Assembly (NCBI GenBank): GCA_017532085.1
Contig: JAFXJT010000010.1
Location: 7,057-71,056 of the forward strand
DNA from: Oscillospiraceae bacterium
GTDB taxonomy: Bacteria > Bacillota > Clostridia > Oscillospirales > Ruminococcaceae
Reading direction: 5' to 3'
Length of the DNA stretch: 64,000 nt
Shown here: positions 1 through 64,000 of the stretch, one piece after another
Position numbering within the stretch: the first letter of the stretch is position 1
Layout of the letters: every line of letters starts with the position of its first letter
Program-made: the position numbers and the translations under genes
Notes under the pieces: model-generated
What the model was told of the DNA's origin: nothing
Database searches by the model: none
What the model saw: only the letters and a program-made list of their open reading frames with translations

Positions 1-680
1 TATACCAGAATGGATTCGCCCAGCATACAAAGTTTATCCCGATAAACGGAAAAATAGTGCTTGTGCGGCAATTGATGATAGTAATCAAGAAATCGCTGCA
101 GCCACGAAGCGGTCAGCTTCGGCAGCAGATCGGCCGGCGGTACATCGGCATCTCCCTGATAGAGTGCGCCGGCAACAGAGGCAAGCTCCGGCGGAAATCC
201 TCCCTTTGGCAGCAGCAGATTGATCCCGATTCCCACAATGGCATAAGAAAGCCGATTGCCTTCGGGGGCTGCTGCGCCCTCAGTCAGAATCCCACAGATC
301 TTTTTTTTCTCATACAGCAGATCATTCACCCATTTGATCTGCACTTTTTTTGCACACACCTGCTCGATGGCTTCACAAGCTGCCACCGCTGCAATCGAGG
401 TCAGAGAAAGTGCCTCGGAAAGGGGCATCTGCGGCCGCAGAAGCAGGCTCAGATATAACCCGCTTTCCTGCGGGGAATAAAAGCTGCGTCCCATTCTGCC
501 TCTGCCTGCCGATTGATGCAGGGCAAGCACCGCTGTGCCTTCGGGAGCATCCTGCTCTGCCATAGTCCGCAGCCTGCCATTGGTAGAAGGCAGCGTATCA
601 TAGACCTGTACCGTACAGGATTCGTCGTTCAGCAAGGCGGCAATGGCCTGTTCCAGCGAGCTGTTCCGCTGCGGCTGCAT
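1..680 (-). CDS. birA: biotin--[acetyl-CoA-carboxylase] ligase (BirA-type, no N-terminal HTH); 3' end lies beyond the window start
   Basis: Absent from the ORF track because it is open at the window edge. The minus-strand frame from ATG 680 (SD GGAGTG 7 nt upstream) reads MQPQRNSS...HQSAGRGRMGRSFYSPQESGLYLSLLLRP...KWVNDL. This carries the GRGRxGR biotin loop and the KWxND motif. Confidence 0.85.
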   Translation of the reverse strand, partial: MQPQRNSSLEQAIAALLNDESCTVQVYDTLPSTNGRLRTMAEQDAPEGTAVLALHQSAGRGRMGRSFYSPQESGLYLSLLLRPQMPLSEALSLTSIAAVAACEAIEQVCAKKVQIKWVNDLLYEKKKICGILTEGAAAPEGNRLSYAIVGIGINLLLPKGGFPPELASVAGALYQGDADVPPADLLPKLTASWLQRFLDYYHQLPHKHYFSVYRDKLCMLGESILV

Positions 681-1046
681 GATGCTTCACTCCTTTCTTT
701 CTCAGCATGATCCTGTTTATTATATCACAGCGCTTCCAAAAGCGCAAGAAGCTTCCTGTTTGTTCCAAAAAAATGATCGCGGCGCACTCTGTTTTATAAC
801 CATATTGCCAATACAACTTTACAGAAAAGTTGTATTGTTCTTTGTTATCCTATTTATCTTTCTTGCGAATATACACGTCCGTACTTGATTTTTCATCGCA
901 CTTATTTTCCCGAAAATGCAGATTAAAACGAACAAAATACGATATTCTCCTATTAAATGCTTGTAAGAATCATGCATATTCATTAATTAAAGTCAGCTGT
1001 CACAAATTTTATAAAATATTGTTGCTAAAATTCTTAGAAAAAACAA

Positions 1047-1076
1047 TTGACAACAAAATCAGAAAAATGATAAAAT
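1047..1076 (+). promoter_or_regulatory. strong sigma-A type promoter (TTGACA - 18 nt - TGaTAAAAT)
   Basis: TTGACA at 1047-1052 and an extended -10 TGATAAAAT at 1068-1076, inside an AT-rich tract at 830-1080. No ORF with an SD follows. Confidence 0.55.
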
Positions 1077-1080
1077 AATT

Positions 1081-1464
1081 GCGGAAGGCTTTCCCCTTTC
1101 ATCCGAAGGACTCTCCGAGCGTACATCAGGGTATCCTTCTACCCTTCTTACAAACAACACAGCACACCATCTACCCATAGATACCCCAACCAATGCACCC
1201 TGCCGATATCGCAGCGGCTTCCGAGCACGGCTCTGTCTGTATATCACAGCAGATCCTCTCTGAAAGCACAGGATATCGGTGATCGCAGCAATGAATTCGA
1301 TCATGGTTTTCGCAGCATACAGCATAAAATCTTCAGCACGCTTGTTCAGATGTTTTCCTCGCGCAGATCACGGTACAAACTGCGCCTTCTTTTCATATGT
1401 GCTGAACGTGAACAGTGTTACTGTCACGGTCGAAAGAGTCCTGTGTGTACGACAGGGCTTTTTT
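1081..1464 (+). ncRNA. candidate orphan non-coding transcript (about 380 nt), class unknown
   Basis: Bounded by the promoter at 1047-1076 and an intrinsic terminator at 1438-1464. Only SD-less ORFs occur inside. Several local helices are visible: GAAGGA 1105-1110 / TCCTTC 1134-1139, CCGATATC 1203-1210 / GATATCGG 1272-1279, and GCGCAG 1361-1366 / CTGCGC 1380-1385. Confidence 0.3.
1438..1464 (+). terminator. intrinsic terminator
   Basis: GTCCTGT-gtgtacg-ACAGGGC forms a 7-bp stem and is followed by TTTTTT. Confidence 0.6.
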
Positions 1465-1745
1465 CATTGCTCCGATGTTCCTTGCTGATACTGCCGAAGA
1501 ATATGCTGCAGTCTTTGCAGTGCCGATGTATTCGGTATTCTTCGGCTGATCTACCCTATTTTTCTTCATTCTCCCAACTCTTTTTTGTTTGCGCTCTCCG
1601 GATTGACTTTTTACCGCCTCTTTATGGAATATTGTTGCTGTTTTATTCTGTACCTCTTGCATTTTTTGTCGCTTTGTGGTACGATAAAATCGGTAATGGA
1701 TACCAAAAAAGAGATGTGTGATTTCAATGCGGGGAGGATTTTTTT

Positions 1746-4439
1746 ATGGCAATCCAGAATCAGATATCCCATACAGGCAGAACAAGACGTGCAGCCGGCG
1801 CACTTGCCATTTGTGCTGTCATGCTCGCTTGCATGAGCCGTGGATATGCTTTGCCGCCTGCCAGCGGTGCTTCGGCCGGTATTAAGGCGTTTCCCGGTGC
1901 TGTGGGCGGCGGTGCTTATGCCACCGGCGGCAGAGGCGGCGAGATCTATCATGTCACCAATCTCAATGACAGCGGGGAAGGCTCGTTCCGGGATGCTGTC
2001 AGCAAATCGGGACGCTTTGTCATTTTCGATGTGAGCGGTACCATCGAGCTGAAAAGCAATATCATTGTTCAGAGCAATGTGACCATCGCCGGTCAGACTG
2101 CTCCGGGCGGCAGCGGCATTACGCTCAAGAATTACAAGCTCGGCATGGGCGGCGATAATATCATCTGTCGGTTCATCAGCTCCCGTCCCGGTCCCTATGC
2201 CTCAACCACCAGCGGCAACGATGCCTGGGGCGGCGCAAAAGGCTCCAACTCCATCATCGATCACTGCTCTATGGGCTGGACCACCGATGAACAATGGGCG
2301 CTCTATTCCAACAATGAATATTACACAGTGCAGTATTCTGTGATCGGCCCTGCCGATTCCTGGGGCGGACACAGCAAAGGCATCCACGGCTTCGGCATCA
2401 TGATGGGCAGAGGCTACTGTACCTTCGATCATAACCTCATTGTACATAATGTTTCCCGTAATTTCCGCGGCAAGGTAGTAGGCACCTCTACTGCCGATTT
2501 CACCAATAATGTCATCTACAACTGGGCATATCAAACCGCTTATGGCACCATCGGCCATCTCAACTATGTCAACAATACCCTTAAGATGGGAAATGGCACC
2601 ACCGGCGGAAAGCACTATGTCTATGTAGACAGCAGTACCAATCCGCAAAATTTCTCGATCTACTGCGCCGGCAACCGGATGCTCAATCGGGATGGCTCTG
2701 TTTACGGTGATGTGACCTATAACAACTGGAACGGTATCTCCGTCAAGAATGGTCTGGGGATTACCAAGGATTCTGTCAAGAGCAACTCCGCATTCCAAAC
2801 CATTGTCAATAACGAAAATGTCTCCACCGCCATGCAATGCGAAAGCGCTGAGGCATCCTATGAGCATGTTCTCACCTTTGCAGGCAACGGCATCGCTTCC
2901 AATCTGCGTACTGCCATTGATCAGCAATCCGCAAACGAAGCCAGAACCGGTACCGGAAATATGAGCGGCAGTGCCGCCTATTCCGATGCAACCGCCGAGG
3001 AAAAAGCAAAGATCGACAGCTATAAAATCCAGTGCAGCACCAACTATACCTACCCTGCTCCCGTGCTGGAGAAAACCATCGTCGATACCGACAGCGACGG
3101 TATGCCCGATGCTTGGGAGACTGCACGCGGTCTCAATCCCAACGATCCTGTGGACTGCTATGGCGACTACTGCGGACAGGGTTATACCAATATCGAATAT
3201 TACTGCAACGATCTGACCATCAACGCATTCCCTCAGGGCGTTGTCACCCTTTCTCCTGAAATGGAACCGGTGGAAACCATCTCTGCATTCGAGACCATTG
3301 AGGCTGAGGCTTTCACCTCGCAAAACGGCGTGGAGACTGAAGAAAACGACAACGGCATCAGCAATGTGGGCTTCATCGAAAACGGAGATTCCATCATGTT
3401 CCGTGCCGTGAACTTCGAGGATGGCGCCGGCAGCTTCTATGCACAGGTTGCTTCTACCACTGACGGCGCTGCTATCGAGGTCTATGTAGGCTCCATGAAC
3501 AGCACGCCTGCGGCAATCTGTCCGGTGCCCAATACCGGTGACTGGCAGCAGTATACCGAGATCTCCTGCAACACCAAAAGCACCATTCGCGGCACACAGA
3601 ATGTCTATCTGAAATTTGTTGGCGGCGACAGCTATCTGCTGAACATCGACAGCTTTGTATTCGGCAGAGACCGTGTGCCCATCAGCGGTACTTGGATCAC
3701 CGATCTGCAGGTGCTGGATGAAGCGCATTATGATGCATGGGCTCTGGGACAGGATCTCAAAGACGGCGCTCCGCTGTTCGGTGACAGAACCGTATCCTAT
3801 ATCGGCGTGCCTTCCGCCTTGATCGGTGCAGAATACATCCTCACTGCCTGCGATTCCAAATTCACCAAAGCAGATCTTGCCTACTTCACTGCCGGCGACG
3901 ATCTCCTTGTCTATGTTGCCATGGATACCCGTGTGTCCCCGCTGCCGGCTTGGCTCTCCGATTGGGAGCCCACTGCTATGACCGTTGCCAATGACGGCGA
4001 TGTTCAATTCGCCCTTTATCAGAAGCAAGTCCCTGCCGGAGAAATCGTTTTGCTGGGACAGAACGGACAGGATGCCTACTGCGTCAACTATACGGTCATG
4101 GCAATCAAAGATCCCAACGCTGTGGAAACCACCACGACAACTACCACTACAACGACGACTACCACAACAACGACGACAACGACTACCACAACGACAACCT
4201 CTTCCATACAGCCGGAAACACCGCTCTATGGCGATATCAACTGCGACGGTATTGTCAAAATTGATGATGTGGTGCTGGGCAGCCGTCTGGTGGGTGAGGA
4301 TCAGACCATAACCATCTTACCACAGGGTATGATCAATGCCGATTGTGCATATGACGGTCAAATCAACGCTTTGGATACCATCAAGATCCTCAGTTTCCTT
4401 GCCGGTCTGACCGCCTTTGAGGAATTGGGACAACCATAA
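1746..4439 (+). CDS. secreted multidomain pectate lyase (PL1-like) with CBM modules, poly-Thr linker and C-terminal type I dockerin
   Basis: Signal peptide present. Catalytic-domain motifs seen: GGGAYATGGRGGEIYHVTNLNDSGEGSFRDAV, IIDHCSMGW and SRNFRGK. An Asp-rich Ca-binding repeat DTDSDGMPDAWE follows. Next comes a CBM6/35-like module (IEAEAF...GDWQQY...IDSFVFG) and a second beta-sandwich-like module. The C-terminus has 24 Thr and the dockerin YGDINCDGIVKIDD...INADCAYDGQINALD. SD GGGGAGG lies upstream. Confidence 0.9.
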   Translation: MAIQNQISHTGRTRRAAGALAICAVMLACMSRGYALPPASGASAGIKAFPGAVGGGAYATGGRGGEIYHVTNLNDSGEGSFRDAVSKSGRFVIFDVSGTIELKSNIIVQSNVTIAGQTAPGGSGITLKNYKLGMGGDNIICRFISSRPGPYASTTSGNDAWGGAKGSNSIIDHCSMGWTTDEQWALYSNNEYYTVQYSVIGPADSWGGHSKGIHGFGIMMGRGYCTFDHNLIVHNVSRNFRGKVVGTSTADFTNNVIYNWAYQTAYGTIGHLNYVNNTLKMGNGTTGGKHYVYVDSSTNPQNFSIYCAGNRMLNRDGSVYGDVTYNNWNGISVKNGLGITKDSVKSNSAFQTIVNNENVSTAMQCESAEASYEHVLTFAGNGIASNLRTAIDQQSANEARTGTGNMSGSAAYSDATAEEKAKIDSYKIQCSTNYTYPAPVLEKTIVDTDSDGMPDAWETARGLNPNDPVDCYGDYCGQGYTNIEYYCNDLTINAFPQGVVTLSPEMEPVETISAFETIEAEAFTSQNGVETEENDNGISNVGFIENGDSIMFRAVNFEDGAGSFYAQVASTTDGAAIEVYVGSMNSTPAAICPVPNTGDWQQYTEISCNTKSTIRGTQNVYLKFVGGDSYLLNIDSFVFGRDRVPISGTWITDLQVLDEAHYDAWALGQDLKDGAPLFGDRTVSYIGVPSALIGAEYILTACDSKFTKADLAYFTAGDDLLVYVAMDTRVSPLPAWLSDWEPTAMTVANDGDVQFALYQKQVPAGEIVLLGQNGQDAYCVNYTVMAIKDPNAVETTTTTTTTTTTTTTTTTTTTTTTTSSIQPETPLYGDINCDGIVKIDDVVLGSRLVGEDQTITILPQGMINADCAYDGQINALDTIKILSFLAGLTAFEELGQP
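4128..4199 (+). repeat. (ACN)24 low-complexity repeat encoding a poly-Thr linker
   Basis: 24 consecutive Thr codons (ACC/ACG/ACA/ACT) lie inside the pectate lyase gene. Confidence 0.95.
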
Positions 4440-4465
4440 GACAATCGCAGACAGCAACAAAAATC

Positions 4466-4507
4466 AAAACGCTGTATCGGAATTTCGGCTCCGGTACAGC
4501 GTTTTTT
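4466..4507. terminator. bidirectional intrinsic terminator between convergent genes
   Basis: AAAACGCTGTATCGG...CCGGTACAGCGTTTTTT, with an A-run on the left and a T-run on the right. Confidence 0.7.
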
Positions 4508-4512
4508 ATGGA

Positions 4513-4986
4513 TCATTTATGATATTTTCCACCCTCGGCAATCTGATAGCCACGATAAATCTGCTCCAGCAGCATCACACGGGCAAGCTGATGAGGGAAT
4601 GTCATGGGAGAAAAGGAAACTCGTTTGGCTGCTGCCTGCTTTACGGCATCGGCCAAACCATGACTGCTTCCGATCACAAAGGTCAATGCCGAACAGCCTC
4701 GCAGAGCAGGCTCGGTTAGATAAGTAGAGAACACCTCGCTGGTGCAGGGTTTTCCCTCAATACACAAAGCGATCAGTTCTCCCTCTGCATGACGCAGAAT
4801 CTGTTCTCCTTCTGCTTGCAGTGCACGGACAATCTCCCCTTCCGAAGGGCATTCCGGCAGTCTTGCTTCGGGCAGCTCGATCCATTGCAGCTTACAATAT
4901 CGCTTGAGTCGTTTGGCATATTCCGCACAAGCCTCCTGCAGCCAGCGTTCCTTCAGTTTGCCCACTGTCAGCAATGTAATCCGCAT
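4513..4986 (-). CDS. rlmH: 23S rRNA (pseudouridine1915-N3)-methyltransferase RlmH
   Basis: MRITLLTVGKLKERWL...FVIGSSHGL...SFSPMTFPHQLARVMLLEQIYRGY is a SPOUT/RlmH signature. The start is taken at the internal ATG 4986, which overlaps the upstream stop as ATGA. Confidence 0.9.
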   Translation of the reverse strand: MRITLLTVGKLKERWLQEACAEYAKRLKRYCKLQWIELPEARLPECPSEGEIVRALQAEGEQILRHAEGELIALCIEGKPCTSEVFSTYLTEPALRGCSALTFVIGSSHGLADAVKQAAAKRVSFSPMTFPHQLARVMLLEQIYRGYQIAEGGKYHK

Positions 4987-5768
4987 CAAAAGACCGTCAT
5001 CTCCCCGCTGGTTTCTACTTTTGCAACCTCCAGCAGATAATCTCTGCCGCGGCACAATCCGGAAAGTGCATTGGCAACCGCTGCCTCTGCCAGGGCAGGC
5101 CGATTGTTTTCCTGACTCAGATGTCCCAGAATCAATCGTGTGGTGCCGCTTTCGATCAGCTTCCGCACTTGCTGGGCGCAATCGGTATTGGACAAATGTC
5201 CCACATTGGAAAGAATCCGCTTTTTTACATAGGGCGGATACCGTCCTGCCCGCAGCATCTGCTCGTCATAATTCGCCTCCAGCAGCACCAGATCACAGCC
5301 TGTCAGCGCTTCCTCCACCGTTTTGGTCACATGGCCAAGATCTGTGCACACAGCACAGATTCTTCCATCGGACATCTGCACGCGATATCCACAACTCTGC
5401 ACGGTATCATGGGGTGTGACAAATGCCGTAAGCGCCAGATCTGCCAGTGTAATGGTCTGATTCATTTCCTGCAGGATTGCCGAAGCAGAGACTGCATCAT
5501 GATCAATCAGATTCCGCAGCGTTTTTCCCTGTCCATAGATCGGTACCCTCAATTGCTCCGACAGCACCTTCAATCCACGCACATGATCCGAATGATCATG
5601 GGTAATGAAGACTCCCTGTATGGCAGACATCGCCAGACCACAGCGTTCCATTGCCTGTGCCAGACGACGATAGCTGACACCTGCATCAATCAGCACACCG
5701 CTCTGCAGCGTTCCGATATAGGTTGCATTGCCCTTGCTGGAGCTGAATAGCGAATATAACCGCGCCAT
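4986..5768 (-). CDS. MBL-fold metallo-hydrolase (YycJ/WalJ-like)
   Basis: MARLYSLFSSSKGNATYI...ITHDHSDHVRGL carries the HxHxDH motif. SD AGGAGGG precedes ATG 5768. Confidence 0.85.
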   Translation of the reverse strand: MARLYSLFSSSKGNATYIGTLQSGVLIDAGVSYRRLAQAMERCGLAMSAIQGVFITHDHSDHVRGLKVLSEQLRVPIYGQGKTLRNLIDHDAVSASAILQEMNQTITLADLALTAFVTPHDTVQSCGYRVQMSDGRICAVCTDLGHVTKTVEEALTGCDLVLLEANYDEQMLRAGRYPPYVKKRILSNVGHLSNTDCAQQVRKLIESGTTRLILGHLSQENNRPALAEAAVANALSGLCRGRDYLLEVAKVETSGEMTVF

Positions 5769-5871
5769 GTGCCCGATCCCTCCTGCCGTTTTGATCTTCT
5801 CGGTCGGTATTCTTACCGCCTCGATAAACAAAGGGCGAAATTTCTTTCGCCCTTTCGCAAGTATCATGAAA

Positions 5872-7182
5872 TTAGCCTGCATTTTCCTGCAGCAACGGTT
5901 CTGCTTCATCGGGATGCGTTTCCTTCACGATCTCTGCACCCAATGCCCGCAGCTTGCCTACCATATCGGAATATCCTCGCTCAACATGGAAAATGTCCTC
6001 AACATAGGTCACGCCGGATGCTGCAAGTCCTGCAATCATCAACGCTGCACCCGCTCGCAGATCACAAGCCTTGACCGGTGCACCGGTCAATCTGCCCGTG
6101 CCCTCAATGACGGCAACCTTGCCATCCACTTGAATGTCGGCACCCATACGGCGCAGCTCATCCACATACTGGAACCGCTGCTCCGATACATCCTCTTTCA
6201 CCATGCTTGTCCCTTCCGCCAGACAAAGCAGCGTGGAAATCTGCGGCTGCATATCGGTCGGGAATCCCGGATGAGGACGGGTTTTGACATTGGTTTTGAT
6301 CAGCGGACCGTCTGTAAAAACACGCACCTGATCATGCTCTTCATCTGCTTCAATCTGCACGCCGATCTTTTCCATCACACTGATGATGGAATTCAGATGC
6401 CGTACCGTCACATTCTTCACAAGCACGTTGCCGCCGGTCGCTGCTGCAGCTACCATATAGGTACCTGCCTCAATCTGATCGGGAATGATCGGATAGTCTG
6501 TGCCGTGAAGATATTTGACACCACGAATCTTGATTGTATCGGTGCCGGCACCGATGATATCGGCACCCATAGAGTTCAAAAAGCTTGCCAGGTCCACAAT
6601 ATGCGGTTCCTTTGCCGCATTGCCGATCACAGTAAGTCCTTCTGCCTTGACCGCCGCCAAAATCGCATTGACGGTTGCGCCTACGGTCACCACATCAAAA
6701 AAGATCTGGTTGCCCTTCAGCGGATTGGCCGAAAGATCTACCATACCCTGTTCCAGCTTGCACTGTGCACCCAGCTTCTGGAATGCCTTCAGATGCTGGT
6801 CAATGGGACGAGCACCCAACGGGCATCCACCGGGCATGGATACACGGGCTTTGCTGAACCGACCCAGCAGCGCACCCATGAAATAATAGGATGCTCGCAT
6901 TCTTCTTGCGCTTTCATAGGGCACACAGGTACTCTTGATCCCGGTGGCATCAATTCGATAGGTATGAGGTCCCAGCTTTTCAACAATCGCGCCAAGCTCC
7001 TCCAGAATCTGAAGGCTGATGACGACATCGCTGATATCCGGAACATTTTCAATCACACAAGGCTCATCGCAGAGCAGGACTGCCGGCAGAATCGCTACGA
7101 CTGCATTCTTTGCACCGCTGATTTCTACCTCGCCCATCAGTCTCCGACCGCCCTTGATGACAAATCTGTCGGATGAATTCAC
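5872..7182 (-). CDS. murA: UDP-N-acetylglucosamine 1-carboxyvinyltransferase
   Basis: DRFVIKGGRRLMGEVEISGAKNAVVAILPA... is colinear with MurA throughout. The start is chosen at GTG 7182, which has SD AAGGAGA 7 nt upstream. The ORF-track start at 7275 has no SD. Confidence 0.92.
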   Translation of the reverse strand: MNSSDRFVIKGGRRLMGEVEISGAKNAVVAILPAVLLCDEPCVIENVPDISDVVISLQILEELGAIVEKLGPHTYRIDATGIKSTCVPYESARRMRASYYFMGALLGRFSKARVSMPGGCPLGARPIDQHLKAFQKLGAQCKLEQGMVDLSANPLKGNQIFFDVVTVGATVNAILAAVKAEGLTVIGNAAKEPHIVDLASFLNSMGADIIGAGTDTIKIRGVKYLHGTDYPIIPDQIEAGTYMVAAAATGGNVLVKNVTVRHLNSIISVMEKIGVQIEADEEHDQVRVFTDGPLIKTNVKTRPHPGFPTDMQPQISTLLCLAEGTSMVKEDVSEQRFQYVDELRRMGADIQVDGKVAVIEGTGRLTGAPVKACDLRAGAALMIAGLAASGVTYVEDIFHVERGYSDMVGKLRALGAEIVKETHPDEAEPLLQENAG

Positions 7183-7281
7183 GGTTTTATCTCCTTGCTT
7201 TGTTGGTTTTCGAATGTCAAAAGCTGCAGAGGTATTTTTTTCTGTCCTCTGTGCGCTTTGTATGCCGCGAAACAAAACAGA

Positions 7282-8058
7282 TTACTCTGCCTTCTGGGCA
7301 TTCACACTCTGTGCTTCGCCCTTGCTGTTAAGCCAGTTCACACCACTGCCGTCATATTCTACTACAACGGCCTTCTCAATCACAATGGCAGAAAGCGGCT
7401 TGCTGTCGTTATTCACCTGTACCTTCTGAATGGCAAGGCAATGCTCCAGACCGTCAAAGACCTGTCCGAACACTTCATAGCCGCCATCCAGATAGGGCTG
7501 TCCGCCAAACTGATAGTACATCTTCTTGACAGTATCGCTGAAGGCTTTGCCGTAGGTCGTTTCCATCAGCTTCATATAGTCCTCATTGATCTCCTCACCG
7601 GTGACAATATAGAACTGACTCTTGTTCAGCTTATCCGGACCGATGGCATATGCCACCGCACCCACATAATGCTGCAAATTGCCGGAGATTGTCTGGGCAA
7701 AGCCGTTGCCGCCCCAAGCATCCACACCGCCGGTACCGTTGCCCTTGGGATCGCCGCCCTGAATGACAAAGCCATCCACCACACGATGGAAAATCAACTC
7801 ATCATAAAATCCGCTTTCCACCAGCTTCTTAAAGTTCTCGGCACCCTTTGCAGTCTCCTCCGGAAACAGCTTGATCTTCACATCGCCGTAATCCTTGATG
7901 GTGAGCACAACAATTTCCTCACCCTGCTTCGGCTCTGTGAAATTCACAATCCCTTCATTTTCCAAGGTAACTTCCTTATTACAGGCGCAAAATGTCGGCA
8001 GCGTCATAGCACAGCAAAGCGCTGCAGATACGGCTTTTATCCAAAAATGCTTACGCAT
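7282..8058 (-). CDS. cyclophilin-type peptidyl-prolyl isomerase, lipoprotein
   Basis: The lipobox reads LPTFCAC. Cyclophilin motifs seen: AENFKKLVESGFYDELIFHRVVDGFVIQGGDP and YEVFGQV. SD GAGGAG precedes ATG 8058. Confidence 0.85.
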   Translation of the reverse strand: MRKHFWIKAVSAALCCAMTLPTFCACNKEVTLENEGIVNFTEPKQGEEIVVLTIKDYGDVKIKLFPEETAKGAENFKKLVESGFYDELIFHRVVDGFVIQGGDPKGNGTGGVDAWGGNGFAQTISGNLQHYVGAVAYAIGPDKLNKSQFYIVTGEEINEDYMKLMETTYGKAFSDTVKKMYYQFGGQPYLDGGYEVFGQVFDGLEHCLAIQKVQVNNDSKPLSAIVIEKAVVVEYDGSGVNWLNSKGEAQSVNAQKAE

Positions 8059-8240
8059 AGCGCAAAACTCCTCTGATTGATTTCGTTGTGATTTCCTCGG
8101 CGGGATCTGCAAACAGGCACAAATGGGCGCACTGATCCCACACAGTTACATCCTATTATAACACAGCTTGCAGAATTTGTAAAGCCAATTCTTAACTTTT
8201 TCGTAATTTTTGCAAAAGATTTTCTTATTTTCGAAGCAAT

Positions 8241-9065
8241 TTATTCCGTTTTCGGCTGAAATTCGCTGATTTCGACCGATGTGATCACAATATCCTCCAC
8301 AGGACGCATTGCATTTTCTTCGCCCTGAAGCTTTGCTTCCGTGATGGCATCCAGCACCTCAAAGCCCTCATAAAGCTGACCGAAAATCGTAAGCTGCTGC
8401 GAATAATTCGGAATGCCGCCATGCTCGATAAATGCGTTGGCAACCGGATTCTCTTCGTGATTGCCCTCAAGGAGTCCTGTTTTGATTTCCTCGGTCATCT
8501 CAATGGTATCCACCACAAGAAACCGACTGCCGTTATAATATTTCTGGGTTTTGGTCAGCAGCTGCCAGAAATTGGCATCGGTTTTGGTTGTCAATGCGCA
8601 AAGTGCTCCGCGCAGCGGCCAAAGATTCGGTGTCAGCTCACGCTCCACCAGCTCCTGCGGCTGTTGGATGGCTTCTTCCGTTAAGGTGCCCTCTGTGGTA
8701 GGACTGCCGGCGGAAAAGAAAATCTCCTGCTCCACCCGGAATACATAGGTCTGATCATAATATCCGCTTTGCGCAAGGGAAATGAAATTTTCTACCGCTT
8801 TGGGACATTCCTGCGGATACAATATATAGGTCATATCTCCCAGATTGGTATGCATAATCGCTATGGGATCCCCCGGTTTGGGCTCTTCCAGCTGGATCAT
8901 ATGCACCTCATCCAGATTCAAGGTTGCCGTAATCTTTTCGGACATGGAATACCACACCGAACATAGCAGCGACATCAGCAGCGTAAATGCTGCCATTATG
9001 GTCAGCACCTTGATCAGTTTTGCGGTGCCGGAAGGCAAACCTGCTGTCGGATTGGTTCTTCTCAT
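8241..9065 (-). CDS. membrane-anchored cyclophilin-type peptidyl-prolyl isomerase (divergent paralogue)
   Basis: N-terminal TM segment IMAAFTLLMSLLCSVW. Then CPKAVENFISLAQSGYYDQTYVFRVE...LTIFGQLYEGFEVLD. Confidence 0.75.
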   Translation of the reverse strand: MRRTNPTAGLPSGTAKLIKVLTIMAAFTLLMSLLCSVWYSMSEKITATLNLDEVHMIQLEEPKPGDPIAIMHTNLGDMTYILYPQECPKAVENFISLAQSGYYDQTYVFRVEQEIFFSAGSPTTEGTLTEEAIQQPQELVERELTPNLWPLRGALCALTTKTDANFWQLLTKTQKYYNGSRFLVVDTIEMTEEIKTGLLEGNHEENPVANAFIEHGGIPNYSQQLTIFGQLYEGFEVLDAITEAKLQGEENAMRPVEDIVITSVEISEFQPKTE

Positions 9066-9258
9066 GAGCTTAGGATTCCTTTCTTTTCTGGGTTTATGAC
9101 TCTGCGGAAAAAGACTGCCAATGCATCTTTCTCTTTTCGTTTCAGCACGACTTCTATTATACCTATTTTTTTCCTGCAAGTCAAGAGGGACAACATGCAT
9201 ATTCCCTCGGATTCCCCTCATACAATCCTATCAGTTCATACTGAAGGGAGCGTTATAT

Positions 9259-11937
9259 ATGCGTGGTTTATCCTCAGAAGAGGCTGCTCGCAGACAACAA
9301 CAGGAGGGTGCCAATACGCTTGCCGAACCGCCTCGTTCGCATCCCATCCGCATTCTGCTGGCGCAGTTTCAAGATCTTATGGTACTGATTCTCATGGGTG
9401 CTGCCGGTATTTCTGCCTTTCTGGGAGAATATACCGATGCCGCTACCATCGGTATCATTGTAGTGCTCAATGCCATTCTTGGTTTTATTCAGGAATATCG
9501 CACCGAACAGACGCTCCTTGCTCTGCGGAATATGACCGCACCGACAGCAAAGGTCTATCGTGATGACAGCCCCGTCATTCTGCCTGCTGCCCAGCTGGTC
9601 ACTGAGGATCTGATTCTGCTGGAAGCCGGCGATCGTGTGCCTGCGGATGCTTGTATCCTTTCCTGCAGCAATTTGCAGGCAGAGGAATCCATTCTCACGG
9701 GAGAATCCTGCGCTGTGGAAAAATCCGCACACACCGAACAGGATGGCGCTGTCTCCAATGCCATCGGCAGGACAGATGTGCTCTATGCCGGTACCTCCGT
9801 CACCAGAGGCAGCGCCGAAGCCAAAATCATCGCCATCGGCAAACAAACGCAGATGGGACAAATCTCACAGCTGCTCTCGGAAATCGACAGCGGTCAGACC
9901 CCTTTGCAAAAACGATTGGATGAGCTTGGAAAAGTCGTTACCTTGCTGTGCGGAATTGTCTGCGTTATGGTCTTTCTGGCAGGTGTGCTCCGTGGTGAGC
10001 CGATTCCCGATATGCTTATGACCGGAATCACCATCGCCATTGCTGCCATCCCAGAAGGACTGCCTGCAACCGTTACCATTGCGCTGGCACTGGCTGTCCG
10101 CAGAATGCTCAAGCGCAATGCGCTGGTGAATCGACTGCATGCTGTGGAAACCTTAGGCTGTGCTTCCGTCATCTGCACCGATAAAACCGGTACCATTACC
10201 GAAAACAAAATGACTGTCTGTGCCTTAACTGCCGGTATGGAAGAATTGGCTCTCAGCGGAAACGGCTGGCAGAAATCCGGTACGCTGACCGATGCCCATG
10301 GCGCTGCCTGTAATCCTCACACAAAACCCGATCTGGCTGCGCTGCTGCGCTGTGCCGTATTATGCAATCATGCAAAGCTCAAGGGTACCCTGCAAAATAC
10401 CGCAAGACAGCGCGGCTCTCTGCAAGCCAAGGGCGAATGGGATACCGTCGGAGATCCCACCGAAATCGCATTGCTGGTTGCTGCCGCAAAATGCGGCTTT
10501 ACTGCCGATGGATTCTCTCGTTATCCTCTGGTGCATGAGCTGCCTTTTGAAAGCGAAACCCGTTCTATGACCGTATTTTGTGCGCAGCCCATGCAGGAGA
10601 TGCTCCTTGCCTGCCGCAAAGGTGCGGTGGATGCGATTCTGCCTCAATGCAGCTTCTATCGGGAACAGGGAAAAACGCTGCCTCTGACACCGCAGAAACG
10701 TGCCGCCATTCTGGCACAGGCTGAGGCGTATGCCGAACAGGCACTGCGGGTCCTCGCTTTTGCGGAAAAGGATTGCAAGGATCCCAATGCGCCGCTGCAA
10801 AGCATGGTCTTTCTCGGTCTGATGGCAATGATGGATCCTCCGAGAGCACAGGCGAAGGCTGCTGTTGCCGATTGCGTCCGTGCCGGCATTAAGGTGATGA
10901 TGCTGACAGGCGATCACGCAAAAACAGCGGCGGCTGTGGCAAAGCAAGCCGGCATCCCCAATGGACACAATGTACTGACCGGTGCCGAGCTGGATGCAAT
11001 GAGCGATACACAGCTCGCCGATTGCGTTGCGCAATACGGTGTCTTTGCCAGAGTCACGCCCTCCCATAAGCTGCGGCTGGTCAAAGTACTGCGCTCCAAA
11101 GGCAAAATCGTGACCATGACCGGCGACGGCGTGAATGATGCGCCTGCCGTGAAAGAGGCGGATATCGGTGTGGCAATGGGCAAAAACGGCACCGATGTAA
11201 CCCGTCAAGCTGCCGATGTGATCTTGCTGGATGATCGCTTCGATACCCTGGCTGCCGCCGTGGAGCAGGGCCGCACCGTATATGCCAATATCCGGAAATT
11301 TGTGCGCTATCTGCTTGCCTGCAATATCGGAGAAGTATTAACCATGTTTCTGGGGCTTGTCATGGGAATGCCCATGGTATTGCTGCCCACACAGATCCTG
11401 CTGGTCAATCTGATGACCGATGGTCTGCCCGCCATTGCTCTGGGTCTGGAACCGCCCTCGAAAGATATCATGCGAAAGCCGCCGAGAAATGCTTCTGAAA
11501 GCTTCTTTGCCCACGGACTGCTCTCCAAAATCATTTTCCGGGGCATCTTCATTGCTCTTTCCACACTGGGTGCCTTTACGACCATACTGCGTCTGACCGG
11601 TTCTGTGGAAACGGCACGCACAGGTGCTTTGGTGACATTGATCCTTTCTCAGCTCCTGCACGTATTTGAATGTAAAAAAGAAAATGGTACGCTGTTTACT
11701 GTGCCGTATTTTTCCAATGGAAAGCTGCTTTTGGCTGTGCTGGTCTCATTGGCTGTCACCGCTTCTGCGCTTTGGTGTGAACCGATCCGGCTGCTGTTCG
11801 GAACAACCGCTTTATATGGAAAGCCTCTGCTTTGTGCTGTGCTGTTCAGCTTTGCGGTGCCGCTGGCTTCGACGCTTCCGGTATTGCTTGGTGGATGGCA
11901 CCGCCATGACGCGGTCTCGGAATCAGTCCAAAGCTGA
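9259..11937 (+). CDS. calcium-translocating P-type ATPase (type IIA, YloB-like)
   Basis: Motifs seen: [43 protein letters not shown] and NIGEV. SD GAAGGGAG precedes ATG 9259. Confidence 0.93.
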
Positions 11938-12265
11938 TCTCCAAAGCATAGTCCACCTGTTTCATCGCTTCCTGCGGAATCTCACCCATGCGCTCCTTGA
12001 GCCGCTGTTTATCAATCGTGCGGATTTGCTCCAACAGAATAATACTGTCTTTGGAAAGACCACAGCTGGAGGCTGTCAACGAAATATGCGTTGGCAGCTT
12101 CGCTTTTTCTCTCTGGCTGGTGATGGCTGCTGCTATGACCGTGGGACTGTATCGGTTGCCAACATCATTTTGTATGATCAGAACCGGTCGGATGCCGCCT
12201 TGCTCTGATCCCACAACAGGACTTAAATCTGCATAATAAATCTCGCCTCTGCGGACTGTGAGCAT
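11846..12265 (-). CDS. mazF: type II toxin mRNA interferase MazF/EndoA, with no adjacent antitoxin gene
   Basis: [58 protein letters not shown]...[16 protein letters not shown] is almost colinear with B. subtilis EndoA. SD AAAGGAGTG precedes ATG 12265. The 3' end overlaps the ATPase gene by 92 nt. Confidence 0.9.
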
Positions 12266-12476
12266 TTGTCTCACTCCTTTCGTTCTCTTTGATAGCTTGC
12301 CCCTTTTTCAACGCTTTAGTCGTCCGAAACAGCCTCAATCCTGTTCTTTTATCTTATGTCGCATTGCGCCGAAATGTGACGAGGCTTGTCAGTGGATGTC
12401 GGCATATTCGCCAAACCAATGCCGTATTATTTGTTCTTGATTGTGCATTGATACGAATTGCAAAAAAACTTTTTCG

Positions 12477-12520
12477 AAACTTGCACGCAAACGTACAAGT
12501 TTTTGACGAAAAATCGCTGT
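12477..12520 (+). promoter_or_regulatory. operator/promoter element, site A: AAACTTGCACGCAAACGTACAAGTTTTT - N10 - CGCTGT
   Basis: A 10-4-10 inverted repeat AACTTGCACG-caaa-CGTACAAGTT sits 102 nt upstream of the terS ATG. A 27/28-identical copy with the same CGCTGT spacing lies upstream of the holin gene (site B). Confidence 0.6.
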
Positions 12521-12606
12521 ATGTGAACGCAGGTTACGCCCTCAAATATCCATCTGCGTTTTCATCCAATGCCCTCTCAAATCAAAAAGAAAGGTGGTTG
12601 ATACAG

Positions 12607-13146
12607 ATGAAGGAATCTACAGCCAATGCAGCTACAAAGCGACGCTTTTGCCGCTACTATCTGCTGCTTGCCAATGCTGCCGAGGCTGCCATCCGTGCAG
12701 GTGTGCCTCCTGATGAAGCTGAGGCGGAAGCGCTGGCGATTTTACAGTCGCCCTGCTATCGCAGTTATCTTTCCGAGCTTGCCGCACAGCCCCCTCTGCC
12801 CATGCAGACTATGGTGCTTGCCGGATTGACAAGACTCGCCTTCGGTTCTGCCAATGATGCAGCAAGACTCGTGTTCCATGATGATGAGCAGCTTTCGCCC
12901 GAAGCGCTGCGTTCTCTGGATCTGTTTCATGTCTCGGAACTGAAACGGGATAAAGGCGGCGGTGTGGAAATCAAACTGTTTGATCGGCAAAAAGCAATGG
13001 AAAAATTGCTGGAGTTCTCTCACACGGCGGATTCCTCCGCTGCCGCTTCGGCGCTGCTGGCTGCCTTGCGTACACCACAGGAGGTGAACGCTGATGACAG
13101 CATCGGACAAGATGCATCAGACCATGATGCAGCCCTTCTCCCCTAA
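12607..13146 (+). CDS. phage terminase small subunit
   Basis: The N-terminus ATKRRFCRYYLLLANAAEAAIRAGVPPDEAE is TerS HTH-like (compare FcqeYl..gNat.AairAGys). KLFDRQKAMEKLLEF is also present. SD AAAGGTGG is upstream, and the 3' end overlaps terL. Confidence 0.75.
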   Translation: MKESTANAATKRRFCRYYLLLANAAEAAIRAGVPPDEAEAEALAILQSPCYRSYLSELAAQPPLPMQTMVLAGLTRLAFGSANDAARLVFHDDEQLSPEALRSLDLFHVSELKRDKGGGVEIKLFDRQKAMEKLLEFSHTADSSAAASALLAALRTPQEVNADDSIGQDASDHDAALLP

Positions 13147-14377
13147 GCAGCAGACGGTTCTGCGATGGTGGCTTGATCCGGAAACAGCACAGTATGATGC
13201 GATTCTCTGTGACGGCGCCATCCGTTCCGGAAAAACAACCGCACTGGCTCTGGGCTTTGTCATCTGGAGTTCTGCCGTCTTTCATCAGCAGAGCTTTGCT
13301 TTGTGCGGCAAAACCATTACCTCTCTGCGCCGCAATCTGATTGCACCGTTGATCGGACAACTGAAGCTTTTGGGGTTTACCGTCACGGAACGGGTCAGCC
13401 GTTCCTATTTGGATATCAGTTTTCAAGGTCACTGCAATCGGTATTATTGCTTCGGCGGCAAGGATGAGGCTTCCGCTTCCCTCATTCAAGGCATTACCCT
13501 CGCCGGCGTTCTGATGGATGAGGTGGCTCTGATGCCCCGATCCTTTGTGGAGCAGGCATTGGCTCGCTGCTCTGTACCCGGCTCAAGGATCTGGTTTTCC
13601 TGCAATCCGGAGCGCCCTTCCCATTGGTTCTATCAGGAATGGGTGCTGCAATGCAAACAGAAAAATGTGCTCTATCTTCATTTCACCATGCAGGATAATG
13701 CTTCACTGACACCTGCAATCCGCAGACGCTATGAACGAATGTACAGCGGTGCTTTCTATGAACGCTATATCAACGGAAGCTGGGTTGCCGCACAGGGGCT
13801 GGTGTATCCTATGTTCTCACAAGCACGCCATGTGGGCACGCCGCCCGAACCCTGCAGCCGCTATGTCATCTCCTGTGATTACGGCACCATGAACCCCTGT
13901 TCCTTTGGATTGTGGGGCTTTTGCAGGGATCGCTGGTATCGACTTGCGGAAAGCTACTATAATGCCAGAGAAACCGGTCTGCCGCGTACCGATGAGGAAC
14001 ACTATCAGACCTTGTGCCGGCTGGCAGAGCACTATCCCATTGAACAGATCGTCATTGATCCTTCGGCGGCAAGCCTGATTGCCTGTATCCGCCGCCACGG
14101 CAGATTCTGCGTGATCCCCGCACAAAACGATGTGCGCAGCGGCATTCAGCGTGTGGCAGATGCCCTGCGTGAGGACAAGCTGTGCTTTGCACCCTCCTGC
14201 AAGGATACCCTCAGAGAATTCTCTCTCTATGCTTGGGATGAACACGCTGCCAAGGATGCTCCCGTGAAGGAAAATGATCACGCAATGGATGACATCCGCT
14301 ATTTCGTCAGCACGGTATTGTGCCAATCGGATAAGCCCGCTTTCTTTGCGGCTTCGCTTGCAAGAGCACAAGGGTAA
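13094..14377 (+). CDS. phage terminase large subunit (PBSX-type)
   Basis: Walker A CDGAIRSGKTT, Walker B GVLMDEV, and nuclease-domain motifs SCDYG and NDHAMDDIRY. SD GGAGGTGA lies 6 nt before ATG 13094. Confidence 0.9.
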   Translation: MTASDKMHQTMMQPFSPKQQTVLRWWLDPETAQYDAILCDGAIRSGKTTALALGFVIWSSAVFHQQSFALCGKTITSLRRNLIAPLIGQLKLLGFTVTERVSRSYLDISFQGHCNRYYCFGGKDEASASLIQGITLAGVLMDEVALMPRSFVEQALARCSVPGSRIWFSCNPERPSHWFYQEWVLQCKQKNVLYLHFTMQDNASLTPAIRRRYERMYSGAFYERYINGSWVAAQGLVYPMFSQARHVGTPPEPCSRYVISCDYGTMNPCSFGLWGFCRDRWYRLAESYYNARETGLPRTDEEHYQTLCRLAEHYPIEQIVIDPSAASLIACIRRHGRFCVIPAQNDVRSGIQRVADALREDKLCFAPSCKDTLREFSLYAWDEHAAKDAPVKENDHAMDDIRYFVSTVLCQSDKPAFFAASLARAQG

Positions 14378-14423
14378 TCTGCTGAAATTTCCCCGTACTG
14401 TTATCAGAAAGGAGGTTTTTTCT

Positions 14424-15641
14424 CTGGGATTTTTTTCGTTTTCCAAGCTGCGGCGCAGCAAAAGTAATGGGCTTGCCTCCTCCTCGGTAATCTCCACCAC
14501 GGCAATCCGAGGCAGAGCTGCCGATTCGCTGCTGCCTGCCACGCACTTTGCGGCACCGGCTGCCGCAGAATGGCAGCTTTATGAAGGTCTGCGCTATGCT
14601 GTTCCTGTCATTGATGCTGCATTTCGTAAGATTGTAAGGCTCAGCGGCGGCTTTCATTTTACGGTTGACAATGATGCCGCACAATCGTTTTTGGATCAAT
14701 TCTGCGAAACCGTACCGGTTAATGCATCGAGCTGCTCCATGCAGAGCTTTGCCGATCAGATGCTGGACTGCCTGCTGCTCTATGGCAATGCTGTGGGTGA
14801 AATGCTCCTTGCCGATGAGGATGGATCGCTCAGCGGTCTGCGCATCCTCCATCCGGCCGCGGTTATCATGGAACAGACTGCACCCAATCAATGTCGCTTT
14901 TCCATGCGCACATCCGACAGCGATAAGCCCATTCCTGTCCGCCGACCCGAACAGCTTCTCTTTACGGCGCTGAATCCTCCGGCAGGCGGTCTGTATGGTG
15001 TATCGGTTCTGCGCGGCATCCCTGCTCTCAGCCGTATTTTGCTGCGCATTTACGAATGCATCGGGCAGAATTACGATCGGGCAGGCAATGTGCGCTATGC
15101 CGTGACGTATCATCCCGATGGTGATCCCGCCTCGCTTGCCTTCGCCAAAGATCACGCCGAGGAAATCGCTGCTGCATGGCAGGATGGCATCCGTGCCGCA
15201 CAACACGGCGAAATCCGAGATTTCATCTCTGTGGGCAATGTGGAAATCCATGCCATCGGTGCGGATCACACCATGCCGAACACCGAAATCCCCGTAAGAC
15301 AGCTGCTGGAACAGATTGTCTCTAAGCTTTCCATCCCACCGTTCCTGCTGGGATTTTCTTGGTCTACCACAGAACGAATGTCCTCTCAGCAAGCCGATAT
15401 TCTTACCTCGGAGCTGGAATATTTCCGCAGACTCCTCACGCCTTTGCTGCTGAAAATCGCAGAAGCAGCACTGCGCAGTCAGGGCTTTGCCGAACATCCC
15501 GTCATCTGCTGGGATCACATCAATCTGCAGGACGAAACCGAACTTGCGGAAGCAAGACTCAAAAATGCACAGGCGCATGAAATCGAACTGCGCAATCAAA
15601 TCACCGAAACCGAAATGAGAAAGGATTGTTCAAATGTATAA
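14424..15641 (+). CDS. phage portal protein (start uncertain: CTG 14424 or ATG 14274)
   Basis: About 405 aa directly after terL. The portal-like N-terminus (M/L)GFFSFSKLRRSKSNG follows SD AAAGGAGG by 8 nt, but the codon there is CTG. The only in-frame ATGs (14274 and 14289) overlap terL by about 90-104 nt and lack an SD. Confidence 0.75.
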   Translation: MGFFSFSKLRRSKSNGLASSSVISTTAIRGRAADSLLPATHFAAPAAAEWQLYEGLRYAVPVIDAAFRKIVRLSGGFHFTVDNDAAQSFLDQFCETVPVNASSCSMQSFADQMLDCLLLYGNAVGEMLLADEDGSLSGLRILHPAAVIMEQTAPNQCRFSMRTSDSDKPIPVRRPEQLLFTALNPPAGGLYGVSVLRGIPALSRILLRIYECIGQNYDRAGNVRYAVTYHPDGDPASLAFAKDHAEEIAAAWQDGIRAAQHGEIRDFISVGNVEIHAIGADHTMPNTEIPVRQLLEQIVSKLSIPPFLLGFSWSTTERMSSQQADILTSELEYFRRLLTPLLLKIAEAALRSQGFAEHPVICWDHINLQDETELAEARLKNAQAHEIELRNQITETEMRKDCSNV

Positions 15642-16602
15642 TTCCGTAAAACTGGAAAAGGGTATGTATCACCTCGCCAACACCTCCTTCCTGCAGGCTT
15701 TGGAGCAGGCAGATCCCTCCGAGCAGTATGCAGGTACGCCGCTGGGCACTCTGGATGCCTTTGAGCGTCAGCTCAAGCGTTTTGATATCCATATCAGCGG
15801 TCCCGAGTGCGACTGCGTCGAAAAGTTCTTTACCACCACCGAAAGCGCTGTTCTGTTCCCTGAATTTGTACGCCGTGCCGTGAAACAGGGCATGGAGGAG
15901 TCCATTCTCTCGGAGCTGACTGCTGCAACCACGGCTGTCAACGGCACCTCTTACAAGGGCTTTGCGATTGATGAAACCGATGGTGCTTACTCCGCCACCG
16001 CTGCCGAAGGCACCGATATGAAGGTAACTGCCATCACAGAAGCGTCCTCTGCTGTGGCACTGGCCAAATATGGCAGAGTGATTTCCGCTTCCTATGAAAT
16101 CGTGCGCAGACAGCGTCTTGACAGCTTTGCCGTCGCATTGCGTGCCATCGGCAGAAAACTTGCCGGAGCCATCGTCGCAACGGCGCTGACCCAGCTCAAA
16201 GACTCTGTTACGGCAATCTCTTTGTCCGGCAGCGATCTTTCCTATGCGGATCTTGCCAATCTCTATGGTCAGTTCACCGACTATAACATGACAACTCTGG
16301 TGGCTTCTCCCAAGAATGTGGCGCTGATCTTAGCCATGGAGCAGATGTCCGATCGCTGTGCCGATGAAAATGGTCATGTCTATCTGCCCTTTGGTGCAAA
16401 GCTGCTCAAGGATGCTTCTTTGGAGGATACCGTTATGATCGGTCTGTGCAAGGATTATGCGCTGGAATGCATTACCGGCTCTGAGCTGCTGCTGGAAACC
16501 GATCAGCTCATCAATTGTCAGCTCGATCGCATTGCCGTTTCTGTCCGCATCGGCTTCCTGCCATTGATGGATGGCGCTACCGCTGTCTTAGAATGGAGCT
16601 GA
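15634..16602 (+). CDS. putative HK97-fold major capsid protein (no delta domain)
   Basis: 322 aa. VALAKYGRVISASYEIVRRQRLDSFAVALRAIGRKLAGAI resembles the conserved MCP core. The position in the head module fits, and the start overlaps the portal stop by 8 nt. Confidence 0.65.
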   Translation: MYNSVKLEKGMYHLANTSFLQALEQADPSEQYAGTPLGTLDAFERQLKRFDIHISGPECDCVEKFFTTTESAVLFPEFVRRAVKQGMEESILSELTAATTAVNGTSYKGFAIDETDGAYSATAAEGTDMKVTAITEASSAVALAKYGRVISASYEIVRRQRLDSFAVALRAIGRKLAGAIVATALTQLKDSVTAISLSGSDLSYADLANLYGQFTDYNMTTLVASPKNVALILAMEQMSDRCADENGHVYLPFGAKLLKDASLEDTVMIGLCKDYALECITGSELLLETDQLINCQLDRIAVSVRIGFLPLMDGATAVLEWS

Positions 16603-16637
16603 TGTTCACCCACCTCAACGAAAGGAGTATCCACACA

Positions 16638-17543
16638 ATGGGACATATGACCGATGAGGCATTGCTGGAAAAACTCAATGCCTTCACCAGACGTGCACAT
16701 TCGCTGGATGAGGTCTATCTCTTTGATCTCATCCTCTGCGATAACGAGATCGACCGTGACGGCGACTGCTTTTCCAAAGAAGCGCTGCTTTCTCTGCAGG
16801 AACGCTTCGTGGGCGTAACGGGAATCTTTGATCACAATCCTCGCTGCGGCAATCAGAATGCACGCATCTTCCATACCGAGCTGATGGAGGACAATACCAG
16901 AAAAACTGCATATGGTCAGCCCTATCTCTATCTGAAAGCCAATGCCTATATGATTCGCACAGAAAGCAATCAGGATCTCATCCGCGAAATCGAAGGCGGC
17001 ATCAAAAAAGAGGTCAGCATTTCCTGTGCTGCCTCTCAACAGATCTGCTCGATCTGCGGTGCCAACCGTCTGCAGAAAAACTGCGGCCATATCAAAGGAA
17101 GATCGTATGGCGGTGCACTGTGCTATCGGGTGCTGGATGGTATCACCGATGCCTATGAATGGAGCTTCGTTGCGGTGCCTGCTCAGAAAAATGCAGGTGT
17201 CACCAAAACAATGGGCGGCAAGCTTCTCGATGCGGAACGGCAGCAGCTTTATGATGCCTTGGAACAGGCCAATGCTTCTCTGGATGTGCTCACCGAAGCT
17301 CTGCGAAGGGAGGTTGTAAAGCTCTGCTATAAAGAGGGTGACAGCATCTGCGCCAGAATGCTTGCCGAAAGCACCATACATATGGATGCCGATGCTCTGC
17401 TCTCTCTGAAGAAATCGCTGGAGCTTTTAAAGCCTGCGGCACAGCCTCCCATTGATCACAAAGCTTCGTCCCATGCCGATCCTGCATCCAAAGGGATCCG
17501 TGCCTTCTCCATGCAGGGAAAGCGAGGCGAGGCGCACCGATGA
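16638..17543 (+). CDS. putative prohead protease / scaffold (S78 / XkdF-like)
   Basis: NEIDRDGDCFSKEALLSLQERFVGVTGIFDHNP...KKEVSISCAA resembles the prohead protease core. The C-terminal third is Ala/Leu/Glu-rich and helical (scaffold-like). SD GAAAGGAG is upstream. Confidence 0.6.
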   Translation: MGHMTDEALLEKLNAFTRRAHSLDEVYLFDLILCDNEIDRDGDCFSKEALLSLQERFVGVTGIFDHNPRCGNQNARIFHTELMEDNTRKTAYGQPYLYLKANAYMIRTESNQDLIREIEGGIKKEVSISCAASQQICSICGANRLQKNCGHIKGRSYGGALCYRVLDGITDAYEWSFVAVPAQKNAGVTKTMGGKLLDAERQQLYDALEQANASLDVLTEALRREVVKLCYKEGDSICARMLAESTIHMDADALLSLKKSLELLKPAAQPPIDHKASSHADPASKGIRAFSMQGKRGEAHR

Positions 17544-17896
17544 ATGTGGAACAATGTGCCAAGCTCTTTGCTTTGTTCGCTGCGCTTGAGGATATTACCC
17601 CCTATCAGCCTTTGCTGGATGCTGCTGTCATAGAATGCAGACAGCAGCTGAAAGAGGGCGCTGATGAATCCGATATCCGTTTGTGCTATTACTGTGCTGC
17701 CATTGCCAATCTGCGCTATACCCAGATGATCGCTGCACGCAGTACGCTTTCCCATACATATGCCGGTACCCTTGCAAAATCCCATGATGAAACCATCCCC
17801 CATCGCTTTGCAGAACGTCTGTGGCAGGAATACCGAGCGCTGGCAAAGGATCTGCTCCGGAATGAGGATGTTCTCTTTTCTGCGATGGTCGGCTGA
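17540..17896 (+). CDS. putative head-tail adaptor/connector protein
   Basis: A 118-aa helical protein immediately after the head genes. Its start overlaps the upstream stop as ATGA. The function is inferred from size and position only. Confidence 0.45.
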   Translation: MNVEQCAKLFALFAALEDITPYQPLLDAAVIECRQQLKEGADESDIRLCYYCAAIANLRYTQMIAARSTLSHTYAGTLAKSHDETIPHRFAERLWQEYRALAKDLLRNEDVLFSAMVG

Positions 17897-17913
17897 AATC
17901 AGGAGGTTCTACG

Positions 17914-18354
17914 ATGGCATATCTCTCTACACTCACCAGTTCCATCATCCGTGCCATGCAGGATATCGGTATGCGCGCCGAACGGGAATATCACAATAAG
18001 CCTGTGGATCACTATGGCAGCACTACCTTCGCTACCGTTGCTCTGGAACGGCTGATCTATGGAAAACCCCTTCCCCATTCAGAGGGCACGGTCTTTCCTC
18101 TGACCGCTACCATTCGGGTCAGACTGTATTGTCCCACAGAGTATCATACCGGTTTGCTGGAAACACAATGCGATCTGTATCTGATTCCCGCATTGCTCAA
18201 TGCGCAGCTTGATCTGCGAAAAATCATTACCGAACCGCCCTTTTTCGATGCAAAAATCGGCATGCTCTGTATGCCGGTGCATATTACGGCGGATACCCTT
18301 GCAACCCGCACATGGATCGAAACCGATACAGAAACGGAGGCTGATCAGCCATGA
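17914..18354 (+). CDS. hypothetical phage-like protein (possible neck/stopper-terminator type)
   Basis: 146 aa. SD CAGGAGG is upstream, and the stop overlaps the next start as ATGA. The function is not recognised. Confidence 0.55.
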   Translation: MAYLSTLTSSIIRAMQDIGMRAEREYHNKPVDHYGSTTFATVALERLIYGKPLPHSEGTVFPLTATIRVRLYCPTEYHTGLLETQCDLYLIPALLNAQLDLRKIITEPPFFDAKIGMLCMPVHITADTLATRTWIETDTETEADQP

Positions 18355-18824
18355 GCTATTATCTCTATGATCTGGATACCTCGCCTACGGTACGCACGGT
18401 GATTCTGGACGATATGACACTCCTTGTGGAAGGCTTTTCTTTGGAAGAAGAACGTCCTTATGATCTGATGCTGCTCATGGATGGCAGCTATCATCAGGAG
18501 GCTATGAACAAAAAGCCTTGTCTGCTCACCTTAACCGGCAGAATTGCTCCGTCGGAGGAAATGGATCTTTTGGAATTCTTCCGCCGTGCCATCGGGCAAA
18601 AAACCGCATTTTCTTTTTCGTTCGGTGAAATGCTCTTTGCCGATATGCGGATCTGCCGGTATCGGCTGAAGGCAGAGGAGGGCGCTCGGATTGCAGCGTA
18701 TTCCTTGACGCTTGTGGGCAGCACCCATCAGCCCTATACCGACGACGAAGTGGAGATTCTGCCGTTTTCTGTACGGGATCCCGAACAGACGATGACAGAC
18801 GGAAAGGAAGGGCAGAGCATTTGA
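18351..18824 (+). CDS. hypothetical phage-like protein (possible distal-tail/Dit-like)
   Basis: 157 aa. SD GGAGG is upstream, and the gene is translationally coupled on both sides. The function is not recognised. Confidence 0.55.
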   Translation: MSYYLYDLDTSPTVRTVILDDMTLLVEGFSLEEERPYDLMLLMDGSYHQEAMNKKPCLLTLTGRIAPSEEMDLLEFFRRAIGQKTAFSFSFGEMLFADMRICRYRLKAEEGARIAAYSLTLVGSTHQPYTDDEVEILPFSVRDPEQTMTDGKEGQSI

Positions 18825-19771
18825 ACGCTATTTTGCAGCTCGATGTGATACAGACCTATGAAGTGATCGAAGTACAGTGTCTGCGCTTTACCCTCACACG
18901 GGATCACTATCTCCCCTATGCAGAGCTGAAGGCGGAATTCATCAGCGAGGCCTTCGGTCATGGTTTTCCCCGTCATGCAAAGTTCTATCTCGACGATATG
19001 CTGCTCTTTGAGGGTCTGGCGGATCATGTGAAGATCGTCAAGAAGAATGGCCGAAAGCTTGTTGCCATCTCAGCCAAAAGCTATTCCGCCGCTTTGCTGG
19101 ATAATCAGCCCACACCCGGTATTTATCCCAATGCAACGCTTTCTTCGCTGATGTCTCTATATCATCTCCCGTATATCACCTATCAGCAGAATGTGAATCA
19201 AAGCAATTACGTCTATGTGAAGGATAATACCTCCATGTGGGAAATGCTCATTCACTATACCTATAAGCTCAACGGCGGCTTCCCCTATATTGAAGGGAAC
19301 AATCATGTCAGGGTCACACGGCACAGTCAGCCCAGACTGTTTGAAATTCAGCCGGAAGAGATCATCAGCTGCGGCACACAGCATGATAACTCCCGTGTGA
19401 TCAGCCGTATCGAAATGGCAGATGCTGCAGGCAATTACGGTACCTTTTCCATGAACAATCCCTATGCAGAGGAACGCAATATCGTGCGTATCAAGCAGAT
19501 TGCACTGGATAAGCAGTATCTTTCCCATCCCGAATATGCGCTGACGCATCGCATCTATCGCAGTATGCAGAAGATTCGCACAACCTATGCAGAGTATCTC
19601 GGCTATAAGGGAGAGGATTTGCAGGATCATGTCTGTTTTATCGGATTCTCCACCGGTTATGCCGATCGCATCGAAATCCACGGAGAGCAAGGTCGGCTGT
19701 CTACAAAGGTGTATCATTATCATGATCCGTTCTGCAATTGCATTACTACACCGCCGGACAGCGATCGCTGA
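18821..19771 (+). CDS. hypothetical phage-like protein (weak resemblance to XkdQ / gpD-type tail hub)
   Basis: 316 aa. TTG start 18821 has SD GGAAAGGAAGGG 7 nt upstream and overlaps the previous stop. The pattern F.EG.ADHVKIVKKNGRKLVAISAKSYSAALLDN...NATLSSLM recalls hub/late-control-D-type proteins, but this is not verified. Confidence 0.5.
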   Translation: MNAILQLDVIQTYEVIEVQCLRFTLTRDHYLPYAELKAEFISEAFGHGFPRHAKFYLDDMLLFEGLADHVKIVKKNGRKLVAISAKSYSAALLDNQPTPGIYPNATLSSLMSLYHLPYITYQQNVNQSNYVYVKDNTSMWEMLIHYTYKLNGGFPYIEGNNHVRVTRHSQPRLFEIQPEEIISCGTQHDNSRVISRIEMADAAGNYGTFSMNNPYAEERNIVRIKQIALDKQYLSHPEYALTHRIYRSMQKIRTTYAEYLGYKGEDLQDHVCFIGFSTGYADRIEIHGEQGRLSTKVYHYHDPFCNCITTPPDSDR

Positions 19772-19825
19772 TCGCTTTGGAATTTGAGATTCTTCATAGG
19801 AATTCATCAAAATCCTTGACAAGAC

Positions 19826-19868
19826 GGCTGCAATATGGTAAAATATATCCATATTGCAGCCGTTTTTT
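19826..19868 (+). terminator. strong intrinsic terminator closing the phage-like head cluster
   Basis: A perfect 13-bp stem GGCTGCAATATGG / CCATATTGCAGCC with a 10-nt loop, followed by GTTTTTT. A TTGACA-17-TAAAAT promoter for the next gene overlaps it. Confidence 0.85.
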
Positions 19869-19918
19869 GGTCTGTGATAGATCAGATTGTACACAATTTG
19901 TTGAGGAGGAGTTTTATC

Positions 19919-20629
19919 ATGAATGCAATGAAAAAGTATGTTGCCGAGATTTTCGGCACCGCCGCACTGGTCATCTTGGGCTGCGGCACCGCTATGTTGG
20001 TAGGCTGTGATGCTGCCAGTGGCTGCGGCTATCTGCTGACCGCTCTTGCCTTTGGTCTGACCATCGTAGGTATGGCCTATTGCGTAGGCAATATCTCCGG
20101 CTGTCACATCAATCCTGCGGTTTCGCTGGGTGTGCTGATCAACGGCGGCATGTCTGTCAAGGATTTCTTCGGCTATGTGATTTCCCAATGCATCGGTGCT
20201 CTGGCAGGCAGCGGCATATTGGCTGCGATCTTCGAGCTGGGCGATAAAAAGGATATGACCGGCGGCTTCGGCTCCAATGGTCTTGGCGGTGTAGGCGGCA
20301 GTGCCGTGGCCGGTCTTCTGGTGGAGATCGTTCTGACCTTCTTCTTTGTACTTACCATTCTCGGTGTGACCTCCAAGAAAGCAAATCACGGCTCCTTCGG
20401 CGGCGTGGTAATCGGCTTTACTCTGGTGCTTGTTCATATTCTGGGCATTGGTCTTACCGGCACCTCTGTGAATCCTGCCCGCAGCTTTGGCCCTGCATTG
20501 GTCGCTGCCATCAACGGCAACACAGCTCCCATGGGTGATCTGTGGGTCTTCCTGGTAGGACCGCTGGTTGGTGCTGCTCTGGCTGCTGTGCTGCATCGCT
20601 GGTTCGAAAGCGCAAAGAACGCAAAATAA
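19919..20629 (+). CDS. MIP-family aquaporin / glycerol-facilitator channel
   Basis: Two NPA boxes are present: SGCHINPAVSLG and GTSVNPARSFGPA. SD GAGGAGGA precedes ATG 19919. Confidence 0.9.
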   Translation: MNAMKKYVAEIFGTAALVILGCGTAMLVGCDAASGCGYLLTALAFGLTIVGMAYCVGNISGCHINPAVSLGVLINGGMSVKDFFGYVISQCIGALAGSGILAAIFELGDKKDMTGGFGSNGLGGVGGSAVAGLLVEIVLTFFFVLTILGVTSKKANHGSFGGVVIGFTLVLVHILGIGLTGTSVNPARSFGPALVAAINGNTAPMGDLWVFLVGPLVGAALAAVLHRWFESAKNAK

Positions 20630-20651
20630 GACATCTATTCCCGTATACAGA

Positions 20652-20690
20652 ATTCTTGGCATATGGTATTCCCTATGCCAAGAATTTTTC
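20652..20690 (+). terminator. intrinsic terminator
   Basis: ATTCTTGGCATA / TATGCCAAGAAT forms a 12-bp stem and is followed by TTTTT. Confidence 0.75.
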
Positions 20691-20731
20691 TTTCAAGAAC
20701 ATCCGATTGAATCTGAAGGAGGATCTGCAGC

Positions 20732-21862
20732 ATGATGAAAAAACTGGGCTTTGGTATGATGCGTCTGCCGCTGCTGGATGGAAACGATCCCACATCCTTT
20801 GATGAAGCACAAGTCTTTGAAATGGTGGATCGCTTTTTGCAGGAAGGCTTTGTCTATTTCGATACCGCCTATATGTATCACAATCACAGCAGCGAGGCAA
20901 TGGTGCGCCGTGCATTGGTAGAGCGCCATCCACGCAATACCTTCCTGCTTGCCACAAAGCTTCCCACCATGTATCTGAAAGAAGTCGCAGATATGGAGCG
21001 CATCTTCAAGGAGCAACTGCAAAAATGCGGTGTATCCTATTTCGATTACTATTTGCTGCATTGTCTGAATACCGAAAACTATGCCACCGCACAGCGTCTG
21101 GATGCCTTCGGCTTTGTGGCGGAGAAAAAAGCTGCCGGTCTTGTACGGAAAATCGGCTTTTCCTATCACGATGATGCCGCACTGCTAGACCGCATTCTGA
21201 CGGAGCATCCCGAAATGGAATTCGTACAGCTCCAGATCAATTATCTGGATTGGGACAGCGAAAGCGTACAATCCCGCAAATGCTATGAGGTCGCACGGCG
21301 TCATGGCAAGGAGATTCTGGTGATGGAGCCGGTCAAGGGAGGATCTCTTGCTGCGGTGCCGCCGGCTGCGGAGCTGCTGTTCCATCGGCATTCCCCCGAG
21401 CGTTCCGCTGCTTCCTGGGCAATCCGCTTTGCTGCCTCGCTGGAGGGTGTCTCTATGGTGCTCAGCGGCATGAGCAATCTGTCTCAGCTGGAAGATAATC
21501 TTTCGTATATGAGCGAATTTTCGCCCCTTTCTCCGCAGGAAACCCAAACCGTATTCCGTGTGCGGGATATCATCAACAGCCGAATCGCCATTGCCTGCAC
21601 CGATTGCCGCTATTGTGTAGAGGGATGTCCTCAGAATATTCCGATTCCCGATTATTTCCATCTCTATAATCTGTGTCAGCAGGAAACCGAAGACAGCAAG
21701 ACGGCACACACCACGGATTATGATCGTTTGACTTCTCAATATGGCAAAGCCTCTGATTGCATCGGCTGCGGTCAGTGCACAAAGCAATGCCCGCAGCATC
21801 TGGAGATCCCTGCACTGCTGGCAGATGTGGCGAAGCATTTCGAATCAGGAACATCATCATGA
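20732..21862 (+). CDS. aldo/keto reductase with C-terminal 4Fe-4S ferredoxin-type domain
   Basis: MMKKLGFGMMRLP...FDTAYMYHN...LATKL is an AKR N-terminus. Two CxxCxxCxxxCP clusters follow: CTDCRYCVEGCP and CIGCGQCTKQCP. Confidence 0.85.
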   Translation: MMKKLGFGMMRLPLLDGNDPTSFDEAQVFEMVDRFLQEGFVYFDTAYMYHNHSSEAMVRRALVERHPRNTFLLATKLPTMYLKEVADMERIFKEQLQKCGVSYFDYYLLHCLNTENYATAQRLDAFGFVAEKKAAGLVRKIGFSYHDDAALLDRILTEHPEMEFVQLQINYLDWDSESVQSRKCYEVARRHGKEILVMEPVKGGSLAAVPPAAELLFHRHSPERSAASWAIRFAASLEGVSMVLSGMSNLSQLEDNLSYMSEFSPLSPQETQTVFRVRDIINSRIAIACTDCRYCVEGCPQNIPIPDYFHLYNLCQQETEDSKTAHTTDYDRLTSQYGKASDCIGCGQCTKQCPQHLEIPALLADVAKHFESGTSS

Positions 21863-22329
21863 CCATCATCCGTGCCACACAAGCCCATTTAGAGGGCATC
21901 AATCGTCTGCTGTATCAAGTGGCAGACGTACATCATCAAGGCAGACCCGATCTGTTTCGAGCCAATGCGAAAAAGTATTGCGATGCAGAAATCTGCCGCA
22001 TCCTTGCTGATCCGGACACGCCGGTATTTGCTGCTGTGGATGCACAAAATACAGTGATGGGCTATGCTTTCTGCATTCTGCAAGAGGAAAAAGATCATCC
22101 GCTGCTGATGGACTGCAAAACGCTCTATCTTGATGATCTTTGTGTGGAAGAATCTCTGCGAGGCCGGCATATCGGCAAAGCCTTGCTGGAGCATGTCCGC
22201 AGCTATGCCAAAGAAATCGGGTGCTACCATCTGACGCTCAACGTCTGGAACTGCAATCCTGCCGCCATGCGGTTTTATGAAGCCAATGGATTCAAACCCT
22301 TGAAAGTCGGTATGGAAGCAATGCTGTAA
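21859..22329 (+). CDS. GNAT family N-acetyltransferase
   Basis: LCVEESLRGRHIGKALLEHV...NPAAMRFYEANGF is the acetyl-CoA binding motif. The start overlaps the upstream stop as ATGA. Confidence 0.8.
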   Translation: MTIIRATQAHLEGINRLLYQVADVHHQGRPDLFRANAKKYCDAEICRILADPDTPVFAAVDAQNTVMGYAFCILQEEKDHPLLMDCKTLYLDDLCVEESLRGRHIGKALLEHVRSYAKEIGCYHLTLNVWNCNPAAMRFYEANGFKPLKVGMEAML

Positions 22330-22371
22330 CGAATCGCAAAATGGCATAACACGACCCCTCAAAACAACAAA

Positions 22372-22410
22372 CAGACCTGAGAAGTGAATCTGCTTCTCAG
22401 GTCTGTTTTA
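22372..22410. terminator. bidirectional intrinsic terminator
   Basis: CAGACCTGAGAAG / CTTCTCAGGTCTG forms a 13-bp stem. An A-rich tract lies on the left and TTTTATT on the right. Confidence 0.8.
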
Positions 22411-22415
22411 TTGGT

Positions 22416-22604
22416 TTATTGAGGTTTCTTTGGCTGGAAAAACTCCAGCTTGCCGCATTCGGGACAACGATATGTCAGAATCTGCAATCCCTGCTTCATG
22501 ATGCGCTTGGCTTCCCGAACCATCAGATTCTGCGAAAACCGTTCCAGCAGATCAATCTGCTCCATACATTGTCCGCAGCGCAGACAGATCAACGGCTGCT
22601 CCAT
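22416..22604 (-). CDS. small zinc-ribbon protein, translationally coupled to gltX
   Basis: 62 aa with CLRCGQC...CPECG (two CxxC pairs). The ATG overlaps the gltX stop by 1 nt, and a terminator follows directly. Confidence 0.55.
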   Translation of the reverse strand: MEQPLICLRCGQCMEQIDLLERFSQNLMVREAKRIMKQGLQILTYRCPECGKLEFFQPKKPQ

Positions 22605-24259
22605 CAGACATCTCCCGATTCCTCAGCATATTCCGCAATGCGGCGACGAGTTTCCTCCTCGCCCAGAACATGACTGATCTCCCAAAGATCAGGAGAATTC
22701 TGTCTGCCGGTCATTGCAACACGGATGAGATTGCTGACATCCACAATGCTGCCCGGATAGTCTTCCGGATTCTTCTTATATTTCTTCACCTGCACCGCAT
22801 ATCCCATGGCATCGGTGATTTCCTTCACCTTGTTGAACCACTGGACAGCATCATCCGCAAAATCCAGCGTTTCCAGATAGCGGCTTAAAATTTCACGCTT
22901 ATGCGCAGGAGAAATGTTTTCGGGACAAGCATCCTCACGGACAAAGCGTTCTCTGTCGAAGAACGAAAGGAAGGCATATGCCTGCCGCCAGCTTCCGAAA
23001 TCCTTACGAGGCTTTTCGCCGCCTCTGCCGATGCGCAATGCAGCAAGATAGAACTCCCGCTGCTGTTCCATGCGCGCGGCTTCTTCTGCCGCAGCATATT
23101 CTCTGACCCATGCAAGCAGCTGCTCATATACAAACTCTGCACTCTGTAAGGAGAGATATTCCTTTGCAATATGATCCAGCTTTGCCAGATCAAACAATGC
23201 GCCGGAGCTGCTCATTTTTTCTAACGAGAACGTAAATTCTCTGGAATTTGCCTGAGGATTTGCCAATCTCCATTCTTCGAAATTGCTGTTGAGCACTGTC
23301 AGCAAATATTGCTGCACTGCCTCAGGCGGATAGCCCTCTGCACGATAATAGGACAATGCAAGCTCCGGATCCTTCCGCTTGGAAAGCTTTCTCTTGGATT
23401 CGCCATCCATTTTCATCAGCGTTGCGGTATGACAATACAGCGGACGCTCCCATCCAAGCGTATCAAACAATTGGACATGAATCGGTAAAGTAGCAAGCCA
23501 GCTTTCATCACGCAGCACATGTGTTGTGCGCATAAAATGATCATCACAGACATGCGCAAAATGATAGGTGGGAATGCCATCGGATTTCAGCAAAACAAAA
23601 TCCGTATAGTTTTCCTGCACCCGCAGCTCACCGCGAATCCCATCCTGCACAGGAATCATGTGTTCCGGATCGCCGGATGAAGCAAACCGCAATACCCAAG
23701 GCTCGCCTGCCTCGATGCGTTTTGCAATCTCCTCATAGGAAAGCGTCCGGCAATTGGTCCATTTACCGTAATAGCCGATGTTGGCTTTTTCTTCCATCTG
23801 AGCATCCCGCATAGCCGTCAAGGTCTCCTCGGTACAAAAGCATGGATATGCCAGACCCCGCAGTACAAGGGATTTTGCAACGGTCTGATACAGCTCCTTG
23901 CGCTGCCGCTGACGATAGGGACCATAAGCACCATGCTCGCCTTCCACCGTTGCACCCTCATCGAATTGGATGCCGTAATAGTGCATGGAATCCATCAGCG
24001 CTTCCACAGCGCCTTCTACCTCTCGTTTCTGATCCGTATCCTCAATGCGCAGGAAAAATACGCCCTTTGTCTGCCGAGCCAGACGCTCGCCAATGGCGTT
24101 ATACAAATTGCCCAGATGCACAAACCCCGTCGGACTGGGAGCAATACGTGTTACCACCGCACCCTCGGGCAGTGCACGAGGCGGATATTGTGCCTCGTAA
24201 TCAGCAATGGTTTTGGTAATATGAGGGAACAAAAGTGCCGCTAAAGCCTGATGATCCAT
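22604..24259 (-). CDS. gltX: glutamate--tRNA ligase (long clostridial form)
   Basis: The HIGH region reads PSPTGFVHLGN and the KMSKS-like motif reads KLSKRK. SD GAAAGGAG is upstream. Confidence 0.92.
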   Translation of the reverse strand: MDHQALAALLFPHITKTIADYEAQYPPRALPEGAVVTRIAPSPTGFVHLGNLYNAIGERLARQTKGVFFLRIEDTDQKREVEGAVEALMDSMHYYGIQFDEGATVEGEHGAYGPYRQRQRKELYQTVAKSLVLRGLAYPCFCTEETLTAMRDAQMEEKANIGYYGKWTNCRTLSYEEIAKRIEAGEPWVLRFASSGDPEHMIPVQDGIRGELRVQENYTDFVLLKSDGIPTYHFAHVCDDHFMRTTHVLRDESWLATLPIHVQLFDTLGWERPLYCHTATLMKMDGESKRKLSKRKDPELALSYYRAEGYPPEAVQQYLLTVLNSNFEEWRLANPQANSREFTFSLEKMSSSGALFDLAKLDHIAKEYLSLQSAEFVYEQLLAWVREYAAAEEAARMEQQREFYLAALRIGRGGEKPRKDFGSWRQAYAFLSFFDRERFVREDACPENISPAHKREILSRYLETLDFADDAVQWFNKVKEITDAMGYAVQVKKYKKNPEDYPGSIVDVSNLIRVAMTGRQNSPDLWEISHVLGEEETRRRIAEYAEESGDV

Positions 24260-24326
24260 AGACGGAATACTCCTTTCAACTTCAAAACAATGATCTCTTA
24301 TAGAGTATCACAAATCCGTCATTTTG

Positions 24327-25541
24327 TCAATCGGCAATCTCATCCGCACCCCAGAGCATGCCAACTCCTGCATACAGCAGAATGCCCTGTTCCATTGCCG
24401 ATTCATCAAACCGAACCTTGGGATGATGCAAGGGATATCCAAAGCCTGAACGGGAATCCCCTGCGGCAAGGCCGATGATCATGGACGGCAGTACATGGCT
24501 CAATTCCGCAAAATCCTCAGAGGCAGCTTCAGCGGATGGATGCGCCTGCGGCTCCATAATCTGCTCTTGGGGCAGCAGAGAACAGACAATCTCACCGATC
24601 TGCCTATGCAGCACCGCATCATTTTGCAGCGTCTTGCAATCCGCAAAAACAGAAACCTCTGCTTTTACCCGATGCGCACTGGCTGTGGATACGATAATCT
24701 CCTGCAAGCGCTCCTGCATCTGTGCCAGAACGGCATCATCAAAGGCACGCATGGTCCCTTCCATGGTAACGGTATCGGCTATGACATTGGCAGCAGTGCC
24801 GCCTTCTACCTTGCCGATGGTCAATACAGCACAGATTCCGGGTGCAAGCTCCCGTGCAGAGATCGCCTGCAATCCGGTCAGACAATGGGCTGCTGCTGTG
24901 ACAGGATCTATCCCTCGATGGGGTGCAGCGCCATGGCATCCCTTTCCTTGCAGATGAATGCGGAAAAACGCAGCCGCCGGTGCACTGACTCCCACAGGAG
25001 GCAGACAGGCAGTGCCGGACGCAATGGGCATCCCTGCCAGCACATGAAGCATCAGTGCCGCCTGCGGCTTAGGATGCGAAAGCACACCATCCGAAAGCAT
25101 ATCCTTTGCACCCTGCAGCAGCTCCTCGGCGGGCTGAAACATCAGCTTGACGAAACCGCTGAGTTCCTGCTCTCGTTCCTTGAGGAGCTTTGCAGCGCCC
25201 AACAACATAGCGGTATGCATATCATGTCCGCAGGCATGCATATTGCCGTTTTGTGCGCAATAGGACACACCGCTTTCTTCCGTAATGGGCAGCGCATCCA
25301 TATCCGCACGCAGAAGCAGACCCTTTTCTGCCTGCGGATCGCCTGCCACTGCCACAATCCCACAAGTTCCACAGGATATCGGTGCATATCCCATTTCTGT
25401 CAGCCGTTTTCGAACATAAGCTGCAGTATCCTGCAGATCAAATCCGATTTCTGCCATTGCATGCAGTGTCCGATAATCCGAAACTGCCTGCGGCAAGGCG
25501 GCAGCCGCTGCCTGCTGCAGGATTCTGATTGCGTTGTTCAT
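24327..25541 (-). CDS. M20D-family amidohydrolase (N-acyl-amino-acid amidohydrolase/peptidase)
   Basis: MHACGHDMHTAMLLGAAKLL, FQPAEE and CHGAAPHRGIDP are present. SD GGAGGAA is upstream. Confidence 0.85.
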   Translation of the reverse strand: MNNAIRILQQAAAAALPQAVSDYRTLHAMAEIGFDLQDTAAYVRKRLTEMGYAPISCGTCGIVAVAGDPQAEKGLLLRADMDALPITEESGVSYCAQNGNMHACGHDMHTAMLLGAAKLLKEREQELSGFVKLMFQPAEELLQGAKDMLSDGVLSHPKPQAALMLHVLAGMPIASGTACLPPVGVSAPAAAFFRIHLQGKGCHGAAPHRGIDPVTAAAHCLTGLQAISARELAPGICAVLTIGKVEGGTAANVIADTVTMEGTMRAFDDAVLAQMQERLQEIIVSTASAHRVKAEVSVFADCKTLQNDAVLHRQIGEIVCSLLPQEQIMEPQAHPSAEAASEDFAELSHVLPSMIIGLAAGDSRSGFGYPLHHPKVRFDESAMEQGILLYAGVGMLWGADEIAD

Positions 25542-25651
25542 CTGATTTCCTCCAAAATAAGCAATAAAAACGATCCCGTATGGGAATCGGCAGACCGTCG
25601 GTCATATCGTTCCCCATACAGGATCGTTCATTCTTATGTGATTTCGGATTC

Positions 25652-28408
25652 TTACGATTCCAGCCGGATCTGCAGGATTGCCGCTGATCCGGGTACGGAA
25701 AGCACCAGCCGATCACTTTGTGCTGCATTGGATGGCAGCGCAATCGTATAGGCTGCAAAATCATCATATGCATTGCTTGCCGCAATGGGCACTGCAATGG
25801 GTTCGGCATCACCGATCTGCACCCAAAGGGTATCGTCTTTGTTGGTAGACTGTGCCAGCAGCGTTATTTTGCTCTTGCCGCAGTAATCCACACCGGCGTA
25901 TACCGCAGTTCCCTGATAGCTGACAGCCCGCAGATAATGTGCCTTGCGGGATTTGGAATAAAAGCTCTGCATCCCCGCAGCCTCATCAAACAGCTCGGCC
26001 GAAAATTCAGCAGGACGCTTGCCAAGCGTTTCTCCCGCAACCATACAATCTGCCTGCAGCCGAAGATCCTCCGAGGATGCGCCGGCAAAGAATCGATAGC
26101 AGCCGCCCTCCACCATCATACGGCCACTCCGCACATTGAAAATCTCAAGGAAATCGGAAGGCACATACAACGATACAGCGGTACGCTCTCCTGCCTGCAG
26201 ATGCACACGGCAAAAGGCACAAAGCTTTTTATTGGCACGGCGCACAGCGGAATCCGGCATCGTCACATACAGCTGTACCACCTCATCGCCATCCACTGCA
26301 GAAATATTCTCTACCGTCAGCTTTGCTCTGACACCATCCCGCTCGGGCTGTACCGTCAGATCGCTGTATGCAAAGTCGGAATAGCTCAGACCATAGCCAA
26401 AGGGATACAATGCTTTTCCCTCAAAATACTGATAGGTAAGTCCTGCAGATACAATATCATACTGCATCAGATCCCGTGGGAGCTCCAGCTCACTGCGATA
26501 CCATGTCAAAGGCGTTCTGCCTGCCGGATTGTTTTGGCCGGATAGAGTCGCAGCAACCGCTGTGCCCAGATAAGGACCTGCATGAGAAGTATACAAAATA
26601 GCAGAAAGCTGTTCCTGCTCCTCGCAAATGGCATAGGGATAGCTGGAAATCAGCACCATAACCGTCGCAGGATTCGCAGCCTGCAGCACCTTTGCCATGC
26701 CGCTTTGTACATTCAATGCAAGCGTTTTGCGATCATAACATTCCTTTGCAACCTGTACCGGATGATTGCCGACACAGTAGACAACCAGATCATTTGCCTT
26801 TGCCAATGCCGCAGCGCGATCGGTGCCCTTGGAGATCACTGTCATTGAAAACAACTGCTCTGCGCAAATATTGCGGCCGGATACGGCACAGATCTTGCCC
26901 TCTGCATCACATTGCAGACGCAAGCCGTGCTGAAAATCCTCCATGAGCATCTTGCCGGCATAGGGGTACAAAAACAAAGTTTCACGGGTAAACCAATCGT
27001 AGATGTCACGATGATGCAGCCGCAGCTGCCGGTCATCTCCGCAGCGCACATAGCGCTGATATCGGATCGAAAACAGATTGCACCAGTTTTCGCCCCAATT
27101 CTGCAGCGCAAACAGTTCACTTTCTGTCACACAATCCGCATCGGCAATCACAGAACCGTCCTCTTTTGCCGACAGATACTTTCCGTTTTCTGCAAGAATC
27201 GCCACATGATCCCACAAATCGTCATGCGTGACCTCTGCTTTTGAGAATTCTGATCGGATGCCTTTCAGCACCGAAATTTCCTCCTTGGCATATCCTGTAT
27301 ACCAATCCTTCAGATTCTCATCGGCAAGCGGACCAACCACAGCAATCTTGTTCGGATGCTTCCGGACAGGCAGCAGCCCATCGTTCTTCAGCAGAATCAT
27401 CTGTTTCATAGCAGCACGGCAATTGCATGCTTCCGACAGCAGCATATGAATGTCTTTCTCGGTAAAGGCATCATAATCACAATGCTCTGCCAATTGTCCG
27501 AGCCGCAGTCTTGCATAGATCGTATTGAGAACAGAGGCATCCAGATCCGCTTCGGTGATTCTTCCTTCTTCCAGCGCTTTTTTCGCTGCCATCGCAACCA
27601 AAGTATCCTCATCGGTCATGATATCGCAGCCGGCAAGCAGAGCATTGGCAAAGGCTTCGGAATGGGTATCACAGTCATGATGCGCCGTCAGAAGCTGAGA
27701 AAAATCGCCGCCGTCACTGACAACAAACCACAATCCCCATTGCTCCTTGAGCAGTGTTTGGAGTTCGGGATTGCATATCGCAGGCACACCATTGATCTCG
27801 TTATAGGCAGCCATAATGCTTTTGGCACCGCCATGACAGATGGCATACCGGAAGGCTGCATAGTAATACTCATATTTCAGTCGGGGCGGCAGATAAGCAT
27901 TGCAATGTCCTCTGCCTTCCTCATTGTTATTGGCACAGAAATGCTTGAGCGTCGGAATCGTCATCAGATAGTTGCCGTCATCTCCTGCCATACCCTTGGT
28001 ATAGGCAGCAGTCAGACAGCCTGCAAGACAGACATCTTCGCCATAGGCTTCCTCGGTTCTGCCCCATCGGGGATCCCGTACCATATCGACCGTAGGCCCC
28101 CACAATGCAAGACCGCCCTTGGGATCGGCATTGTAATAGGCACGCGCTTCCATGCCGGCAATCCGTCCGAGATTCTCCATCAGCAACGGATCAAAGGTTG
28201 CCGCAAGGCCCACAGGCTGTGGAAATACGGTGGAGCTGCGCTCCGGACTGCGTCCCACATAGCCTCTGGCCACCTCGGTACCGATATAGAACTCCGGAAG
28301 CCCCAGCCGTTCTACCGCATGGTGATGGGTAGTCAGCAAATGAAGCTTTTCTTGCAGCGTCAATGCTGCTACAATGGAGCATGCACGCTCAAAAATCTTC
28401 TGTTTCAT
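25652..28408 (-). CDS. glycoside hydrolase family 3 (beta-glucosidase/xylosidase type) with an inserted module
   Basis: DPRWGRTEEAYGED, KHFCANNNEEGR and the nucleophile region VVSDGGD are present. No signal peptide was seen. The start at ATG 28408 is uncertain because the SD is weak. Confidence 0.85.
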   Translation of the reverse strand: MKQKIFERACSIVAALTLQEKLHLLTTHHHAVERLGLPEFYIGTEVARGYVGRSPERSSTVFPQPVGLAATFDPLLMENLGRIAGMEARAYYNADPKGGLALWGPTVDMVRDPRWGRTEEAYGEDVCLAGCLTAAYTKGMAGDDGNYLMTIPTLKHFCANNNEEGRGHCNAYLPPRLKYEYYYAAFRYAICHGGAKSIMAAYNEINGVPAICNPELQTLLKEQWGLWFVVSDGGDFSQLLTAHHDCDTHSEAFANALLAGCDIMTDEDTLVAMAAKKALEEGRITEADLDASVLNTIYARLRLGQLAEHCDYDAFTEKDIHMLLSEACNCRAAMKQMILLKNDGLLPVRKHPNKIAVVGPLADENLKDWYTGYAKEEISVLKGIRSEFSKAEVTHDDLWDHVAILAENGKYLSAKEDGSVIADADCVTESELFALQNWGENWCNLFSIRYQRYVRCGDDRQLRLHHRDIYDWFTRETLFLYPYAGKMLMEDFQHGLRLQCDAEGKICAVSGRNICAEQLFSMTVISKGTDRAAALAKANDLVVYCVGNHPVQVAKECYDRKTLALNVQSGMAKVLQAANPATVMVLISSYPYAICEEQEQLSAILYTSHAGPYLGTAVAATLSGQNNPAGRTPLTWYRSELELPRDLMQYDIVSAGLTYQYFEGKALYPFGYGLSYSDFAYSDLTVQPERDGVRAKLTVENISAVDGDEVVQLYVTMPDSAVRRANKKLCAFCRVHLQAGERTAVSLYVPSDFLEIFNVRSGRMMVEGGCYRFFAGASSEDLRLQADCMVAGETLGKRPAEFSAELFDEAAGMQSFYSKSRKAHYLRAVSYQGTAVYAGVDYCGKSKITLLAQSTNKDDTLWVQIGDAEPIAVPIAASNAYDDFAAYTIALPSNAAQSDRLVLSVPGSAAILQIRLES

Positions 28409-28518
28409 CTCATCCGTACAGCTCTTTTGGCAAGAGCCATCCTCCCCTTCCAAATCTTGTCTCAGTATAGCATATCCCCACTGCTTTGTCCAGTCATTCC
28501 TGTGCTGATTTTCCGCAA

Positions 28519-28564
28519 CAAAAATCCCCTCGGATTTCTGTGTTTGCAGCACAGATCCGAGAGG
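28519..28564 (-). terminator. intrinsic terminator ending the holin-lysin unit
   Basis: On the minus strand, CCTCTCGGATCTGTG...CACAGAAATCCGAGGGG is followed by ATTTTTGTTG. Confidence 0.65.
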
Positions 28565-28575
28565 ATTCTGAGGCT

Positions 28576-29442
28576 TTATGCCTGACTAAGAGATGCGCGG
28601 GTCTTGGGACCGCAGACGCCATCCACCTCCAACCCGCAATCGGTCTGATAGCAGCGTACTGCCCGTTCGGTATCGGGACCGAAGCTGCCATCAATACCCG
28701 CTGTTCCGCAAGAATAGCCCTTTTGTATCAGATGCCATTGCACCCAGCGGACATCATCGCCCTTGCTGCCACGGCGCTGCGGCTTTGTGGGCATCCCATA
28801 CGGACAGCCCTCCGGTGGATTGGCAGATACGGTTCCGAATCCGTTTTTCTGCTTTTTCCGCATTATGGCAGGATAGGCAAGATAGGCATAATTCAGATCC
28901 ACCTTGCCGGAAATCCCGTTGACACTGCCAGTATGGGAATATTGCCACATACCATAGGGATACCGATAGGAAGTCTTGCTGACACCGGTATGTGCCACCC
29001 AGACGGCATAGCGGCGCAGAATGCGTTCAGAGAGTTTCTGCTCCAGGAAATACTTATAGGAATAAATCCCTGCAAAATAGCCTGCTGCCTCCAACCTTTG
29101 ACAAAACGCCTCCACAATGGCATCCACCTGTTCTCTGCGCAGCATACGCTGTATCGTATCCTCAATATCAAAATAAATGGGATAGGCAAAGGTTTTGCCT
29201 TCCAGAAGCTGCAGCACTGCCTGTGCCTCTCTGTCGGCAGCCTGAGGCGTTGTGGCATAGCTGTAACAATAGGCACCCACCGGAATGCCTGCTGCGGATG
29301 CTCCTTGATAATTCTCACCGAAGCGCAGATCGGCACCGTTGCAATATACCCGCAGCACAGCAAATTCCACACCGCTTTCCGCCACCTGCTTCCAGTTGAT
29401 TCTGCCTTGATGCGCAGAAACATCAATTCCTTTGATCGCCAT
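28576..29442 (-). CDS. GH25 muramidase endolysin with C-terminal PG_binding_1 domain
   Basis: MAIKGIDVSAHQGRINWKQV...GAYCYSYA...YFDIED is a GH25 core. The C-terminus GDDVRWVQWHLIQKGY...IDGSFGPDTERAVRCYQ...VDGVCGPKT is peptidoglycan-binding. SD GGAAGGAG is upstream. Confidence 0.88.
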   Translation of the reverse strand: MAIKGIDVSAHQGRINWKQVAESGVEFAVLRVYCNGADLRFGENYQGASAAGIPVGAYCYSYATTPQAADREAQAVLQLLEGKTFAYPIYFDIEDTIQRMLRREQVDAIVEAFCQRLEAAGYFAGIYSYKYFLEQKLSERILRRYAVWVAHTGVSKTSYRYPYGMWQYSHTGSVNGISGKVDLNYAYLAYPAIMRKKQKNGFGTVSANPPEGCPYGMPTKPQRRGSKGDDVRWVQWHLIQKGYSCGTAGIDGSFGPDTERAVRCYQTDCGLEVDGVCGPKTRASLSQA

Positions 29443-29446
29443 GCTG

Positions 29447-29644
29447 TTACGCTCCTTCCTCACGATTCATGATCGCCGCAATACCGGCTGCCACGGCTGC
29501 CACACAGAATCCGATCACTGCCGATCGGGTACTGAAATCCGCAGCAGCAACATTGACCACCACATAGCCTGCGGCTGCCTGCAAAAATGTACGCAGTGTG
29601 CGCCGCATACATTCCGATTTGCAAAATGTTTTCAAGCTGTTCAT
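29447..29644 (-). CDS. phage holin (r1t-holin-like)
   Basis: 65 aa: MNSLKTFCKSECMRRTLRTFLQAAAGYVVVNV...VIGFCVAAVAAGIAAIMN. It lies immediately upstream of the endolysin, separated by 4 nt. SD AAAGGAGA is upstream. Confidence 0.7.
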   Translation of the reverse strand: MNSLKTFCKSECMRRTLRTFLQAAAGYVVVNVAAADFSTRSAVIGFCVAAVAAGIAAIMNREEGA

Positions 29645-29740
29645 TGCATTCTCCTTTGTCGCAATCGCTGTTTTATGCCGCAGCCCGCATCTGCCCTCCG
29701 AACCCATGGAAGCCGCAGCAATGCTCCATCGCCCTCATAC

Positions 29741-29786
29741 ACAGCGGAAAATGCGGAAAAACTTGTACGTTTCCGTGCAAGTTTTT
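29741..29786 (-). promoter_or_regulatory. operator/promoter element, site B: AAACTTGCACGGAAACGTACAAGTTTTT - N10 - CGCTGT (read on the minus strand)
   Basis: 27/28 identical to site A at 12477-12504. The CGCTGT box lies 10 nt downstream as at site A, and the holin ATG lies 112 nt downstream. The orientation relative to the operon matches site A. Confidence 0.6.
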
Positions 29787-29796
29787 GGATGGGATA

Positions 29797-29836
29797 CAAA
29801 AAAATCAGCGATGTGCACAATACACACCGCTGATTT
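29797..29836 (-). terminator. valS intrinsic terminator
   Basis: On the minus strand, AATCAGCG-(17 nt)-CGCTGATT is followed by TTTTTTT. Confidence 0.7.
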
Positions 29837-29857
29837 TCAGCAAATATTACAATTGTT

Positions 29858-32482
29858 TTATTGTTTCCAGCTTGCAATGGACTGCAATACTTTCGCAAGC
29901 TTTTCCTCGGCTTTCGCAAGCTTTTCCCGCTCAGCGGCAATGAGCTGTGCAGGTGCCTTTTCACAGAATCCGGGATTATCCAGTTTTTTCTGCACGAATT
30001 CAATATCCTTGCGTACCTTTGCTTCTTCCTTGGCAAGACGTGCCAGCTCTTTCTCCACATCCACGAGCTGTTCCATGGGGATGAAGATCCGAGCCACATC
30101 GGTAACGGCAGTCACAGCGTTCTTAAACTGATAATTCTGACCGAATTCCAGCTCAGAGGCAGAAACCAGATTCTCAAAGAACATCGAGCAGGAGGAGAAC
30201 AGTTCAACCTCAAGGGTTTCAAAATACAGCTTTGCCTTTGCGGAATTGGGAACATTCAGCTCGGTACGAATGGTACGGACTGCTTTGATGGCTGCAATGA
30301 CCTTTTCAAAGTCCTCAGCGGTCTTGGTGTAGTCATTTTCCTCGCAGTATACCGGGAAGTCCTCCAGCATGATCATGCTCTCATCGTTGGTGAGCACCTG
30401 CCAGATTTCCTCGGTGATGAAAGGCATAAACGGATGCAGAAGCTTCAGCATACCACGCAGAACCCATACCAGAACTGCCTGTGCCTGTTCCTGACTCTCG
30501 CCGCCTGCACGCAGACGGGATTTGGTCAGCTCGATATACCAATCGCAGTATACATCCCAGATGAAATCATAAAGCTTTGCAGAAGCAACGCCCAACTCAA
30601 ACTTATCCAGATTGTCATTGACATCTTTGGCAAGCTGATTGAACTTGGAGACAATCCACTGATCCTCCATACGCAGCGTTTGCGGCAGACCGGTAAAGGT
30701 AAAGTCCTCCGGCAGATTCATCATGACAAAACGAGAAGCATTCCACAGCTTATTGGCAAAATTACGGGCAGCCTTGACCTTATCATCAATGAAGCGCATA
30801 TCATTGCCGGGCGAGTTGCCGGTTGCCAGCATAAAGCGCAAAGCATCGGCACCGTAATTGTCAATGACCTCCAGCGGATCAATACCGTTGCCCAGAGACT
30901 TGGACATCTTTCTGCCCTGTGCATCACGTACCAGACCATGGATCAGAACGGTCTTGAAGGGTGCAACGCCATCCATGTGCTCCAGACCGGCAACGATCAT
31001 ACGAGAAACCCAGAAGGTAATGATATCATAACCGGTTACCAGCGTATCCGTGGGATAGAAATACTGCAGATCCTCTGTGTTCTGCGGCCAGCCCAGCGTG
31101 GAGAACGGCCACAAAGCAGAGCTGAACCAAGTATCCAGCGTATCGGGATCCTGCCGCATTGCCTTGCCGCACTTCGGACAAACGGCACTGTCTTCCCGTG
31201 TGACTACCAGCTCACCGCAATCATCGCAATAGAAAGCAGGAATCCGATGGCCCCACCACAGCTGACGGGAAATACACCAGTCACGGATATCCTCCATCCA
31301 GTTAAAATAGAGCTTGTTGAAGCGTTCGGGAACAAACTTGATCTCGCCGCTGCGCACCGCAGCAATCGCAGGCTTTGCAAGCTCCTCCATCTTCACAAAC
31401 CACTGCAGCGAAACTCTCGGCTCAACCGTAGTACCGCAGCGATAGCAGGTACCGACATTATGAACATGCGGCTCGGTTTTGATGAGGAATCCGCCTTTCT
31501 CCAGATCAGCAACAATTGCCTTTCGGGCAGCATAGCGATCCATTCCGGCATAGTCCGGATACTCCTCCGTAATCTTGGCATCATCGGTCATCACATTGAT
31601 GACAGGCAGCTGATGCCGCTGACCTACCATAAAGTCATTGGGGTCATGGGCCGGCGTAATCTTCACAACACCCGTACCGAATTCCATATCCACATAGCTG
31701 TCAGCAACCACAGGAATCTCTCTGCCAACCAGCGGAAGAATCAGCTTTTTGCCAACCAGATGTGCATAACGCTCATCCTTGGGATTCACAGCCACAGCCG
31801 TATCGCCCAGCAGCGTTTCGGGACGTGTGGTGGCAAGCTCCATGTAGCCGGAGCCATCGGCAAATGGATACCGCAGATGCCAGAAGCAGCCATCCTGCTC
31901 CTCATAGGTCACTTCGGCATTGGAAATGGAGGTCAGACAATGAGGACACCAGTTGATGATGCGCTCGCCGCGGTAAATCAGACCTTTTTCGTAATATTTT
32001 ACAAAGACTTCCTTCACCGCCTCAGAGCAGCCTTCGTCCATTGTAAAGCGTTCCCGCTCCCAATCGCAGGAGGAACCGAGCTTCATCAGCTGCTGATCAA
32101 TTCTGCCTGCATACTGCTCTTTCCAAGCCCATGCACGCTCCATGAAGCCATCTCTGCCGATGTCATCCTTGGTCACGCCTTCCTTGCGCATGGCTTCCAC
32201 GATTTTCGCTTCCGTAGCAATGGCAGCGTGATCGGTACCCGGCAGCCAAAGCGCGGAATAGCCGCTCATACGCTTCCAGCGGATCAGAATATCCTGCAAG
32301 GTTTCATCCAGTGCATGTCCCATATGCAGCTGTCCTGTGACATTGGGAGGCGGAATGACAATTGTATAGGGAATCTTTTTGGGATCAACCTCTGCATGGA
32401 AGCAGCGTTTTTCCATCCACTGCTGATAAATGCGATCTTCAAAGGTACTCGGGTCATAGTTTTTTGCCAGTTCCTTGGCCAT
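29858..32482 (-). CDS. valS: valine--tRNA ligase
   Basis: MAKELAKNYDPSTFEDRIYQQW, PPPNVTGQLHMGHA and KMSKSLGN are present, with a C-terminal coiled coil. SD AAAGGAG is upstream. Confidence 0.95.
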   Translation of the reverse strand: MAKELAKNYDPSTFEDRIYQQWMEKRCFHAEVDPKKIPYTIVIPPPNVTGQLHMGHALDETLQDILIRWKRMSGYSALWLPGTDHAAIATEAKIVEAMRKEGVTKDDIGRDGFMERAWAWKEQYAGRIDQQLMKLGSSCDWERERFTMDEGCSEAVKEVFVKYYEKGLIYRGERIINWCPHCLTSISNAEVTYEEQDGCFWHLRYPFADGSGYMELATTRPETLLGDTAVAVNPKDERYAHLVGKKLILPLVGREIPVVADSYVDMEFGTGVVKITPAHDPNDFMVGQRHQLPVINVMTDDAKITEEYPDYAGMDRYAARKAIVADLEKGGFLIKTEPHVHNVGTCYRCGTTVEPRVSLQWFVKMEELAKPAIAAVRSGEIKFVPERFNKLYFNWMEDIRDWCISRQLWWGHRIPAFYCDDCGELVVTREDSAVCPKCGKAMRQDPDTLDTWFSSALWPFSTLGWPQNTEDLQYFYPTDTLVTGYDIITFWVSRMIVAGLEHMDGVAPFKTVLIHGLVRDAQGRKMSKSLGNGIDPLEVIDNYGADALRFMLATGNSPGNDMRFIDDKVKAARNFANKLWNASRFVMMNLPEDFTFTGLPQTLRMEDQWIVSKFNQLAKDVNDNLDKFELGVASAKLYDFIWDVYCDWYIELTKSRLRAGGESQEQAQAVLVWVLRGMLKLLHPFMPFITEEIWQVLTNDESMIMLEDFPVYCEENDYTKTAEDFEKVIAAIKAVRTIRTELNVPNSAKAKLYFETLEVELFSSCSMFFENLVSASELEFGQNYQFKNAVTAVTDVARIFIPMEQLVDVEKELARLAKEEAKVRKDIEFVQKKLDNPGFCEKAPAQLIAAEREKLAKAEEKLAKVLQSIASWKQ

Positions 32483-32499
32483 GAAAAATCAGCTCCTTT

Positions 32500-32896
32500 T
32501 TTTCCGATCTTGTCATAAATGCGGTCAAATAAAAATCGCCCTGAACACAGAAAACACCATATGCTCTCTATGCTCAGGACGAACGGTTTCCATCAGGGCA
32601 ATGGGAATCACATCCGTGGTACCACCTGAATTCGGCAAAGCGTTTCAAACGCTCACAGCCGCACTCTTTGCTCGGACAGCGAGGCTGCAGCTGCACCCGA
32701 CTGACCTTCTCTGTAACGGGAGAACCCGTCAGACACTACACACAACCGATTGTGAAAGATCCTGACACAATCTGCTGCTTTGCATCCGCAGCTCGAAACG
32801 CGACTTCGGAGCAACCATCGAAGCATTTTCACCAACCATGCTCTCTCTGAACGACGGGGAACGCTCTTACTCCTCGTTTGTCATCGCTTTTCTATT
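32500..32896 (-). promoter_or_regulatory. T-box riboswitch leader, Val specifier (GUC)
   Basis: Read on the minus strand, Stem I carries the AGAGAG and GGUUGGUGAAA elements. The specifier loop reads CCGAAGUCGCG, with the codon at 32802-32804. The T-box core reads UUCAGGUGGUACCACGG (32614-32632). A terminator GCCCTGA...TCAGGGCGATTTTTATTT precedes the valS SD. Confidence 0.85.
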
Positions 32897-32902
32897 GTTA
32901 TT

Positions 32903-32931
32903 ATTGTAGCATACGGAAAAACGGCGGTCAA
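32903..32931 (-). promoter_or_regulatory. sigma-A promoter of the valS leader (TTGACC - 17 nt - TACAAT)
   Basis: Read on the minus strand, the -35 lies at 32931-32926 and the -10 at 32908-32903. Confidence 0.6.
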
Positions 32932-33024
32932 GACCCATTGCACCTTTTTGGCGATTCTTACAAACGCTGTGGATTTTCCGCAGCTTCCTTTGCACATTTC
33001 TCTCACAAATCCCCATAGATTCTG

Positions 33025-33068
33025 CAAAAAAAGAGCTGCTGTCCATGCAAATTGCCGGACAACAGCTG
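33025..33068 (-). terminator. intrinsic terminator of the second pectate lyase gene
   Basis: On the minus strand, CAGCTGTTGTCC-ggcaatttgcat-GGACAGCAGCTC is followed by TTTTTTT. Confidence 0.75.
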
Positions 33069-33134
33069 AAAATCATAAAGTATGCTATGAATTGGGAGAG
33101 GAAACCGGCGATCCGAAGACCGCATTTTGGGAAA

Positions 33135-35525
33135 TCATCCGAGTTGATTCAGAAGTCCCGCAAGATACATGAGAATTGCAGCGGTATCATCGGCATTGAT
33201 GCCGGAAACACCATCACAGTCAGCATTGGCAGTGCCCTGCTGGGTAACCGTTATGCTCGTATCTTCACCGATATAACGACTGAGCAGCACGACATCGTCA
33301 ATTTTCACCAGGCCATCGCAGTTCACATCGCCATATTGCACAGGAGCCGGCTCGGTGGTCGTGGTGGTAGTCGTGGTAGTCGTGGTAGTCGTGGTCGTTG
33401 TGGATGTAGTAGTGGTCGTGGTCGTGGTTGATGCAGCAGGCGTTGTGACCTGATCGGCACCGGCGCTTACAGACATATAATAGAGGAACACAGAGCCATC
33501 GCCCTTTGTTACAGTATGGTTTCCTGCTGCAAGATCCAGTGTGAAAATGCCGGAAGCGGGAACAGGATAAGCAACGCCATCCACCCGGAATGTATTACCG
33601 TTTTGCATCACCAGCGTCAGCACAGAAGGCACCGACGTGGTGAATGCAATATTGGTAGCGGTTTCCATCTTAAGGCAAATTGAGAGCGTCATCCCCCTAA
33701 ACTCCATGCTGCCCTTGCTGTCCGATAAATTGCCGCTGATGGAATAAAAGCTGCTGGAAGTACCATGCTTTGTAAAATTATGCTCATAACCGGAGGATCC
33801 CGGTGTGTCGGTGACAACAGGATTGGTATTGCTGCCGCTGTCTAAGGTAGTGCTTGTTGTGGTGACAGTGGTAACAGCCGGTGCTGTTGTGGTGATCGGA
33901 TCAGAAGGCTGTACATAAGATCCGCTGCCGATGCTTACGATCTGATCGTCATAGGAAACCAGCGCTGCCTTGAGTGCTGCGATCACATCGGAATTGCTAT
34001 CCTCGGTATTATCATCAAAGTTCCAGCGGAAATCGCCGCCCTGCACACGGCCTGCATAGGTCTCAACAATCCCCGGAACCGCCTCGGCACTATCCGGAGA
34101 ATAGCTGTACATACTGCTTGCGGTATCGAAATTATTATAAGATGCACCGCCGTTTGCCGCTTTCACGGAAGAAGGCACCTGCTCATTTTTGGAAGATGCT
34201 TCATAGCAATCAAAGCTTGTATGATTCTTGCTGTAAGGGATATACGAATCGGCACCGAGGATCACATTGCCATATGCCTTGATCATGCCGCCGGCTTCGC
34301 CCGAAAGGGTTTTGGCAGTATCCGAACCCTGCGTGGAAATCAGCATGGGCTTGCCGCAATTTCTGAAATAGTTGTTCTCTACAAACACATCGGAATCGGT
34401 AGTGGAACCGATGCCGTATTTGGCATTGCCGTCATAATAGTTATTGTATACATGTACCGTTGCCACTCTTACACGAGGATGACGGGAATCCGAGTGATCA
34501 TACCAATTGTGATGATAGGTGATATAATTGGAAGTATCACTGGAGTTTGCACCTTGCAGATTGCATTTTCCGCTATCCCAGAAATGATTGTAAGAATGTG
34601 TGATATACTGCGATTTTTTCGTATCCAGAGCACCGTCGCCCTTCACCTGATCGGCATCGGAACCTGCATCGCCATAAAAGAAATCACAGTTATGTACCCA
34701 GCAATAGGTATTGCCCTGCTGAAGACCGCAGTTATCACCCTCAGAGCTGTTGCAGTTCATAAATCCGATGTTTCTTGCCTCGAAATTAGTGCTGTTTTTT
34801 ACTCTGAGTCCAAAGCCGTTGAAGGTAGTGTCCGTACCGATTCCCTCAATGGTCAGACCACAGGTGATCTTATCCACCAGCAAATCGCCCTTGTCCAGCG
34901 TTGCGGGATCGGTGATATTGCCGATCAGACGGATCGCCACAGGCGTCGAGCTGTCCTTGCAGGCATACACAATATTCTGCACACCGGTCACCGTGCTGCC
35001 GCCGATCTGCGCAGAAACCGAATCCTTATTCTCATTGGTCACATAGACGACCACCGCACCCGGTTTCAAGGTACCGTCTGCTTGATAAGCGCCCACAGCC
35101 TTTCCCTTTTCAAAGGCAAAGCCGGAACGATCATGTGCCATTACATTCACAGCTTTTTCTGCTGCCATGGATGCATTTTCCGCACCATTCATAACCGGTA
35201 CGATCTTCATGGTATAGCTGCCTGCGCTAAGGCCTACTGCATCGGCACGGTAATATCCATTGTACTGCCGGATCAGCATACTGTCAATCTGCTGATAGGA
35301 GCCGCCGGATGCTTTCACATATACATGATAGCTCTGTGCGCCATTGACAGGCTGCCATTGGCAATATGCCGATTCCAGCCAGCCGCCCGATTCTGTAACG
35401 GTTACGGCATCCGCCGCATAAAGAATGGAATACTTTTGCGTCGCTTCGGGTACGATAACAGCACCGAATGTCATGGCTGCACTGCACAGTACCGCAGTCA
35501 GCCGCATGGTCAATCTTTTCATCAT
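33135..35525 (-). CDS. secreted PL1 pectate lyase with N-terminal Fn3/Ig-like module, C-terminal beta-sandwich module, Thr-rich linker and type I dockerin
   Basis: Signal peptide MMKRLTMRLTAVLCSAAM. PL1 motifs seen: YCWVHNCDFFYG, ITYHHNWYDHSDSRHPRVR and VHVYNNYY. The dockerin reads YGDVNCDGLVKIDD...ANADCDGVSGINADD. Confidence 0.9.
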   Translation of the reverse strand: MMKRLTMRLTAVLCSAAMTFGAVIVPEATQKYSILYAADAVTVTESGGWLESAYCQWQPVNGAQSYHVYVKASGGSYQQIDSMLIRQYNGYYRADAVGLSAGSYTMKIVPVMNGAENASMAAEKAVNVMAHDRSGFAFEKGKAVGAYQADGTLKPGAVVVYVTNENKDSVSAQIGGSTVTGVQNIVYACKDSSTPVAIRLIGNITDPATLDKGDLLVDKITCGLTIEGIGTDTTFNGFGLRVKNSTNFEARNIGFMNCNSSEGDNCGLQQGNTYCWVHNCDFFYGDAGSDADQVKGDGALDTKKSQYITHSYNHFWDSGKCNLQGANSSDTSNYITYHHNWYDHSDSRHPRVRVATVHVYNNYYDGNAKYGIGSTTDSDVFVENNYFRNCGKPMLISTQGSDTAKTLSGEAGGMIKAYGNVILGADSYIPYSKNHTSFDCYEASSKNEQVPSSVKAANGGASYNNFDTASSMYSYSPDSAEAVPGIVETYAGRVQGGDFRWNFDDNTEDSNSDVIAALKAALVSYDDQIVSIGSGSYVQPSDPITTTAPAVTTVTTTSTTLDSGSNTNPVVTDTPGSSGYEHNFTKHGTSSSFYSISGNLSDSKGSMEFRGMTLSICLKMETATNIAFTTSVPSVLTLVMQNGNTFRVDGVAYPVPASGIFTLDLAAGNHTVTKGDGSVFLYYMSVSAGADQVTTPAASTTTTTTTTSTTTTTTTTTTTTTTTTEPAPVQYGDVNCDGLVKIDDVVLLSRYIGEDTSITVTQQGTANADCDGVSGINADDTAAILMYLAGLLNQLG
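33354..33428 (-). repeat. Thr-rich linker coding repeat, including (GTAGTCGTG)x3 nonamer tandem
   Basis: Encodes TTTTTTTTSTTTTTTTTTTTTTTTT. A 9-nt periodic unit is visible at about 33368-33394. Confidence 0.9.
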
Positions 35526-35799
35526 GCAACCCCCAAAAAACAATCAAGCCATACAAAAAACACAGCGTTCGGATACAGCAGTGCCATATCCTCTGATGAC
35601 TAGTATACTGAAAAATTATCTGCATTGCAATGAACAATCCTCTATTTTTTCTGCATAATAATCCGATGATGCCGGAATCACGGCAGGAAAGCATGAAAAA
35701 AACCATGAAAAATCCCGCTGCAATTTGTGCGAATTTACAAAAATTCGGGAAAGTGCGGAGGAAGCCTTGACAAGGAGAAGAAAACATGGTATTGTTATA

Positions 35800-35826
35800 T
35801 TAGCACTCAAAGATCAAGAGTGCTAG
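35800..35826 (+). promoter_or_regulatory. CIRCE operator (HrcA binding site) with upstream TTGACA promoter
   Basis: TTAGCACTC-aaagatcaa-GAGTGCTAG matches the consensus TTAGCACTC-N9-GAGTGCTAA. TTGACA lies at 35767-35772. Confidence 0.9.
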
Positions 35827-35887
35827 CACACGAAAAACCAGTCTGCCGATGCCGACTGATCTGCTGCGAAAGGAGTTGGATACTGCA

Positions 35888-36940
35888 ATGGATGACAGAA
35901 AGCTGAAAATTCTGGCAGCTGTTGTAGATGCCTATGTGACCACCGGTGAACCGGTAGGCTCCAAAGCCATTGCAGCGCTGCCGGATATCAATGTATCGCC
36001 GGCGACCATCCGCAACGATATGGCGGTACTGGAGCAACTGGGTCTGTTGGAGCAGCCGCACACTTCTGCCGGACGGGTACCGACCTTCCAAGGCTATAAG
36101 GTCTATATTGATAAATGTATGCACGCGCATACGATTCCCGAAGCAGATCGGGAACGGCTGGATCGGGTCTTTGAAGGCACCGAGGTGTTTGATGAGGAGC
36201 TGCTGATCCAATCGGCAACCACAGCATTGGCAGAGATTACGCATTGTGCCGCCGTGGCAGTGAATGCCATGCCGCAGTTTTCCGTGATCTCAAGAGTCGA
36301 GGTCATACCCACAGGAAAACGATTGTATGTGATTCTTCTGATCACCTCGGCAGGCAATATCAAAAACAAGGCATGCCGTCTGGAGTTTGATCTGAATGAG
36401 GAACAGCTCTCCTTCTTCACTGCATTTTTAACGGAGCATCTGCATGGCGTATCGCTTACGGATCTTTCACCGGAGCGTATGGAACAGCTGATTACCGCAC
36501 TGGGCACCTATATGGTAACGCTGGGTCCGCTGGTGCAGGGGCTTTATGAACTGAGCCGGGATATGATGCAGCAAGAGCTGACGGTCAACGGCACACGCAA
36601 TCTCCTCACCTGTCAAGAGCTGGATACAATGGATATTGTACAGTTTATGGAGCATCAGGATGTCATCATGCCGCTGCTCAACGATACCTTCAGCGGCATT
36701 CATGTGATGTTCAGTGAAGAAACCCATCAAACAGCATCGGGTTCTGCCGGACAGACCTTTGTCATCGGCAATTCCAGCATGATCGTGGGACAATATCACA
36801 AGGACGGCAGGGAAGCCGGCCGCCTCGGCATCATCGGCCCCATGCGGCTCGATTACGCCAGAGTCATTCCCTATCTTGAATATATCACCCAGAAGCTAAC
36901 GAATCTGATTTCCGAAAACAAGGAGGACGACGACATATGA
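35888..36940 (+). CDS. hrcA: heat-inducible transcription repressor HrcA
   Basis: MDDRKLKILAAVVDAYVTTGEPVGSKAI...ATIRNDMAVLEQLGLLEQPHTSAGRVPT. It is the first gene after CIRCE. Confidence 0.92.
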   Translation: MDDRKLKILAAVVDAYVTTGEPVGSKAIAALPDINVSPATIRNDMAVLEQLGLLEQPHTSAGRVPTFQGYKVYIDKCMHAHTIPEADRERLDRVFEGTEVFDEELLIQSATTALAEITHCAAVAVNAMPQFSVISRVEVIPTGKRLYVILLITSAGNIKNKACRLEFDLNEEQLSFFTAFLTEHLHGVSLTDLSPERMEQLITALGTYMVTLGPLVQGLYELSRDMMQQELTVNGTRNLLTCQELDTMDIVQFMEHQDVIMPLLNDTFSGIHVMFSEETHQTASGSAGQTFVIGNSSMIVGQYHKDGREAGRLGIIGPMRLDYARVIPYLEYITQKLTNLISENKEDDDI

Positions 36941-37527
36941 CCGAAGAACTGCGTGATACACCGGGCTGTGAAAATGACTGTGACGGCACCTGTGAGCCTA
37001 TGGATCCGATGCCGGAAGCGCCCAATGATTTCCTGGAAGAAGAACCGCCTTTCCTGGAAACCGATGACGGTGAGCCTGAGATCATTGAACTGACACCCGA
37101 ACAGCAGGCCTTGCAGGAAGCAAACGACAAATATATGCGTTTGTTTGCCGAGTTTGATAACTATCGCAAGCGTACTGCCAAGGAAAAAACCGAAAGCTAT
37201 CAGGATGCCGTAGCCAAAACGGTTCTGGAGCTGCTGCCGGTTGTGGATAATTTCGAGCGCGCCATGGCATCGCCTTGTGCCGATGAAGCCTTCCGCAGCG
37301 GTATGGAAAAGATCTATCAGCAGCTTTGTGAAACGCTGAAAAAGCTGGGCGTTACCGAAATCCCCGCAATGGGAGAAGTGTTTGATCCCAAAATGCATAA
37401 CGCCATTCGTCAGGTTGACGACGAAAACTATGACGAAAATATCATCTGCGAAGTATACCAGAAGGGCTATCTGCTGGGCAGCCGGATCATTCGTCACGCA
37501 ATGGTATCCGTTGCAAACTGCAGCTAA
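36937..37527 (+). CDS. grpE: nucleotide exchange factor GrpE
   Basis: FDNYRKRT and GEVFDPKMHNAI are present. The start overlaps the hrcA stop as ATGA. Confidence 0.92.
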   Translation: MTEELRDTPGCENDCDGTCEPMDPMPEAPNDFLEEEPPFLETDDGEPEIIELTPEQQALQEANDKYMRLFAEFDNYRKRTAKEKTESYQDAVAKTVLELLPVVDNFERAMASPCADEAFRSGMEKIYQQLCETLKKLGVTEIPAMGEVFDPKMHNAIRQVDDENYDENIICEVYQKGYLLGSRIIRHAMVSVANCS

Positions 37528-37584
37528 TCCGCCCTTTTCAACACATATCCGATTGATTATTAATTTTGAAGGAGGAACTTCATC

Positions 37585-39405
37585 ATGAGCAAAATTATTG
37601 GTATCGACCTTGGAACCACCAACTCCTGCGTTGCAGTTGTGGAAGGCGGCAACGCTGTTGTGATCCCCAACGCAGAAGGTGCAAGAACTACACCCTCTGT
37701 GGTAGCTGTTTCCAAAACCGGTGAGCGTCTGGTCGGCCAGATCGCAAAGCGTCAGGCAATCACCAACCCCGATAACACCGTGATCTCCATTAAGAGAAAA
37801 ATGGGCAGCAATGAAAAGGTTACCATCGACGGCAAGGCTTATACTCCCCAGGAGATCTCTGCAATGATCCTGCAGAAGCTTAAGGCAGATGCTGAGGCAT
37901 ATCTGGGCGAAACTGTCACCGAAGCTGTCATCACTGTTCCCGCATATTTCACCGACAGCCAGCGTCAGGCTACCAAGGATGCCGGTCAGATCGCCGGTCT
38001 GAATGTCAGACGTATCATCAACGAGCCGACCGCTGCTGCACTCTCCTACGGTATCGATAAGGAAGAGCAGCAGAAGATTATGGTATTCGACCTGGGCGGC
38101 GGTACCTTCGATGTCTCCATCATTGATATGGGTGACGGCGTTACCGAGGTTCTGGCAACTGCCGGCAACAACCGTCTGGGCGGCGATGACTTCGATCAGC
38201 GCATCATCGACTGGATGGTCGAGGAATTCAAGAAGGCAGAGGGCATTGATCTGCGCTCCGACAAAACAGCAATGCAGCGTCTGAAGGAGGCTGCCGAAAA
38301 AGCAAAGATCGAGCTGTCCTCTATGACAACCACCAATATCAATCAGCCGTTCATCAGCGTGGATGCAACCGGCCCGAAGCATCTGGATCTCAATCTGACA
38401 CAGGCAAAGTTCAATGAGATGACTGCAGATCTGGTTCGCGCAACCATGGGTCCTGTAGAGCAGGCTCTGCGTGACAGCGGTCTGAATCCTTCTCAGCTGG
38501 ATAAGGTACTGATGGTCGGTGGTTCTTCCAGAATCCCCGCTGTGCAGCAGGCTGTCAAGGAGCGTATCGGCAAGGAGCCCTTCAAGGGCATCAACCCCGA
38601 TGAATGTGTTGCACTGGGCGCAGCTTATCAAGGCGGCGTGCTGGGCGGCGATGTGAAGGAAGCATTGCTGCTGCTGGATGTGACTCCCCTTTCTCTTGGT
38701 CTGGAAACCATGGGCGGCATCTGCACCAAGATCATTGAGCGCAACACCACCAGCCCCCCCAGCAAGTCTCAGGTATTCTCTACCGCTGCCGACAATCAGC
38801 CTGCCGTAGATATCTGCGTGCTGCAGGGTGAGCGTGAATTTGCAAAGGATAACAAGCAGCTGGGTATGTTCCGTTTGGATGGCATTGCTCCCGCACCGCG
38901 CGGCATCCCTCAGATCGAGGTGACATTCGATATCGACGCAAACGGTATCGTGAATGTTTCCGCAAAGGATCTGGGCACCGGCAAGTCTCAGCAAATCTCC
39001 ATTACCGCATCTACCAACATGAGCAAGGAAGATATCGATCGTGCTGTGCGTGAGGCAGAACAGTTCGCTGAAGAGGATAAGAAGCGCAAGGATCAGGTGG
39101 ATACCAAGAACAACGGCGAAAGCCTCTGCTTCCAGTGCGAGAAAGCACTCAATGAGTTTGGTGATAAGGTCTCTGCTGAGGATAAGGCACCCATCGAGAC
39201 CGCAATCAACGAGCTGCGTGAGGCACTCAAGGGCGAGAATTATGATGATATGAAGGCAAAGACCGAGGCTCTCCAGAATGCATTCTACGCCCTCAGCTCC
39301 AAGGTGTATCAGCAGGCTGCACCCAATGGTACACCCGATATGGGCAATATGGGCAGCATGGGCGGCGATGACAATGTAGTCGATGCCGATTTTACTGAGG
39401 CGTAA
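37585..39405 (+). CDS. dnaK: molecular chaperone DnaK
   Basis: [28 protein letters not shown] and [14 protein letters not shown] are present. Confidence 0.97.
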
Positions 39406-39429
39406 ACGCCCGTCAATCAAAATTGTGCA

Positions 39430-39466
39430 AAAGGGGCGGATTCTGATCTGCCCCTTTGTGTTGTTT
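39430..39466 (+). terminator. intrinsic terminator after dnaK
   Basis: AAAGGGGC-(12 nt)-GCCCCTTT is followed by GTGTTGTTT. Confidence 0.65.
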
Positions 39467-39602
39467 GAATCGGATCAAACGGCAGGCGTCTGCCTTTGCA
39501 GACTGACCGGGCGATCCAATTGAAAGAGGATGCGCTGTATCAGGCAATTGCAGCGGCGGCGCAATCTTTCGGATGAAATCTCGAAAAAACCTGCAAAACC
39601 CC

Positions 39603-39631
39603 TTGCAAGTTTCCGTTAGATGTGGTATAAT
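39603..39631 (+). promoter_or_regulatory. separate sigma-A promoter for dnaJ (TTGCAA - 17 nt - TATAAT)
   Basis: The -35 lies at 39603-39608 and the -10 at 39626-39631. No CIRCE element is present here. Confidence 0.55.
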
Positions 39632-39715
39632 AAACTATATCCGTGTGCTGTTTTGTCGGGAGGCAAAATGCACCGCAACACAAATACATGAAAATCAGCG
39701 AAAGGGTGTTCTGCC

Positions 39716-40867
39716 ATGGCGGATAAACGCGATTATTACGAGGTGCTGGGTGTCAAACGGGATGTTTCGGATGAAGAACTGAAAAAGGTTTATCGTCAGC
39801 TTGCCAGACAATATCACCCGGATCTGCATCCGGATGATCCCACCTGCGAAGCAAAATTCAAGGAAGTCACCGAAGCTTATGAGGTGCTTTCCAATAGCGA
39901 AAAACGAAGTGTATACGATCAATATGGCCACGATGGTCTGGAAAACGGCGGCATGGGTGCCGGCGCAGGCGGTTTCTCGGATGTCAGCGAGATTCTCGAA
40001 AGCCTGTTCGGCGGCATGGGCGGCGGTATTTTCGGCGGCGGCAGAGCTGCCAATGCCAATGCACCCCGTCAGGGCCGTGATATCAGCGCCAATGTCACCA
40101 TCGATTTTATGGAAGCATGCAATGGTGCATCCAAAACCATCCAGATTCAGCGGCTGGAAAACTGCCCCGATTGCCACGGTACCGGTGCAGCAGGCGGCAA
40201 TGAAGCAGAGGTCTGTAAAGAATGTCAGGGCAGAGGTACGGTCAAGGCAACACAGCGGACTCCGTTTGGTCTGATCTCATCCTCCAAGCCTTGCAGCCGA
40301 TGCGGCGGTAAGGGCAAGGTCATTAAAAATCCTTGTCAAAAATGTCGTGGTGCGGGAAGAGTTCGTGTACCCAAATCCATAACAATCACCATTCCTGCCG
40401 GTATTGATCACGGTCAGACGCTGAGTCTTGCCGGACAGGGCGATGCAGGTACCAACGGCGGCGGCAACGGAAATCTGTTTGTCAGCGTCAATGTACGTCC
40501 GCATCCGCTGTATACCCGTGAAGGCTATGATATCCATTGTGAAATTCCCATTACCTTTGCACAAGCTGTGCTGGGCGATGAGATCGTTGTACCTACCATT
40601 GATGGCAATGTGAAATACCGCATCGGAGAAGGTACGCAAACCGGAACGGTATTCCGTCTGCGCGGCAAGGGCATCAAGCGTTTGCAGCGTTCCGATCGCG
40701 GCGATCAATATGTAAAGGTCTATATTGAAGTTCCCAAGGGATTGAATAAGCATCAGAAAGAGCTGATCTCTCAGCTTGAGGCTTCTCTGGAAGCAAAGAA
40801 TTATGCGAAGCGTGAGACCTTCTTCAGCAAGCTGCGCGATTTGTTTACCAAGCCCGGCGAGGATTGA
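39716..40867 (+). CDS. dnaJ: molecular chaperone DnaJ
   Basis: The J domain reads DYYEVLGV...YHPD. A Gly-rich region follows, then four CxxCxGxG zinc-finger repeats. Confidence 0.96.
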   Translation: MADKRDYYEVLGVKRDVSDEELKKVYRQLARQYHPDLHPDDPTCEAKFKEVTEAYEVLSNSEKRSVYDQYGHDGLENGGMGAGAGGFSDVSEILESLFGGMGGGIFGGGRAANANAPRQGRDISANVTIDFMEACNGASKTIQIQRLENCPDCHGTGAAGGNEAEVCKECQGRGTVKATQRTPFGLISSSKPCSRCGGKGKVIKNPCQKCRGAGRVRVPKSITITIPAGIDHGQTLSLAGQGDAGTNGGGNGNLFVSVNVRPHPLYTREGYDIHCEIPITFAQAVLGDEIVVPTIDGNVKYRIGEGTQTGTVFRLRGKGIKRLQRSDRGDQYVKVYIEVPKGLNKHQKELISQLEASLEAKNYAKRETFFSKLRDLFTKPGED

Positions 40868-40893
40868 TCTCTTCTGCAGATTCCGACAAATCA

Positions 40894-40939
40894 CAGCACC
40901 GTCACAGTCACACAGGCTGTCGGCGGTGCTGATTTTTTT
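40894..40939 (+). terminator. intrinsic terminator after dnaJ
   Basis: CAGCACCG...CGGTGCTG is followed by ATTTTTTT. Confidence 0.65.
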
Positions 40940-41048
40940 GTACTCTTTGTCGATTTGACAATACACCACGCTGTCGGCAGCCGCATACAATACAGCAAGC
41001 TGTATTTCTCACAGCCGATCTGATCTATCCAAAAGGAGTGCTTACGAT

Positions 41049-41798
41049 ATGGTACATCCCATCCGAGCGCAGGATGCGCTTCCCAAACAAACCTTGCTGG
41101 TCGCAGGCGGCGATCTGCGCCAGCTTTCTGCAGCAAGGCATCTTGCTGCCCATCATCATGTAACCGTCACAGGATTTGATGCGGTTTCTGATTTGCCTCT
41201 GCTGCCGACCAATCCCGCACCGAGCTCTGTGGATGCGCTGATCCTGCCGATGCCTGTGACACAGGATGGCGTATTTCTGCATACCCCCTTATGCAGCAGC
41301 ACCATCGGACTTTCCTCGCTGCTGCCGTTGGTAAAGCCGGGCGGTGCCGTGTTCGGCGGACGCTGGACACCTGCCGATCAGCGTGCGGTGGAAGCCGCCG
41401 GAAGAAAGCCTCTGGATTATTCTGCCCGTGAGGAATTTGCAATACAAAATGCAGTTCCCACTGCCGAAGGTGCGCTGCAGCTTGCTTTGCAGGAGCTGCC
41501 CGTTACCATCCATGGATTATCCTGCCTGATTCTGGGAGCCGGCAGAATCAGCCGTGTATTGCAGCCCATCCTGCGTGCCATGGGAGCAGAGGTCACCGTA
41601 GCCGCAAGACGGTGTTCTGACCTTGCGTGGAGCAAAGTTCCGATGAGGAAACCACGTTTTCCTATAAAAAACAGCATCCCTTCCTCTGCCTGCAGTGCAG
41701 AGAACGGATGCTGTTTTGTTCATTTTATCCCCCATGCGCGGATAGCGGAAAGGGCAGCGGCACGCCCTGAGGATATCGCACCACGCCAATCAATGTGA
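41049..41798 (+). pseudogene. dpaA: 3'-truncated dipicolinate synthase subunit A (DpaA/SpoVFA) remnant
   Basis: Colinear with SpoVFA for about 194 aa (LLVAGGDLRQL...NAVPTAEGALQLALQELPVTIHGLSCLILGAGRISR...GAEVTVAARRCSDLAW). From about 41630 the frame reads unrelated sequence through a terminator hairpin. The last ~100 aa of DpaA and the whole dpaB gene are absent. Confidence 0.7.
41664..41720. terminator. bidirectional intrinsic terminator
   Basis: AACAGCATCC...GGATGCTGTT encloses an inner CTCTGC/GCAGAG helix. An A-run lies on the left and TTTTGTT on the right. Confidence 0.7.
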
Positions 41799-42516
41799 TA
41801 TTGTCTCTGCCGCCTTTGTCCAGAGCAAGCTGTACCAGCTGTGCAAGACGAATCGGCATTGCCTTCGGACGTGCAAGAACCTCCTCGATCTCATAGTTGG
41901 TAACATAATCGGTCAAGCCATCGGAGCACAGCAGCAGCAGATCACCATAACGCATTCCATCGGGATACACAAAAACCTCAGGCTTCGGTTCTTCCTCCAA
42001 ATTGCCGATCACCGGAAGAATAATATTGCGATGGGAATGCATACGTTTTTCCTCGCTGGTAATACTGCCTTCATCATACAGCATCTGCACCAGGGTCTGA
42101 TCACGGCTGAGCTGCTCCAGACTTCCGTTGCGATAACGGTAGATACGAGAATCTCCCACATTGAAGCAGCGCATAACAGAATCCTCATCAATGGCAATTC
42201 CGCAGAGTGTCGTCTGCATATTGGCAGTCTGCCGATTTTTTCGGCTTTGCTCTGCAATCTCCCGATGGATCTCCAGGATTCTTCGCTTGAGATTGATCTT
42301 TTTGCTGTATCGCAGCGCCGAAAGCCGGTTCAGACAGGTGCGGGATGCAAGCTCTCCTGCCTGCTCACCCGAAACACCATCGCAGACTGCAGCCAGAAAG
42401 GGCGCCGGCAGCATCTGCTGCATCGTACCTTCCGTGCTCACCATGCGGTGAATCAGCATGGCATCTTCATTATGCGGCATAATCCCGACCTCTGTGATTC
42501 CGCAGCAATAATACAT
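41725..42516 (-). CDS. PP2C-family Ser/Thr protein phosphatase
   Basis: NEDAMLIH, AAVCDGVSGEQAGELAS, GDSRIYRY and LLLCSDGLTDYV are present. SD GAAAGGAG is upstream. Confidence 0.88.
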   Translation of the reverse strand: MYYCCGITEVGIMPHNEDAMLIHRMVSTEGTMQQMLPAPFLAAVCDGVSGEQAGELASRTCLNRLSALRYSKKINLKRRILEIHREIAEQSRKNRQTANMQTTLCGIAIDEDSVMRCFNVGDSRIYRYRNGSLEQLSRDQTLVQMLYDEGSITSEEKRMHSHRNIILPVIGNLEEEPKPEVFVYPDGMRYGDLLLLCSDGLTDYVTNYEIEEVLARPKAMPIRLAQLVQLALDKGGRDNITLIGVVRYPQGVPLPFPLSAHGG

Positions 42517-42571
42517 ACCAATAGCGCTCCTTTCTTCTTATAGTATGATGCGCAAAAGCACTGTGTTTCTC

Positions 42572-43708
42572 TTATTCCCGATAAGCAGAACCCAGAATCT
42601 GTGAATACTGTGCACGGAACTGTGCAAAGGTACCTTGATCCAGTGCCTCCCGCATTCTCTCCATCAGCGTATTATAGAACCAGAGATTGTGTGTTACTGC
42701 CAGACGACCGGCCAGCTGCTCACCTGCCTTAAACAGATGTCTCACATAGGCACGGGAGAATCTTCGGCAGGTGGGACAATCACACTGTTCATCAATGGGA
42801 CGGTCATCGGTTTCAAAGCAGCGATTGGTCAAATGCATAATGCCCTTCCAGCTGAATACGGTTGCATGACGTGCATTGCGGCTTGGCATCACGCAATCGA
42901 ACAGATCAATGCCTCTTGCCACAGCCTCAACCAGATTGGCAGGTGTACCCACACCCATCAGATAACGGATCTTGTGTATCGGCATATGCGGTGCTACTTG
43001 ATCAATGATATCATACATCACTTCCGTCGGCTCACCCACAGCCAGACCGCCAATGGCATAGCCATCCAGATCCAGCTCTGCAATTTCCTGCATATGCGAG
43101 ATGCGCAGATCGCCATAGGTGCTGCCTTGATTAATGCCAAACAACAGCTGGTGAGGATTGAGCGTATCGGACAAGCTGTTGAGTCTTGCCATTTCCGTTT
43201 GACAGCGCTTGAGCCATCTTGTGGTACGGGCACAGCTTTGTGCGGCATACAAATAAGGTGCCGGATTCTCTACGCATTCATCAAATGCCATGGCAATGGT
43301 AGATCCCAGATGGGATTGAATCTGCATACTTTCCTCCGGACCCATAAAAATACGGTGTCCATCAATATGCGACTGAAAATAGACGCCCTCTTCCTTGATT
43401 TTGCGAAGCTTTGCAAGAGAAAACACCTGAAATCCTCCGCTGTCCGTCAAAGTCGGCTTTTTCCATCCGGTGAATCCCTGCAAGCCGCCCATTTTCCGCA
43501 CAATCTGATCACCGGGGCGCACATGCAGATGATAGGTATTGCACAGCATCACCTGACATTTCAGCTCATCCAAATCATAAGCCGAAAGAGCACCCTTAAT
43601 CGCACCTGCTGTGGCAACATTCATAAAGCAGGGCGTCTGAAAATCGCCGTGCACCGTATGAAATACGCCTCTGCGGGCAATGCCCTCGGTTTTGAGCAGT
43701 TCAAACAT
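42572..43708 (-). CDS. tgt: tRNA-guanine transglycosylase (queuine tRNA-ribosyltransferase)
   Basis: MFELLKTEGIARRG...TPCFMNVAT, LTDSGGFQVFSL and CDCPTC are present. SD GGAGG precedes ATG 43708. Only the last 378 codons of the 686-aa track ORF are genuine. Confidence 0.93.
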   Translation of the reverse strand: MFELLKTEGIARRGVFHTVHGDFQTPCFMNVATAGAIKGALSAYDLDELKCQVMLCNTYHLHVRPGDQIVRKMGGLQGFTGWKKPTLTDSGGFQVFSLAKLRKIKEEGVYFQSHIDGHRIFMGPEESMQIQSHLGSTIAMAFDECVENPAPYLYAAQSCARTTRWLKRCQTEMARLNSLSDTLNPHQLLFGINQGSTYGDLRISHMQEIAELDLDGYAIGGLAVGEPTEVMYDIIDQVAPHMPIHKIRYLMGVGTPANLVEAVARGIDLFDCVMPSRNARHATVFSWKGIMHLTNRCFETDDRPIDEQCDCPTCRRFSRAYVRHLFKAGEQLAGRLAVTHNLWFYNTLMERMREALDQGTFAQFRAQYSQILGSAYRE

Positions 43709-43882
43709 ACATAGCAGCCTCCACATTCTGATTTCTTTCAACTTTATTATTATAACACATTCTTTGAGAAATGTCACGTGTTTTGTAAAAAAACGGCAGC
43801 TGCCGTTTCGGTTGCAGCACGCCTCTTGCAATTTTTGCGAAATTATGGTATACTTTCGTAGAGCAAAGAAAGGAGCTTTGTT

Positions 43883-44425
43883 ATGGCAAGATATCAAACT
43901 CGTGATGAACAACAGCGCAGTATGCGCGCCCTTATAAAGCCATTGCTGATTACCGGTGCAGTCCTGATCGTCATCGTACTCGGTGTTCTCTGGCTGGTGG
44001 ATTTCATTCTCGGACAACAGATTACAATCGAACGAGATCAGTTTACCGAACTTGCAATCCGACAAATGGAAGCGGAATACCATTTCGATCCGGGAGATGC
44101 CCTGATCCCGCTCTATACCTTTGAACAAGGGACTGAGGAAAGCCGGGAACAATATGAAGGCATTGTGCTGAAAATGAATGCCGATATCGCAGAAGTACTC
44201 ACCGATTGCTTCGGACTGAATCCCGATGGTGAGGTCTATTTGAATATATACAATAATTATCAGGACTATTTCGTAGATAAAGCCTATCATGGCTATACCG
44301 AAACCGTTTATACCGCACAGGGGAAAGCCAAAGCCATTCGCTTTACCCTGAAGGATTCGGCATACATCTACTATTTCTATGAGGAAGATCAGGTGCCCTA
44401 TTTGATGGCACGCAAACTCGATTAA
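43883..44425 (+). CDS. hypothetical membrane-anchored protein
   Basis: 180 aa with one N-terminal TM segment (LLITGAVLIVIVLGVLWLV). SD GAAAGGAG is upstream, and a TTGCAA-17-TATACT promoter lies further upstream. No family was recognised. Confidence 0.6.
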   Translation: MARYQTRDEQQRSMRALIKPLLITGAVLIVIVLGVLWLVDFILGQQITIERDQFTELAIRQMEAEYHFDPGDALIPLYTFEQGTEESREQYEGIVLKMNADIAEVLTDCFGLNPDGEVYLNIYNNYQDYFVDKAYHGYTETVYTAQGKAKAIRFTLKDSAYIYYFYEEDQVPYLMARKLD

Positions 44426-44471
44426 GACAGCAATCCCTGCCCTTTCTGCCTTGTGTTTTGTCAACAGGCAA

Positions 44472-44495
44472 CAAAAAAGACGGCATATGCCGTCT
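44472..44495 (-). terminator. intrinsic terminator (minus-strand polarity)
   Basis: The palindrome AGACGGCATATGCCGTCT is followed by TTTTTT on the minus strand. On the plus strand it is followed only by GAAAAT. Confidence 0.65.
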
Positions 44496-44721
44496 GAAAA
44501 TGGGGGGGACTGAATGTATGAAAACGTATACCTGCTGCACAAGCGGATATACGGGATTGTTATTGCCCCCCTGCCAAGCCGTTGCCGCAATCCACTAAAT
44601 GCTGCCGCAGCAGTTTGGCAGGGGAGCAACATGAAAAAAGGGGGATCGGGAGCAGCGTGAGCCTCCCTACGGAGAAAATTACAATATCAATGTGTCTGCC
44701 TGCCGTTTCCGGCACGGATGC

Positions 44722-44970
44722 TCAGTGCACAGGATGATACAGGAATCGATCGATGGCTGTGACAAGCTGAGAAACCTGTGCGGTATCCGCAGTCTCCACA
44801 ACCAGCTGAACAGGCTGTTCACGATCCAGCGTGAAAATACCCATCAGTGATTTTGCATCCACAGCATAATTGCCGACAGTCAGCTGTGCTTCAAAAGGAA
44901 ACCGTCCCATGATGTTTACAAACTCGGTGACGTCAGAAATTTCAGGAAGTAATACTGCCAAAGTAGACAT
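44722..44970 (-). CDS. HPr-like domain protein lacking the canonical His15 region
   Basis: 82 aa. VDAKSLMGIFTLDREQPVQLVVETADTAQVSQLVTAIDRFL matches the C-terminal two thirds of HPr. The N-terminal GLHARPA segment is absent. SD AGAGAGG is upstream. Confidence 0.65.
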   Translation of the reverse strand: MSTLAVLLPEISDVTEFVNIMGRFPFEAQLTVGNYAVDAKSLMGIFTLDREQPVQLVVETADTAQVSQLVTAIDRFLYHPVH

Positions 44971-45273
44971 AATCGTAACCTCTCTTTACCGTCGCTTTCC
45001 AAAGAAAACGGGAAATGATAATCCGCAATCTGCGAAATCCTGTCGCTGCATGGTTGTGATTGCCCGCTTCTTCTTTTGCGAGCAGAGGTTATTCTGTGCT
45101 GTTCTGTGCTTATCATAACATTGCTTTTTCGATTTGTCAAGCAAAACTGAGTGTTTTCGGACATTTGACTCAATTTTGCGATTCCTTTCAAAATCTTTTT
45201 CACACTCCCGACATCTAGTGCACGTTGCACAGGATAGGAGTGTAAAATTTGTGCATATTGCACAGGAGGACAT

Positions 45274-46590
45274 ATGGAATTCAAAATCATAACCTTTGGC
45301 TGCAAGGTCAATCAGGTAGATTCTGCCGGAATGCAGCAACAGCTTTTGCAATCCGGGATGACCGTTGCCGCAACCATTGCCGAAGCTAACCTTCTGATTG
45401 TCAACAGCTGTGCTGTGACTGCAGAGAGTGTCCGTAAGGCACGACAGGCATTGCGATCTTTGCGGCGAAAGAATCCGGATGCCTTGCTTTTGCTATGCGG
45501 CTGCTGGCCGCAGGCGTTCCCCGAAGACACCTTCGAGGATGCAGATCTGATCTTAGGCACTAATCAAAGAGAACGGATTCCTGCTTTGGTGCAGGCATGG
45601 GCAGAGGACAAGACGAATTCCGATTCCCAATATGCTGTTCTTGACTACCGGCTGCAGGGCGGAGAACCCTTTTCCTCCCTGCCCTGTGCAGATACCACAC
45701 GTACCAGAGCATTTTTGAAGATTCAAGAGGGCTGCAATCAGTTTTGCAGCTATTGCATCATCCCCTTTGCTCGAGGCAGATGCCGTTCCATGCCGCCTCA
45801 GCGGCTTGCCGAAGAAGCAGCCGAGCTTGCAGCCCAAGGATTTCGTGAAATTGTGCTGACCGGTATTAACCTCGGATTTTACGGCTTGGATACAGGACAC
45901 TCTCTGGAGGACGCTGTGGAATGCTGTGCGGCACAAGAAGGCATTCTGCGGGTACGGCTGGGATCGTTGGAGCCCGAACGCATGACCGAAGCACAATTGA
46001 AGCGTCTCGCTGCCTGTGAAAAATTCTGTCCGCAGTTTCATCTTTCTCTGCAAAGCGGCTCAGATGCCGTGCTGCGGCGTATGAACCGTCGGTATACCAG
46101 CGATGCCTATCGTCAGCTGGTGCAGACCATCCACAGCGTGTTTCCTCATGCAGCTGTCACCACCGATGTCATCGTAGGCTTTCCGGGAGAAACCGAGGAG
46201 GATTTTGCACAAACTCTGGCATTTGTTGAGGAAATGCGCTTTGCAAAAGTACATGTATTCCCCTATTCCCCACGTGAGGGCACTAAAGCCGCTGCTTTCC
46301 CCGATCAGCTTCCCCAATGGATCAAAAACCAACGCTGCCAGAGACTCACTGCTCTTGCGGATTTCCTGCGCCGACAATGCCTTGCCGCCTTTGTCGGGCA
46401 GACGCTTCCGGTGCTTGTGGAGGGAAAGAAACAGCAAAATGCACAGAGCTTTCTGCAAGGACATACGCCGGACGGTACACTTGTGAAAATTTTCTCAGAA
46501 AATATCGAAAAAGGTTTGCAGAATTCTGTAATCTGTGTTACAATAGAATCGTATGCGGATGACTGCTGTATCGGTCATGCCGCGCTCTGA
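45274..46590 (+). CDS. mtaB: tRNA (N6-threonylcarbamoyladenosine37-C2)-methylthiotransferase MtaB (radical SAM)
   Basis: FKIITFGCKVNQVDS and IQEGCNQFCSYCIIPFARGRCRS (CxxxCxxC) are present, with a TRAM-like C-terminus. Confidence 0.88.
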   Translation: MEFKIITFGCKVNQVDSAGMQQQLLQSGMTVAATIAEANLLIVNSCAVTAESVRKARQALRSLRRKNPDALLLLCGCWPQAFPEDTFEDADLILGTNQRERIPALVQAWAEDKTNSDSQYAVLDYRLQGGEPFSSLPCADTTRTRAFLKIQEGCNQFCSYCIIPFARGRCRSMPPQRLAEEAAELAAQGFREIVLTGINLGFYGLDTGHSLEDAVECCAAQEGILRVRLGSLEPERMTEAQLKRLAACEKFCPQFHLSLQSGSDAVLRRMNRRYTSDAYRQLVQTIHSVFPHAAVTTDVIVGFPGETEEDFAQTLAFVEEMRFAKVHVFPYSPREGTKAAAFPDQLPQWIKNQRCQRLTALADFLRRQCLAAFVGQTLPVLVEGKKQQNAQSFLQGHTPDGTLVKIFSENIEKGLQNSVICVTIESYADDCCIGHAAL

Positions 46591-46617
46591 TTTCAAACAT
46601 GGAGGTTGATTGTTGTT

Positions 46618-49600
46618 ATGCCAGTTTTTCGCATCTATACCGAAAAGAAGCCTCAGTTTGCCGTAGAAGCACAGTCTGTACTTGCAGATCTGCGCACGGC
46701 ACTTCGCTTGAATGTGGTGAGCATCCGTGTGCTCAACCGCTATGATGCAGACCAGATCGCTGAGGAAGATTTCCTGCGTGCCATTCCCACAGTGTTTTCT
46801 GAGCCTGCCGTGGATTATGTGTATGAAAAACTGCCGATGCTCTCCAATCAGGAGCGTATTTTTGCAGTAGAGTATCTGCCCGGTCAGTTTGACCAGCGTG
46901 CCGACTCCTGTGAACAGTGTATTCAGATTCTCAACGGTAAAGAACGCTGTCGTGTTCGCAATGCCAGAGTTTATATTGTATCCGGTGCCATCACCGATGC
47001 AGAATTCGATCGTCTCAAGAGTTATCTGATCAACCCCGTGGAAAGCCGAGAGGCTTCTCTGGATCCTGTGGATACTCTGGATACCAATTATGAGATCCCC
47101 ACCACCGTCAAAACGCTGGAAGGCTTCTGTGCGCTGGATACCGAAGGGCTGCGTGCCTTTTTGAATGAATATGCACTGGCGATGGATCTGGACGATATTA
47201 CCTTCTGTCAGTCCTATTTCCGTGATACAGAGCATCGTGATCCCACCATTACCGAGATCCGTATGATTGATACCTATTGGAGCGATCACTGCCGCCATAC
47301 TACCTTCCTGACCACCATTGATCATGTGGATGTGGAAACCCCCTATATCCGGGAAACCTTCGAGGACTATCTGCGGATCCGCAAAGAACTGGGCAGAGAA
47401 GCAAAGCCTGTCACATTGATGGATATGGCTACCATGGCAATGCGCAAGCTCAAGGCAGATGGCAAAATCCCTGCACTGGATGAAAGTGAAGAGATCAATG
47501 CCTGCTCCGTGAAGATCAAGGTGGATACCGATACCGGTACCGAAGACTGGATCCTCATGTTCAAAAATGAAACACACAATCACCCCACCGAAATCGAACC
47601 CTTTGGCGGTGCTGCAACCTGTCTGGGCGGAGCCATCCGTGATCCGCTTTCCGGCAGAAGCTATGTCTATCAGGCAATGCGTGTCACAGGCGCTGCCAAT
47701 CCGCTGGTGCCTGTGGATGATACGATGCCCGGCAAGCTGCCTCAGCGTAAGATTACTGTCGGTGCTGCCAATGGTTATAGCTCCTATGGCAACCAGATCG
47801 GTCTGGCAACCGGTCATGTAGCGGAAATCTATCATCCCGGCTATGTGGCAAAGCGTATGGAAATCGGTGCGGTAGTAGGTGCTGCTCCTGCCGAGAACAT
47901 CCGCCGCGAGGCACCTGTGCCCGGCGATGTGGTCATTCTGCTGGGCGGCAAAACCGGCCGTGATGGCTGCGGCGGTGCAACCGGTTCTTCGAAATCCCAC
48001 ACACTGGAATCTTTGACGCACTGCGGTGCCGAGGTGCAAAAGGGCAACGCACCCGAAGAACGTAAACTCCAGCGTCTGTTCCGCGATCCTGCAGTGACCC
48101 GTCTTATTAAGCGATGCAACGACTTTGGTGCCGGCGGCGTTTCTGTTGCCATCGGAGAATTGACCGATGGTCTGGAAATTGATCTGAACGCCGTGCCCAG
48201 AAAATATGACGGCCTGGACGGCACAGAGCTTGCGATCTCCGAATCACAGGAGCGTATGGCTGTCGTAGTGGCTGCCGAGGATGTGGATGCCTTCATGGAT
48301 GCTGCCGCTGCGGAAAATCTGCTGGCAACTGTGGTGGCAAAAGCAACCGATACCAATCGCCTGCAAATGCAGTGGAATGGCAAGACCATCGTAGATCTTT
48401 CCCGTGAATTCCTTAACTCCAACGGTGCTGAAAAGCATACCGATATCATTGCAGCAAAGCCCAAGGCCGCTGCACCCACGCTCTATGAGGATACCCCCGA
48501 GGGCTGGAAAGAGCTGATGTCCCATCTGAATGTATGCTCGCAGAAGGGTCTTGTGGAAAAATTCGATGCTACCATCGGTGCCGGCACAGTGCTCATGCCC
48601 TTCGGCGGCATCTATCAGCTGACACCTACGCAAGCAATGGCTGCCAAGATTCCGGTGCTCAAGGGCGATACTTCCACCTGCTCCGTTATGGCGTATGGAT
48701 TCCATCCGGGCATCTCTGAACAGTCTCCTTATCACGGCGCTATGCAAGCTGTGATCGAGTCTATCGCTAAGGTGATCGCTGCAGGCGGTTCCTGGCATCA
48801 GTGCTGGCTCACCTTCCAGGAATATTTCGAGCGTACACAGAATAATCCTGCACGCTGGGGCAAGCCGTTCTCGGCTCTGCTGGGCGCATTCAAGGCACAG
48901 CTCGAGCTTTCCTGCGCTTCCATCGGCGGCAAGGATTCCATGTCCGGTACCTTTGAAAATGTAGATGTTCCGCCTACCTTGGTATCCTTTGCAGTATCTG
49001 TGGCAGATACCAAGCGTGTTCTGTCCACCGAGTTCAAGGATGCCGGCGATACCGTTATCCGTATGGCACCGGTCTATGACAGCAATGGTCTGCCGGATTG
49101 GGACAGTGTCAGAAGCTGCTTCGATCGTGTGGAAGCCCTGATCTCCGAGGGCCGTGCCAAAGCAATCTGGACTGTCACCGGCGGCGGTATTGCTGAGGGT
49201 ATTGCCAAAATGTGCTTTGGCAACCATATCGGCTTTGAGTTTACTCAAACCTTGCCCGAACAGATTTTGTTTGCTCCCTTCACCGGCTCCTTCCTCATCG
49301 AGCTGAACGGTCCTGCCAAAGCCGATGAAGAAGTCATCGGCCGCACCACCGAGCATTATAAGATCTTCAGTGATTCCTATACCATCAGTCTGGATACGCT
49401 CCAGAAAGCTTGGGAAGGCAAGCTGGAATCGGTATTCCCCTGCCGTATCAAAACCGAATTTGCTACCATTGAAGCCTATTCCTTTGAGGCAGAACGCCGC
49501 GCAGCTTCCAAGATCAAATATGCCAAGCCTCGTGTGCTGATTCCTGTGTTCCCCGGCACCAACTGTGAATATGATACCGCTCGTGCCTTTGCCCGTGCAG

Positions 49601-50325
49601 GTGCCGAGCCGGAAGTGCTGGTCATCCGCAATCTGTCTGCTGCTGCCATCGAAGAATCCGTAGAAGCAGCGGTCAAAGCCATCTCCAATGCACAGATGAT
49701 CATGCTGCCCGGCGGCTTCTCCGGTGGCGATGAGCCCGATGGCTCCGGTAAATTCATTACCGCATTCTTCCGCAATCCCAGAGTGGCTGAGGCGGTTCAT
49801 AAGCTGCTTCAGCAGCGTGATGGTCTGATGCTGGGTATCTGCAACGGCTTCCAGGCATTGGTCAAGCTGGGCCTGGTACCCTATGGTGAGATCACCGAAA
49901 TGAGCGATAATTCCCCTACATTGACCTTCAACACCATTGCCCGTCACCAAAGCATGATGGTCACAACGAGAATTGCTTCCAACAAATCTCCTTGGCTTGC
50001 AGCCTGCAATCCGGATGATCTGCACACGGTTGCGATTTCTCACGGCGAGGGACGCTTCATTGCTCCTGCATCTTTGCTGCGCCGTATGGCAAACAATGGC
50101 CAGATTGCTACGCAATATGTGGATCTTTCGGGTCGTCCCACAATGGATATCCGCTTCAATCCCAACAGCTCCGTCGATGCCATTGAGGGTATTACCTCTC
50201 CGGATGGCAGAGTGCTGGGCAAGATGGGTCACAGCGAGCGTATGGGCACACAGGTCTGCAAGAATGTACCCGGCGAAAAGGATCAGAAGATCTTTGAAAG
50301 CGGTGTGCGCTATTTCGCAGATTGA
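46618..50325 (+). CDS. purL: phosphoribosylformylglycinamidine synthase (single-chain large PurL)
   Basis: About 1235 aa. ETHNHPTEIEPFGGAATCLGGAIRD is present, and the C-terminal GATase reads LGICNGFQALVKLG...ISHGEGRF. ATG 46618 is preferred over TTG 46606, which abuts the SD. Confidence 0.95.
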   Translation: MPVFRIYTEKKPQFAVEAQSVLADLRTALRLNVVSIRVLNRYDADQIAEEDFLRAIPTVFSEPAVDYVYEKLPMLSNQERIFAVEYLPGQFDQRADSCEQCIQILNGKERCRVRNARVYIVSGAITDAEFDRLKSYLINPVESREASLDPVDTLDTNYEIPTTVKTLEGFCALDTEGLRAFLNEYALAMDLDDITFCQSYFRDTEHRDPTITEIRMIDTYWSDHCRHTTFLTTIDHVDVETPYIRETFEDYLRIRKELGREAKPVTLMDMATMAMRKLKADGKIPALDESEEINACSVKIKVDTDTGTEDWILMFKNETHNHPTEIEPFGGAATCLGGAIRDPLSGRSYVYQAMRVTGAANPLVPVDDTMPGKLPQRKITVGAANGYSSYGNQIGLATGHVAEIYHPGYVAKRMEIGAVVGAAPAENIRREAPVPGDVVILLGGKTGRDGCGGATGSSKSHTLESLTHCGAEVQKGNAPEERKLQRLFRDPAVTRLIKRCNDFGAGGVSVAIGELTDGLEIDLNAVPRKYDGLDGTELAISESQERMAVVVAAEDVDAFMDAAAAENLLATVVAKATDTNRLQMQWNGKTIVDLSREFLNSNGAEKHTDIIAAKPKAAAPTLYEDTPEGWKELMSHLNVCSQKGLVEKFDATIGAGTVLMPFGGIYQLTPTQAMAAKIPVLKGDTSTCSVMAYGFHPGISEQSPYHGAMQAVIESIAKVIAAGGSWHQCWLTFQEYFERTQNNPARWGKPFSALLGAFKAQLELSCASIGGKDSMSGTFENVDVPPTLVSFAVSVADTKRVLSTEFKDAGDTVIRMAPVYDSNGLPDWDSVRSCFDRVEALISEGRAKAIWTVTGGGIAEGIAKMCFGNHIGFEFTQTLPEQILFAPFTGSFLIELNGPAKADEEVIGRTTEHYKIFSDSYTISLDTLQKAWEGKLESVFPCRIKTEFATIEAYSFEAERRAASKIKYAKPRVLIPVFPGTNCEYDTARAFARAGAEPEVLVIRNLSAAAIEESVEAAVKAISNAQMIMLPGGFSGGDEPDGSGKFITAFFRNPRVAEAVHKLLQQRDGLMLGICNGFQALVKLGLVPYGEITEMSDNSPTLTFNTIARHQSMMVTTRIASNKSPWLAACNPDDLHTVAISHGEGRFIAPASLLRRMANNGQIATQYVDLSGRPTMDIRFNPNSSVDAIEGITSPDGRVLGKMGHSERMGTQVCKNVPGEKDQKIFESGVRYFAD

Positions 50326-50343
50326 TCCCCTTCCCACGATCAT

Positions 50344-50396
50344 AAAAAAACAAACAGCCGCTTCCGAGTATGCTTCGGAGGCGGCTGTTGCCTTTA
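50344..50396. terminator. bidirectional intrinsic terminator between purL and eno
   Basis: CAGCCGCTTCCGAG-tatg-CTTCGGAGGCGGCTG is flanked by an A-run on the left and a T-rich tract on the right. Confidence 0.8.
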
Positions 50397-50416
50397 TCAT
50401 ATGGCTGCGCTTTCTT

Positions 50417-52284
<1,868 letters not shown>

Positions 52285-52369
52285 AGATACCTCCCACATA
52301 AAAGATGAAGGTATCTTTCCCCAAAATCTGCAAATTATGCAATTGGTTTTTGCAGCGAAATTTCCTCTG

Positions 52370-52408
52370 AAAAATAAAAGACGCTTTCGGTTATAAACCG
52401 AAAGCGTC
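52370..52408 (-). terminator. intrinsic terminator after the 36-codon mini-ORF
   Basis: On the minus strand, GACGCTTTCGG-tttataa-CCGAAAGCGTC is followed by TTTTATTTTT. Confidence 0.75.
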
Positions 52409-52445
52409 AAGCTATCCCTCAATTTGTTCCGGAGCCATTATGCAC

Positions 52446-52556
52446 TCAGAACATACATGCAATCATAGTCAGCGTCGAAACCAGCGCTGCAACAGACCAA
52501 CAAAGTACAGCGCGATACCGTTGCAATGTTTGCATTGTGTTGCGGATCGTCTTCAT
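52446..52556 (-). CDS. 36-aa hydrophobic small protein (not in the ORF track)
   Basis: MKTIRNTMQTLQRYRAVLCWSVAALVSTLTMIACMF. A strong SD GGGAGGTGG lies 6 nt before the ATG, and the gene has its own terminator directly downstream. Confidence 0.45.
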   Translation of the reverse strand: MKTIRNTMQTLQRYRAVLCWSVAALVSTLTMIACMF

Positions 52557-52908
52557 AGACATCCACCTCCCCCAAAATGAATCGCTATTTCATCTTTTAT
52601 GGTACAGGCTGATACCCGTGATATCGCCTCACCTCTCTCTAGCAATATCATACCATAGTATTCCACTTATTGTCAACCCCTCTGGATTAATTTTTACAGA
52701 AATTACAAAAGGTAATATTATATCAATGGATCCATTGTGCATTTTTCGACAATTTCCGCCAACGTCCATCAACAAGAAGACACGTATATACGACGTTTTA
52801 CGAGCTTATTTAACAATAATCTTTAACCAAATGCGGCATTCTCGTTTGGAACTGCCGCTTGGGATTACGCTGCTCCGAAATAGCAATATTGTCACACTTT
52901 TTGAAGAC

Positions 52909-52944
52909 ATCAAAAGAACCCCTGCCCACCGGACAGAGGTTCTT
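52909..52944 (-). terminator. intrinsic terminator after scfB
   Basis: On the minus strand, AAGAACCTCTG...CAGGGGTTCTT is followed by TTGATG. Confidence 0.55.
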
Positions 52945-52959
52945 GCACATCAACTTTGC

Positions 52960-54339
52960 TTATGCTTCTTCGGATTCCTTTGCGGCAAAACGAGCAGCCT
53001 GCATCATAATTGCACACTCCAAACGCTTCTGCTGCAGCTTGCAGGAGATGCCATAAGGCTTCAGAATATCGCCTGCATAGAGATAGTTGTTGGCATTACA
53101 GCCGCCGCTGCAATAGAATTTTGCCCAGCACTCACGGCACTCCGGCTTATTGCCCACATGAGCAGCCGCAAATTTCGCTTTCATCTCCGTATCAAAGGAG
53201 CCATCCACCAAGCTGCCCATACGATAGCCCTCCACGCCGACAAACTGATGGCAAGGATAGATATCGCCCTCAGGCGTAATGGCAACGTAATCATTGCCGC
53301 AGCCGCAGCCGCGCAGACGCTTAATGGCGCAAGGACCGTTGTTCAGATCAATGGAAAAATGGAAGAAATTAAACTTTCCGCCTTTTTTCTCGTTTTCGAG
53401 CATACGATTTGCCAATGTTTCATACTCAGCAGCGATGGCAGAAAGCTCCGCCTCGGTCAAGGCATAGGGCATATCGGCAGCCGCCACCACAGGCTCCACC
53501 GAGATCTGATCAAAGCCCTGCTCATAAAGATGGAACACATCCTCAGAAAAATCAAGATTATACTTGGTAAAGGTTCCGCGTACATAATAATCTTTGGTTC
53601 CGCGAAGAGATACCATTTTTCGGAATTTCGGCAGAATATGATCATAGGAGCCTGTCCCATTGGGGCAGGGACGCATTTTATCATGTACTTCTTTTCTGCC
53701 ATCAATGGAAAGCACAACATTGCTCATTTCTTCATTGAGATACTCAATTTTCTCATCATCCAGCAGCATACCGTTGGTGGTCATGGTAAAGCGGAAGCGT
53801 TTGCCGATCTGCTTTTCCATGCTGCGTGCATAGGCAACGATCTCTTTGACGGCATTCCAGCTCATCAACGGCTCACCGCCGAAGAAATCCACCTCAAGAT
53901 TCACACGATCGCCGGAATTGGCAACCAGAAAATCAATGGCTTTTTTTCCCATTTCGGCATCCATGAGCTTTCTGCCCACACCGAAATCACCGGTGGCAGC
54001 AAAGCAATAAGCGCAGCGCAAATTGCAGTCATGAGAAACATGCAGACACAATGCCTTGATCGGAGAAGGCACCGATACTGCACTATATTGTGTAAAGGTA
54101 TCCTCAGAGAACAGCACACCTGCCTCAGAAAGCTCCACGATCTCGCTGTAGCAAGCTTTCAGCTCCTCGATATCATAGGTATCTGCAAGGGCGGCAAGCG
54201 CCTGGGCAGGACATTCTGCGGCAAAGGGCGGTGCAATATAGTCCAATAGCGCATAGGTCATTTCGTCCACCAGATGGACACCGCCGCTATTGACATCCAG
54301 AACAATATTGAACCCATTCAATTGGTATTTATGGATCAT
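52960..54339 (-). CDS. scfB: radical SAM/SPASM thioether-forming SCIFF peptide maturase
   Basis: The radical SAM cluster reads LHVSHDCNLRCAYC. The C-terminal SPASM Cys clusters read CGCGNDYVAITPEGDIYPC...CRECWAKFYCSGGC. It lies immediately downstream of the SCIFF precursor gene. Confidence 0.88.
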   Translation of the reverse strand: MIHKYQLNGFNIVLDVNSGGVHLVDEMTYALLDYIAPPFAAECPAQALAALADTYDIEELKACYSEIVELSEAGVLFSEDTFTQYSAVSVPSPIKALCLHVSHDCNLRCAYCFAATGDFGVGRKLMDAEMGKKAIDFLVANSGDRVNLEVDFFGGEPLMSWNAVKEIVAYARSMEKQIGKRFRFTMTTNGMLLDDEKIEYLNEEMSNVVLSIDGRKEVHDKMRPCPNGTGSYDHILPKFRKMVSLRGTKDYYVRGTFTKYNLDFSEDVFHLYEQGFDQISVEPVVAAADMPYALTEAELSAIAAEYETLANRMLENEKKGGKFNFFHFSIDLNNGPCAIKRLRGCGCGNDYVAITPEGDIYPCHQFVGVEGYRMGSLVDGSFDTEMKAKFAAAHVGNKPECRECWAKFYCSGGCNANNYLYAGDILKPYGISCKLQQKRLECAIMMQAARFAAKESEEA

Positions 54340-54433
54340 CTTCAAGCATCCTTTCAATAAAAAGCGCAAAAGGGACAAAGAATGTCCCTTTTGCATTGGA
54401 TTCCGGTAATAAAAGCTGCCTTATGATGTACAA

Positions 54434-54574
54434 TCAGTCGCGCTCGCACTTCTGGTTGGCAACAGTGCAAGAGGTCTTGCAGGCAGACTGACAGGAAGCC
54501 TGGCACTTGCCGCAGCCGCCCTTCTTAGCGGTAGCAGCCAGCTGAGCCTTGTTAATGGTCTTGATATGCTTCAT
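54434..54574 (-). CDS. scfA: six-cysteine ranthipeptide precursor SCIFF (46 aa; below the ORF-track size cut-off)
   Basis: The minus-strand translation is MKHIKTINKAQLAATAKKGGCGKCQASCQSACKTSCTVANQKCERD. It has six Cys in the SCIFF spacing. SD GGAGGAGA is upstream, with a TTGAAA-17-TATACT promoter further upstream. Confidence 0.9.
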   Translation of the reverse strand: MKHIKTINKAQLAATAKKGGCGKCQASCQSACKTSCTVANQKCERD

Positions 54575-54715
54575 GGTTTCTCCTCCATTCTTAGCGTAAG
54601 TATATGTTCAGTATATCACAAAAGCCATATCTTTTCAAGCATTTTTCCCCTTTTTTCGATTTTTGGGCGTTTTTCACAATCCGCAAGAGGATACCATGTT
54701 TCCTGATATGCAGAT

Positions 54716-55180
54716 TTACGGTCTTGATTCCACGTTTTTGGGGTGATAATATCGTTGTTTTTGGGTCCGATCCGCCAGAGCCATCAGCTTTTGTTTATGA
54801 TGGAGCATCCGATGGGATCGTTTTCCTGCAATCGGAGCACTGCCATTGACTCCCAGCACGCCGCCCACCATACCGGCAGGCAGCGTAAATAGCAGCAGCA
54901 GCGGAATCCCCACTGATTGCGTGACCACCATTGCAAACAGCAGCCACAGCGTTGTCACAACTGCGCCGCACAGAAGCCCCCATCGCAGACCATGCCGCCG
55001 CAGTCGTTTCCCGGCAAACCATCCGGCATAAAAACAACCTGCCATCAGTGCCAGAGTGCCCAGTACACCATAACCCCATGCCGGCAGATCCATTACCGTG
55101 GCAAGCAATGCACCGCATACCATCCCCAATACGGAAATCGGTATCCCGATCAACAAAACCGCTTCCTGAAGCACGCGCAT
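54716..55180 (-). CDS. small polytopic membrane protein (about 4 TM)
   Basis: 154 aa, Gly/Leu-rich TM segments and a basic C-terminal tail. SD GGAGGTGA is upstream. No family was recognised with confidence. Confidence 0.6.
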   Translation of the reverse strand: MRVLQEAVLLIGIPISVLGMVCGALLATVMDLPAWGYGVLGTLALMAGCFYAGWFAGKRLRRHGLRWGLLCGAVVTTLWLLFAMVVTQSVGIPLLLLFTLPAGMVGGVLGVNGSAPIAGKRSHRMLHHKQKLMALADRTQKQRYYHPKNVESRP

Positions 55181-55319
55181 CCGATCACCTCCTGCTGCAA
55201 TCTATGCAGCGGCAAGGCACGATAGAACAGCTCGTTTGCTCTGAAAACAAAAGAAAAGCTGCCTTCGACCAACGTCAAAAGCAGCTTTCTATGGTAAATC
55301 ATCGGAAGAAATCTTTCGA

Positions 55320-56864
55320 TTATGCCTTCATATCAGCATTCACAGCATCAAATTCCTCTGTGATTTCCTTATCGGGAGCAGCGGTCAGCAAAGAAACAGC
55401 AATGATGCATACCAGTGCAACCAAGAATGCCGGCAGCAGCTCATAGATGCCCCAGATACCGCCGATCGGCGCAATGAGGAACTTCCAGACAAAGACCATC
55501 ACACCACCGGAAACCATACCTGCCAAAGCGCCCCACTTGTTGGAACGCTTCCAGAACAGCGCACAAAGCATCACCGGACCAAAGGTTGCACCGAAGCCTG
55601 CCCACGCAAAGGATACCACACGGAACACAGAGCTGTCGGGATTCCAAGCAATGATCACACCCAGCACGGCAATTCCCACAAGCACCAGACGCGCAACCAG
55701 CATAGAAACCTTCTGGGTCATCTTGATCTTAAACACATTGCTCAACAGGTTCTCGGACATACTGGAGGATGCCGCCAGAAGCTGAGAATCCGAAGTGGAC
55801 ATGGTAGAAGCCAGAATACCTGCAAAAATCAGACCTGCAAGGATTGCAAAGAATACGCCGTTTTTGCTCAGCAGATTTGCGATTACCATAACAACAGTCT
55901 CTGCCTCGGAGCTGGTGTTCAATTCGCCGATTGTGCCCTTTGCAGAAAGTGCGTTGCCAATAAATCCGATCAATACCGCAGCAGCCATGGAAAGTACAAC
56001 CCAGACCGTTGCAATGCGGCGAGAGGTTTTGATCTTCTTTTCATCCTCGATTGCCATAAAGCGCAGCAGAATATGGGGCATACCAAAATAGCCCAGACCC
56101 CATGCCATAGTAGAAGCAATGGGCAGTCATCCAAAAGGCGTACTCTCGCCGCCGGCGGGATTGTGCAGGGCATTCAGCGACAGATAATCCTTCAGACCCT
56201 CTGCATTCTCCATGACCACCTGCATGCCGCCTGCTTTGGAAACGCCAAAGACAATCAACACGACCAGAGCAAATGTCATAATGATGCTCTGAATCAGATC
56301 CGTGGTGCTGGCAGCAAGGAAACCGCCAATGCTGGTATAGGCAATGATAATGATTGCGCTCATAATCATTGCTGTATGGTATTCCATGCCAAACAGTGTG
56401 CCGAACAGCTTGCCGCAGGCAGAAAAGCCCGAAGCCGTATAGGGCACAAAGAAAATCAAGATGATGATTGCCGAAATCGCTTCAAGAATTTTCTTGTCAT
56501 CCCGATAGCGGTTGGAGAAGAAATCCGGCAGCGTAATGGAATTCCGGCAGCGCTGTGAGTATAACCGCAGACGCTTGGCTACGATCAGCCAGTTGATGTA
56601 GGTACCCACTGCCAAACCGATGGCAGTCCAGCCTGCCTCGGCAGCACCGGTCAGAAATGCAACGCCCGGAAGGCCCATGAGCAGCCAGCTGCTCATATCG
56701 GAAGCCTCAGCACTCATGGCAGTCACGATGGGGCCGAGCTTACGGCCTCCTAAGTAAAAATCGCTGACATTTTTATTCTTGTGAGAATAATAAATACCAA
56801 CGCCTACCATCACAAGCAGATACACAACGATGGTAACGAGCATACAGATCTTGCTATTGTCCAT
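55320..56864 (-). pseudogene. putP: sodium/proline symporter (SSS family, PutP-like) interrupted by one in-frame TGA
   Basis: The two track ORFs (56127-56957 and 55320-56108) are in the same frame and are joined by ...[35 protein letters not shown]. The stop codon lies at 56127-56129. SSS motifs seen: DFYLGGRKLG and SAEASDMSSWLLMGLPG. The N-terminal start is uncertain. Confidence 0.8.
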
Positions 56865-57090
56865 AATTGATGATGTATGAATTGATGAAAATTCATACGC
56901 CTCCTTTCTTAGATTTGCGAATTCCATGCAAAAATCCGCTGAAATGAACAAATACAAACTTTATTATACCAGAAGATTCCTCAAAGTGCAAGGGTTTTTG
57001 TCATATTTTTCTATATTTTTATCAAGAATACGCCTTTTCGTCCTCTGCGATCACCAAACAAAGACAGATGGTTAAAAACTGATTTTATCA

Positions 57091-57120
57091 TTGACATTTC
57101 AATTGCCTGTGTGCTATAAT
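57091..57120 (+). promoter_or_regulatory. sigma-A promoter of the amino-acid ABC transporter operon (TTGACA - 18 nt - TATAAT)
   Basis: Consensus hexamers are present. An untranslated leader of about 100 nt follows. Confidence 0.6.
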
Positions 57121-57227
57121 ATGGTATATTCATGTGCGCTTTCATAAAGCCACAAATATCCGACGAAAGAACCTGCGTTTTCACCCTTTTCGTGGCGCAG
57201 GCTTTTATTCATGAAAGGAGATTTCAA

Positions 57228-58013
57228 ATGAAAAGAATGCTTCGTACTCTTACCGCTGCTACCATGGCACTGGTCCTGCTGACAGGCTGCAGCAGCAGCA
57301 TCCCCGCCAACACCGTACACAACGCCGCCGATCTGGAAGGCAAAAAGATCGGTGTACAACTGGGCACCACGGGCGATGCTTATGCATCGGATGTCAAGGA
57401 TGCCACTGTCGAAAAGTATAACAAGGGCGCCGATGCCGTACAGGCTCTGAAACAGGGCAAAATTGATGCCGTTATCATTGACAATGAACCGGCAAAGGTT
57501 TTTGTCTCCAAAAACGATGATCTGATGATTCTCAATGAAGTGTTTGTAGAGGAGCAGTATGCCATCGCCATCAAAAAGGGCAACAGCGAACTGACTGCCG
57601 CCATCAACGGCGCTCTGGCAGAGCTGAAGGCGGAAGGCACCCTCGCCAATATCGAGAAGAACTGGATCGGCGATGACAAAGGCAAGACCCCCTATGTCAC
57701 TCCCGAAGGCACCCAATATCCCAACGGCGAGCTTGTCATGGCAACCAACGCCGAATTCCCGCCCTATGAAAGCATCGAAAACGGCAATGTTGTCGGCTAT
57801 GATGCGGATATGATGCGTGCCATCTGCGATAAGCTCGGCTATTCGCTGAAAATCGAAAACATGGAGTTCAACTCGATTATCGCTGCAGTGGATTCCGGCA
57901 AAGCCGATGTGGGCGCTGCCGGCATGACGGTGGATGAGGATCGTCTGAAAAACGTCGATTTCTCTGATCCTTACATCACCGCAACACAGGTGATTATCGT
58001 CCGCAAAAACTGA
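57228..58013 (+). CDS. amino-acid ABC transporter substrate-binding lipoprotein
   Basis: The lipobox reads LLTGCSS. KKIGVQLGTTGDAY, IDAVIIDNEPA and DFSDPY are present. SD GAAAGGAGA is upstream. Confidence 0.88.
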   Translation: MKRMLRTLTAATMALVLLTGCSSSIPANTVHNAADLEGKKIGVQLGTTGDAYASDVKDATVEKYNKGADAVQALKQGKIDAVIIDNEPAKVFVSKNDDLMILNEVFVEEQYAIAIKKGNSELTAAINGALAELKAEGTLANIEKNWIGDDKGKTPYVTPEGTQYPNGELVMATNAEFPPYESIENGNVVGYDADMMRAICDKLGYSLKIENMEFNSIIAAVDSGKADVGAAGMTVDEDRLKNVDFSDPYITATQVIIVRKN

Positions 58014-58075
58014 CACCTCCCCGGCGCCCTGTTCCAAAGGGCCGAATCTGAACAGAACGGAAGTGGTTAAGCGCA

Positions 58076-58777
58076 ATGCAGTTTCTTATGGAATTCAAAG
58101 AGGATCTGTATGCAAACTTCATCGAAGATCATCGTTGGAAATATCTTGTAAACGGTCTTGGCAATACGCTGATCATTACATTATTTGCCGTCATTTTCGG
58201 TATGCTGCTGGGATTCTTGCTGGCAGTCATCCGTGCAACACATGATAAAACCGGTAAGCTGCGCTTTTTGAATTTGATTGCCAAAATCTATCTCACAGTC
58301 ATTCGCGGCACGCCGGTGGTGGTACAGCTTTTAATTATCTACTTTGTGATTTTCGGCTCGGTGGATATCAACAAAACATTGGTAGCAGTGTTGGCATTCG
58401 GTCTGAATTCTGCAGCTTATGTGGCGGAGATCGTCCGATCGGGCATTATGTCCATTGATCAAGGACAGTTTGAAGCCGGTGCCAGTCTGGGACTGAATTA
58501 TCCCATGACAATGATCTATATCATTTTGCCGCAGGCGTTCAAGAACATCCTGCCGGCACTTGCCAACGAATTTATCGTGCTGCTCAAGGAAACCTCTGTG
58601 GCGGACTATATCGCCATTGAGGATCTGACCAAGGGCGGCGATATCATCCGCAGCCAGACCTATGAAGCGTTTTTGCCGTTGATTGCTGTTGCAGTGATCT
58701 ATCTGGTATTGGTTATGTTCCTGACGCATCTGGTCTCCAAGCTGGAAAGGAGGTTGGCAGTCAATGATAAGCGTTAA
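58076..58777 (+). CDS. amino-acid ABC transporter permease (His/Glu/Gln/Arg family)
   Basis: [20 protein letters not shown] and an EAA-like loop ([27 protein letters not shown]) are present. Confidence 0.9.
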
Positions 58778-59489
58778 GAAGCTCAATAAATCCTTCGGTG
58801 AGCTGCATATCCTCAAAGATCTGGATACTCAGATCGAACAGGGCGAAAAGGTCGTGATTGTAGGGCCCTCCGGTTCCGGCAAGAGTACCTTTCTGCGCTG
58901 CCTCAATCTGATGGAAACGCCTACTTCCGGCTCGATTTTCTTTGAAGGCACGGATATTACCAAAGCTTCCACCTCTGAAGTCAATCTGCTTCGCCGCAAA
59001 ATGGGCATGGTATTTCAGCATTTCAATCTGTTTCCGCATCTCACCATCCGTAAGAATATCACACTGGCTCCGATCAAGCTGGGACTGATGTCCAAGGAAG
59101 AGGCAGATGCCAAAGCAAGCTCGCTGCTGCAGAAAGTCGGACTTGCCGATAAAGCAGAGCAATATCCCAACCAGCTTTCGGGCGGTCAAAAGCAGCGTAT
59201 TGCCATTGCACGTGCACTGGCGATGAATCCTGCTGTAATGCTCTTTGATGAGCCTACCTCTGCACTGGATCCCGAAATGGTCGGAGAGGTGCTCAATTTG
59301 ATGAAGGAGCTTGCTGAGGATGGTATGACTATGATTGTAGTAACCCATGAAATGGGCTTTGCAAAAGAAGTTGCCTCACGTGTGATGTTTATGTCGGATG
59401 GCATGATCTTAGAGGAGGCACCTCCGAAAGCATTCTTTGAAAATCCGCAGAATCCTCGCTTGCAGGAGTTCCTTTCCAAGGTTCTGTAA
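58764..59489 (+). CDS. amino-acid ABC transporter ATP-binding protein
   Basis: Walker [10 protein letters not shown], signature LSGGQKQR and Walker [12 protein letters not shown] are present. Confidence 0.93.
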
Positions 59490-59490
59490 T

Positions 59491-59922
59491 ATGGCACTGC
59501 ATACTGTATTGTTTTACGGCAATCAGGCTCCTGCTTTTGCTGATGCCGCTTTGATTCGCAGGACTGTATTCCTGCAGGAGCAAGGCTTTTCCGAAGATTT
59601 TGATGCAACGGATGCTGTGGCATGGCATGCCGTGATCTATGAAGATCAAACGCCTCTTGCCACCGGAAGATTGTTTTCCGAGTCGCAGCAGGTCTATCAT
59701 ATCGGCAGAGTCGCTGTGCAGCAATCCGCACGCAAGCAAGGCATCGGTGCTGCGCTCATGCTGGCGCTGGAACAAAAAGCTGCCTCGCTGGGCGCAAATA
59801 CAATCGTATTAGGAGCACAAACACAAGCCGCAGGGTTTTATCGCTCCATTGGCTACATAGCCTATGGAACGCCATTTTACGAAGAGCATTGTGAGCATAT
59901 CTCCATGCAAAAACAGCTATAA
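59491..59922 (+). CDS. GNAT family N-acetyltransferase
   Basis: RVAVQQSARKQGIGAALMLALEQKA...AAGFYRSIGY is present. The ATG lies 2 nt after the upstream stop. Confidence 0.8.
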   Translation: MALHTVLFYGNQAPAFADAALIRRTVFLQEQGFSEDFDATDAVAWHAVIYEDQTPLATGRLFSESQQVYHIGRVAVQQSARKQGIGAALMLALEQKAASLGANTIVLGAQTQAAGFYRSIGYIAYGTPFYEEHCEHISMQKQL

Positions 59923-59934
59923 TCCAAAAAAACG

Positions 59935-59983
59935 CCCCTGCACCCATATCCGCCGTTCGGATTCGGTGCAGGGGTTATTTTTC
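59935..59983 (+). terminator. intrinsic terminator
   Basis: CCCCTGCACC...GGTGCAGGGG is followed by TTATTTTT. Confidence 0.75.
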
Positions 59984-60082
59984 TGTTTTTCATCCCAACA
60001 CAAAAAGTAAACCGGCAGAAGCGCTCAAAGAACCTCTGCCGGTAAAATGTGTATCAAAGAATATGCTGCCGTTCAGCTTCGA

Positions 60083-60475
60083 TCAAGTGGATGTACGTAA
60101 AGCGCCCATCAAAGCAAAAAGGCTGCCGTAGAAGATGACCACGAGAACAATAGAAATCAAATACATGATCAGATAATACCGCGCAAAATTCTTGACATTG
60201 ACATTGGTATCACTGCCAAAGGCATACATAAACATCATAATCAAGCCAACGATCGGAATGGCAAACAATAGATTATATCCGAAATATCCCATGGGAGAAA
60301 TCGGCTTGTGATCCATCGGAATCTGTAGTTGTACAGGCATTTGCTGAGGCATTTGCTGAGGCATTTGCTGCATGTGCGGCATTGGCTGCGACATATTGAT
60401 ACCGGTCGGCTGACCGCAATAGTTACAATGCACTGTTTGATCGGCGAGCTGTGCGCCACAATTTGGACAAATCAT
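60083..60475 (-). CDS. zinc-ribbon membrane protein with a Met/Pro/Gln repeat linker
   Basis: The N-terminus MICPNCGAQL...HCNYCGQ is a zinc ribbon. A PMPHMQQMPQQMPQQMP linker follows, then 3 predicted TM segments. SD GGAGGAAG is upstream. Confidence 0.7.
   Translation of the reverse strand: MICPNCGAQLADQTVHCNYCGQPTGINMSQPMPHMQQMPQQMPQQMPVQLQIPMDHKPISPMGYFGYNLLFAIPIVGLIMMFMYAFGSDTNVNVKNFARYYLIMYLISIVLVVIFYGSLFALMGALRTST
60336..60370 (-). repeat. 12-nt tandem repeat (GGCATTTGCTGA x 2.9) encoding (QQMP)n
   Basis: Direct tandem copies lie at 60336-47, 60348-59 and 60360-70, inside the zinc-ribbon protein gene. Confidence 0.9.
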
Positions 60476-60712
60476 TTTAGATCTTCCTCCATTTGTCATA
60501 TTTTGTCGCATCATGCAACAGTATTATCATATCACGTTTTCCGCAAACTGTCAATGGGATTTCACGAATTCTCCTATCATTTCCAAATTTCAAAGCACAC
60601 ATCGGCTCCCGCAGCCGCTGATTCTTGACCGTCACGACATCAATCGGGCATCAAAAAAAGACTTGCTGCAAGGTAAAAACCCTGTAAGCAAGTCTTTTTC
60701 TCGATAAAATAA

Positions 60713-61129
60713 TTATCTCTTGGAGAACTGAGGAGCACGACGTGCGGCCTTGAGACCGTACTTCTTTCTCTCCTTCATTCTGGGGTCACGAGTCAAGAAT
60801 CCGGCCTTTTTGAGAGCAGGACGCAGCTCAGCATCGAACTGAAGCAGAGCACGTGCAACACCATGACGGATTGCACCGGCCTGACCGGTCACACCACCGC
60901 CTGCAACAGTGCAGACGATATCGAACTGATCAGCAGTGCCGGTGAGAGCCACAGGCTGACGCACGATCAGCTTGAGCGTCTCGAGACCAAAATAGTCATC
61001 AATGCTTCTGCCATTGATGGTAACATTGCCGGAGCCCGGATACAGACGGACTCTTGCAACGGAATGCTTTCTTCTGCCGGTGCCGTAGAACGACTTCAGC
61101 TTAGACTGATAAGATACAGTTTCACTCAT
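60713..61129 (-). CDS. rpsI: 30S ribosomal protein S9
   Basis: [33 protein letters not shown] and the C-terminus [17 protein letters not shown] are present. Confidence 0.96.
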
Positions 61130-61143
61130 TGCAGAATCCCTCC

Positions 61144-61572
61144 TTACAGCTGATACATTTCAGGCTTCTGAGCCTGATTCTTGTGATCTGCTCCAGCATA
61201 CACACGCAGGCGCTTCATAGAAGCTCTGCCGATAACGTTATCCTTGAGCATGCCCTTAACAGCAATATACATTGCGTGATCAGGGCGCTTCTCCATCAGT
61301 TCACGATAGGAGACCTTTTTCAGGTGGCCGATCCAGCCGGTGTGCCAGATCTCGAACTTCTGATCCAGCTTCTTACCGGTCAGAACAGCCTTGCCGCAGT
61401 TGATGATGATTACGTGATCGCCGCAATCGACATTGGGGGTGAAATCCGGCTTATGCTTGCCGCGGAGAATTGTAGCAGCCTTAGCAGCAACACGACCAAG
61501 AGGCTGGCCTGCTGCGTCAAGGATATACCATTTCCGGTTGATTTCGCCAACCTTCGGGATGGTTGTTGACAT
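61144..61572 (-). CDS. rplM: 50S ribosomal protein L13
   Basis: [33 protein letters not shown] and GDHVIIIN are present. SD GGAGGAAG precedes ATG 61572. Confidence 0.96.
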
Positions 61573-61666
61573 AATAACTTCCTCCATAAAATTTAGGTTT
61601 CCGGAGCTTTGACGGAATCCGGCACAAAACCGCATACCACGCCTCTATTCCGGCAGTGCAAGAATT

Positions 61667-61695
61667 ATTATACACTATTTTCCCGAGCCTGTCAA
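61667..61695 (-). promoter_or_regulatory. consensus sigma-A promoter of rplM-rpsI (TTGACA - 17 nt - TATAAT) followed by a ~90-nt structured leader
   Basis: Read on the minus strand, the -35 lies at 61695-61690 and the -10 at 61672-61667. The leader contains a CGGAAT...ATTCCG helix and may be an L13-type autoregulatory leader, but this is unverified. Confidence 0.65.
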
Positions 61696-61878
61696 CTGTC
61701 AAATTGCCGAATTTTCAAAATACGGCCATCATTCTTCCATATTCTCTTGTATTCTCTCGTATTCTCTCTGATTCTCGGAGTTCATTTCACTTTTTTGTAC
61801 ATCAAAGAACGGCACTGCCAAAAAACATGGGGAGAAACCCGGTTTCTCCCCTGATTATTCGTCAGATTGCACAACGGC

Positions 61879-62874
61879 TCAGTCCAGCTTTTCATACTCA
61901 TGACGCTTTGGACGGCCCATCAGCTTACCCAACGCCATATTGATATCGCCGTTTTCATACAGCACCGCATAGAGCTGCTCGGTGATGGGCATTTCCACGC
62001 CGTATTTCTTTGCCAGACCATAAGCAGTACGACAGCAATAATAGCCTTCCACCGTACCTACTTGCCGAACCGCCTCATCAGGAGCCACACCTTGCCCGAT
62101 GAGAATACCGGCTCTGCGATTGCGGCTATGCATACTGGTGCAGGTCACAATCAGATCGCCAAGACCGGTTAAACCGGCAAAGGTTTCGGTTTTCGAGCCC
62201 AAAGCGACACCGAGTCTTGCAATTTCATGCAATCCTCTGGTCATCAATGCAGCTTTGGTATTATCGCCATAGCCCAGACCATCGTTGATGCCGGCACAAA
62301 GAGCGATCACATTTTTCAGCGCACCACCCAGCTCACAGCCGGTGACATCCTCATTGATATACACACGAAACCGAGGTGTACTGAGCCATTCCTGCACATA
62401 GTAGGCGGCAGCAGCGCTCTTGGAAGCTGCAACCACAGAAGTTGGAATCTCTCGTGCCACCTCCTCGGCATGACAAGGACCGGTCAGCACCACATAAGCA
62501 GCCTGAGGAATTTCCTCAGCGAACACTGTGCTCATCAGCTTCAGCGTACCTTCTTCAATCCCCTTGCCCGCATTGCAGACAATGGTACCGGGCTTAATAT
62601 AGGGTGCTGCACGCCGTGCTGTCTCCCGCACGAATGCCGAGGGAATGACAAACAACACCATATCACTGCCCTCAATCACAGAGATATCAGCGGACAGATT
62701 GATTTCTTTGGGGATCTTCACACCGGGAAGCTTTACTTTCTGCTCTCCGTCACGACGAATTGCTTCAATCTCCTCGGGCAGAGCACTCCATAATGTAACC
62801 TGATGCCCCATACTATGCAGCAGGATTGCCAGTGCACTGCCAAATCCGCCGCCCAAAACAGTAATCGCAGCCAT
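61879..62874 (-). CDS. gpsA: NAD(P)H-dependent glycerol-3-phosphate dehydrogenase
   Basis: ITVLGGGFGSALA, GALKNVIALCAGI and SMHSRNRRAG are present. Confidence 0.93.
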   Translation of the reverse strand: MAAITVLGGGFGSALAILLHSMGHQVTLWSALPEEIEAIRRDGEQKVKLPGVKIPKEINLSADISVIEGSDMVLFVIPSAFVRETARRAAPYIKPGTIVCNAGKGIEEGTLKLMSTVFAEEIPQAAYVVLTGPCHAEEVAREIPTSVVAASKSAAAAYYVQEWLSTPRFRVYINEDVTGCELGGALKNVIALCAGINDGLGYGDNTKAALMTRGLHEIARLGVALGSKTETFAGLTGLGDLIVTCTSMHSRNRRAGILIGQGVAPDEAVRQVGTVEGYYCCRTAYGLAKKYGVEMPITEQLYAVLYENGDINMALGKLMGRPKRHEYEKLD

Positions 62875-62901
62875 GTACTCAGCACCTTTCCAATGTTAAT
62901 G

Positions 62902-63618
62902 CTATTTTTCGGAATCTTTCGGTTTGGGATCACCGATTCTGCGCTCGGTTCCCGCCTTCAGACGTTTGATATTCTCATGATGACAGCTGACAATCATGGC
63001 AGCCATTACCGCTACGATTGCCGTATACAACAGCGCCATACCCATATCGGTACCGCGCAAAAAGATCTCCAGCAAGAAGGTAGTGGGGATGACGCAGAGC
63101 GTTGCCACAATGGACGATAGCGAAACATATTTTGTCCGCCACAGCATCAATCCGAAAATCGACATAAGAATCAAAAAGGTCAGAGGATTGATCACGAGGA
63201 ACACACTGACACCAACCAGAACGCCTTTTCCGCCATGGAATTTATGATAGATCGGCTTCATATGTCCTAAAATGGCGAATGCGGCAGCAAGAAATCCCAG
63301 CCAGCGATAATCATTTCCGCCGCCATCCTCAATGGGTGCCCAGCCCAGTAGGTTACTGAGCAGCAATGTCAAAGCAATGGCAGCCGCACCCTTTCCAAGA
63401 TCAATGATGAGTGTAACGATACCGCAGCCCTTGCCAAAGCAGCGAATGGTATTGGTGAGACCTGCATTTTTACTGCCGTAATCACGAATATCCACACCCT
63501 TGAACACACGAACAGTCAAAATGGCACCATTGATACTGCCAATCAAATAGCCGCATAGCGCAGCCAGCAGCGCAGCCAGCACATAGCCAAGGGGCTGCAT
63601 AACCAAAAGTTCCTTCAT
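62902..63618 (-). CDS. plsY: glycerol-3-phosphate acyltransferase PlsY
   Basis: GYLIGSINGAI, DIRDYGSKNAGLTN and HMKPIYHKFHGGKG are present. The start could instead be ATG 63600. Confidence 0.9.
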   Translation of the reverse strand: MKELLVMQPLGYVLAALLAALCGYLIGSINGAILTVRVFKGVDIRDYGSKNAGLTNTIRCFGKGCGIVTLIIDLGKGAAAIALTLLLSNLLGWAPIEDGGGNDYRWLGFLAAAFAILGHMKPIYHKFHGGKGVLVGVSVFLVINPLTFLILMSIFGLMLWRTKYVSLSSIVATLCVIPTTFLLEIFLRGTDMGMALLYTAIVAVMAAMIVSCHHENIKRLKAGTERRIGDPKPKDSEK

Positions 63619-63687
63619 AAAAAAACAGGAGCCTCATTTCCTTAAAAATAACCGGATTGCACGTTTCAGCGCAATACAGCGGCAGAT

Positions 63688-64000
63688 TTATGATTTGGTA
63701 CCCTTATCATTGCCACGTTCCCGGATAATAAACCGCACAGGTGTACCGACGAGCCCAAAGGTTTCACGAAGCTGGTTTTCCAGATAGCGCTGATAGGAAA
63801 AATGAAACAGATCCGCACGATTGACAAAAAATACAAAAGTAGGCGGCTGTGTACTTGCTTGCGTCATATAATAGATTTTCAGACGTCTGCCCTTATCGGT
63901 AGGCGGCTGCACACGAGCCGTTGCATATGCCAGCACATCATTGAGCTTACCGGTGGTAATCCGCATTGCATGATTGGCTGCCACAGTACGAATCATCGAA
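63688..64000 (-). CDS. der: ribosome-biogenesis GTPase Der (EngA), C-terminal KH-like domain only; 5' part lies beyond the window end
   Basis: RLKIYYMTQASTQPPTFVFFVNRADLFHFSYQRYLENQLRETFGLVGTPVRFIIRER is present. The der-plsY-gpsA order is conserved in Firmicutes. Confidence 0.9.
   Translation of the reverse strand, partial: SMIRTVAANHAMRITTGKLNDVLAYATARVQPPTDKGRRLKIYYMTQASTQPPTFVFFVNRADLFHFSYQRYLENQLRETFGLVGTPVRFIIRERGNDKGTKS

Follow-up and report, generated by a model that had tools for sequence, protein, structure and literature searches.

A conserved 24-bp dyad in a promoter-like cassette upstream of a GTA-like capsid cluster and of a separate lysis cassette in a Ruminococcaceae chromosome

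The window analysed here, a stretch of 64,000 nucleotides from an Oscillospiraceae bacterium (contig JAFXJT010000010.1), carries two nearly identical palindromes, one in front of a terS-led cluster of phage-type genes (site A) and the other in front of a holin gene (site B), and the two loci that they head are 17 kb apart. Are the two sites a shared regulatory element, and what kind of genetic system do they serve? A sequence-only reading had taken them for binding sites of a dimeric protein that co-regulates a head cluster and a distant lysis cassette. In the motif search, site A is the dyad AACTTGCACG-CAAA-CGTACAAGTT (12478..12501, + strand), with an orthologue in the sister species JAZOCU01, and site B is AACTTGCACG-GAAA-CGTACAAGTT (29760..29783, - strand). 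Read directly with their flanks, the 28-mers are AAACTTGCACGCAAACGTACAAGTTTTT (12477-12504, + strand) and AAACTTGCACGGAAACGTACAAGTTTTT (29784-29757, - strand). The earlier measurements on them hold: they are identical at 27 of 28 positions with the sole difference inside the 4-nt spacer, CGCTGT follows 10 nt past the 28-mer in the same orientation at both sites (12515-12520 and 29746-29741), and the T-run is separated from the ATG by 102 nt for terS (12607) and 112 nt for the holin gene (29644). The absence of a third copy, previously judged by eye, was also reproduced, as the 28-mer with up to 3 mismatches gives two matches in 64 kb against a chance expectation of 0.00 (100 shuffles of the 64 kb). 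The degenerate dyad at the same tolerance returns sites A and B only, compared with 0.03 expected in the 64-kb window, and exact AACTTGCACG-N4-CGTACAAGTT occurs twice, at A (+) and B (-). The similarity between the two regions is limited to the 28-mer and about 25 nt downstream. On the relevant strand, a promoter scan finds no sigma-70-type -35/-10 pair at either site, as had been stated. The same site B sequence is present in other samples of the window species.

The dyad is the upstream half of a promoter-like cassette of about 50 bp without a -35 element. In the order of the cassette, the dyad is followed by T(T/C)(T/G)-CCCGAAAA(T/C), then 5 nt, and then TATAGTGA(A/G)AGG. The downstream half of site A (12502..12526, + strand) consists of the TTTGACGAAAAAT spacer, CGCTGT, a weak -10-like TATGTG and a conserved TGA (12524-12526); it stands in gap-free register with about 18 non-redundant cassettes and forms a conserved block in the footprint between the window and JAZOCU01. 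The corresponding half of site B (29735..29759, - strand) consists of the TTTCCGCATTTTC spacer, CGCTGT (29741-29746) and TGTGTATGA with its conserved TGA (29735-29737). CGCTGT itself had been proposed as a second box, and this proposal is not borne out: it is a lineage-specific spacer, the 5 nt reading CGCTG in some lineages and ACCCA or AGGGT in others, and 4 of its 6 bases are kept at the JAZOCU01 holin site. The downstream feature that is conserved among relatives is T-G-A at +23 to +25 after the dyad, within the -10-like TATAGTGA.

The dyad has a TGTAC-N6-GTACA core, equivalent to TGTA-N8-TACA, inside AACTTGTACG-N4-CGTACAAGTT, and shows two-fold symmetry with a 5-N6-5 geometry and a variable centre. 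Over 18 non-redundant cassettes, the information content is 1.1-2.0 bits per position in the arms and 0.2-0.8 bits in the central 4 nt, the arm values being inflated by the exact-pattern scan with which most cassettes were gathered, and the central 4 nt are found in either orientation (CAAA or TTTG). Highly conserved arms around a free 4-nt centre agree with the anatomy of a binding site for a dimeric protein, and this part of the earlier reading stands. The register from the dyad to TATAGTGA/TGA is fixed and gap-free in about 15 of the 18 cassettes, which differ in lineage and have unrelated genes downstream. In those relatives whose -10 is clear, the distance from the dyad to TATAGT is 17 nt, which would place the dyad centre near -41.5 of the presumed start. 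The -10-like hexamers are poor in the window lineage (TATGTG at A, TGTGTATGA at B), so the -41.5 geometry is borrowed from these relatives. The near-identity of whole cassettes among unrelated phages could reflect recombination instead of constraint.

Nine co-directional genes on the + strand follow site A, and the dN/dS values given with them are those against JAZOCU01. The block begins with terS (12607..13146; 179 aa, Terminase_2, Pfam 8.6e-15, PHROG terS; dN/dS 0.09), terL (13094..14377; 427 aa, Terminase_6N, phrog_2 3.6e-51; 0.05), a portal protein gene (14274..15641; phrog_30703 1.6e-118; 0.11), given as the longest ORF with an uncertain start codon, and the gene of an HK97-type major capsid protein (15634..16602; 322 aa, Phage_capsid_4 (PF25209) / phrog_3922; 0.04). 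The next gene (16638..17543; phrog_16951; 0.15) encodes a protein of about 300 aa that is conserved in all clusters, and its position is what suggests a prohead protease or scaffold role. It is followed by p118 (17540..17896; 0.12), a probable connector conserved in 7 lineages with a mean column identity of 62%, and by two conserved small proteins, p146 (17914..18354; 0.23) and p157 (18351..18824; 0.23). None of p118, p146 and p157 has a sequence match in Pfam, PHROG or PDB, and a single-sequence AF2 model of p157 is uninformative (pLDDT 33). The last gene encodes p316 (18821..19771; 0.17), for which an AF2 model built with 11 homologues (pLDDT 69, pTM 0.70) gives the prophage tail proteins 3d37 and 3cdd, and 1wru, as the top Foldseek matches in PDB (E about 1e-15, TM 0.62-0.68). 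The modelled fold matches the N-terminal fold of T4 gp27 / Mu gp44 / Tal, and p316 is a predicted baseplate-hub or tail-tip protein. Since p316 is hub-like, the block is not head-only and would comprise capsid, neck and a tail tip of hub type. In the nine-gene block of the window, no gene for a tube, sheath or tape measure was found, and none for integration, repression or replication.

Site B heads a much smaller unit on the - strand. The holin-like protein (29447..29644; dN/dS 0.16) has 65 aa, as it is also annotated in public assemblies, with two hydrophobic segments and a weak PHROG holin match (4.6e-4), and only 5 homologues of it were found, the distant ones without the motif. The endolysin (28576..29442; dN/dS 0.12) combines a GH25 muramidase with PG_binding_1 (Pfam 7e-29 and 3e-17, PHROG endolysin). 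The pair is wedged between valS and GH3-M20-gltX. Directly upstream of site B lies a strong intrinsic terminator of valS (29795..29850, - strand; hairpin -25.4 kcal/mol, z = -7, followed by a T-run), which delimits the lysis transcription unit.

Both units lie among host genes. The nine-gene block is flanked by a P-type ATPase gene and mazF on one side, and by genes of an aquaporin (MIP), an aldo-keto reductase (AKR) and a GNAT protein on the other. The sequence-only reading had placed site A in a divergent mazF promoter region; a convergent mazF is situated between the ATPase gene and site A, and this adjacency is peculiar to the window lineage. The remainder of the window is core genome (the dnaK operon, purL, eno, rplM/rpsI and others), and dockerin, CBM77 and dpaA point to a Ruminococcus-like host that bears cellulosomes and forms spores. 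The same block occurs among host genes in six further loci (L147-L152), and in the five species beyond JAZOCU01 that were recognised via protein homology it sits amid different core genes. A phage satellite (PICI or capsid-forming PICI) was considered and rejected, with none of the genes of integrase, regulatory and replication (pri-rep) modules beside the cluster in the window and in 6 other species. In Ruminococcus/Oscillospiraceae MAGs, the capsid protein has more than 3500 homologues, whose identities form a gradient from 96 to 53%. It was also observed that several viral-labelled records with the nine-gene cluster (IMG/VR contigs and GenBank MT835508.1) are chromosomal pieces.

The sister species JAZOCU01, with 89% nucleotide identity, keeps the same gene order of ATPase, nine genes, host genes and lysin-holin pair. 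Between the two species, dN/dS is 0.04-0.23 for the nine cluster genes, 0.12 for the lysin and 0.16 for the holin, and 0.045-0.17 for the flanking host genes; dS is 0.14-0.75 for the nine genes, lysin and holin, and 0.08 to 0.81 with the flanking host genes included. Both the nine-gene block and the holin-endolysin cassette are thus under purifying selection. Because of the synteny, the purifying selection and the presence of the same block amid different core genes, we read the block as bearing the signature of a domesticated element rather than that of a prophage in decay or a mobile satellite. Two features of a gene transfer agent (GTA) are found here: a chromosomal set of structural and packaging genes that comes without integrase, repressor or replication genes, and vertical inheritance across species under purifying selection, as seen in the JAZOCU01 synteny, the dN/dS values and the graded capsid identity. 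The two loci are therefore not head and lysis modules of an ordinary phage but parts of a domesticated GTA-like element amid core genes.

The dyad was also examined in clusters that were not gathered with the motif. Six such clusters were identified through protein homology, and in five of them it lies 66-129 nt upstream of terS with 0, 2, 2, 5 and 5 mismatches of 20 and an intact TGTACG-N4-CGTACA core, even at 57% capsid identity; the sixth carries a degenerate version. The chance rate of such a dyad is about 4e-6 per position. The loci with the dyad upstream of terS include L148, L149, L151 and L152, and over about 10 lineages it is kept while the flanks diverge. Across lineages with proteins only about 55% identical, it is the arm sequence, and not merely the pairing, that is conserved. 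The footprint of site A against JAZOCU01 gives a similar pattern, a conserved site in diverged surroundings. At the holin promoter of JAZOCU01, where the comparison is of the right half-site and the strict pattern is not matched, the half-site ACGTACAAGTT is kept in a diverged leader, as are the TGA at +23-25 and the GGGCG after it. The same cassette is therefore found at both loci of the window and, at least in part, at both loci of JAZOCU01. From the sequence comparisons, the two sites would be a genuine shared regulatory site linking the capsid cluster and the lysis cassette. Of the earlier claim of direct evidence for co-regulation, the shared site stands and the link is held in JAZOCU01, but the evidence is good circumstantial evidence rather than direct.

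Three collections were scanned with the pattern AACTTGYACGNNNNCGTRCAAGTT. It matches 9 viral contigs in IMG/VR, 19 loci among 185,579 species genomes (never more than 3 in one genome) and 97 loci in metagenomes, the last mostly from redundant gut strains. A few matches on unrelated high-GC or environmental contigs consist of the palindrome alone and look like chance; the remaining matches all share the longer gap-free cassette architecture. In the reverse scan with CCCGAAAA-N6-TATAGTGA, the palindrome is present upstream, with one mismatch, in every match from the same clade. Among 50,697 GenBank phage records, none matches the cassette. With 2 copies in 64 kb and 1-3 exact copies per genome, there is no tens-of-copies pattern, and the motif is not the REP-like or otherwise common dispersed repeat that the sequence-only reading had named as a refuting outcome. 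There is one copy of the cassette per locus of 8-14 kb and one per phage contig of 37 kb. Being rare in each genome and single-copy in each locus, it is of promoter type and not a dispersed repeat.

The genes that follow the cassette are diverse. It precedes the terS-led cluster in Ruminococcus sp. CAG:254, CAG:403, MAG102, HGUT-00605 and JAZOCU01, and replication or early-lytic modules in at least 7 temperate phage or plasmid-like types, with genes for a D5 primase-helicase, AAA_24, DUF2800/DUF2815/DNA polymerase, a DnaD-like protein, Xis with primase, and YopX. An unrelated Amidase_3 and holin lysis cassette of another species (L012) is preceded by the same cassette; the second cassette locus of CAG:254 encodes a 610-aa beta-helix protein; and in JAZOCU01 the cassette also stands before a GH30-dockerin enzyme and a small ORF. 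Another Clostridia lineage, with 32 metagenome loci, has it before gyrB-gyrA downstream of recF, and gyrB-gyrA with the cassette is found in at least 3 related host lineages. Since the cassette stands before phage replication modules, a lysis cassette, the beta-helix protein and gyrBA, the regulon is wider than head and lysis genes. In the phage fragments, the cassette is single-copy and opens replication or early lytic modules, not terS, and it is not the late promoter in real phages. The late-promoter proposal was thus too narrow, with replication modules, gyrBA and GH30 downstream, and its other part, an activator-dependent promoter, is the one that the cassette sequences favour. Versions of the cassette co-vary between phages and chromosomal clusters, as phage types A, B, D and G go with the CAG:254 type, and phage type C is similar to the MAG102 type. 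Hybrid combinations of upstream and downstream parts exist (for example in L054, L060 and L121), and the cassette, common in local temperate phages, looks mobile.

How does this system compare with known ones? In RcGTA of Rhodobacter capsulatus, a structural cluster and unlinked holin/endolysin and accessory loci are co-induced by dedicated or host regulators (CtrA, GafA), with expression in a subpopulation that lyses, and the co-regulation is experimentally established. The dispersed structural and lysis loci of the window are alike in arrangement, their co-regulation being inferred, while RcGTA belongs to another phylum, with unrelated proteins and regulators and a full siphovirus-type tail. 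T4-type promoter-early stem-loop (PeSL) units, each a stem-loop with a promoter, recur at phage module boundaries. The cassette is likewise a short conserved unit at module boundaries of unrelated phages, and its hybrid flanks suggest recombination. In contrast to PeSL units, it is usually single-copy per phage, occurs in temperate Clostridia phages, and is also fixed at chromosomal genes (the GTA-like cluster, lysis cassettes and gyrBA). To our knowledge, FpGTA of Faecalibacterium prausnitzii is the only gut GTA element tied to genes, and we know of nothing on the control of such elements.

FpGTA has a capsid operon of about 10 genes with TerS, TerL, portal and capsid, and a separate tail/lysis operon with holin and endolysin 125 kb apart (PMC12946183; Borodovich et al., Nat Commun 2026). 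It has no replication or lysogeny genes, is widespread within the genus and forms 40-nm, apparently tailless particles, and the paper makes no mention of promoters (PMC12946183). GTA-type DNA packaging has recently been recognised as common in gut Ruminococcaceae and Oscillospiraceae, and was reported in Ruminococcus callidus and CAG-115, where the loci were not identified (PMC12946183). The likeness to the window is that of a chromosomal element of gut clostridia with a packaging/capsid operon, a separate holin-endolysin locus and no replication or lysogeny genes. The differences are that the capsid of FpGTA is of the N4-gp56 family and its protease is Prp, compared by annotation with the Phage_capsid_4/phrog_3922 capsid of the window; that the capsid operon of the window contains a gp27-like hub and its second locus holds holin and lysin only; and that FpGTA particles have been demonstrated, whereas the window element is known from its genes. 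Set apart from FpGTA by annotations only, the window cluster appears analogous and not orthologous to it.

On the promoter side, the closest likeness is with class II CRP/FNR promoters such as those of NtcA, whose GTAN8TAC sites are centred at -41.5 (PMC3898017). The cassette has in common with them a TGTA-N8-TACA core and A/T-rich outer flanks, and, going by the relatives with a clear -10, it would also be like them in having a -10 without a -35 and a centre about 41.5 bp upstream of the presumed start. It differs in that the host is a Firmicute, where NtcA is absent, and in that the conserved arms are longer (10 bp, AACTTGTACG). Because a dyad centre at about -41.5 is the class II activator position, activation is favoured over repression.

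Our main reading, to which we give a probability of about 0.5, is that the cassette is a promoter dependent on a dimeric regulator that would co-induce the GTA-like particle system and the lysis genes. Most likely a homodimeric helix-turn-helix regulator would bind the 24-bp dyad, and we favour a CRP/FNR-like or similar dimer that would activate the housekeeping RNA polymerase from the class II position. The active regulator would turn on transcription of the nine-gene block, for DNA packaging, capsid, neck and baseplate-hub tail tip, and, in the same cells, of the holin-endolysin cassette 17 kb away. Such cells would first assemble particles filled with DNA and lyse afterwards, as with a gene transfer agent. 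Start sites, sign of regulation, identity of the regulator and production of particles are what we infer in this model.

The same dyad may instead be the operator of a repressor that overlaps the -35 region, for example an XRE/LexA-like protein inactivated by stress or DNA damage, with the loci derepressed. The downstream genes do resemble damage-inducible sets (phage replication and antirepressor operons, gyrB-gyrA, lysis genes and the particle cluster), one locus (L030) carries a Bro-N-like gene at +1047, and a fixed register would also be expected if the right arm overlapped the polymerase contact region. Nevertheless, no recognisable -35 or extended -10 is present for unaided promoter activity, the dyad is unlike the Firmicutes LexA box GAAC-N4-GTTC, and cassettes with diverged spacer sequences still have the exact class II spacing. 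We hold repression to be unlikely, while giving it more weight than any other alternative. Less probable still is that the factor is encoded by phages, the chromosomal loci being satellite- or defence-like and triggered by the early/middle (replication) operon of a temperate phage. The single-copy position of the cassette at the start of phage replication or early lytic modules and the co-variation between phage and chromosomal versions would suit such a factor. On the other hand, no regulator common to the motif-bearing phage fragments, which are partial, was found (spurious motif-overlapping ORFs, an XRE repressor in 3 types and ParB in 3 types), the gyrB-gyrA cassettes in several host lineages argue for a host factor, and the cluster is without the mobility and replication genes typical of satellites.

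Two further explanations do without a present regulator, and both are improbable in our estimate. The palindrome may act without protein, either as a hairpin in the RNA, serving as weak terminator or insulator before the promoter, or as a supercoil-sensitive DNA cruciform, a sensor that would suit gyrBA. With perfect arms, the dyad does fold at -15 to -16 kcal/mol and has TTT(TT) after it, a co-directional gene lies upstream of most copies, and the L016 lineage shows a symmetric T-A to C-G change. In the sense strand, however, both window dyads have a C·A mismatch, with a folding energy of -11 kcal/mol, and the terminator scan calls neither site. Site A has nothing to terminate, with the convergent mazF before it, and at site B the valS terminator is separate, so that termination does not require the site; an intrinsic terminator was rejected. 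An Rfam search at sites A and B finds no family, the only match being a T-box before valS, and the conservation of the arm sequence itself also speaks against pairing as the function. Least probable of all, the cassettes may be inert, left over from two separate prophage remnants, or may be pac-type sites for TerS, and would play no part in co-regulation today. The frequency of the cassette in local temperate phages, its mobile look and hybrid combinations, and the very few holin homologues, consistent with recent acquisition, would fit such leftovers. Against this, two species share the synteny of both loci and show purifying selection on them at dS of about 0.5, the dyad upstream of terS has been retained across some 10 lineages, and a pac site would not precede phage primase genes or gyrB.

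Returning to the dimeric regulator, no CRP-like regulator gene was found in the 64-kb window. With phage replication modules, gyrBA, GH30 and a small ORF also behind the cassette, the regulator is not GTA-specific, and the coherence of a joint induction of gyrase and lysis genes is not obvious. Several known site types were tried and set aside. A multi-operator system (P1 C1-like) is at odds with one copy per locus and per phage contig; parS was suggested by the site following parB in two phage types, and most copies have no parAB nearby; and ECF-, SigB-, sigma-54- and sporulation-sigma promoters misfit in spacing or key bases when compared by eye with their consensus sequences. The Firmicutes LexA (Cheo) box has the consensus CGAAC-N4-GTTCG, and the site reads GTACG-N4-CGTAC.

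Neither the motif nor the nine-gene family was found described in the searchable literature, where motif strings gave unrelated primers only. A broader proposal, which we regard as tentative and rather doubtful, is that there is an undescribed minimal nine-gene GTA family across a large Ruminococcus/Oscillospiraceae clade, with packaging, capsid and neck genes, a hub-only tail tip and no tube, sheath or tape measure, and that its dispersed lysis cassette and receptor-binding-like beta-helix protein are wired by one 24-bp dyad promoter, shared with a temperate-phage replication switch and the gyrBA of Clostridia. The family would be a second, distinct and very widespread candidate GTA-like element beside FpGTA, and could account for the GTA-type packaging of short fragments that has been reported from gut viromes for Ruminococcus. 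The 24-bp dyad in a defined promoter cassette is a cis-regulatory handle that links dispersed parts, and it offers a route to the regulator by DNA-affinity capture and to the regulon by genome-wide motif scans. As this type of promoter is common to chromosomal genes and temperate phages, regulatory cross-talk between host and phage becomes directly testable. If the proposal is true, one regulator would couple a replication or stress signal of the host to phage induction, particle production and altruistic lysis.

The two near-identical 24-bp dyads of the window, site A before terS (12478-12501, +) and site B before the holin and endolysin genes (29760-29783, -), are asymmetric in the same way, with a promoter-distal arm reading TTGCACG and a proximal arm reading CGTACAA. 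The distal-arm C also occurs in L148, a locus from another genome. The three exact sites of the sister species JAZOCU01 all have T at this position, and in Ruminococcus sp. CAG:403 the change is present in both arms. In the phage-type and CAG:254-type cassettes (the roughly 50-bp promoter-like unit containing the dyad), the TTGTA of the left arm is preceded, at a distance of about 20 nt, by an extra TTGTAAA (L001-L009, L014, L024, L030, L045 and L050). This spacing equals two helical turns, and as sequence the element resembles a third half-site. Farther upstream of it these cassettes have a TTGACA/TTGTCG block; no clear counterpart of either element was seen at sites A and B.

The cassette is also found before other genes. 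In genomes of the Ruminococcus sp. CAG:254 type (L024, L038, L056 and others), it precedes a gene that stands alone among host genes and encodes a right-handed beta-helix protein of 610 aa (the fold by a weak Pfam match), and here the cassette is identical to the terS cassette of the same genome. The same particle may thus have a receptor-binding or spike protein encoded at an unlinked locus. A further gut Clostridia lineage (L013, L020, L025 and about 30 metagenome loci) has the cassette 74 nt before gyrB, in the order recF-DUF370-[cassette]-gyrB-acyltransferase-gyrA. Phage replication modules and lysis cassettes have the same promoter type as this gyrase locus.

Around site A, the terS leader (12526-12560, +) contains the inverted repeat AACGCAG...CTGCGTT, whose arms enclose a loop of roughly 21 nt. 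Since the repeat is kept in JAZOCU01 while its loop has diverged, it may form a leader structure; the T-run that follows is not conserved. The solitary MazF/PemK toxin gene (11846-12262, -) overlaps at its 3' end by about 90 nt with a convergent P-type ATPase gene, and no fitting antitoxin ORF of at least 20 aa was found upstream of it (12263-12476). Against JAZOCU01, dS is unusually low in mazF (0.075) and terS (0.137) when compared with 0.35-0.8 in neighbouring genes, which suggests recent recombination or extra constraint spanning 11.8-13.1 kb.

Near the lysis cassette, the T-box leader upstream of valS (32591-32893, -; Rfam RF00230, 99 bits) is ordinary tRNA-sensing control. On the other side, the GH3 gene begins only 23 nt after the endolysin stop codon, with no terminator between them (28553-28575, -), and is followed on the same strand by an M20 peptidase gene and gltX, down to 22604. 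Transcription from site B could read through into core metabolic genes.

GenBank MT835508.1 (L140, 'Bacteriophage sp.') is a piece of bacterial chromosome, as are the IMG/VR contigs L006-L008, though these are "viral" records. MT835508.1 contains the ribosomal-protein/secY/rpoA region and a related capsid cluster, which lacks the dyad and has the gene for the conserved protein of about 300 aa in front of that for the capsid. In CAG:254-type genomes (L052, L079, L084) and in L150, hrcA-grpE-dnaK lies within a few kb of the capsid cluster, and in the window (35795-40761) it is 16 kb away. These genomes may share an old chromosomal neighbourhood that has since been rearranged.

Follow-up and report, generated by a model that had tools for sequence, protein, structure and literature searches.

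A conserved head, packaging and tail-tip gene cluster in Ruminococcus-type chromosomes as a candidate gene transfer agent-like element

Nine co-oriented, intact open reading frames (ORFs) are located at 12607-19771 (+) of the window, the whole 64-kb stretch of DNA that was analyzed. They form a 7.2-kb cluster for a small and a large terminase (TerS and a PBSX-family TerL), a portal protein, an HK97-type capsid protein, a putative XkdF-like protease/scaffold protein and four small proteins. Six junctions are overlaps, of 53, 32, 8, 4, 4 and 4 nt, and at the other two the ORFs lie 35 and 17 nt apart; this bears out the mostly overlapping junctions described in an earlier note on this DNA. An intrinsic terminator at 19821..19872 (+), which has an 18-bp stem ahead of a T run (repeat I20; -30.8 kcal/mol, z = -8.65), closes the operon, in agreement with the intact run of nine head and packaging genes and strong terminator that the note had described. 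The flanks were also found again to consist of host core genes (Ca-ATPase, PemK/MazF, MIP channel, aldo-keto reductase, GNAT and gltX). As claimed earlier, no integrase, repressor or replication gene turned up in the rest of the 64-kb window, nor did any further tail gene; AlpA, primase and att were likewise absent from it.

Profile searches gave family matches for the first five genes. TerS (179 aa; 12607..13146, +) matches phrog_51 and, over profile positions 6-127 of 141, PF03592 (E 8.6e-15), and still contains the N-terminal region of Terminase_2. TerL (427 aa; 13094..14377, +) belongs to the PBSX family (TIGR01547, E 2.1e-51; 175.6 bits, where the cutoff is 105), and its translation shows Walker A (GAIRSGKT), Walker B (LMDE) and nuclease Asp motifs. 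The portal protein (431 aa; 14346..15641, +) matches phrog_30703 (E 1.6e-118), and its score against PF04860 (31.1 bits) is under the Pfam gathering cutoff of 39.1 bits; it has more than 5500 homologous clusters, some of them on Mb-size contigs. The HK97-type major capsid protein (322 aa; 15634..16602, +) matches PF25209 (E 2.3e-13) and phrog_3922 (E 4.3e-61), with no match in NCBIfam. It is followed by P5 (301 aa; 16638..17543, +), so that the order is capsid then protease and not the reverse. P5 belongs to a family of unknown function (phrog_16951, E 3.8e-88); two of 40 homologs match the XkdF protease family PF14550 (E 4.6e-5), DRD, H66 and S127 are invariant, and the helical C-terminal part varies. 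To judge from these features, P5 is probably an XkdF-like prohead serine protease with a scaffold-like C-terminal part. Together, the five genes encode a complete head-and-packaging set.

P6 (118 aa; 17540..17896, +) had been called an adaptor; it gave no family match in any profile search run, and the label of putative head-tail adaptor comes from its position. Its length and position are kept in nearly all loci (dN/dS 0.04-0.18). P7 (146 aa; 17914..18354, +), without a significant match in the searches, stands where a neck or terminator protein would be placed, and this position is also conserved among loci (dN/dS 0.14-0.27). The predicted structure of P8 (157 aa; 18351..18824, +; pLDDT 72.6) matches baseplate tube initiators, diffocin, the 80alpha and monocin tubes, Hcp, and the RcGTA chains 6tba and 6toa (E 3e-4 to 1e-2, probability 1.0). 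At the level of the modeled fold, P8 is a tail-tube-fold protein, either a tube initiator or a Dit-like ring. The model of P9 (316 aa; 18821..19771, +; pLDDT 69, pTM 0.70) matches 3d37, 3cdd and 1wru (E 1e-15 to 2e-14, TM 0.6-0.68), and its homologs include a "43 kDa tail protein," "protein D" and XkdQ-domain proteins; its predicted structure identifies P9 as a baseplate hub of the Mu gp44/XkdQ/gp27/VgrG-N type. Two former unknowns are thus tail parts by their models, indicating that a stub tail tip is present. This corrects the earlier statement that there is no tail tube: genes for tail parts are present in the cluster. Beyond the tip, tape measure, tube polymer, sheath and fibre are absent from the cluster, and a search for fibre or receptor-binding genes in the window and in 160 related loci was negative. 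P8 and P9 evolve faster than the head genes, as expected of parts that meet the surface of a recipient cell.

A 26-bp palindrome, AAACTTGCACG-CAAA-CGTACAAGTTT (11-4-11), is located at 12477..12502 (+), ~105 nt upstream of TerS, and is a putative operator/activator site of the head operon. Its second copy (29759..29784, -) lies ~115 nt upstream of a holin-like gene and is followed by TGTGTATGAGGG on the - strand. The two copies constitute repeat I1 (28 nt, 96% complementary); two matches were observed in the window, with 0 expected. A -10-like box read off the sequence, TGTATGTGAACG (12518..12529, +), begins 15 nt past the palindrome and probably belongs to a promoter; in related loci it reads TATAGTGAAAGG in the same arrangement. 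Palindrome-like sites (at least 18/22) occur upstream of TerS in 27 of 72 species loci, against 0 of 1440 shuffles. The palindrome is also found upstream of gyrBA and of phage/mobile-element replication genes, indicating that it is not specific to the cluster. In one related species, the same promoter block stands before TerS and before the gene for a 610-aa beta-helix protein. A metagenome motif scan revealed no tube, sheath or tape-measure genes among the motif-adjacent families. The lysis cassette is ~10 kb away from the head cluster. Its putative holin (65 aa; 29450..29644, -), named for its position just upstream of the lysin, has two hydrophobic segments, a charged C-terminus and no Pfam match. 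The endolysin (288 aa; 28576..29442, -) combines a GH25 muramidase (PF01183, E 6.5e-29) with PG_binding_1 (PF01471, E 2.9e-17), and a terminator hairpin lies 3' of its gene (28518..28572, -; -29.7 kcal/mol, z = -6.0). A separate lysis cassette marked by the same 28-nt motif, as the earlier note had reported, is therefore confirmed.

The distribution of the cluster was examined in other genomes. TerS through P9 are colinear in 79 of 81 loci; in 68 species loci, this unit measures 6.6-7.7 kb, with a median of 7.0 kb. In ~80 fetched species loci, the nine-gene unit occurs without tail-module, lysogeny or replication genes. Host flanks are also seen at other loci. The portal gene is carried by at least 575 GTDB species genomes, and the carriers are Ruminococcus-type gut and rumen species (Ruminococcus/Oscillospiraceae). 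The only relatives in the phage collection are five unannotated faecal contigs, of which the one that was examined is bacterial DNA with the same cluster, and a single annotated phage, of Microcystis, at 28% identity. Purifying selection acts on each of the nine genes (dN/dS 0.02-0.29), the dS of the cluster equals that of the syntenic host flanks in five species pairs, and the architecture is kept across species with dS up to saturation. The cluster is one conserved ~7-kb unit fixed in the chromosome of many species, and selection maintains it at the pace of the adjoining housekeeping genes. Purifying selection, together with dS equal to that of the host flanks, indicates vertical inheritance rather than a decaying prophage or a satellite. 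With the ~80 loci that lack a tail module, these data contradict a prophage that is decaying or was recently truncated; the synteny and dN/dS comparison proposed earlier thus agrees with the domesticated element suggested at that time.

We propose, with a probability of about 0.6, that the locus is a domesticated, vertically inherited, phage-derived element of the gene transfer agent (GTA, "viriform") kind. A dimeric regulator at the palindrome, centered near -40 of the -10-like box, would switch on the head and lysis operons in a subpopulation of cells. Proheads would form on the portal and be matured by P5, and TerS and TerL would package into them, by the headful mechanism, a few kb, most likely of host DNA because no replication or excision function is present. 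The portal would then be closed by P6 and P7, P8 and P9 would form the stub tail, and the particle would be released by the holin and endolysin; fibre or spike proteins, if any, would be encoded away from the cluster. Particle production and DNA content are thus predictions. The TerS of RcGTA, like that of FpGTA, is reported to have no evident DNA-binding domain, whereas the TerS of this cluster keeps the N-terminal Terminase_2 region, so that packaging could start at specific sites; this would count against a GTA that packages host DNA. Further points against the proposal are that P6 and P7 have no assignable fold, that the P8 ring and P9 hub would have to dock on a neck without a tape measure, that the window and the 160 related loci yielded no fibre or receptor-binding gene, and that the palindrome also stands before genes outside this element.

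The same genes could instead belong to a domesticated PBSX-like particle that serves some end other than gene transfer: part of the population would undergo programmed lysis and release capsids or stub-tailed particles, for instance to kill, to supply eDNA or to act as decoys, and the packaged DNA would be an undelivered by-product. The PBSX-family TerL, XkdF-like protease and XkdQ-like hub are consistent with this, as are the coupling to a lysis cassette and the lack of a fibre or receptor-binding protein in the cluster; the authors who described FpGTA raise the same caveat, that its particles may function in something other than gene transfer (PMC12946183). We consider this unlikely, since no tailocin-type killing device can be made from cluster genes that include no sheath, tube or tape measure, and since the faster evolution of P8 and P9 suggests contact with a recipient. 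More doubtful still is a scattered but essentially complete defective phage with a normal tail, of which the cluster would be the head-and-hub module and whose tube, tape-measure and fibre genes would lie elsewhere under the same promoter. GTA genes are often split, as in RcGTA and in FpGTA with its operons I and II; the lysis cassette here is already at a separate locus, a beta-helix protein shares the promoter in one related species, and inspection covered ~20 kb per genome. However, the tape measure of known long-tailed phages lies between the tube and hub genes, and all loci inspected have the hub gene immediately after the tube-fold gene, without one; the families found next to the motif in metagenomes included no tube, sheath or tape-measure gene.

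A capsid-forming satellite (cf-PICI-like) or other helper-dependent element, which packages itself and takes tails or fibres from a helper phage, is improbable, although the cluster is compact, was flagged by virus predictors, consists of head, packaging and connector genes, and possibly keeps a DNA-binding domain in TerS. An integrase and Mob_Pre are found directly upstream on one IMG/VR contig, but this island, which also contains MmeI and HEPN genes, appears to be a separate insertion. The window and most other loci contain no integrase, AlpA, primase/replication gene or att, the positions are syntenic with flank-level dS in the five species pairs, and the borrowing of helper tails suggested earlier is further disfavored by the cluster's own tube-fold ring and hub, which cf-PICIs lack. 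Finally, an inert prophage remnant, intact by chance, would explain a location among core genes with most phage modules missing, but is very improbable given the low dN/dS of all nine genes, an architecture that outlasts dS saturation, and a conserved promoter motif.

Among known systems, cf-PICIs resemble the cluster in their compact TerS-TerL-portal-protease-capsid-connector set without tail tube or fibres. They are mobile and self-packaging, with integrase, AlpA, primase/replication gene and att sites, whereas none of these features was found in the cluster, which is vertically inherited and encodes both a hub and a tube-fold protein. PBSX, a defective prophage of Bacillus subtilis, shares the PBSX-family TerL (TIGR01547), the XkdF-like protease, the XkdQ-like hub, a Firmicutes host, a chromosomal location and coupling to lysis. 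However, PBSX is ~28 kb long, with sheath, tube, tape measure, baseplate, fibres and the regulators Xre and Xpf, none of which is in the cluster, and occurs only in a narrow group of Bacillus strains, while the cluster occurs across hundreds of species. RcGTA, too, is a head-tail cluster that has been domesticated, is passed on vertically and is kept by purifying selection, with lysis genes at another locus, host-level regulation, an expected small capsid, and a tube-fold protein and hub, the former represented by the two chains that P8 matches. It belongs to an unrelated lineage in another phylum (Alphaproteobacteria), and has a tube protein, tail chaperones, tape measure, distal tail protein and a large hub/megatron; in the cluster, the hub comes right after a single tube-fold protein, and a tape measure is absent.

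Another close system is FpGTA of Faecalibacterium prausnitzii, reported together with GTA-like packaging of 4.6-8.9 kb DNA in Ruminococcaceae, including 4.6 kb in Ruminococcus_C callidus (PMC12946183, Nat Commun 2026); the earlier view that nothing similar had been described for Ruminococcus-like Clostridia is thus out of date. FpGTA occurs in the same bacterial family (broad sense), is near-ubiquitous within its host genus, and has a chromosomal TerS-TerL-portal-scaffold-capsid operon with hypothetical proteins and lysis genes at a separate locus. Neither has a long tail, to judge by the genes of the cluster and by FpGTA capsids, which appear tail-less or podovirus-like. By its description, however, FpGTA is a different lineage. 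The annotation of its capsid protein is N4-gp56 family (PMC12946183), in contrast to PF25209 in the cluster, where the capsid protein goes with a TerL and protease of PBSX type. Operon I of FpGTA has ten ORFs in 10.5 kb, against nine in 7.2 kb here, and lies 125 kb from operon II; its TerS is reported to lack the DNA-binding domain; and its baseplate, fibre and receptor-binding genes accompany the lysis genes (PMC12946183), whereas in the present DNA the head operon includes the hub and the lysis cassette is holin and lysin only. In Ruminococcus and R. callidus, that study assigned no gene cluster to the packaging. The cluster may be the packager of the 4.6-kb fragments of R. callidus, a circumstantial link in that no fetched locus is labeled R. 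callidus, and is a plausible candidate for the machinery behind the GTA-like packaging of host DNA reported in the same bacterial family.

The earlier note had described a compact run of nine intact phage head genes, and translation of the window bore this out. Positions 12607-19771 (+) hold nine uninterrupted ORFs, all in one orientation, whose products of 179, 427, 431, 322, 301, 118, 146, 157, and 316 aa agree with independent gene calls on identical metagenome contigs. Five of them have family support: the small terminase TerS (PF03592, E 8.6e-15), the large terminase TerL (TIGR01547 'PBSX family', E 2.1e-51, 175.6 bits against a curated cutoff of 105), the portal (phrog_30703, E 1.6e-118), the major capsid protein MCP (PF25209, and phrog_3922 with E 4e-61; no NCBIfam match at E up to 0.1), and P5 (phrog_16951, E 4e-88, a family with no known function). 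The genes are packed into 7.2 kb with six overlapping junctions (53, 32, 8, 4, 4, and 4 nt) and two short gaps, and a terminator with an 18-bp stem closes the operon (-30.8 kcal/mol, z = -8.7). The cluster is flanked by host genes for a Ca-ATPase, an orphan PemK/MazF, a MIP channel, an aldo-keto reductase, a GNAT protein, and gltX. The rest of the 64-kb window consists of housekeeping or carbohydrate-degradation genes and lacks any gene for an integrase, a repressor, replication, or more tail parts; direct repeats do not bracket the cluster either.

Some features of the surroundings were also recorded. The orphan PemK/MazF-family toxin gene (11846-12265, -) is divergent from TerS and has no upstream antitoxin ORF. 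It adjoins the cluster in at least 10 other related loci (L006, L007, L017, L018, L020, L021, L027, L028, L087, and L089), across which it is 77-92% identical, a higher conservation than that of the cluster proteins. At 55320-56957 (-), two adjacent ORFs share one sodium:solute symporter, matching Pfam SSF positions 1-182 and 209-406; the split reflects a frameshift, a pseudogene, or an assembly error. A dockerin and CBM77 pectate lyase and a CBM6 protein (33135-35543, -, and 1746-4439, +) indicate that the host is a cellulosome-type plant-fibre degrader. The window comes from a metagenome-assembled genome of an uncultured, Oscillospiraceae/Ruminococcus-like bacterium (locus tags IKM30_). The sole Rfam match in the window and TerS leader was a T-box leader elsewhere (RF00230, 99 bits; 32591-32893, -), 5' of valS (29858-32482, -).

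P6 to P9 could not be named by any sequence method. PHROG and Pfam scans of 39 homologues of each returned nothing significant, nor did sequence and profile searches of P5, P6, P7, and P9 against PDB sequences. P7 and P8 were unrelated by hhalign, and a match of P7 to lambda gpU at E 1.5 was counted as no evidence. Usable models of P8 and P9 came from structure prediction that drew on homologue alignments. The P9 model (pLDDT 69, pTM 0.70) matches baseplate hubs along its whole length: the '43 kDa tail proteins' of N. meningitidis and MuSo2, Mu gp44, T4 gp27, VgrG, and the 80alpha, diffocin, and pyocin R2 hubs, among others (E 1e-15 to 1e-8, TM 0.5-0.68). In BFVD, it matches 'protein D', 'gpP', and XkdQ-domain proteins. 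The P8 model (pLDDT 72.6) has a tail-tube fold, with matches to tube initiators of baseplates, to the diffocin, 80alpha, and monocin tube proteins, and to Hcp and RcGTA chains (E-values 3e-4 to 1e-2, probability 1.0). At the level of fold, the claim that no tail tube is encoded therefore fails, while the stated absence of tape measure, sheath, tube polymer, and fibre genes holds. Only four small ORFs lie 3' of the protease gene, none of tape-measure length, and P8 directly precedes P9. The description 'tail-less' is thus correct as to tube polymer and tape measure but not as to the tail tip, and is better worded as a predicted stub tail tip (P8 tube fold, P9 hub) without tube or tape measure. 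Such a stub, a tube-fold ring plus hub with no tape measure, poses structural questions of its own.

Upstream of these genes, P5 may be a protease-scaffold fusion. Two of its 40 homologues match the XkdF prohead-protease family PF14550 (E 4.6e-5), and in the family alignment a DRD motif, H66, and S127 are invariant, with a variable helical tail after them. From position alone, the helical P6, directly 3' of the protease, is a putative adaptor and P7 a putative neck protein.

A search with the portal revealed that the cluster is widely distributed. More than 5500 homologous 90%-identity clusters were found, many on contigs 0.1-2.8 Mb long; when one genome per GTDB species was scanned, at least 575 genomes had a portal relative. 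Among the matches listed, all named carriers are Ruminococcus, Oscillospiraceae, and allies, including the cultured R. flavefaciens FD-1, Porcipelethomonas ammoniilytica, and Hominimerdicola aceti. Of the 81 loci (80 of them fetched), 79 are colinear in the order TerS-TerL-portal-MCP-P5-P6-P7-P8-P9. In the fetched loci, product sizes are near-constant and the TerS-to-P9 span is 6.6-7.7 kb (median 7.0 kb). Some lineages have portal-P5-MCP instead of portal-MCP-P5 (L001, L072, L108-L118), and the MCP-P5 pair is relocated behind P9 in two IMG/VR contigs (L091, L092). The genes 5' of TerS and 3' of P9 are host genes that are common to close species and different in distant ones. In another IMG/VR contig (L101, 915-7592), an island with a tyrosine integrase, Mob_Pre, an MmeI-type restriction-modification enzyme, and a HEPN protein lies directly 5' of TerS; this island is probably an independent insertion beside the cluster, an integrative mobilisable or defence element.

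Public virus records contain the cluster as well. In the phage collection, the portal matches five unannotated 'Bacteriophage sp.' contigs in GenBank from human faecal samples (MT835508.1, which is locus L001, MT835952, MT835769, MT836604, and MT838993) and one annotated phage, Microcystis phage MACPNOA1, at just 28% identity. The longest faecal record, MT835508, which was the one examined, is a bacterial chromosomal contig with the cluster between ABC transporters and oleate hydratase, and was rejected as a real phage; the record stems either from calls by virus predictors or from host DNA in particle preparations. IMG/VR holds 233 contigs, most of them 3-14 kb cluster fragments with host flanks. 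The cluster thus accounts for the fragments of about 7 kb that virus predictors and virome databases have repeatedly reported as 'phage' from these hosts. It also accounts for the name 'serine/threonine protein phosphatase' that NCBI gives to many portal homologues (P0035, P0037, P0074, P0095, P0118), which looks like a propagated misannotation.

A set of phage head genes in a chromosome could be the remnant of a decaying or recently truncated prophage, or a mobile satellite that forms its own capsids. Both alternatives were weighed by synteny and by Nei-Gojobori estimates of dN/dS for pairs of closely related species, the examination that the earlier note had proposed. Besides the kept gene order, dN/dS is 0.02-0.29 for all nine genes at dS 0.1-0.9, indicating purifying selection. 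Five species pairs have syntenic host flanks, and in these pairs flank and cluster genes cannot be told apart by dS or dN/dS. Low dN/dS together with a dS equal to that of the host flanks indicates vertical inheritance under purifying selection. This signature excludes both recent truncation and decay of a prophage; the ORFs are also all intact and the architecture conserved, which argues against a remnant. It argues strongly against a mobile satellite, and this reading, which the earlier note had raised, is further disfavoured by the lack of an integrase or replication gene and by the cluster's own hub. The domestication proposed in the same note is well supported, and its observation was largely right overall. 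Conservation is lowest in P7-P9: across loci, P9 has about 30% identity to that of the window against 55-60% for TerL and portal, and in one species pair the tail-tip region has 62-67% identity against 92-97% for the other genes. This divergence is expected of parts touching the target cell.

The head operon and a distant lysis cassette carry the same palindrome. One copy of this 26-bp element (consensus AAAsTTGyACG-N4-CGTrCAAsTTT) lies at 12477-12502, 105 nt 5' of TerS; the other, in reverse complement, lies at 29759-29784, 115 nt 5' of the lysis cassette on the minus strand. Two matches were thus found in the window, compared with none expected. The cassette, which lies between two hairpins and has its own terminator, is limited to a 65-aa holin-like gene (29450-29644, -) and an endolysin with GH25 and PG_binding_1 domains (28576-29442, -). 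Of 72 species loci, 27 have a site scoring at least 18/22 5' of TerS, and none of 1440 shuffles does; changes in one half-site are mirrored in the other arm. A -10-like box (TATAGTGAAAGG type) follows the palindrome by 13-15 nt, a spacing that places its centre near -40, which may fit an operator overlapping the -35 region or a class-II activator site. As RNA the element folds weakly (-9.5 to -11.3 kcal/mol), so it was rejected as a terminator or attenuator; neither it nor the TerS leader matches an Rfam family. The promoter has no evident resemblance to the sporulation sigma consensus, and that reading was also rejected.

In a metagenome scan, about 25 of 120 palindrome matches precede TerS. 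Other genes preceded by it in metagenome contigs (L169-L288, L294) include lysins and the replisome organiser, AAA_25, VapE, and primase genes of phages or mobile elements; it also precedes gyrB-gyrA in 16 contigs of one species and the replication module in one 45-kb phage contig. No recA, lexA, or uvr gene was found among the palindrome-neighbouring genes of the scan, and thus the element is not a canonical LexA/SOS box. Since it stands 5' of gyrBA, phage replication genes, and TerS, it is not private to the head cluster, and it appears to be where a host-level regulator common to resident phages, the head cluster, and gyrase acts. A control element common to the head operon and lysis cassette poses regulatory questions. 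The palindrome also led to a 610-aa protein (L215, 3450-5282, -; also L169, L176, L195, L202, and L277) with an N-terminal domain, a coiled coil, and two right-handed beta-helix regions, which resembles a tailspike. Its promoter block (palindrome, upstream flank, and -10-like box) is that of the same species' TerS operon (L192), making the protein a candidate fibre or spike of the particle; tblastn found no homologue in the window or in 160 related loci.

Gene transfer agents (GTAs) and other viriforms package near-random host DNA in pieces too small for the encoding genes and are under host regulatory control. By the general definition, they are also fixed in the chromosome, vertically inherited, and under purifying selection, and lack genes for replication, integration or excision, and lysogeny control. 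The present cluster has syntenic flanks in five species pairs, occurs in at least 575 genomes, and is under purifying selection in all nine genes; none of the excluded functions is encoded in the 64-kb window, and the other loci are host-flanked. Particle formation, DNA content, and transfer are what we infer from these genes. In the human gut and rumen, bacteria of the Ruminococcus type are keystone degraders of fibre. Ruminococcaceae and Oscillospiraceae show the most prominent GTA-like encapsidation of host DNA, with packaging genes named for Faecalibacterium only; in Ruminococcus_C callidus, 'very short' 4.6-kb packaging was observed and no gene cluster assigned (PMC12946183, Nat Commun 2026). 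The cluster described here, at 7.2 kb, is longer than those 4.6-kb pieces. We tentatively propose, with a probability of roughly 40%, that the nine-gene unit is an ancient GTA of the Ruminococcus lineage with an undescribed architecture, a small capsid whose tube-less tail consists only of a tube-initiator ring plus a Mu gp44-type hub. It would underlie the packaging in R. callidus, and a host regulator acting at the palindrome would co-switch the lysis cassette and also control gyrBA and the early promoters of resident phages. Conserved and selected in hundreds of Ruminococcus-lineage species, the cluster is a concrete candidate for the family's host-DNA packaging, and the cultured carriers make it a testable one for the unexplained GTA-like activity in Ruminococcus.

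The GTA of Faecalibacterium, FpGTA, has an operon I of 10.5 kb with ten ORFs, an operon II of 5.5 kb with baseplate, fibre, receptor-binding, and lysis genes (holin, endolysin), and capsids of about 40 nm that appear tail-less and contain 8.4-8.9 kb of DNA (PMC12946183). In contrast, the cluster described here has nine ORFs in 7.2 kb, its hub gene lies in the head operon, and the separate cassette holds the holin-like gene and GH25 lysin only. Compared by family annotation, the FpGTA capsid protein (RCH50849.1) is of the N4-gp56 family, whereas the window capsid matches PF25209. The different capsid family and the PBSX-type gene set indicate, by annotation, a lineage separate from FpGTA rather than an orthologue. 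We found no other description of such a cluster in the library of papers searched.

In RcGTA, the alphaproteobacterial type, a tail tube, chaperones, and a tape measure lie between the neck and distal tail or hub genes; the present cluster has no tube polymer or tape measure there. PBSX shares the large terminase family (TIGR01547). It has a contractile tail (sheath XkdK, tube XkdM, tape measure XkdO, baseplate, and fibres) and Xre/Xpf regulators, whereas no contractile tail genes or Xre/Xpf regulators were found in the cluster or window. Capsid-forming satellites (cf-PICIs) carry an integrase, AlpA, a primase or replication gene, and att repeats, and move between strains; the present cluster has no integrase, AlpA, or primase/replication gene, and differs further in its vertical inheritance and its own hub. 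As far as its genes indicate, the cluster presumably works like a GTA or a PBSX-type domesticated particle.

Follow-up and report, generated by a model that had tools for sequence, protein, structure and literature searches.

The host is an uncultured cellulosomal Oscillospiraceae bacterium, a gut Ruminococcus-like organism. The window, the whole 64-kb stretch of its DNA that was analysed, carries a two-gene cassette on the minus strand, a holin-like ORF followed by an endolysin, the endolysin ATG coming 4 nt after the holin stop codon (Table 1). The initial annotation had reported a 65-aa holin and a GH25/PG_binding_1 endolysin 4 nt apart, and these coordinates and features all check out. It had also read the pair as a transcription unit of its own, placed between the valS terminator and the GH3 promoter and isolated from other phage genes. 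Each of these points is borne out: the cassette follows the valS terminator, has its own upstream element and its own strong terminator, and lies 8.8 kb from the nearest phage-type gene, which ends at 19771, housekeeping genes filling the 8.8 kb between the lysis and structural modules. The valS terminator is identical in the sister species. Beyond (downstream of) the cassette terminator the GH3 gene has its own sigma-70-like promoter (28492-28464), and GH3 is missing beside the cassette of a third species (L045), so this neighbour is not conserved. GC content is about 50% across the window, with no compositional anomaly. The valS T-box was the only RNA family or tRNA found in or near the cassette, and no tRNA was found in the whole 64 kb. 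This locus does not show the contiguous head, tail, lysis, lysogeny and replication modules of an intact or recent prophage, nor does the cassette show a genetic link to a cargo gene of the kind that marks TcdE/TcdL- or ChiWXYZ-like protein secretion.

Table 1. Coordinates of the lysis cassette, the palindromic elements and the structural cluster within the window
Feature	Position	Strand	Basis or remark
Palindromic promoter element ("site B"), AAAAACTTGCACGGAAACGTACAAGTTTTT	29757..29786	-	Putative site of a dimeric regulator; occupies the -35 region
Predicted -10 region, GCTGTGTATGAG	29734..29745	-	Alignment with the terS promoter and the family consensus; putative function
Second copy of the palindromic element, ~100 nt upstream of terS	12477..12505	+	Sequence match to site B
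Holin-like gene, 65 aa	29447..29644	-	ORF and hydropathy; RBS AAAGGAG
Endolysin, 288 aa	28576..29442	-	N-terminal GH25 muramidase and C-terminal PG_binding_1
Intrinsic terminator of valS, upstream boundary of the cassette	29796..29838	-	18-bp stem then U7; -26 kcal/mol, z -6.4
Intrinsic terminator of the cassette	28519..28570	-	-30.9 kcal/mol, z -5.2, then U-run
Nine-gene phage-derived structural cluster	12607..19771	+	Pfam, PHROGs, NCBIfam; structure model and Foldseek for the last gene
Intrinsic terminator closing the structural cluster	19818..19872	+	Inverted repeat I20; -41.8 kcal/mol, z -6.8

The holin-like protein has a basic N-terminus, two hydrophobic segments (predicted two-TM topology) and a charged C-terminus, and is encoded directly upstream of a muralytic gene, the arrangement by which a lysis cassette is recognised (at least one TM segment and a charged C-terminus). 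Its PHROG matches are weak (phrog_4316, 9e-6; holin family phrog_443, 1.8e-4). The label "r1t-type" was dropped for want of a significant Pfam match: the window protein gave none to Phage_r1t_holin (PF16945) at E <= 10, and its L045 homolog reached E = 2.4 and 8.7 bits, with a cut-off of 26.9. In relatives, holin homologs sit upstream of orthologous endolysins, and in 27 viral contigs the gene directly next downstream of the holin relative encodes an Amidase_3, Amidase_2, CHAP or NlpC/P60 protein.

The endolysin combines a catalytic and a wall-binding domain without a secretion signal, as endolysins do. It matches Pfam Glyco_hydro_25 (6.5e-29) and PG_binding_1 (2.9e-17) and a PHROG endolysin family (3.9e-47), and its best PDB sequence match is 2ww5, a pneumococcal 1,4-beta-N-acetylmuramidase. 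The catalytic Asp and Asp-x-Glu are intact in the alignment (D7, D92, E94, D182); no signal peptide was found, and the catalytic domain begins at residue 6. Because its closest other relatives (52-57% identity) are lone GH25 genes with neither holin nor motif, the enzyme may have originated as an autolysin.

The initial annotation had proposed relatives as a means of dating the insertion between valS and GH3, and the comparison supports an old resident, not a recent insertion. In the sister species, assembly GCA_045596625.1, with which synteny is kept across the region, the cassette and its palindrome occupy the same position beside valS at 89% nucleotide identity; the palindrome there has one mismatch and the -10 is less conserved. 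In the third species, whose valS is 86% identical, a homologous holin, endolysin and palindrome adjoin valS, and the element lies upstream of the orthologous holin in both L031 and L045. Against the sister species, dN/dS is 0.16 for the holin and 0.12 for the endolysin, which matches the range for three genes tested in the structural cluster (TerS, TerL and the hub-fold gene, 0.05-0.17) and indicates purifying selection.

The element upstream of the cassette, a palindrome of 30 nt (AAAAACTTGCACG-N-AAACGTACAAGTTTTT), has a weak -10 after it. The initial annotation was right that such an element exists: its 24-nt core occurs twice in the 64 kb (12478-12501, plus strand; 29760-29783, minus strand), with none expected from 100 shuffles, and no additional copy was found in the window even allowing up to six mismatches. 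The holin and terS copies are 96% identical, have the same orientation to the downstream gene and lie at similar spacing from a similar -10 (GCTGTGTATGAG for holin and CGCTGTATGTGA for terS; family consensus CGCTGTATAGTGA). They also have in common a derived T-to-C change in one half-site. A consensus scan found no canonical sigma-70 promoter at the holin element, and none was found on the plus strand at the terS element. The promoter would be non-canonical: a 24-30-bp palindrome would take the place of the -35 region, its centre lying, at the consensus 17-nt spacing, about 41.5 nt ahead of the predicted start. Two other readings of the palindrome were rejected. An intrinsic terminator does not fit, since the RNA fold reaches just -9 to -12 kcal/mol, whereas the real terminators here range from -24 to -42; moreover, the palindrome comes directly after the strong valS terminator or beside a divergent gene, and its distance to the -10 is constant. 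Nor does a LexA/SOS box: of the 19 genuine genome loci, not one precedes a recA, lexA or uvr gene. Sporulation-sigma and CodY readings of the promoter were set aside, their matches being too weak.

The second copy heads a cluster 17 kb from the cassette that encodes TerS, TerL (PBSX family), portal, MCP, a 293-aa protein in the scaffold position, three small proteins and a 316-aa protein. It had been described as a head cluster, but the structure model of the last gene product gave a baseplate-hub fold by Foldseek, so the cluster is not head-only. The MCP matches Pfam Phage_capsid_4 and no NCBIfam model, and the cluster's uncharacterised proteins gave no matches in PDB, Pfam, PHROGs or NCBIfam sequence searches. 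Besides the hub-fold protein, no tail, fibre or tape-measure gene was found in the window. The cluster is flanked by genes for MazF, a P-type ATPase and a MIP channel, and the integrase, alpA/stl-like and primase/rep flanks and att site of a capsid-forming PICI or satellite are absent. The same nine genes are present in L158 and L162, and this content is kept across species and genera over MCP divergence down to 73%. MCP homologs number more than 3500 and are mostly chromosomal, with only 5 matches in 50,697 phage records. As in GTAs, the cluster holds no integrase, replication or lysis gene, is vertically inherited and is under purifying selection. Lysis genes were found within it in none of the species examined, so it needs a lysis function in trans.

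In other genomes, the same promoter type heads homologous terS-to-hub clusters in many Oscillospiraceae (at least six genomes besides that of the window), and, in a chromosomal context, a non-homologous Amidase + Phage_holin_4_1 cassette. An identical promoter precedes stand-alone genes, namely a 610-aa fibre-like gene and a unit of 65-aa, 225-aa and XhlA-like genes; the XhlA-like protein lies behind the promoter type in the sister species and ahead of the holin in a related prophage. The initial annotation had taken the shared element as the link between the two loci. This holds within the window, where the element is specific to holin and terS, but in relatives it is not private to them: there it also precedes a gene for a secreted GH30/dockerin enzyme and, puzzlingly, gyrB-gyrA, and near-identical promoters head replication and other modules of phage-like or phage-plasmid contigs. 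A shared site at gyrB-gyrA, GH30 and phage modules is therefore no proof of a dedicated regulon, and the range of genes behind it, from gyrB and replication modules to GH30 and fibre-like genes, points to a common regulator that is not necessarily dedicated to a GTA. No gene for this regulator was found in the window or beside any cluster examined, where the upstream neighbours vary by genus (mazF, tetM-like GTPase, PadR, Rrf2, PNPase), no single one being conserved.

A lysis locus detached from its structural cluster, the analogy drawn by the initial annotation, has precedents in RcGTA (PMC5026251) and FpGTA of Faecalibacterium prausnitzii (PMC12946183). The two-gene endolysin-holin locus of Rhodobacter capsulatus (rcc00555-rcc00556) stands apart from the structural cluster, is inherited along with it and under common control, and belongs to a multilocus GTA "genome" (PMC5026251). 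The proteins are unrelated, the phyla differ (Alphaproteobacteria as against Clostridia), and the RcGTA loci are hundreds of kb apart whereas ours are separated by 17 kb. GafA is one regulator through which RcGTA is controlled. CtrA is another (PMC5026251), whereas the loci described here have a palindromic promoter element and a putative regulator. FpGTA, from the same bacterial order and encoded in operons I and II (PMC12946183), likewise keeps lysis genes out of a compact terS-terL-portal-scaffold-MCP operon, its holin and endolysin lying elsewhere on the chromosome. There the lysis genes are in one operon with those for baseplate and fibres; in the window they stand alone. By annotation FpGTA has an MCP of the N4-gp56 family and a peptidase M15 endolysin, as against Phage_capsid_4, a PBSX-family TerL and GH25 here. 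Homology to FpGTA is thus negative by this proxy (no N4-gp56-type NCBIfam match to our MCP; GH25, not M15), a comparison made through the annotations in supplementary file 4 of that study. No promoter or regulator is described there for FpGTA (PMC12946183). The PBSX system of Bacillus subtilis (xhlA-xhlB-xlyA) resembles ours as a Firmicutes defective-phage particle system and in the TerL family. PBSX forms a single contiguous element of about 28 kb, which has a contractile tail, keeps its lysis genes close by and is under the control of Xre and Xpf. In the window, by contrast, the tail module is absent and the lysis genes are detached. Finally, in a related prophage (L048) the gene for a small TM protein likewise precedes that for a GH25 + PG_binding_1 endolysin, which lacks a signal peptide and is 49% identical to ours; its holin is not homologous, and the window cassette lies outside any prophage, with no tail or integrase neighbours.

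Since the cassette shares an unusual promoter with the capsid cluster, it is probably the release step of a GTA-like particle system. The explanation that we favour, at roughly even chances, is that it serves, as a detached lysis module, a system of this kind that is multilocus, derived from a phage and domesticated, and of a lineage other than FpGTA. On the best reading, the system appears to be organised like RcGTA and FpGTA. Gene content, unit boundaries, the shared promoter, conservation and purifying selection suggest the following model. A putative dimeric regulator would bind the palindrome and activate or de-repress the promoter, and the same regulator would drive the terS-to-hub cluster 17 kb away. 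Holin and endolysin would be co-transcribed, and the two-TM holin would build up in the membrane and permeabilise it. The cytoplasmic GH25 muramidase could then reach the wall, dock through PG_binding_1 and cut the glycan strands, and the producer cell would burst and release assembled particles.

Lysis might also serve the host in another way. A domesticated programmed-autolysis cassette could free cytoplasmic enzymes, DNA or public goods, form membrane vesicles, or mediate altruistic lysis under stress or in stationary phase, its regulator being common to the capsid cluster only because a general host regulator controls many genes. The non-phage genes behind the promoter type in relatives are consistent with such a role, as are the lone GH25 + PG_binding_1 paralogs that occur as ordinary chromosomal genes and one other lineage with gyrB and an amidase-holin cassette behind the promoter and no capsid cluster seen. 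We nonetheless regard it as unlikely, because the only other copy of the element in the window is at terS and carries the same derived base change, because the structural cluster depends on lysis supplied from elsewhere, and because GH3, next to the cassette, is read from a promoter of its own and is not kept as a neighbour.

Quite improbable, in our view, is that the two loci are a remnant responsive to a helper, with temperate phages or phage-plasmids of these bacteria using the palindrome as an operator or activator site and both loci coming on only upon induction or infection, the outcome being satellite-like hitch-hiking or early lysis that aborts the infection. The near-identical promoters of phage-like contigs (which carry parA-parB, PolA, primase and portal genes), the related endolysin in a true prophage and the shuffling of modules around the promoter repeat in metagenome contigs would all fit this, but neither cluster nor cassette has an integrase, replication, packaging-site or interference gene beside it, and the window holds no tRNA. 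Conserved chromosomal position across species together with purifying selection is in keeping with vertical inheritance rather than a mobile satellite. The phage origin of the genes, relatives at about 40% MCP identity in PBSX-like contigs that also encode sheath, tube and baseplate, and a cluster truncated after TerL in one metagenome contig (L093) could all suggest that a prophage decayed, that rearrangement parted its head and lysis modules, and that what is left no longer functions. We strongly disfavour this idea: the ORFs and the catalytic residues of the endolysin are intact, promoter and terminators are conserved, dN/dS is low for every gene tested between two species, and the nine-gene content persists over the MCP divergence given above.

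GTA-like packaging has been reported in Ruminococcaceae/Oscillospiraceae, including Ruminococcus callidus, and was described in 2026 as the commonest capsid-mediated mobilisation of host DNA in these families in the human gut (PMC12946183). The detached lysis module proposed here would make this locus a second candidate system with the same split organisation, non-homologous to FpGTA by annotation. To our knowledge, the genes encoding GTA-like packaging in these gut families are known for Faecalibacterium only, and nothing is known of its control. A bolder reading, which we would sooner doubt than assert, is that the palindromic promoter marks every part of the multilocus "genome" of a GTA family that is widespread in gut and rumen Oscillospiraceae but has so far gone unrecognised. 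Distinct from FpGTA, this family would combine the nine-gene capsid-hub cluster with parts detached from it: the holin-endolysin cassette and fibre or XhlA-like genes. If true, it could account for the GTA-like packaging reported in Ruminococcus and other genera, and a host regulator that also drives gyrase in some lineages would couple particle release to cellular state. A sequence-defined promoter element linking dispersed parts allows the regulon to be listed for any genome and provides a bait for the regulator. The two-gene lysis cassette offers a simple genetic handle for asking if these hard-to-study anaerobes need programmed lysis to release particles and hence to transfer genes.

The holin and endolysin genes form a minus-strand unit of their own between valS and a GH3 gene (see table). 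A 30-nt palindrome, AAAAACTTGCACGGAAACGTACAAGTTTTT, lies about 10 nt past the valS terminator and upstream of the pair, and the sigma-70-like GH3 promoter is found only beyond the cassette terminator. Coordinates and features agree with the initial annotation, which had described a closely spaced pair with its own terminator inserted between the valS terminator and the GH3 promoter. Two further elements border this interval: a T-box leader upstream of valS, and an 11-codon uORF (MALAKRAVRMR) upstream of the GH3 gene. The uORF ends in a TGA that forms ATGA with the GH3 start codon, an arrangement suggesting that it is translationally coupled to the GH3 gene or encodes its leader peptide.

Features of the lysis cassette, the structural cluster and their surroundings (window positions unless stated otherwise)
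Feature	Position	Strand	Remarks
T-box leader, 5' of valS	32591-32893	-	Rfam RF00230, 99 bits
valS	32482..29858	-	strong intrinsic terminator, -26 kcal/mol, z -6.4
Palindrome, holin copy	29786..29757	-	30 nt
Holin-like ORF	29644..29447	-	65 aa; good RBS
Endolysin ORF	29442..28576	-	288 aa; begins 4 nt after the holin-like stop codon
Cassette terminator	3' of endolysin	-	strong, -30.9 kcal/mol, z -5.2
uORF, 5' of GH3 gene	28405-28440	-	strong RBS, GGGGAGG
mazF/pemK toxin gene	11846-12265	-	divergent from terS
Palindrome core, terS copy	12478-12501	+	about 100 nt 5' of terS
Structural cluster	12607-19771	+	TerS, PBSX-family TerL, portal, Phage_capsid_4 MCP, 293-aa, three small and 316-aa proteins
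Hub-fold gene, last in cluster	18821-19771	+	316 aa; AlphaFold model and Foldseek
Fibre-like gene in other loci (L077, L153, L022)	about 100-1932 downstream of motif		610 aa

The endolysin lacks a signal peptide and carries the expected GH25 (6.5e-29) and PG_binding_1 (2.9e-17) domains; aligned to the pneumococcal muramidase 2ww5, a solved structure, it has the corresponding Asp and Asp-x-Glu residues. The 65-aa protein contains two hydrophobic segments, and its C-terminus is charged. Its earlier label, r1t-type, is not supported, as the protein has no significant match to Phage_r1t_holin. The holin call itself is supported by relatives in 27 viral contigs, which are repeatedly followed directly by a wall hydrolase of interchangeable type (Amidase_3, Amidase_2 with or without LysM, CHAP, NlpC/P60).

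The valS–GH3 interval, whose comparison among relatives the initial annotation had proposed, is identically arranged in same-species contigs and syntenic in the sister species (GCA_045596625.1, 89% nucleotide identity), where the order valS, holin, endolysin, GH3, M20, gltX ... MIP, structural cluster equals that of the window and the palindrome upstream of the holin differs by one mismatch. Between the two species, dN/dS is 0.12 for the endolysin and 0.16 for the holin, similar to the adjoining GH3 (0.16) and M20 (0.11) genes, so the cassette is under purifying selection as its neighbours are; TerS, TerL and the hub gene give 0.05-0.17. In a more distant species, GCA_944388075.1 (86% valS identity), a homologous holin (35% identity) and endolysin (52%) are flanked by valS and ileS, and the palindrome precedes the holin by 56 nt. 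Co-occurrence of cassette and structural cluster was seen in two species. The other nearest endolysin relatives (52-57% identity; L032, L047, L159, L161) are lone GH25 and PG_binding_1 genes with no holin, palindrome or signal peptide, and repeatedly adjoin NAD-metabolism genes (nadB/nadC/radical SAM, or pnuC). A 49%-identical endolysin belongs to a true prophage with tail genes, an XhlA-like gene, a serine recombinase and a PolA-type replication module, and the holin there is unrelated to that of the window.

The sharing of an element by the cassette and the terS cluster is borne out within the window: the 24-nt palindrome core occurs at exactly these two sites, against none in 100 shuffles, and no third copy appears in the 64 kb even with up to 6 mismatches. 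Both copies have the same orientation relative to the gene downstream and are followed by 10 non-conserved bases, then CGCTGT and a weak –10-like TATG; no canonical sigma-70 promoter was found for holin or terS. The two copies share a T-to-C change in the promoter-distal half-site that the sister species lacks.

The structural cluster had been described as head genes alone. The AlphaFold model of its last product (pLDDT 69, pTM 0.70) matches baseplate-hub proteins, including Mu gp44, MuSo2, T4 gp27 and VgrG (Foldseek E ~1e-15, TM ~0.65), and because of this predicted fold we read the cluster as probably a head with a minimal tail tip. The protein evolves fast, with 51% identity where the MCP has 80%, and the 293-aa gene lies in relatives between portal and MCP, a scaffold or protease position. 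The same nine genes recur in GCA_965357615.1, where the MIP-GNAT flank is also shared, and in GCA_054275095.1, in a different context; neither cluster contains an integrase or lysis genes. MCP homologs number more than 3500, graded from 96% to 55% identity and many on long chromosomal contigs, against only five matches (37-42%) in 50,697 phage records. In IMG/VR, relatives whose MCP is about 40% identical (L195, L202) have genes for tail sheath, tube and baseplate, which indicates descent of the cluster from a PBSX-like contractile-tailed phage (myovirus) that lost most tail genes. The mazF/pemK gene beside terS and a P-type ATPase ORF overlap at their 3' ends, and the region upstream of the toxin gene showed no antitoxin ORF of 70 aa or more.

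An exact-pattern scan, with one genome per species, found 25 loci, 19 of them in Oscillospiraceae or Ruminococcus-type genomes, and several genomes hold two or three sites. The consensus is AACTTGTACG-N4-CGTACAAGTT, 17 nt, TATAGT-GAAAGGG, and the core includes TGTA-N8-TACA. Taking TATAGT as the –10 would centre the palindrome at about –41.5, in place of a –35 hexamer, an arrangement that would be that of class II CRP/FNR-type activation. Downstream lie homologous terS-terL-portal-MCP clusters (six loci), phage replication modules (L020, L021, L024, L027, L029), a three-gene unit of 65-aa, 225-aa and XhlA-like proteins in host context (L019, sister species), a secreted GH30/CBM/dockerin enzyme (L013, sister species), gyrB-gyrA (L009, L018, L025), a non-homologous chromosomal amidase and Phage_holin_4_1 cassette after hrcA-grpE-dnaK...htrA (L008), and a stand-alone beta-helix fibre-like gene (L022). 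The same few classes recur in metagenomes (107 loci) and IMG/VR (9 loci). The fibre-like gene stands alone among host genes (PNPase and others), and its promoter is identical over about 60 nt to the terS-cluster promoter of the same species; within one abundant species these 60 nt are virtually identical throughout. In five metagenome loci (L067, L073, L131, L132, L142) the identical 60-nt promoter has the flank of one promoter class on its upstream side and the genes of another behind it, which may reflect recombination at the promoter repeat (module exchange) or assembly chimeras. In two further loci (L158, L162) the exact pattern fails, yet a diverged element still precedes terS. Judged by sequence, the element is a genuine, evolving promoter or operator of the phage-derived set and related mobile phages, and is not exclusive to them.

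The most economical reading, in which we have about even confidence, is that the cassette is the lysis part of a multilocus domesticated particle system. A putative dimeric regulator would control the structural cluster, the cassette and probably other loci through their palindromic promoters; capsids would assemble, the holin would make the membrane permeable, the signal-less GH25 muramidase would degrade the wall, and particles would be released. A dead prophage relic is very improbable, since the motifs are intact and the dN/dS values contradict it.

The presence of the element at gyrB and GH30 genes would fit a cassette for general programmed autolysis that answers to a broad host regulator. 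About 30 further metagenome loci (e.g. L051, L061) have the palindrome and –10 directly upstream of gyrB-gyrA; the gyrB-gyrA sites fall in one Clostridia lineage, of which the genome with the amidase and Phage_holin_4_1 cassette is a relative, so that one promoter type is common to an essential gene and a lysis cassette. We nevertheless consider this explanation unlikely. We are slightly more doubtful of a helper-phage-responsive remnant, which is favoured by phage-plasmid-like contigs that carry this promoter, in part downstream of parA-parB. In two such viral contigs (L038, L044) parA-parB is followed by the palindrome, which could possibly be a ParB/centromere-type operator.

As the proposed lysis part of a domesticated particle system, the cassette has counterparts in known GTAs. 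In RcGTA the endolysin-holin locus lies apart from the structural cluster and is inherited together with it (PMC5026251); the window cassette is likewise detached. FpGTA of Faecalibacterium, published in January 2026, has a terS-to-MCP operon with holin and endolysin 125 kb away (PMC12946183), a similar division. Because its organisation matches both, we provisionally file the cassette, by analogy, as the detached lysis locus of a GTA-like system. FpGTA differs in its annotated N4-gp56-family MCP and M15 endolysin, whereas the window encodes a Phage_capsid_4 MCP, a TerL of PBSX type and an endolysin of the GH25 family; with these annotations as a proxy, the window system falls outside the FpGTA lineage. 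The FpGTA study also reported GTA-like packaging in Ruminococcus, with no cluster identified for it (PMC12946183). Relative to known GTA-like systems, what is specifically new is the palindromic promoter that cassette and cluster have in common.
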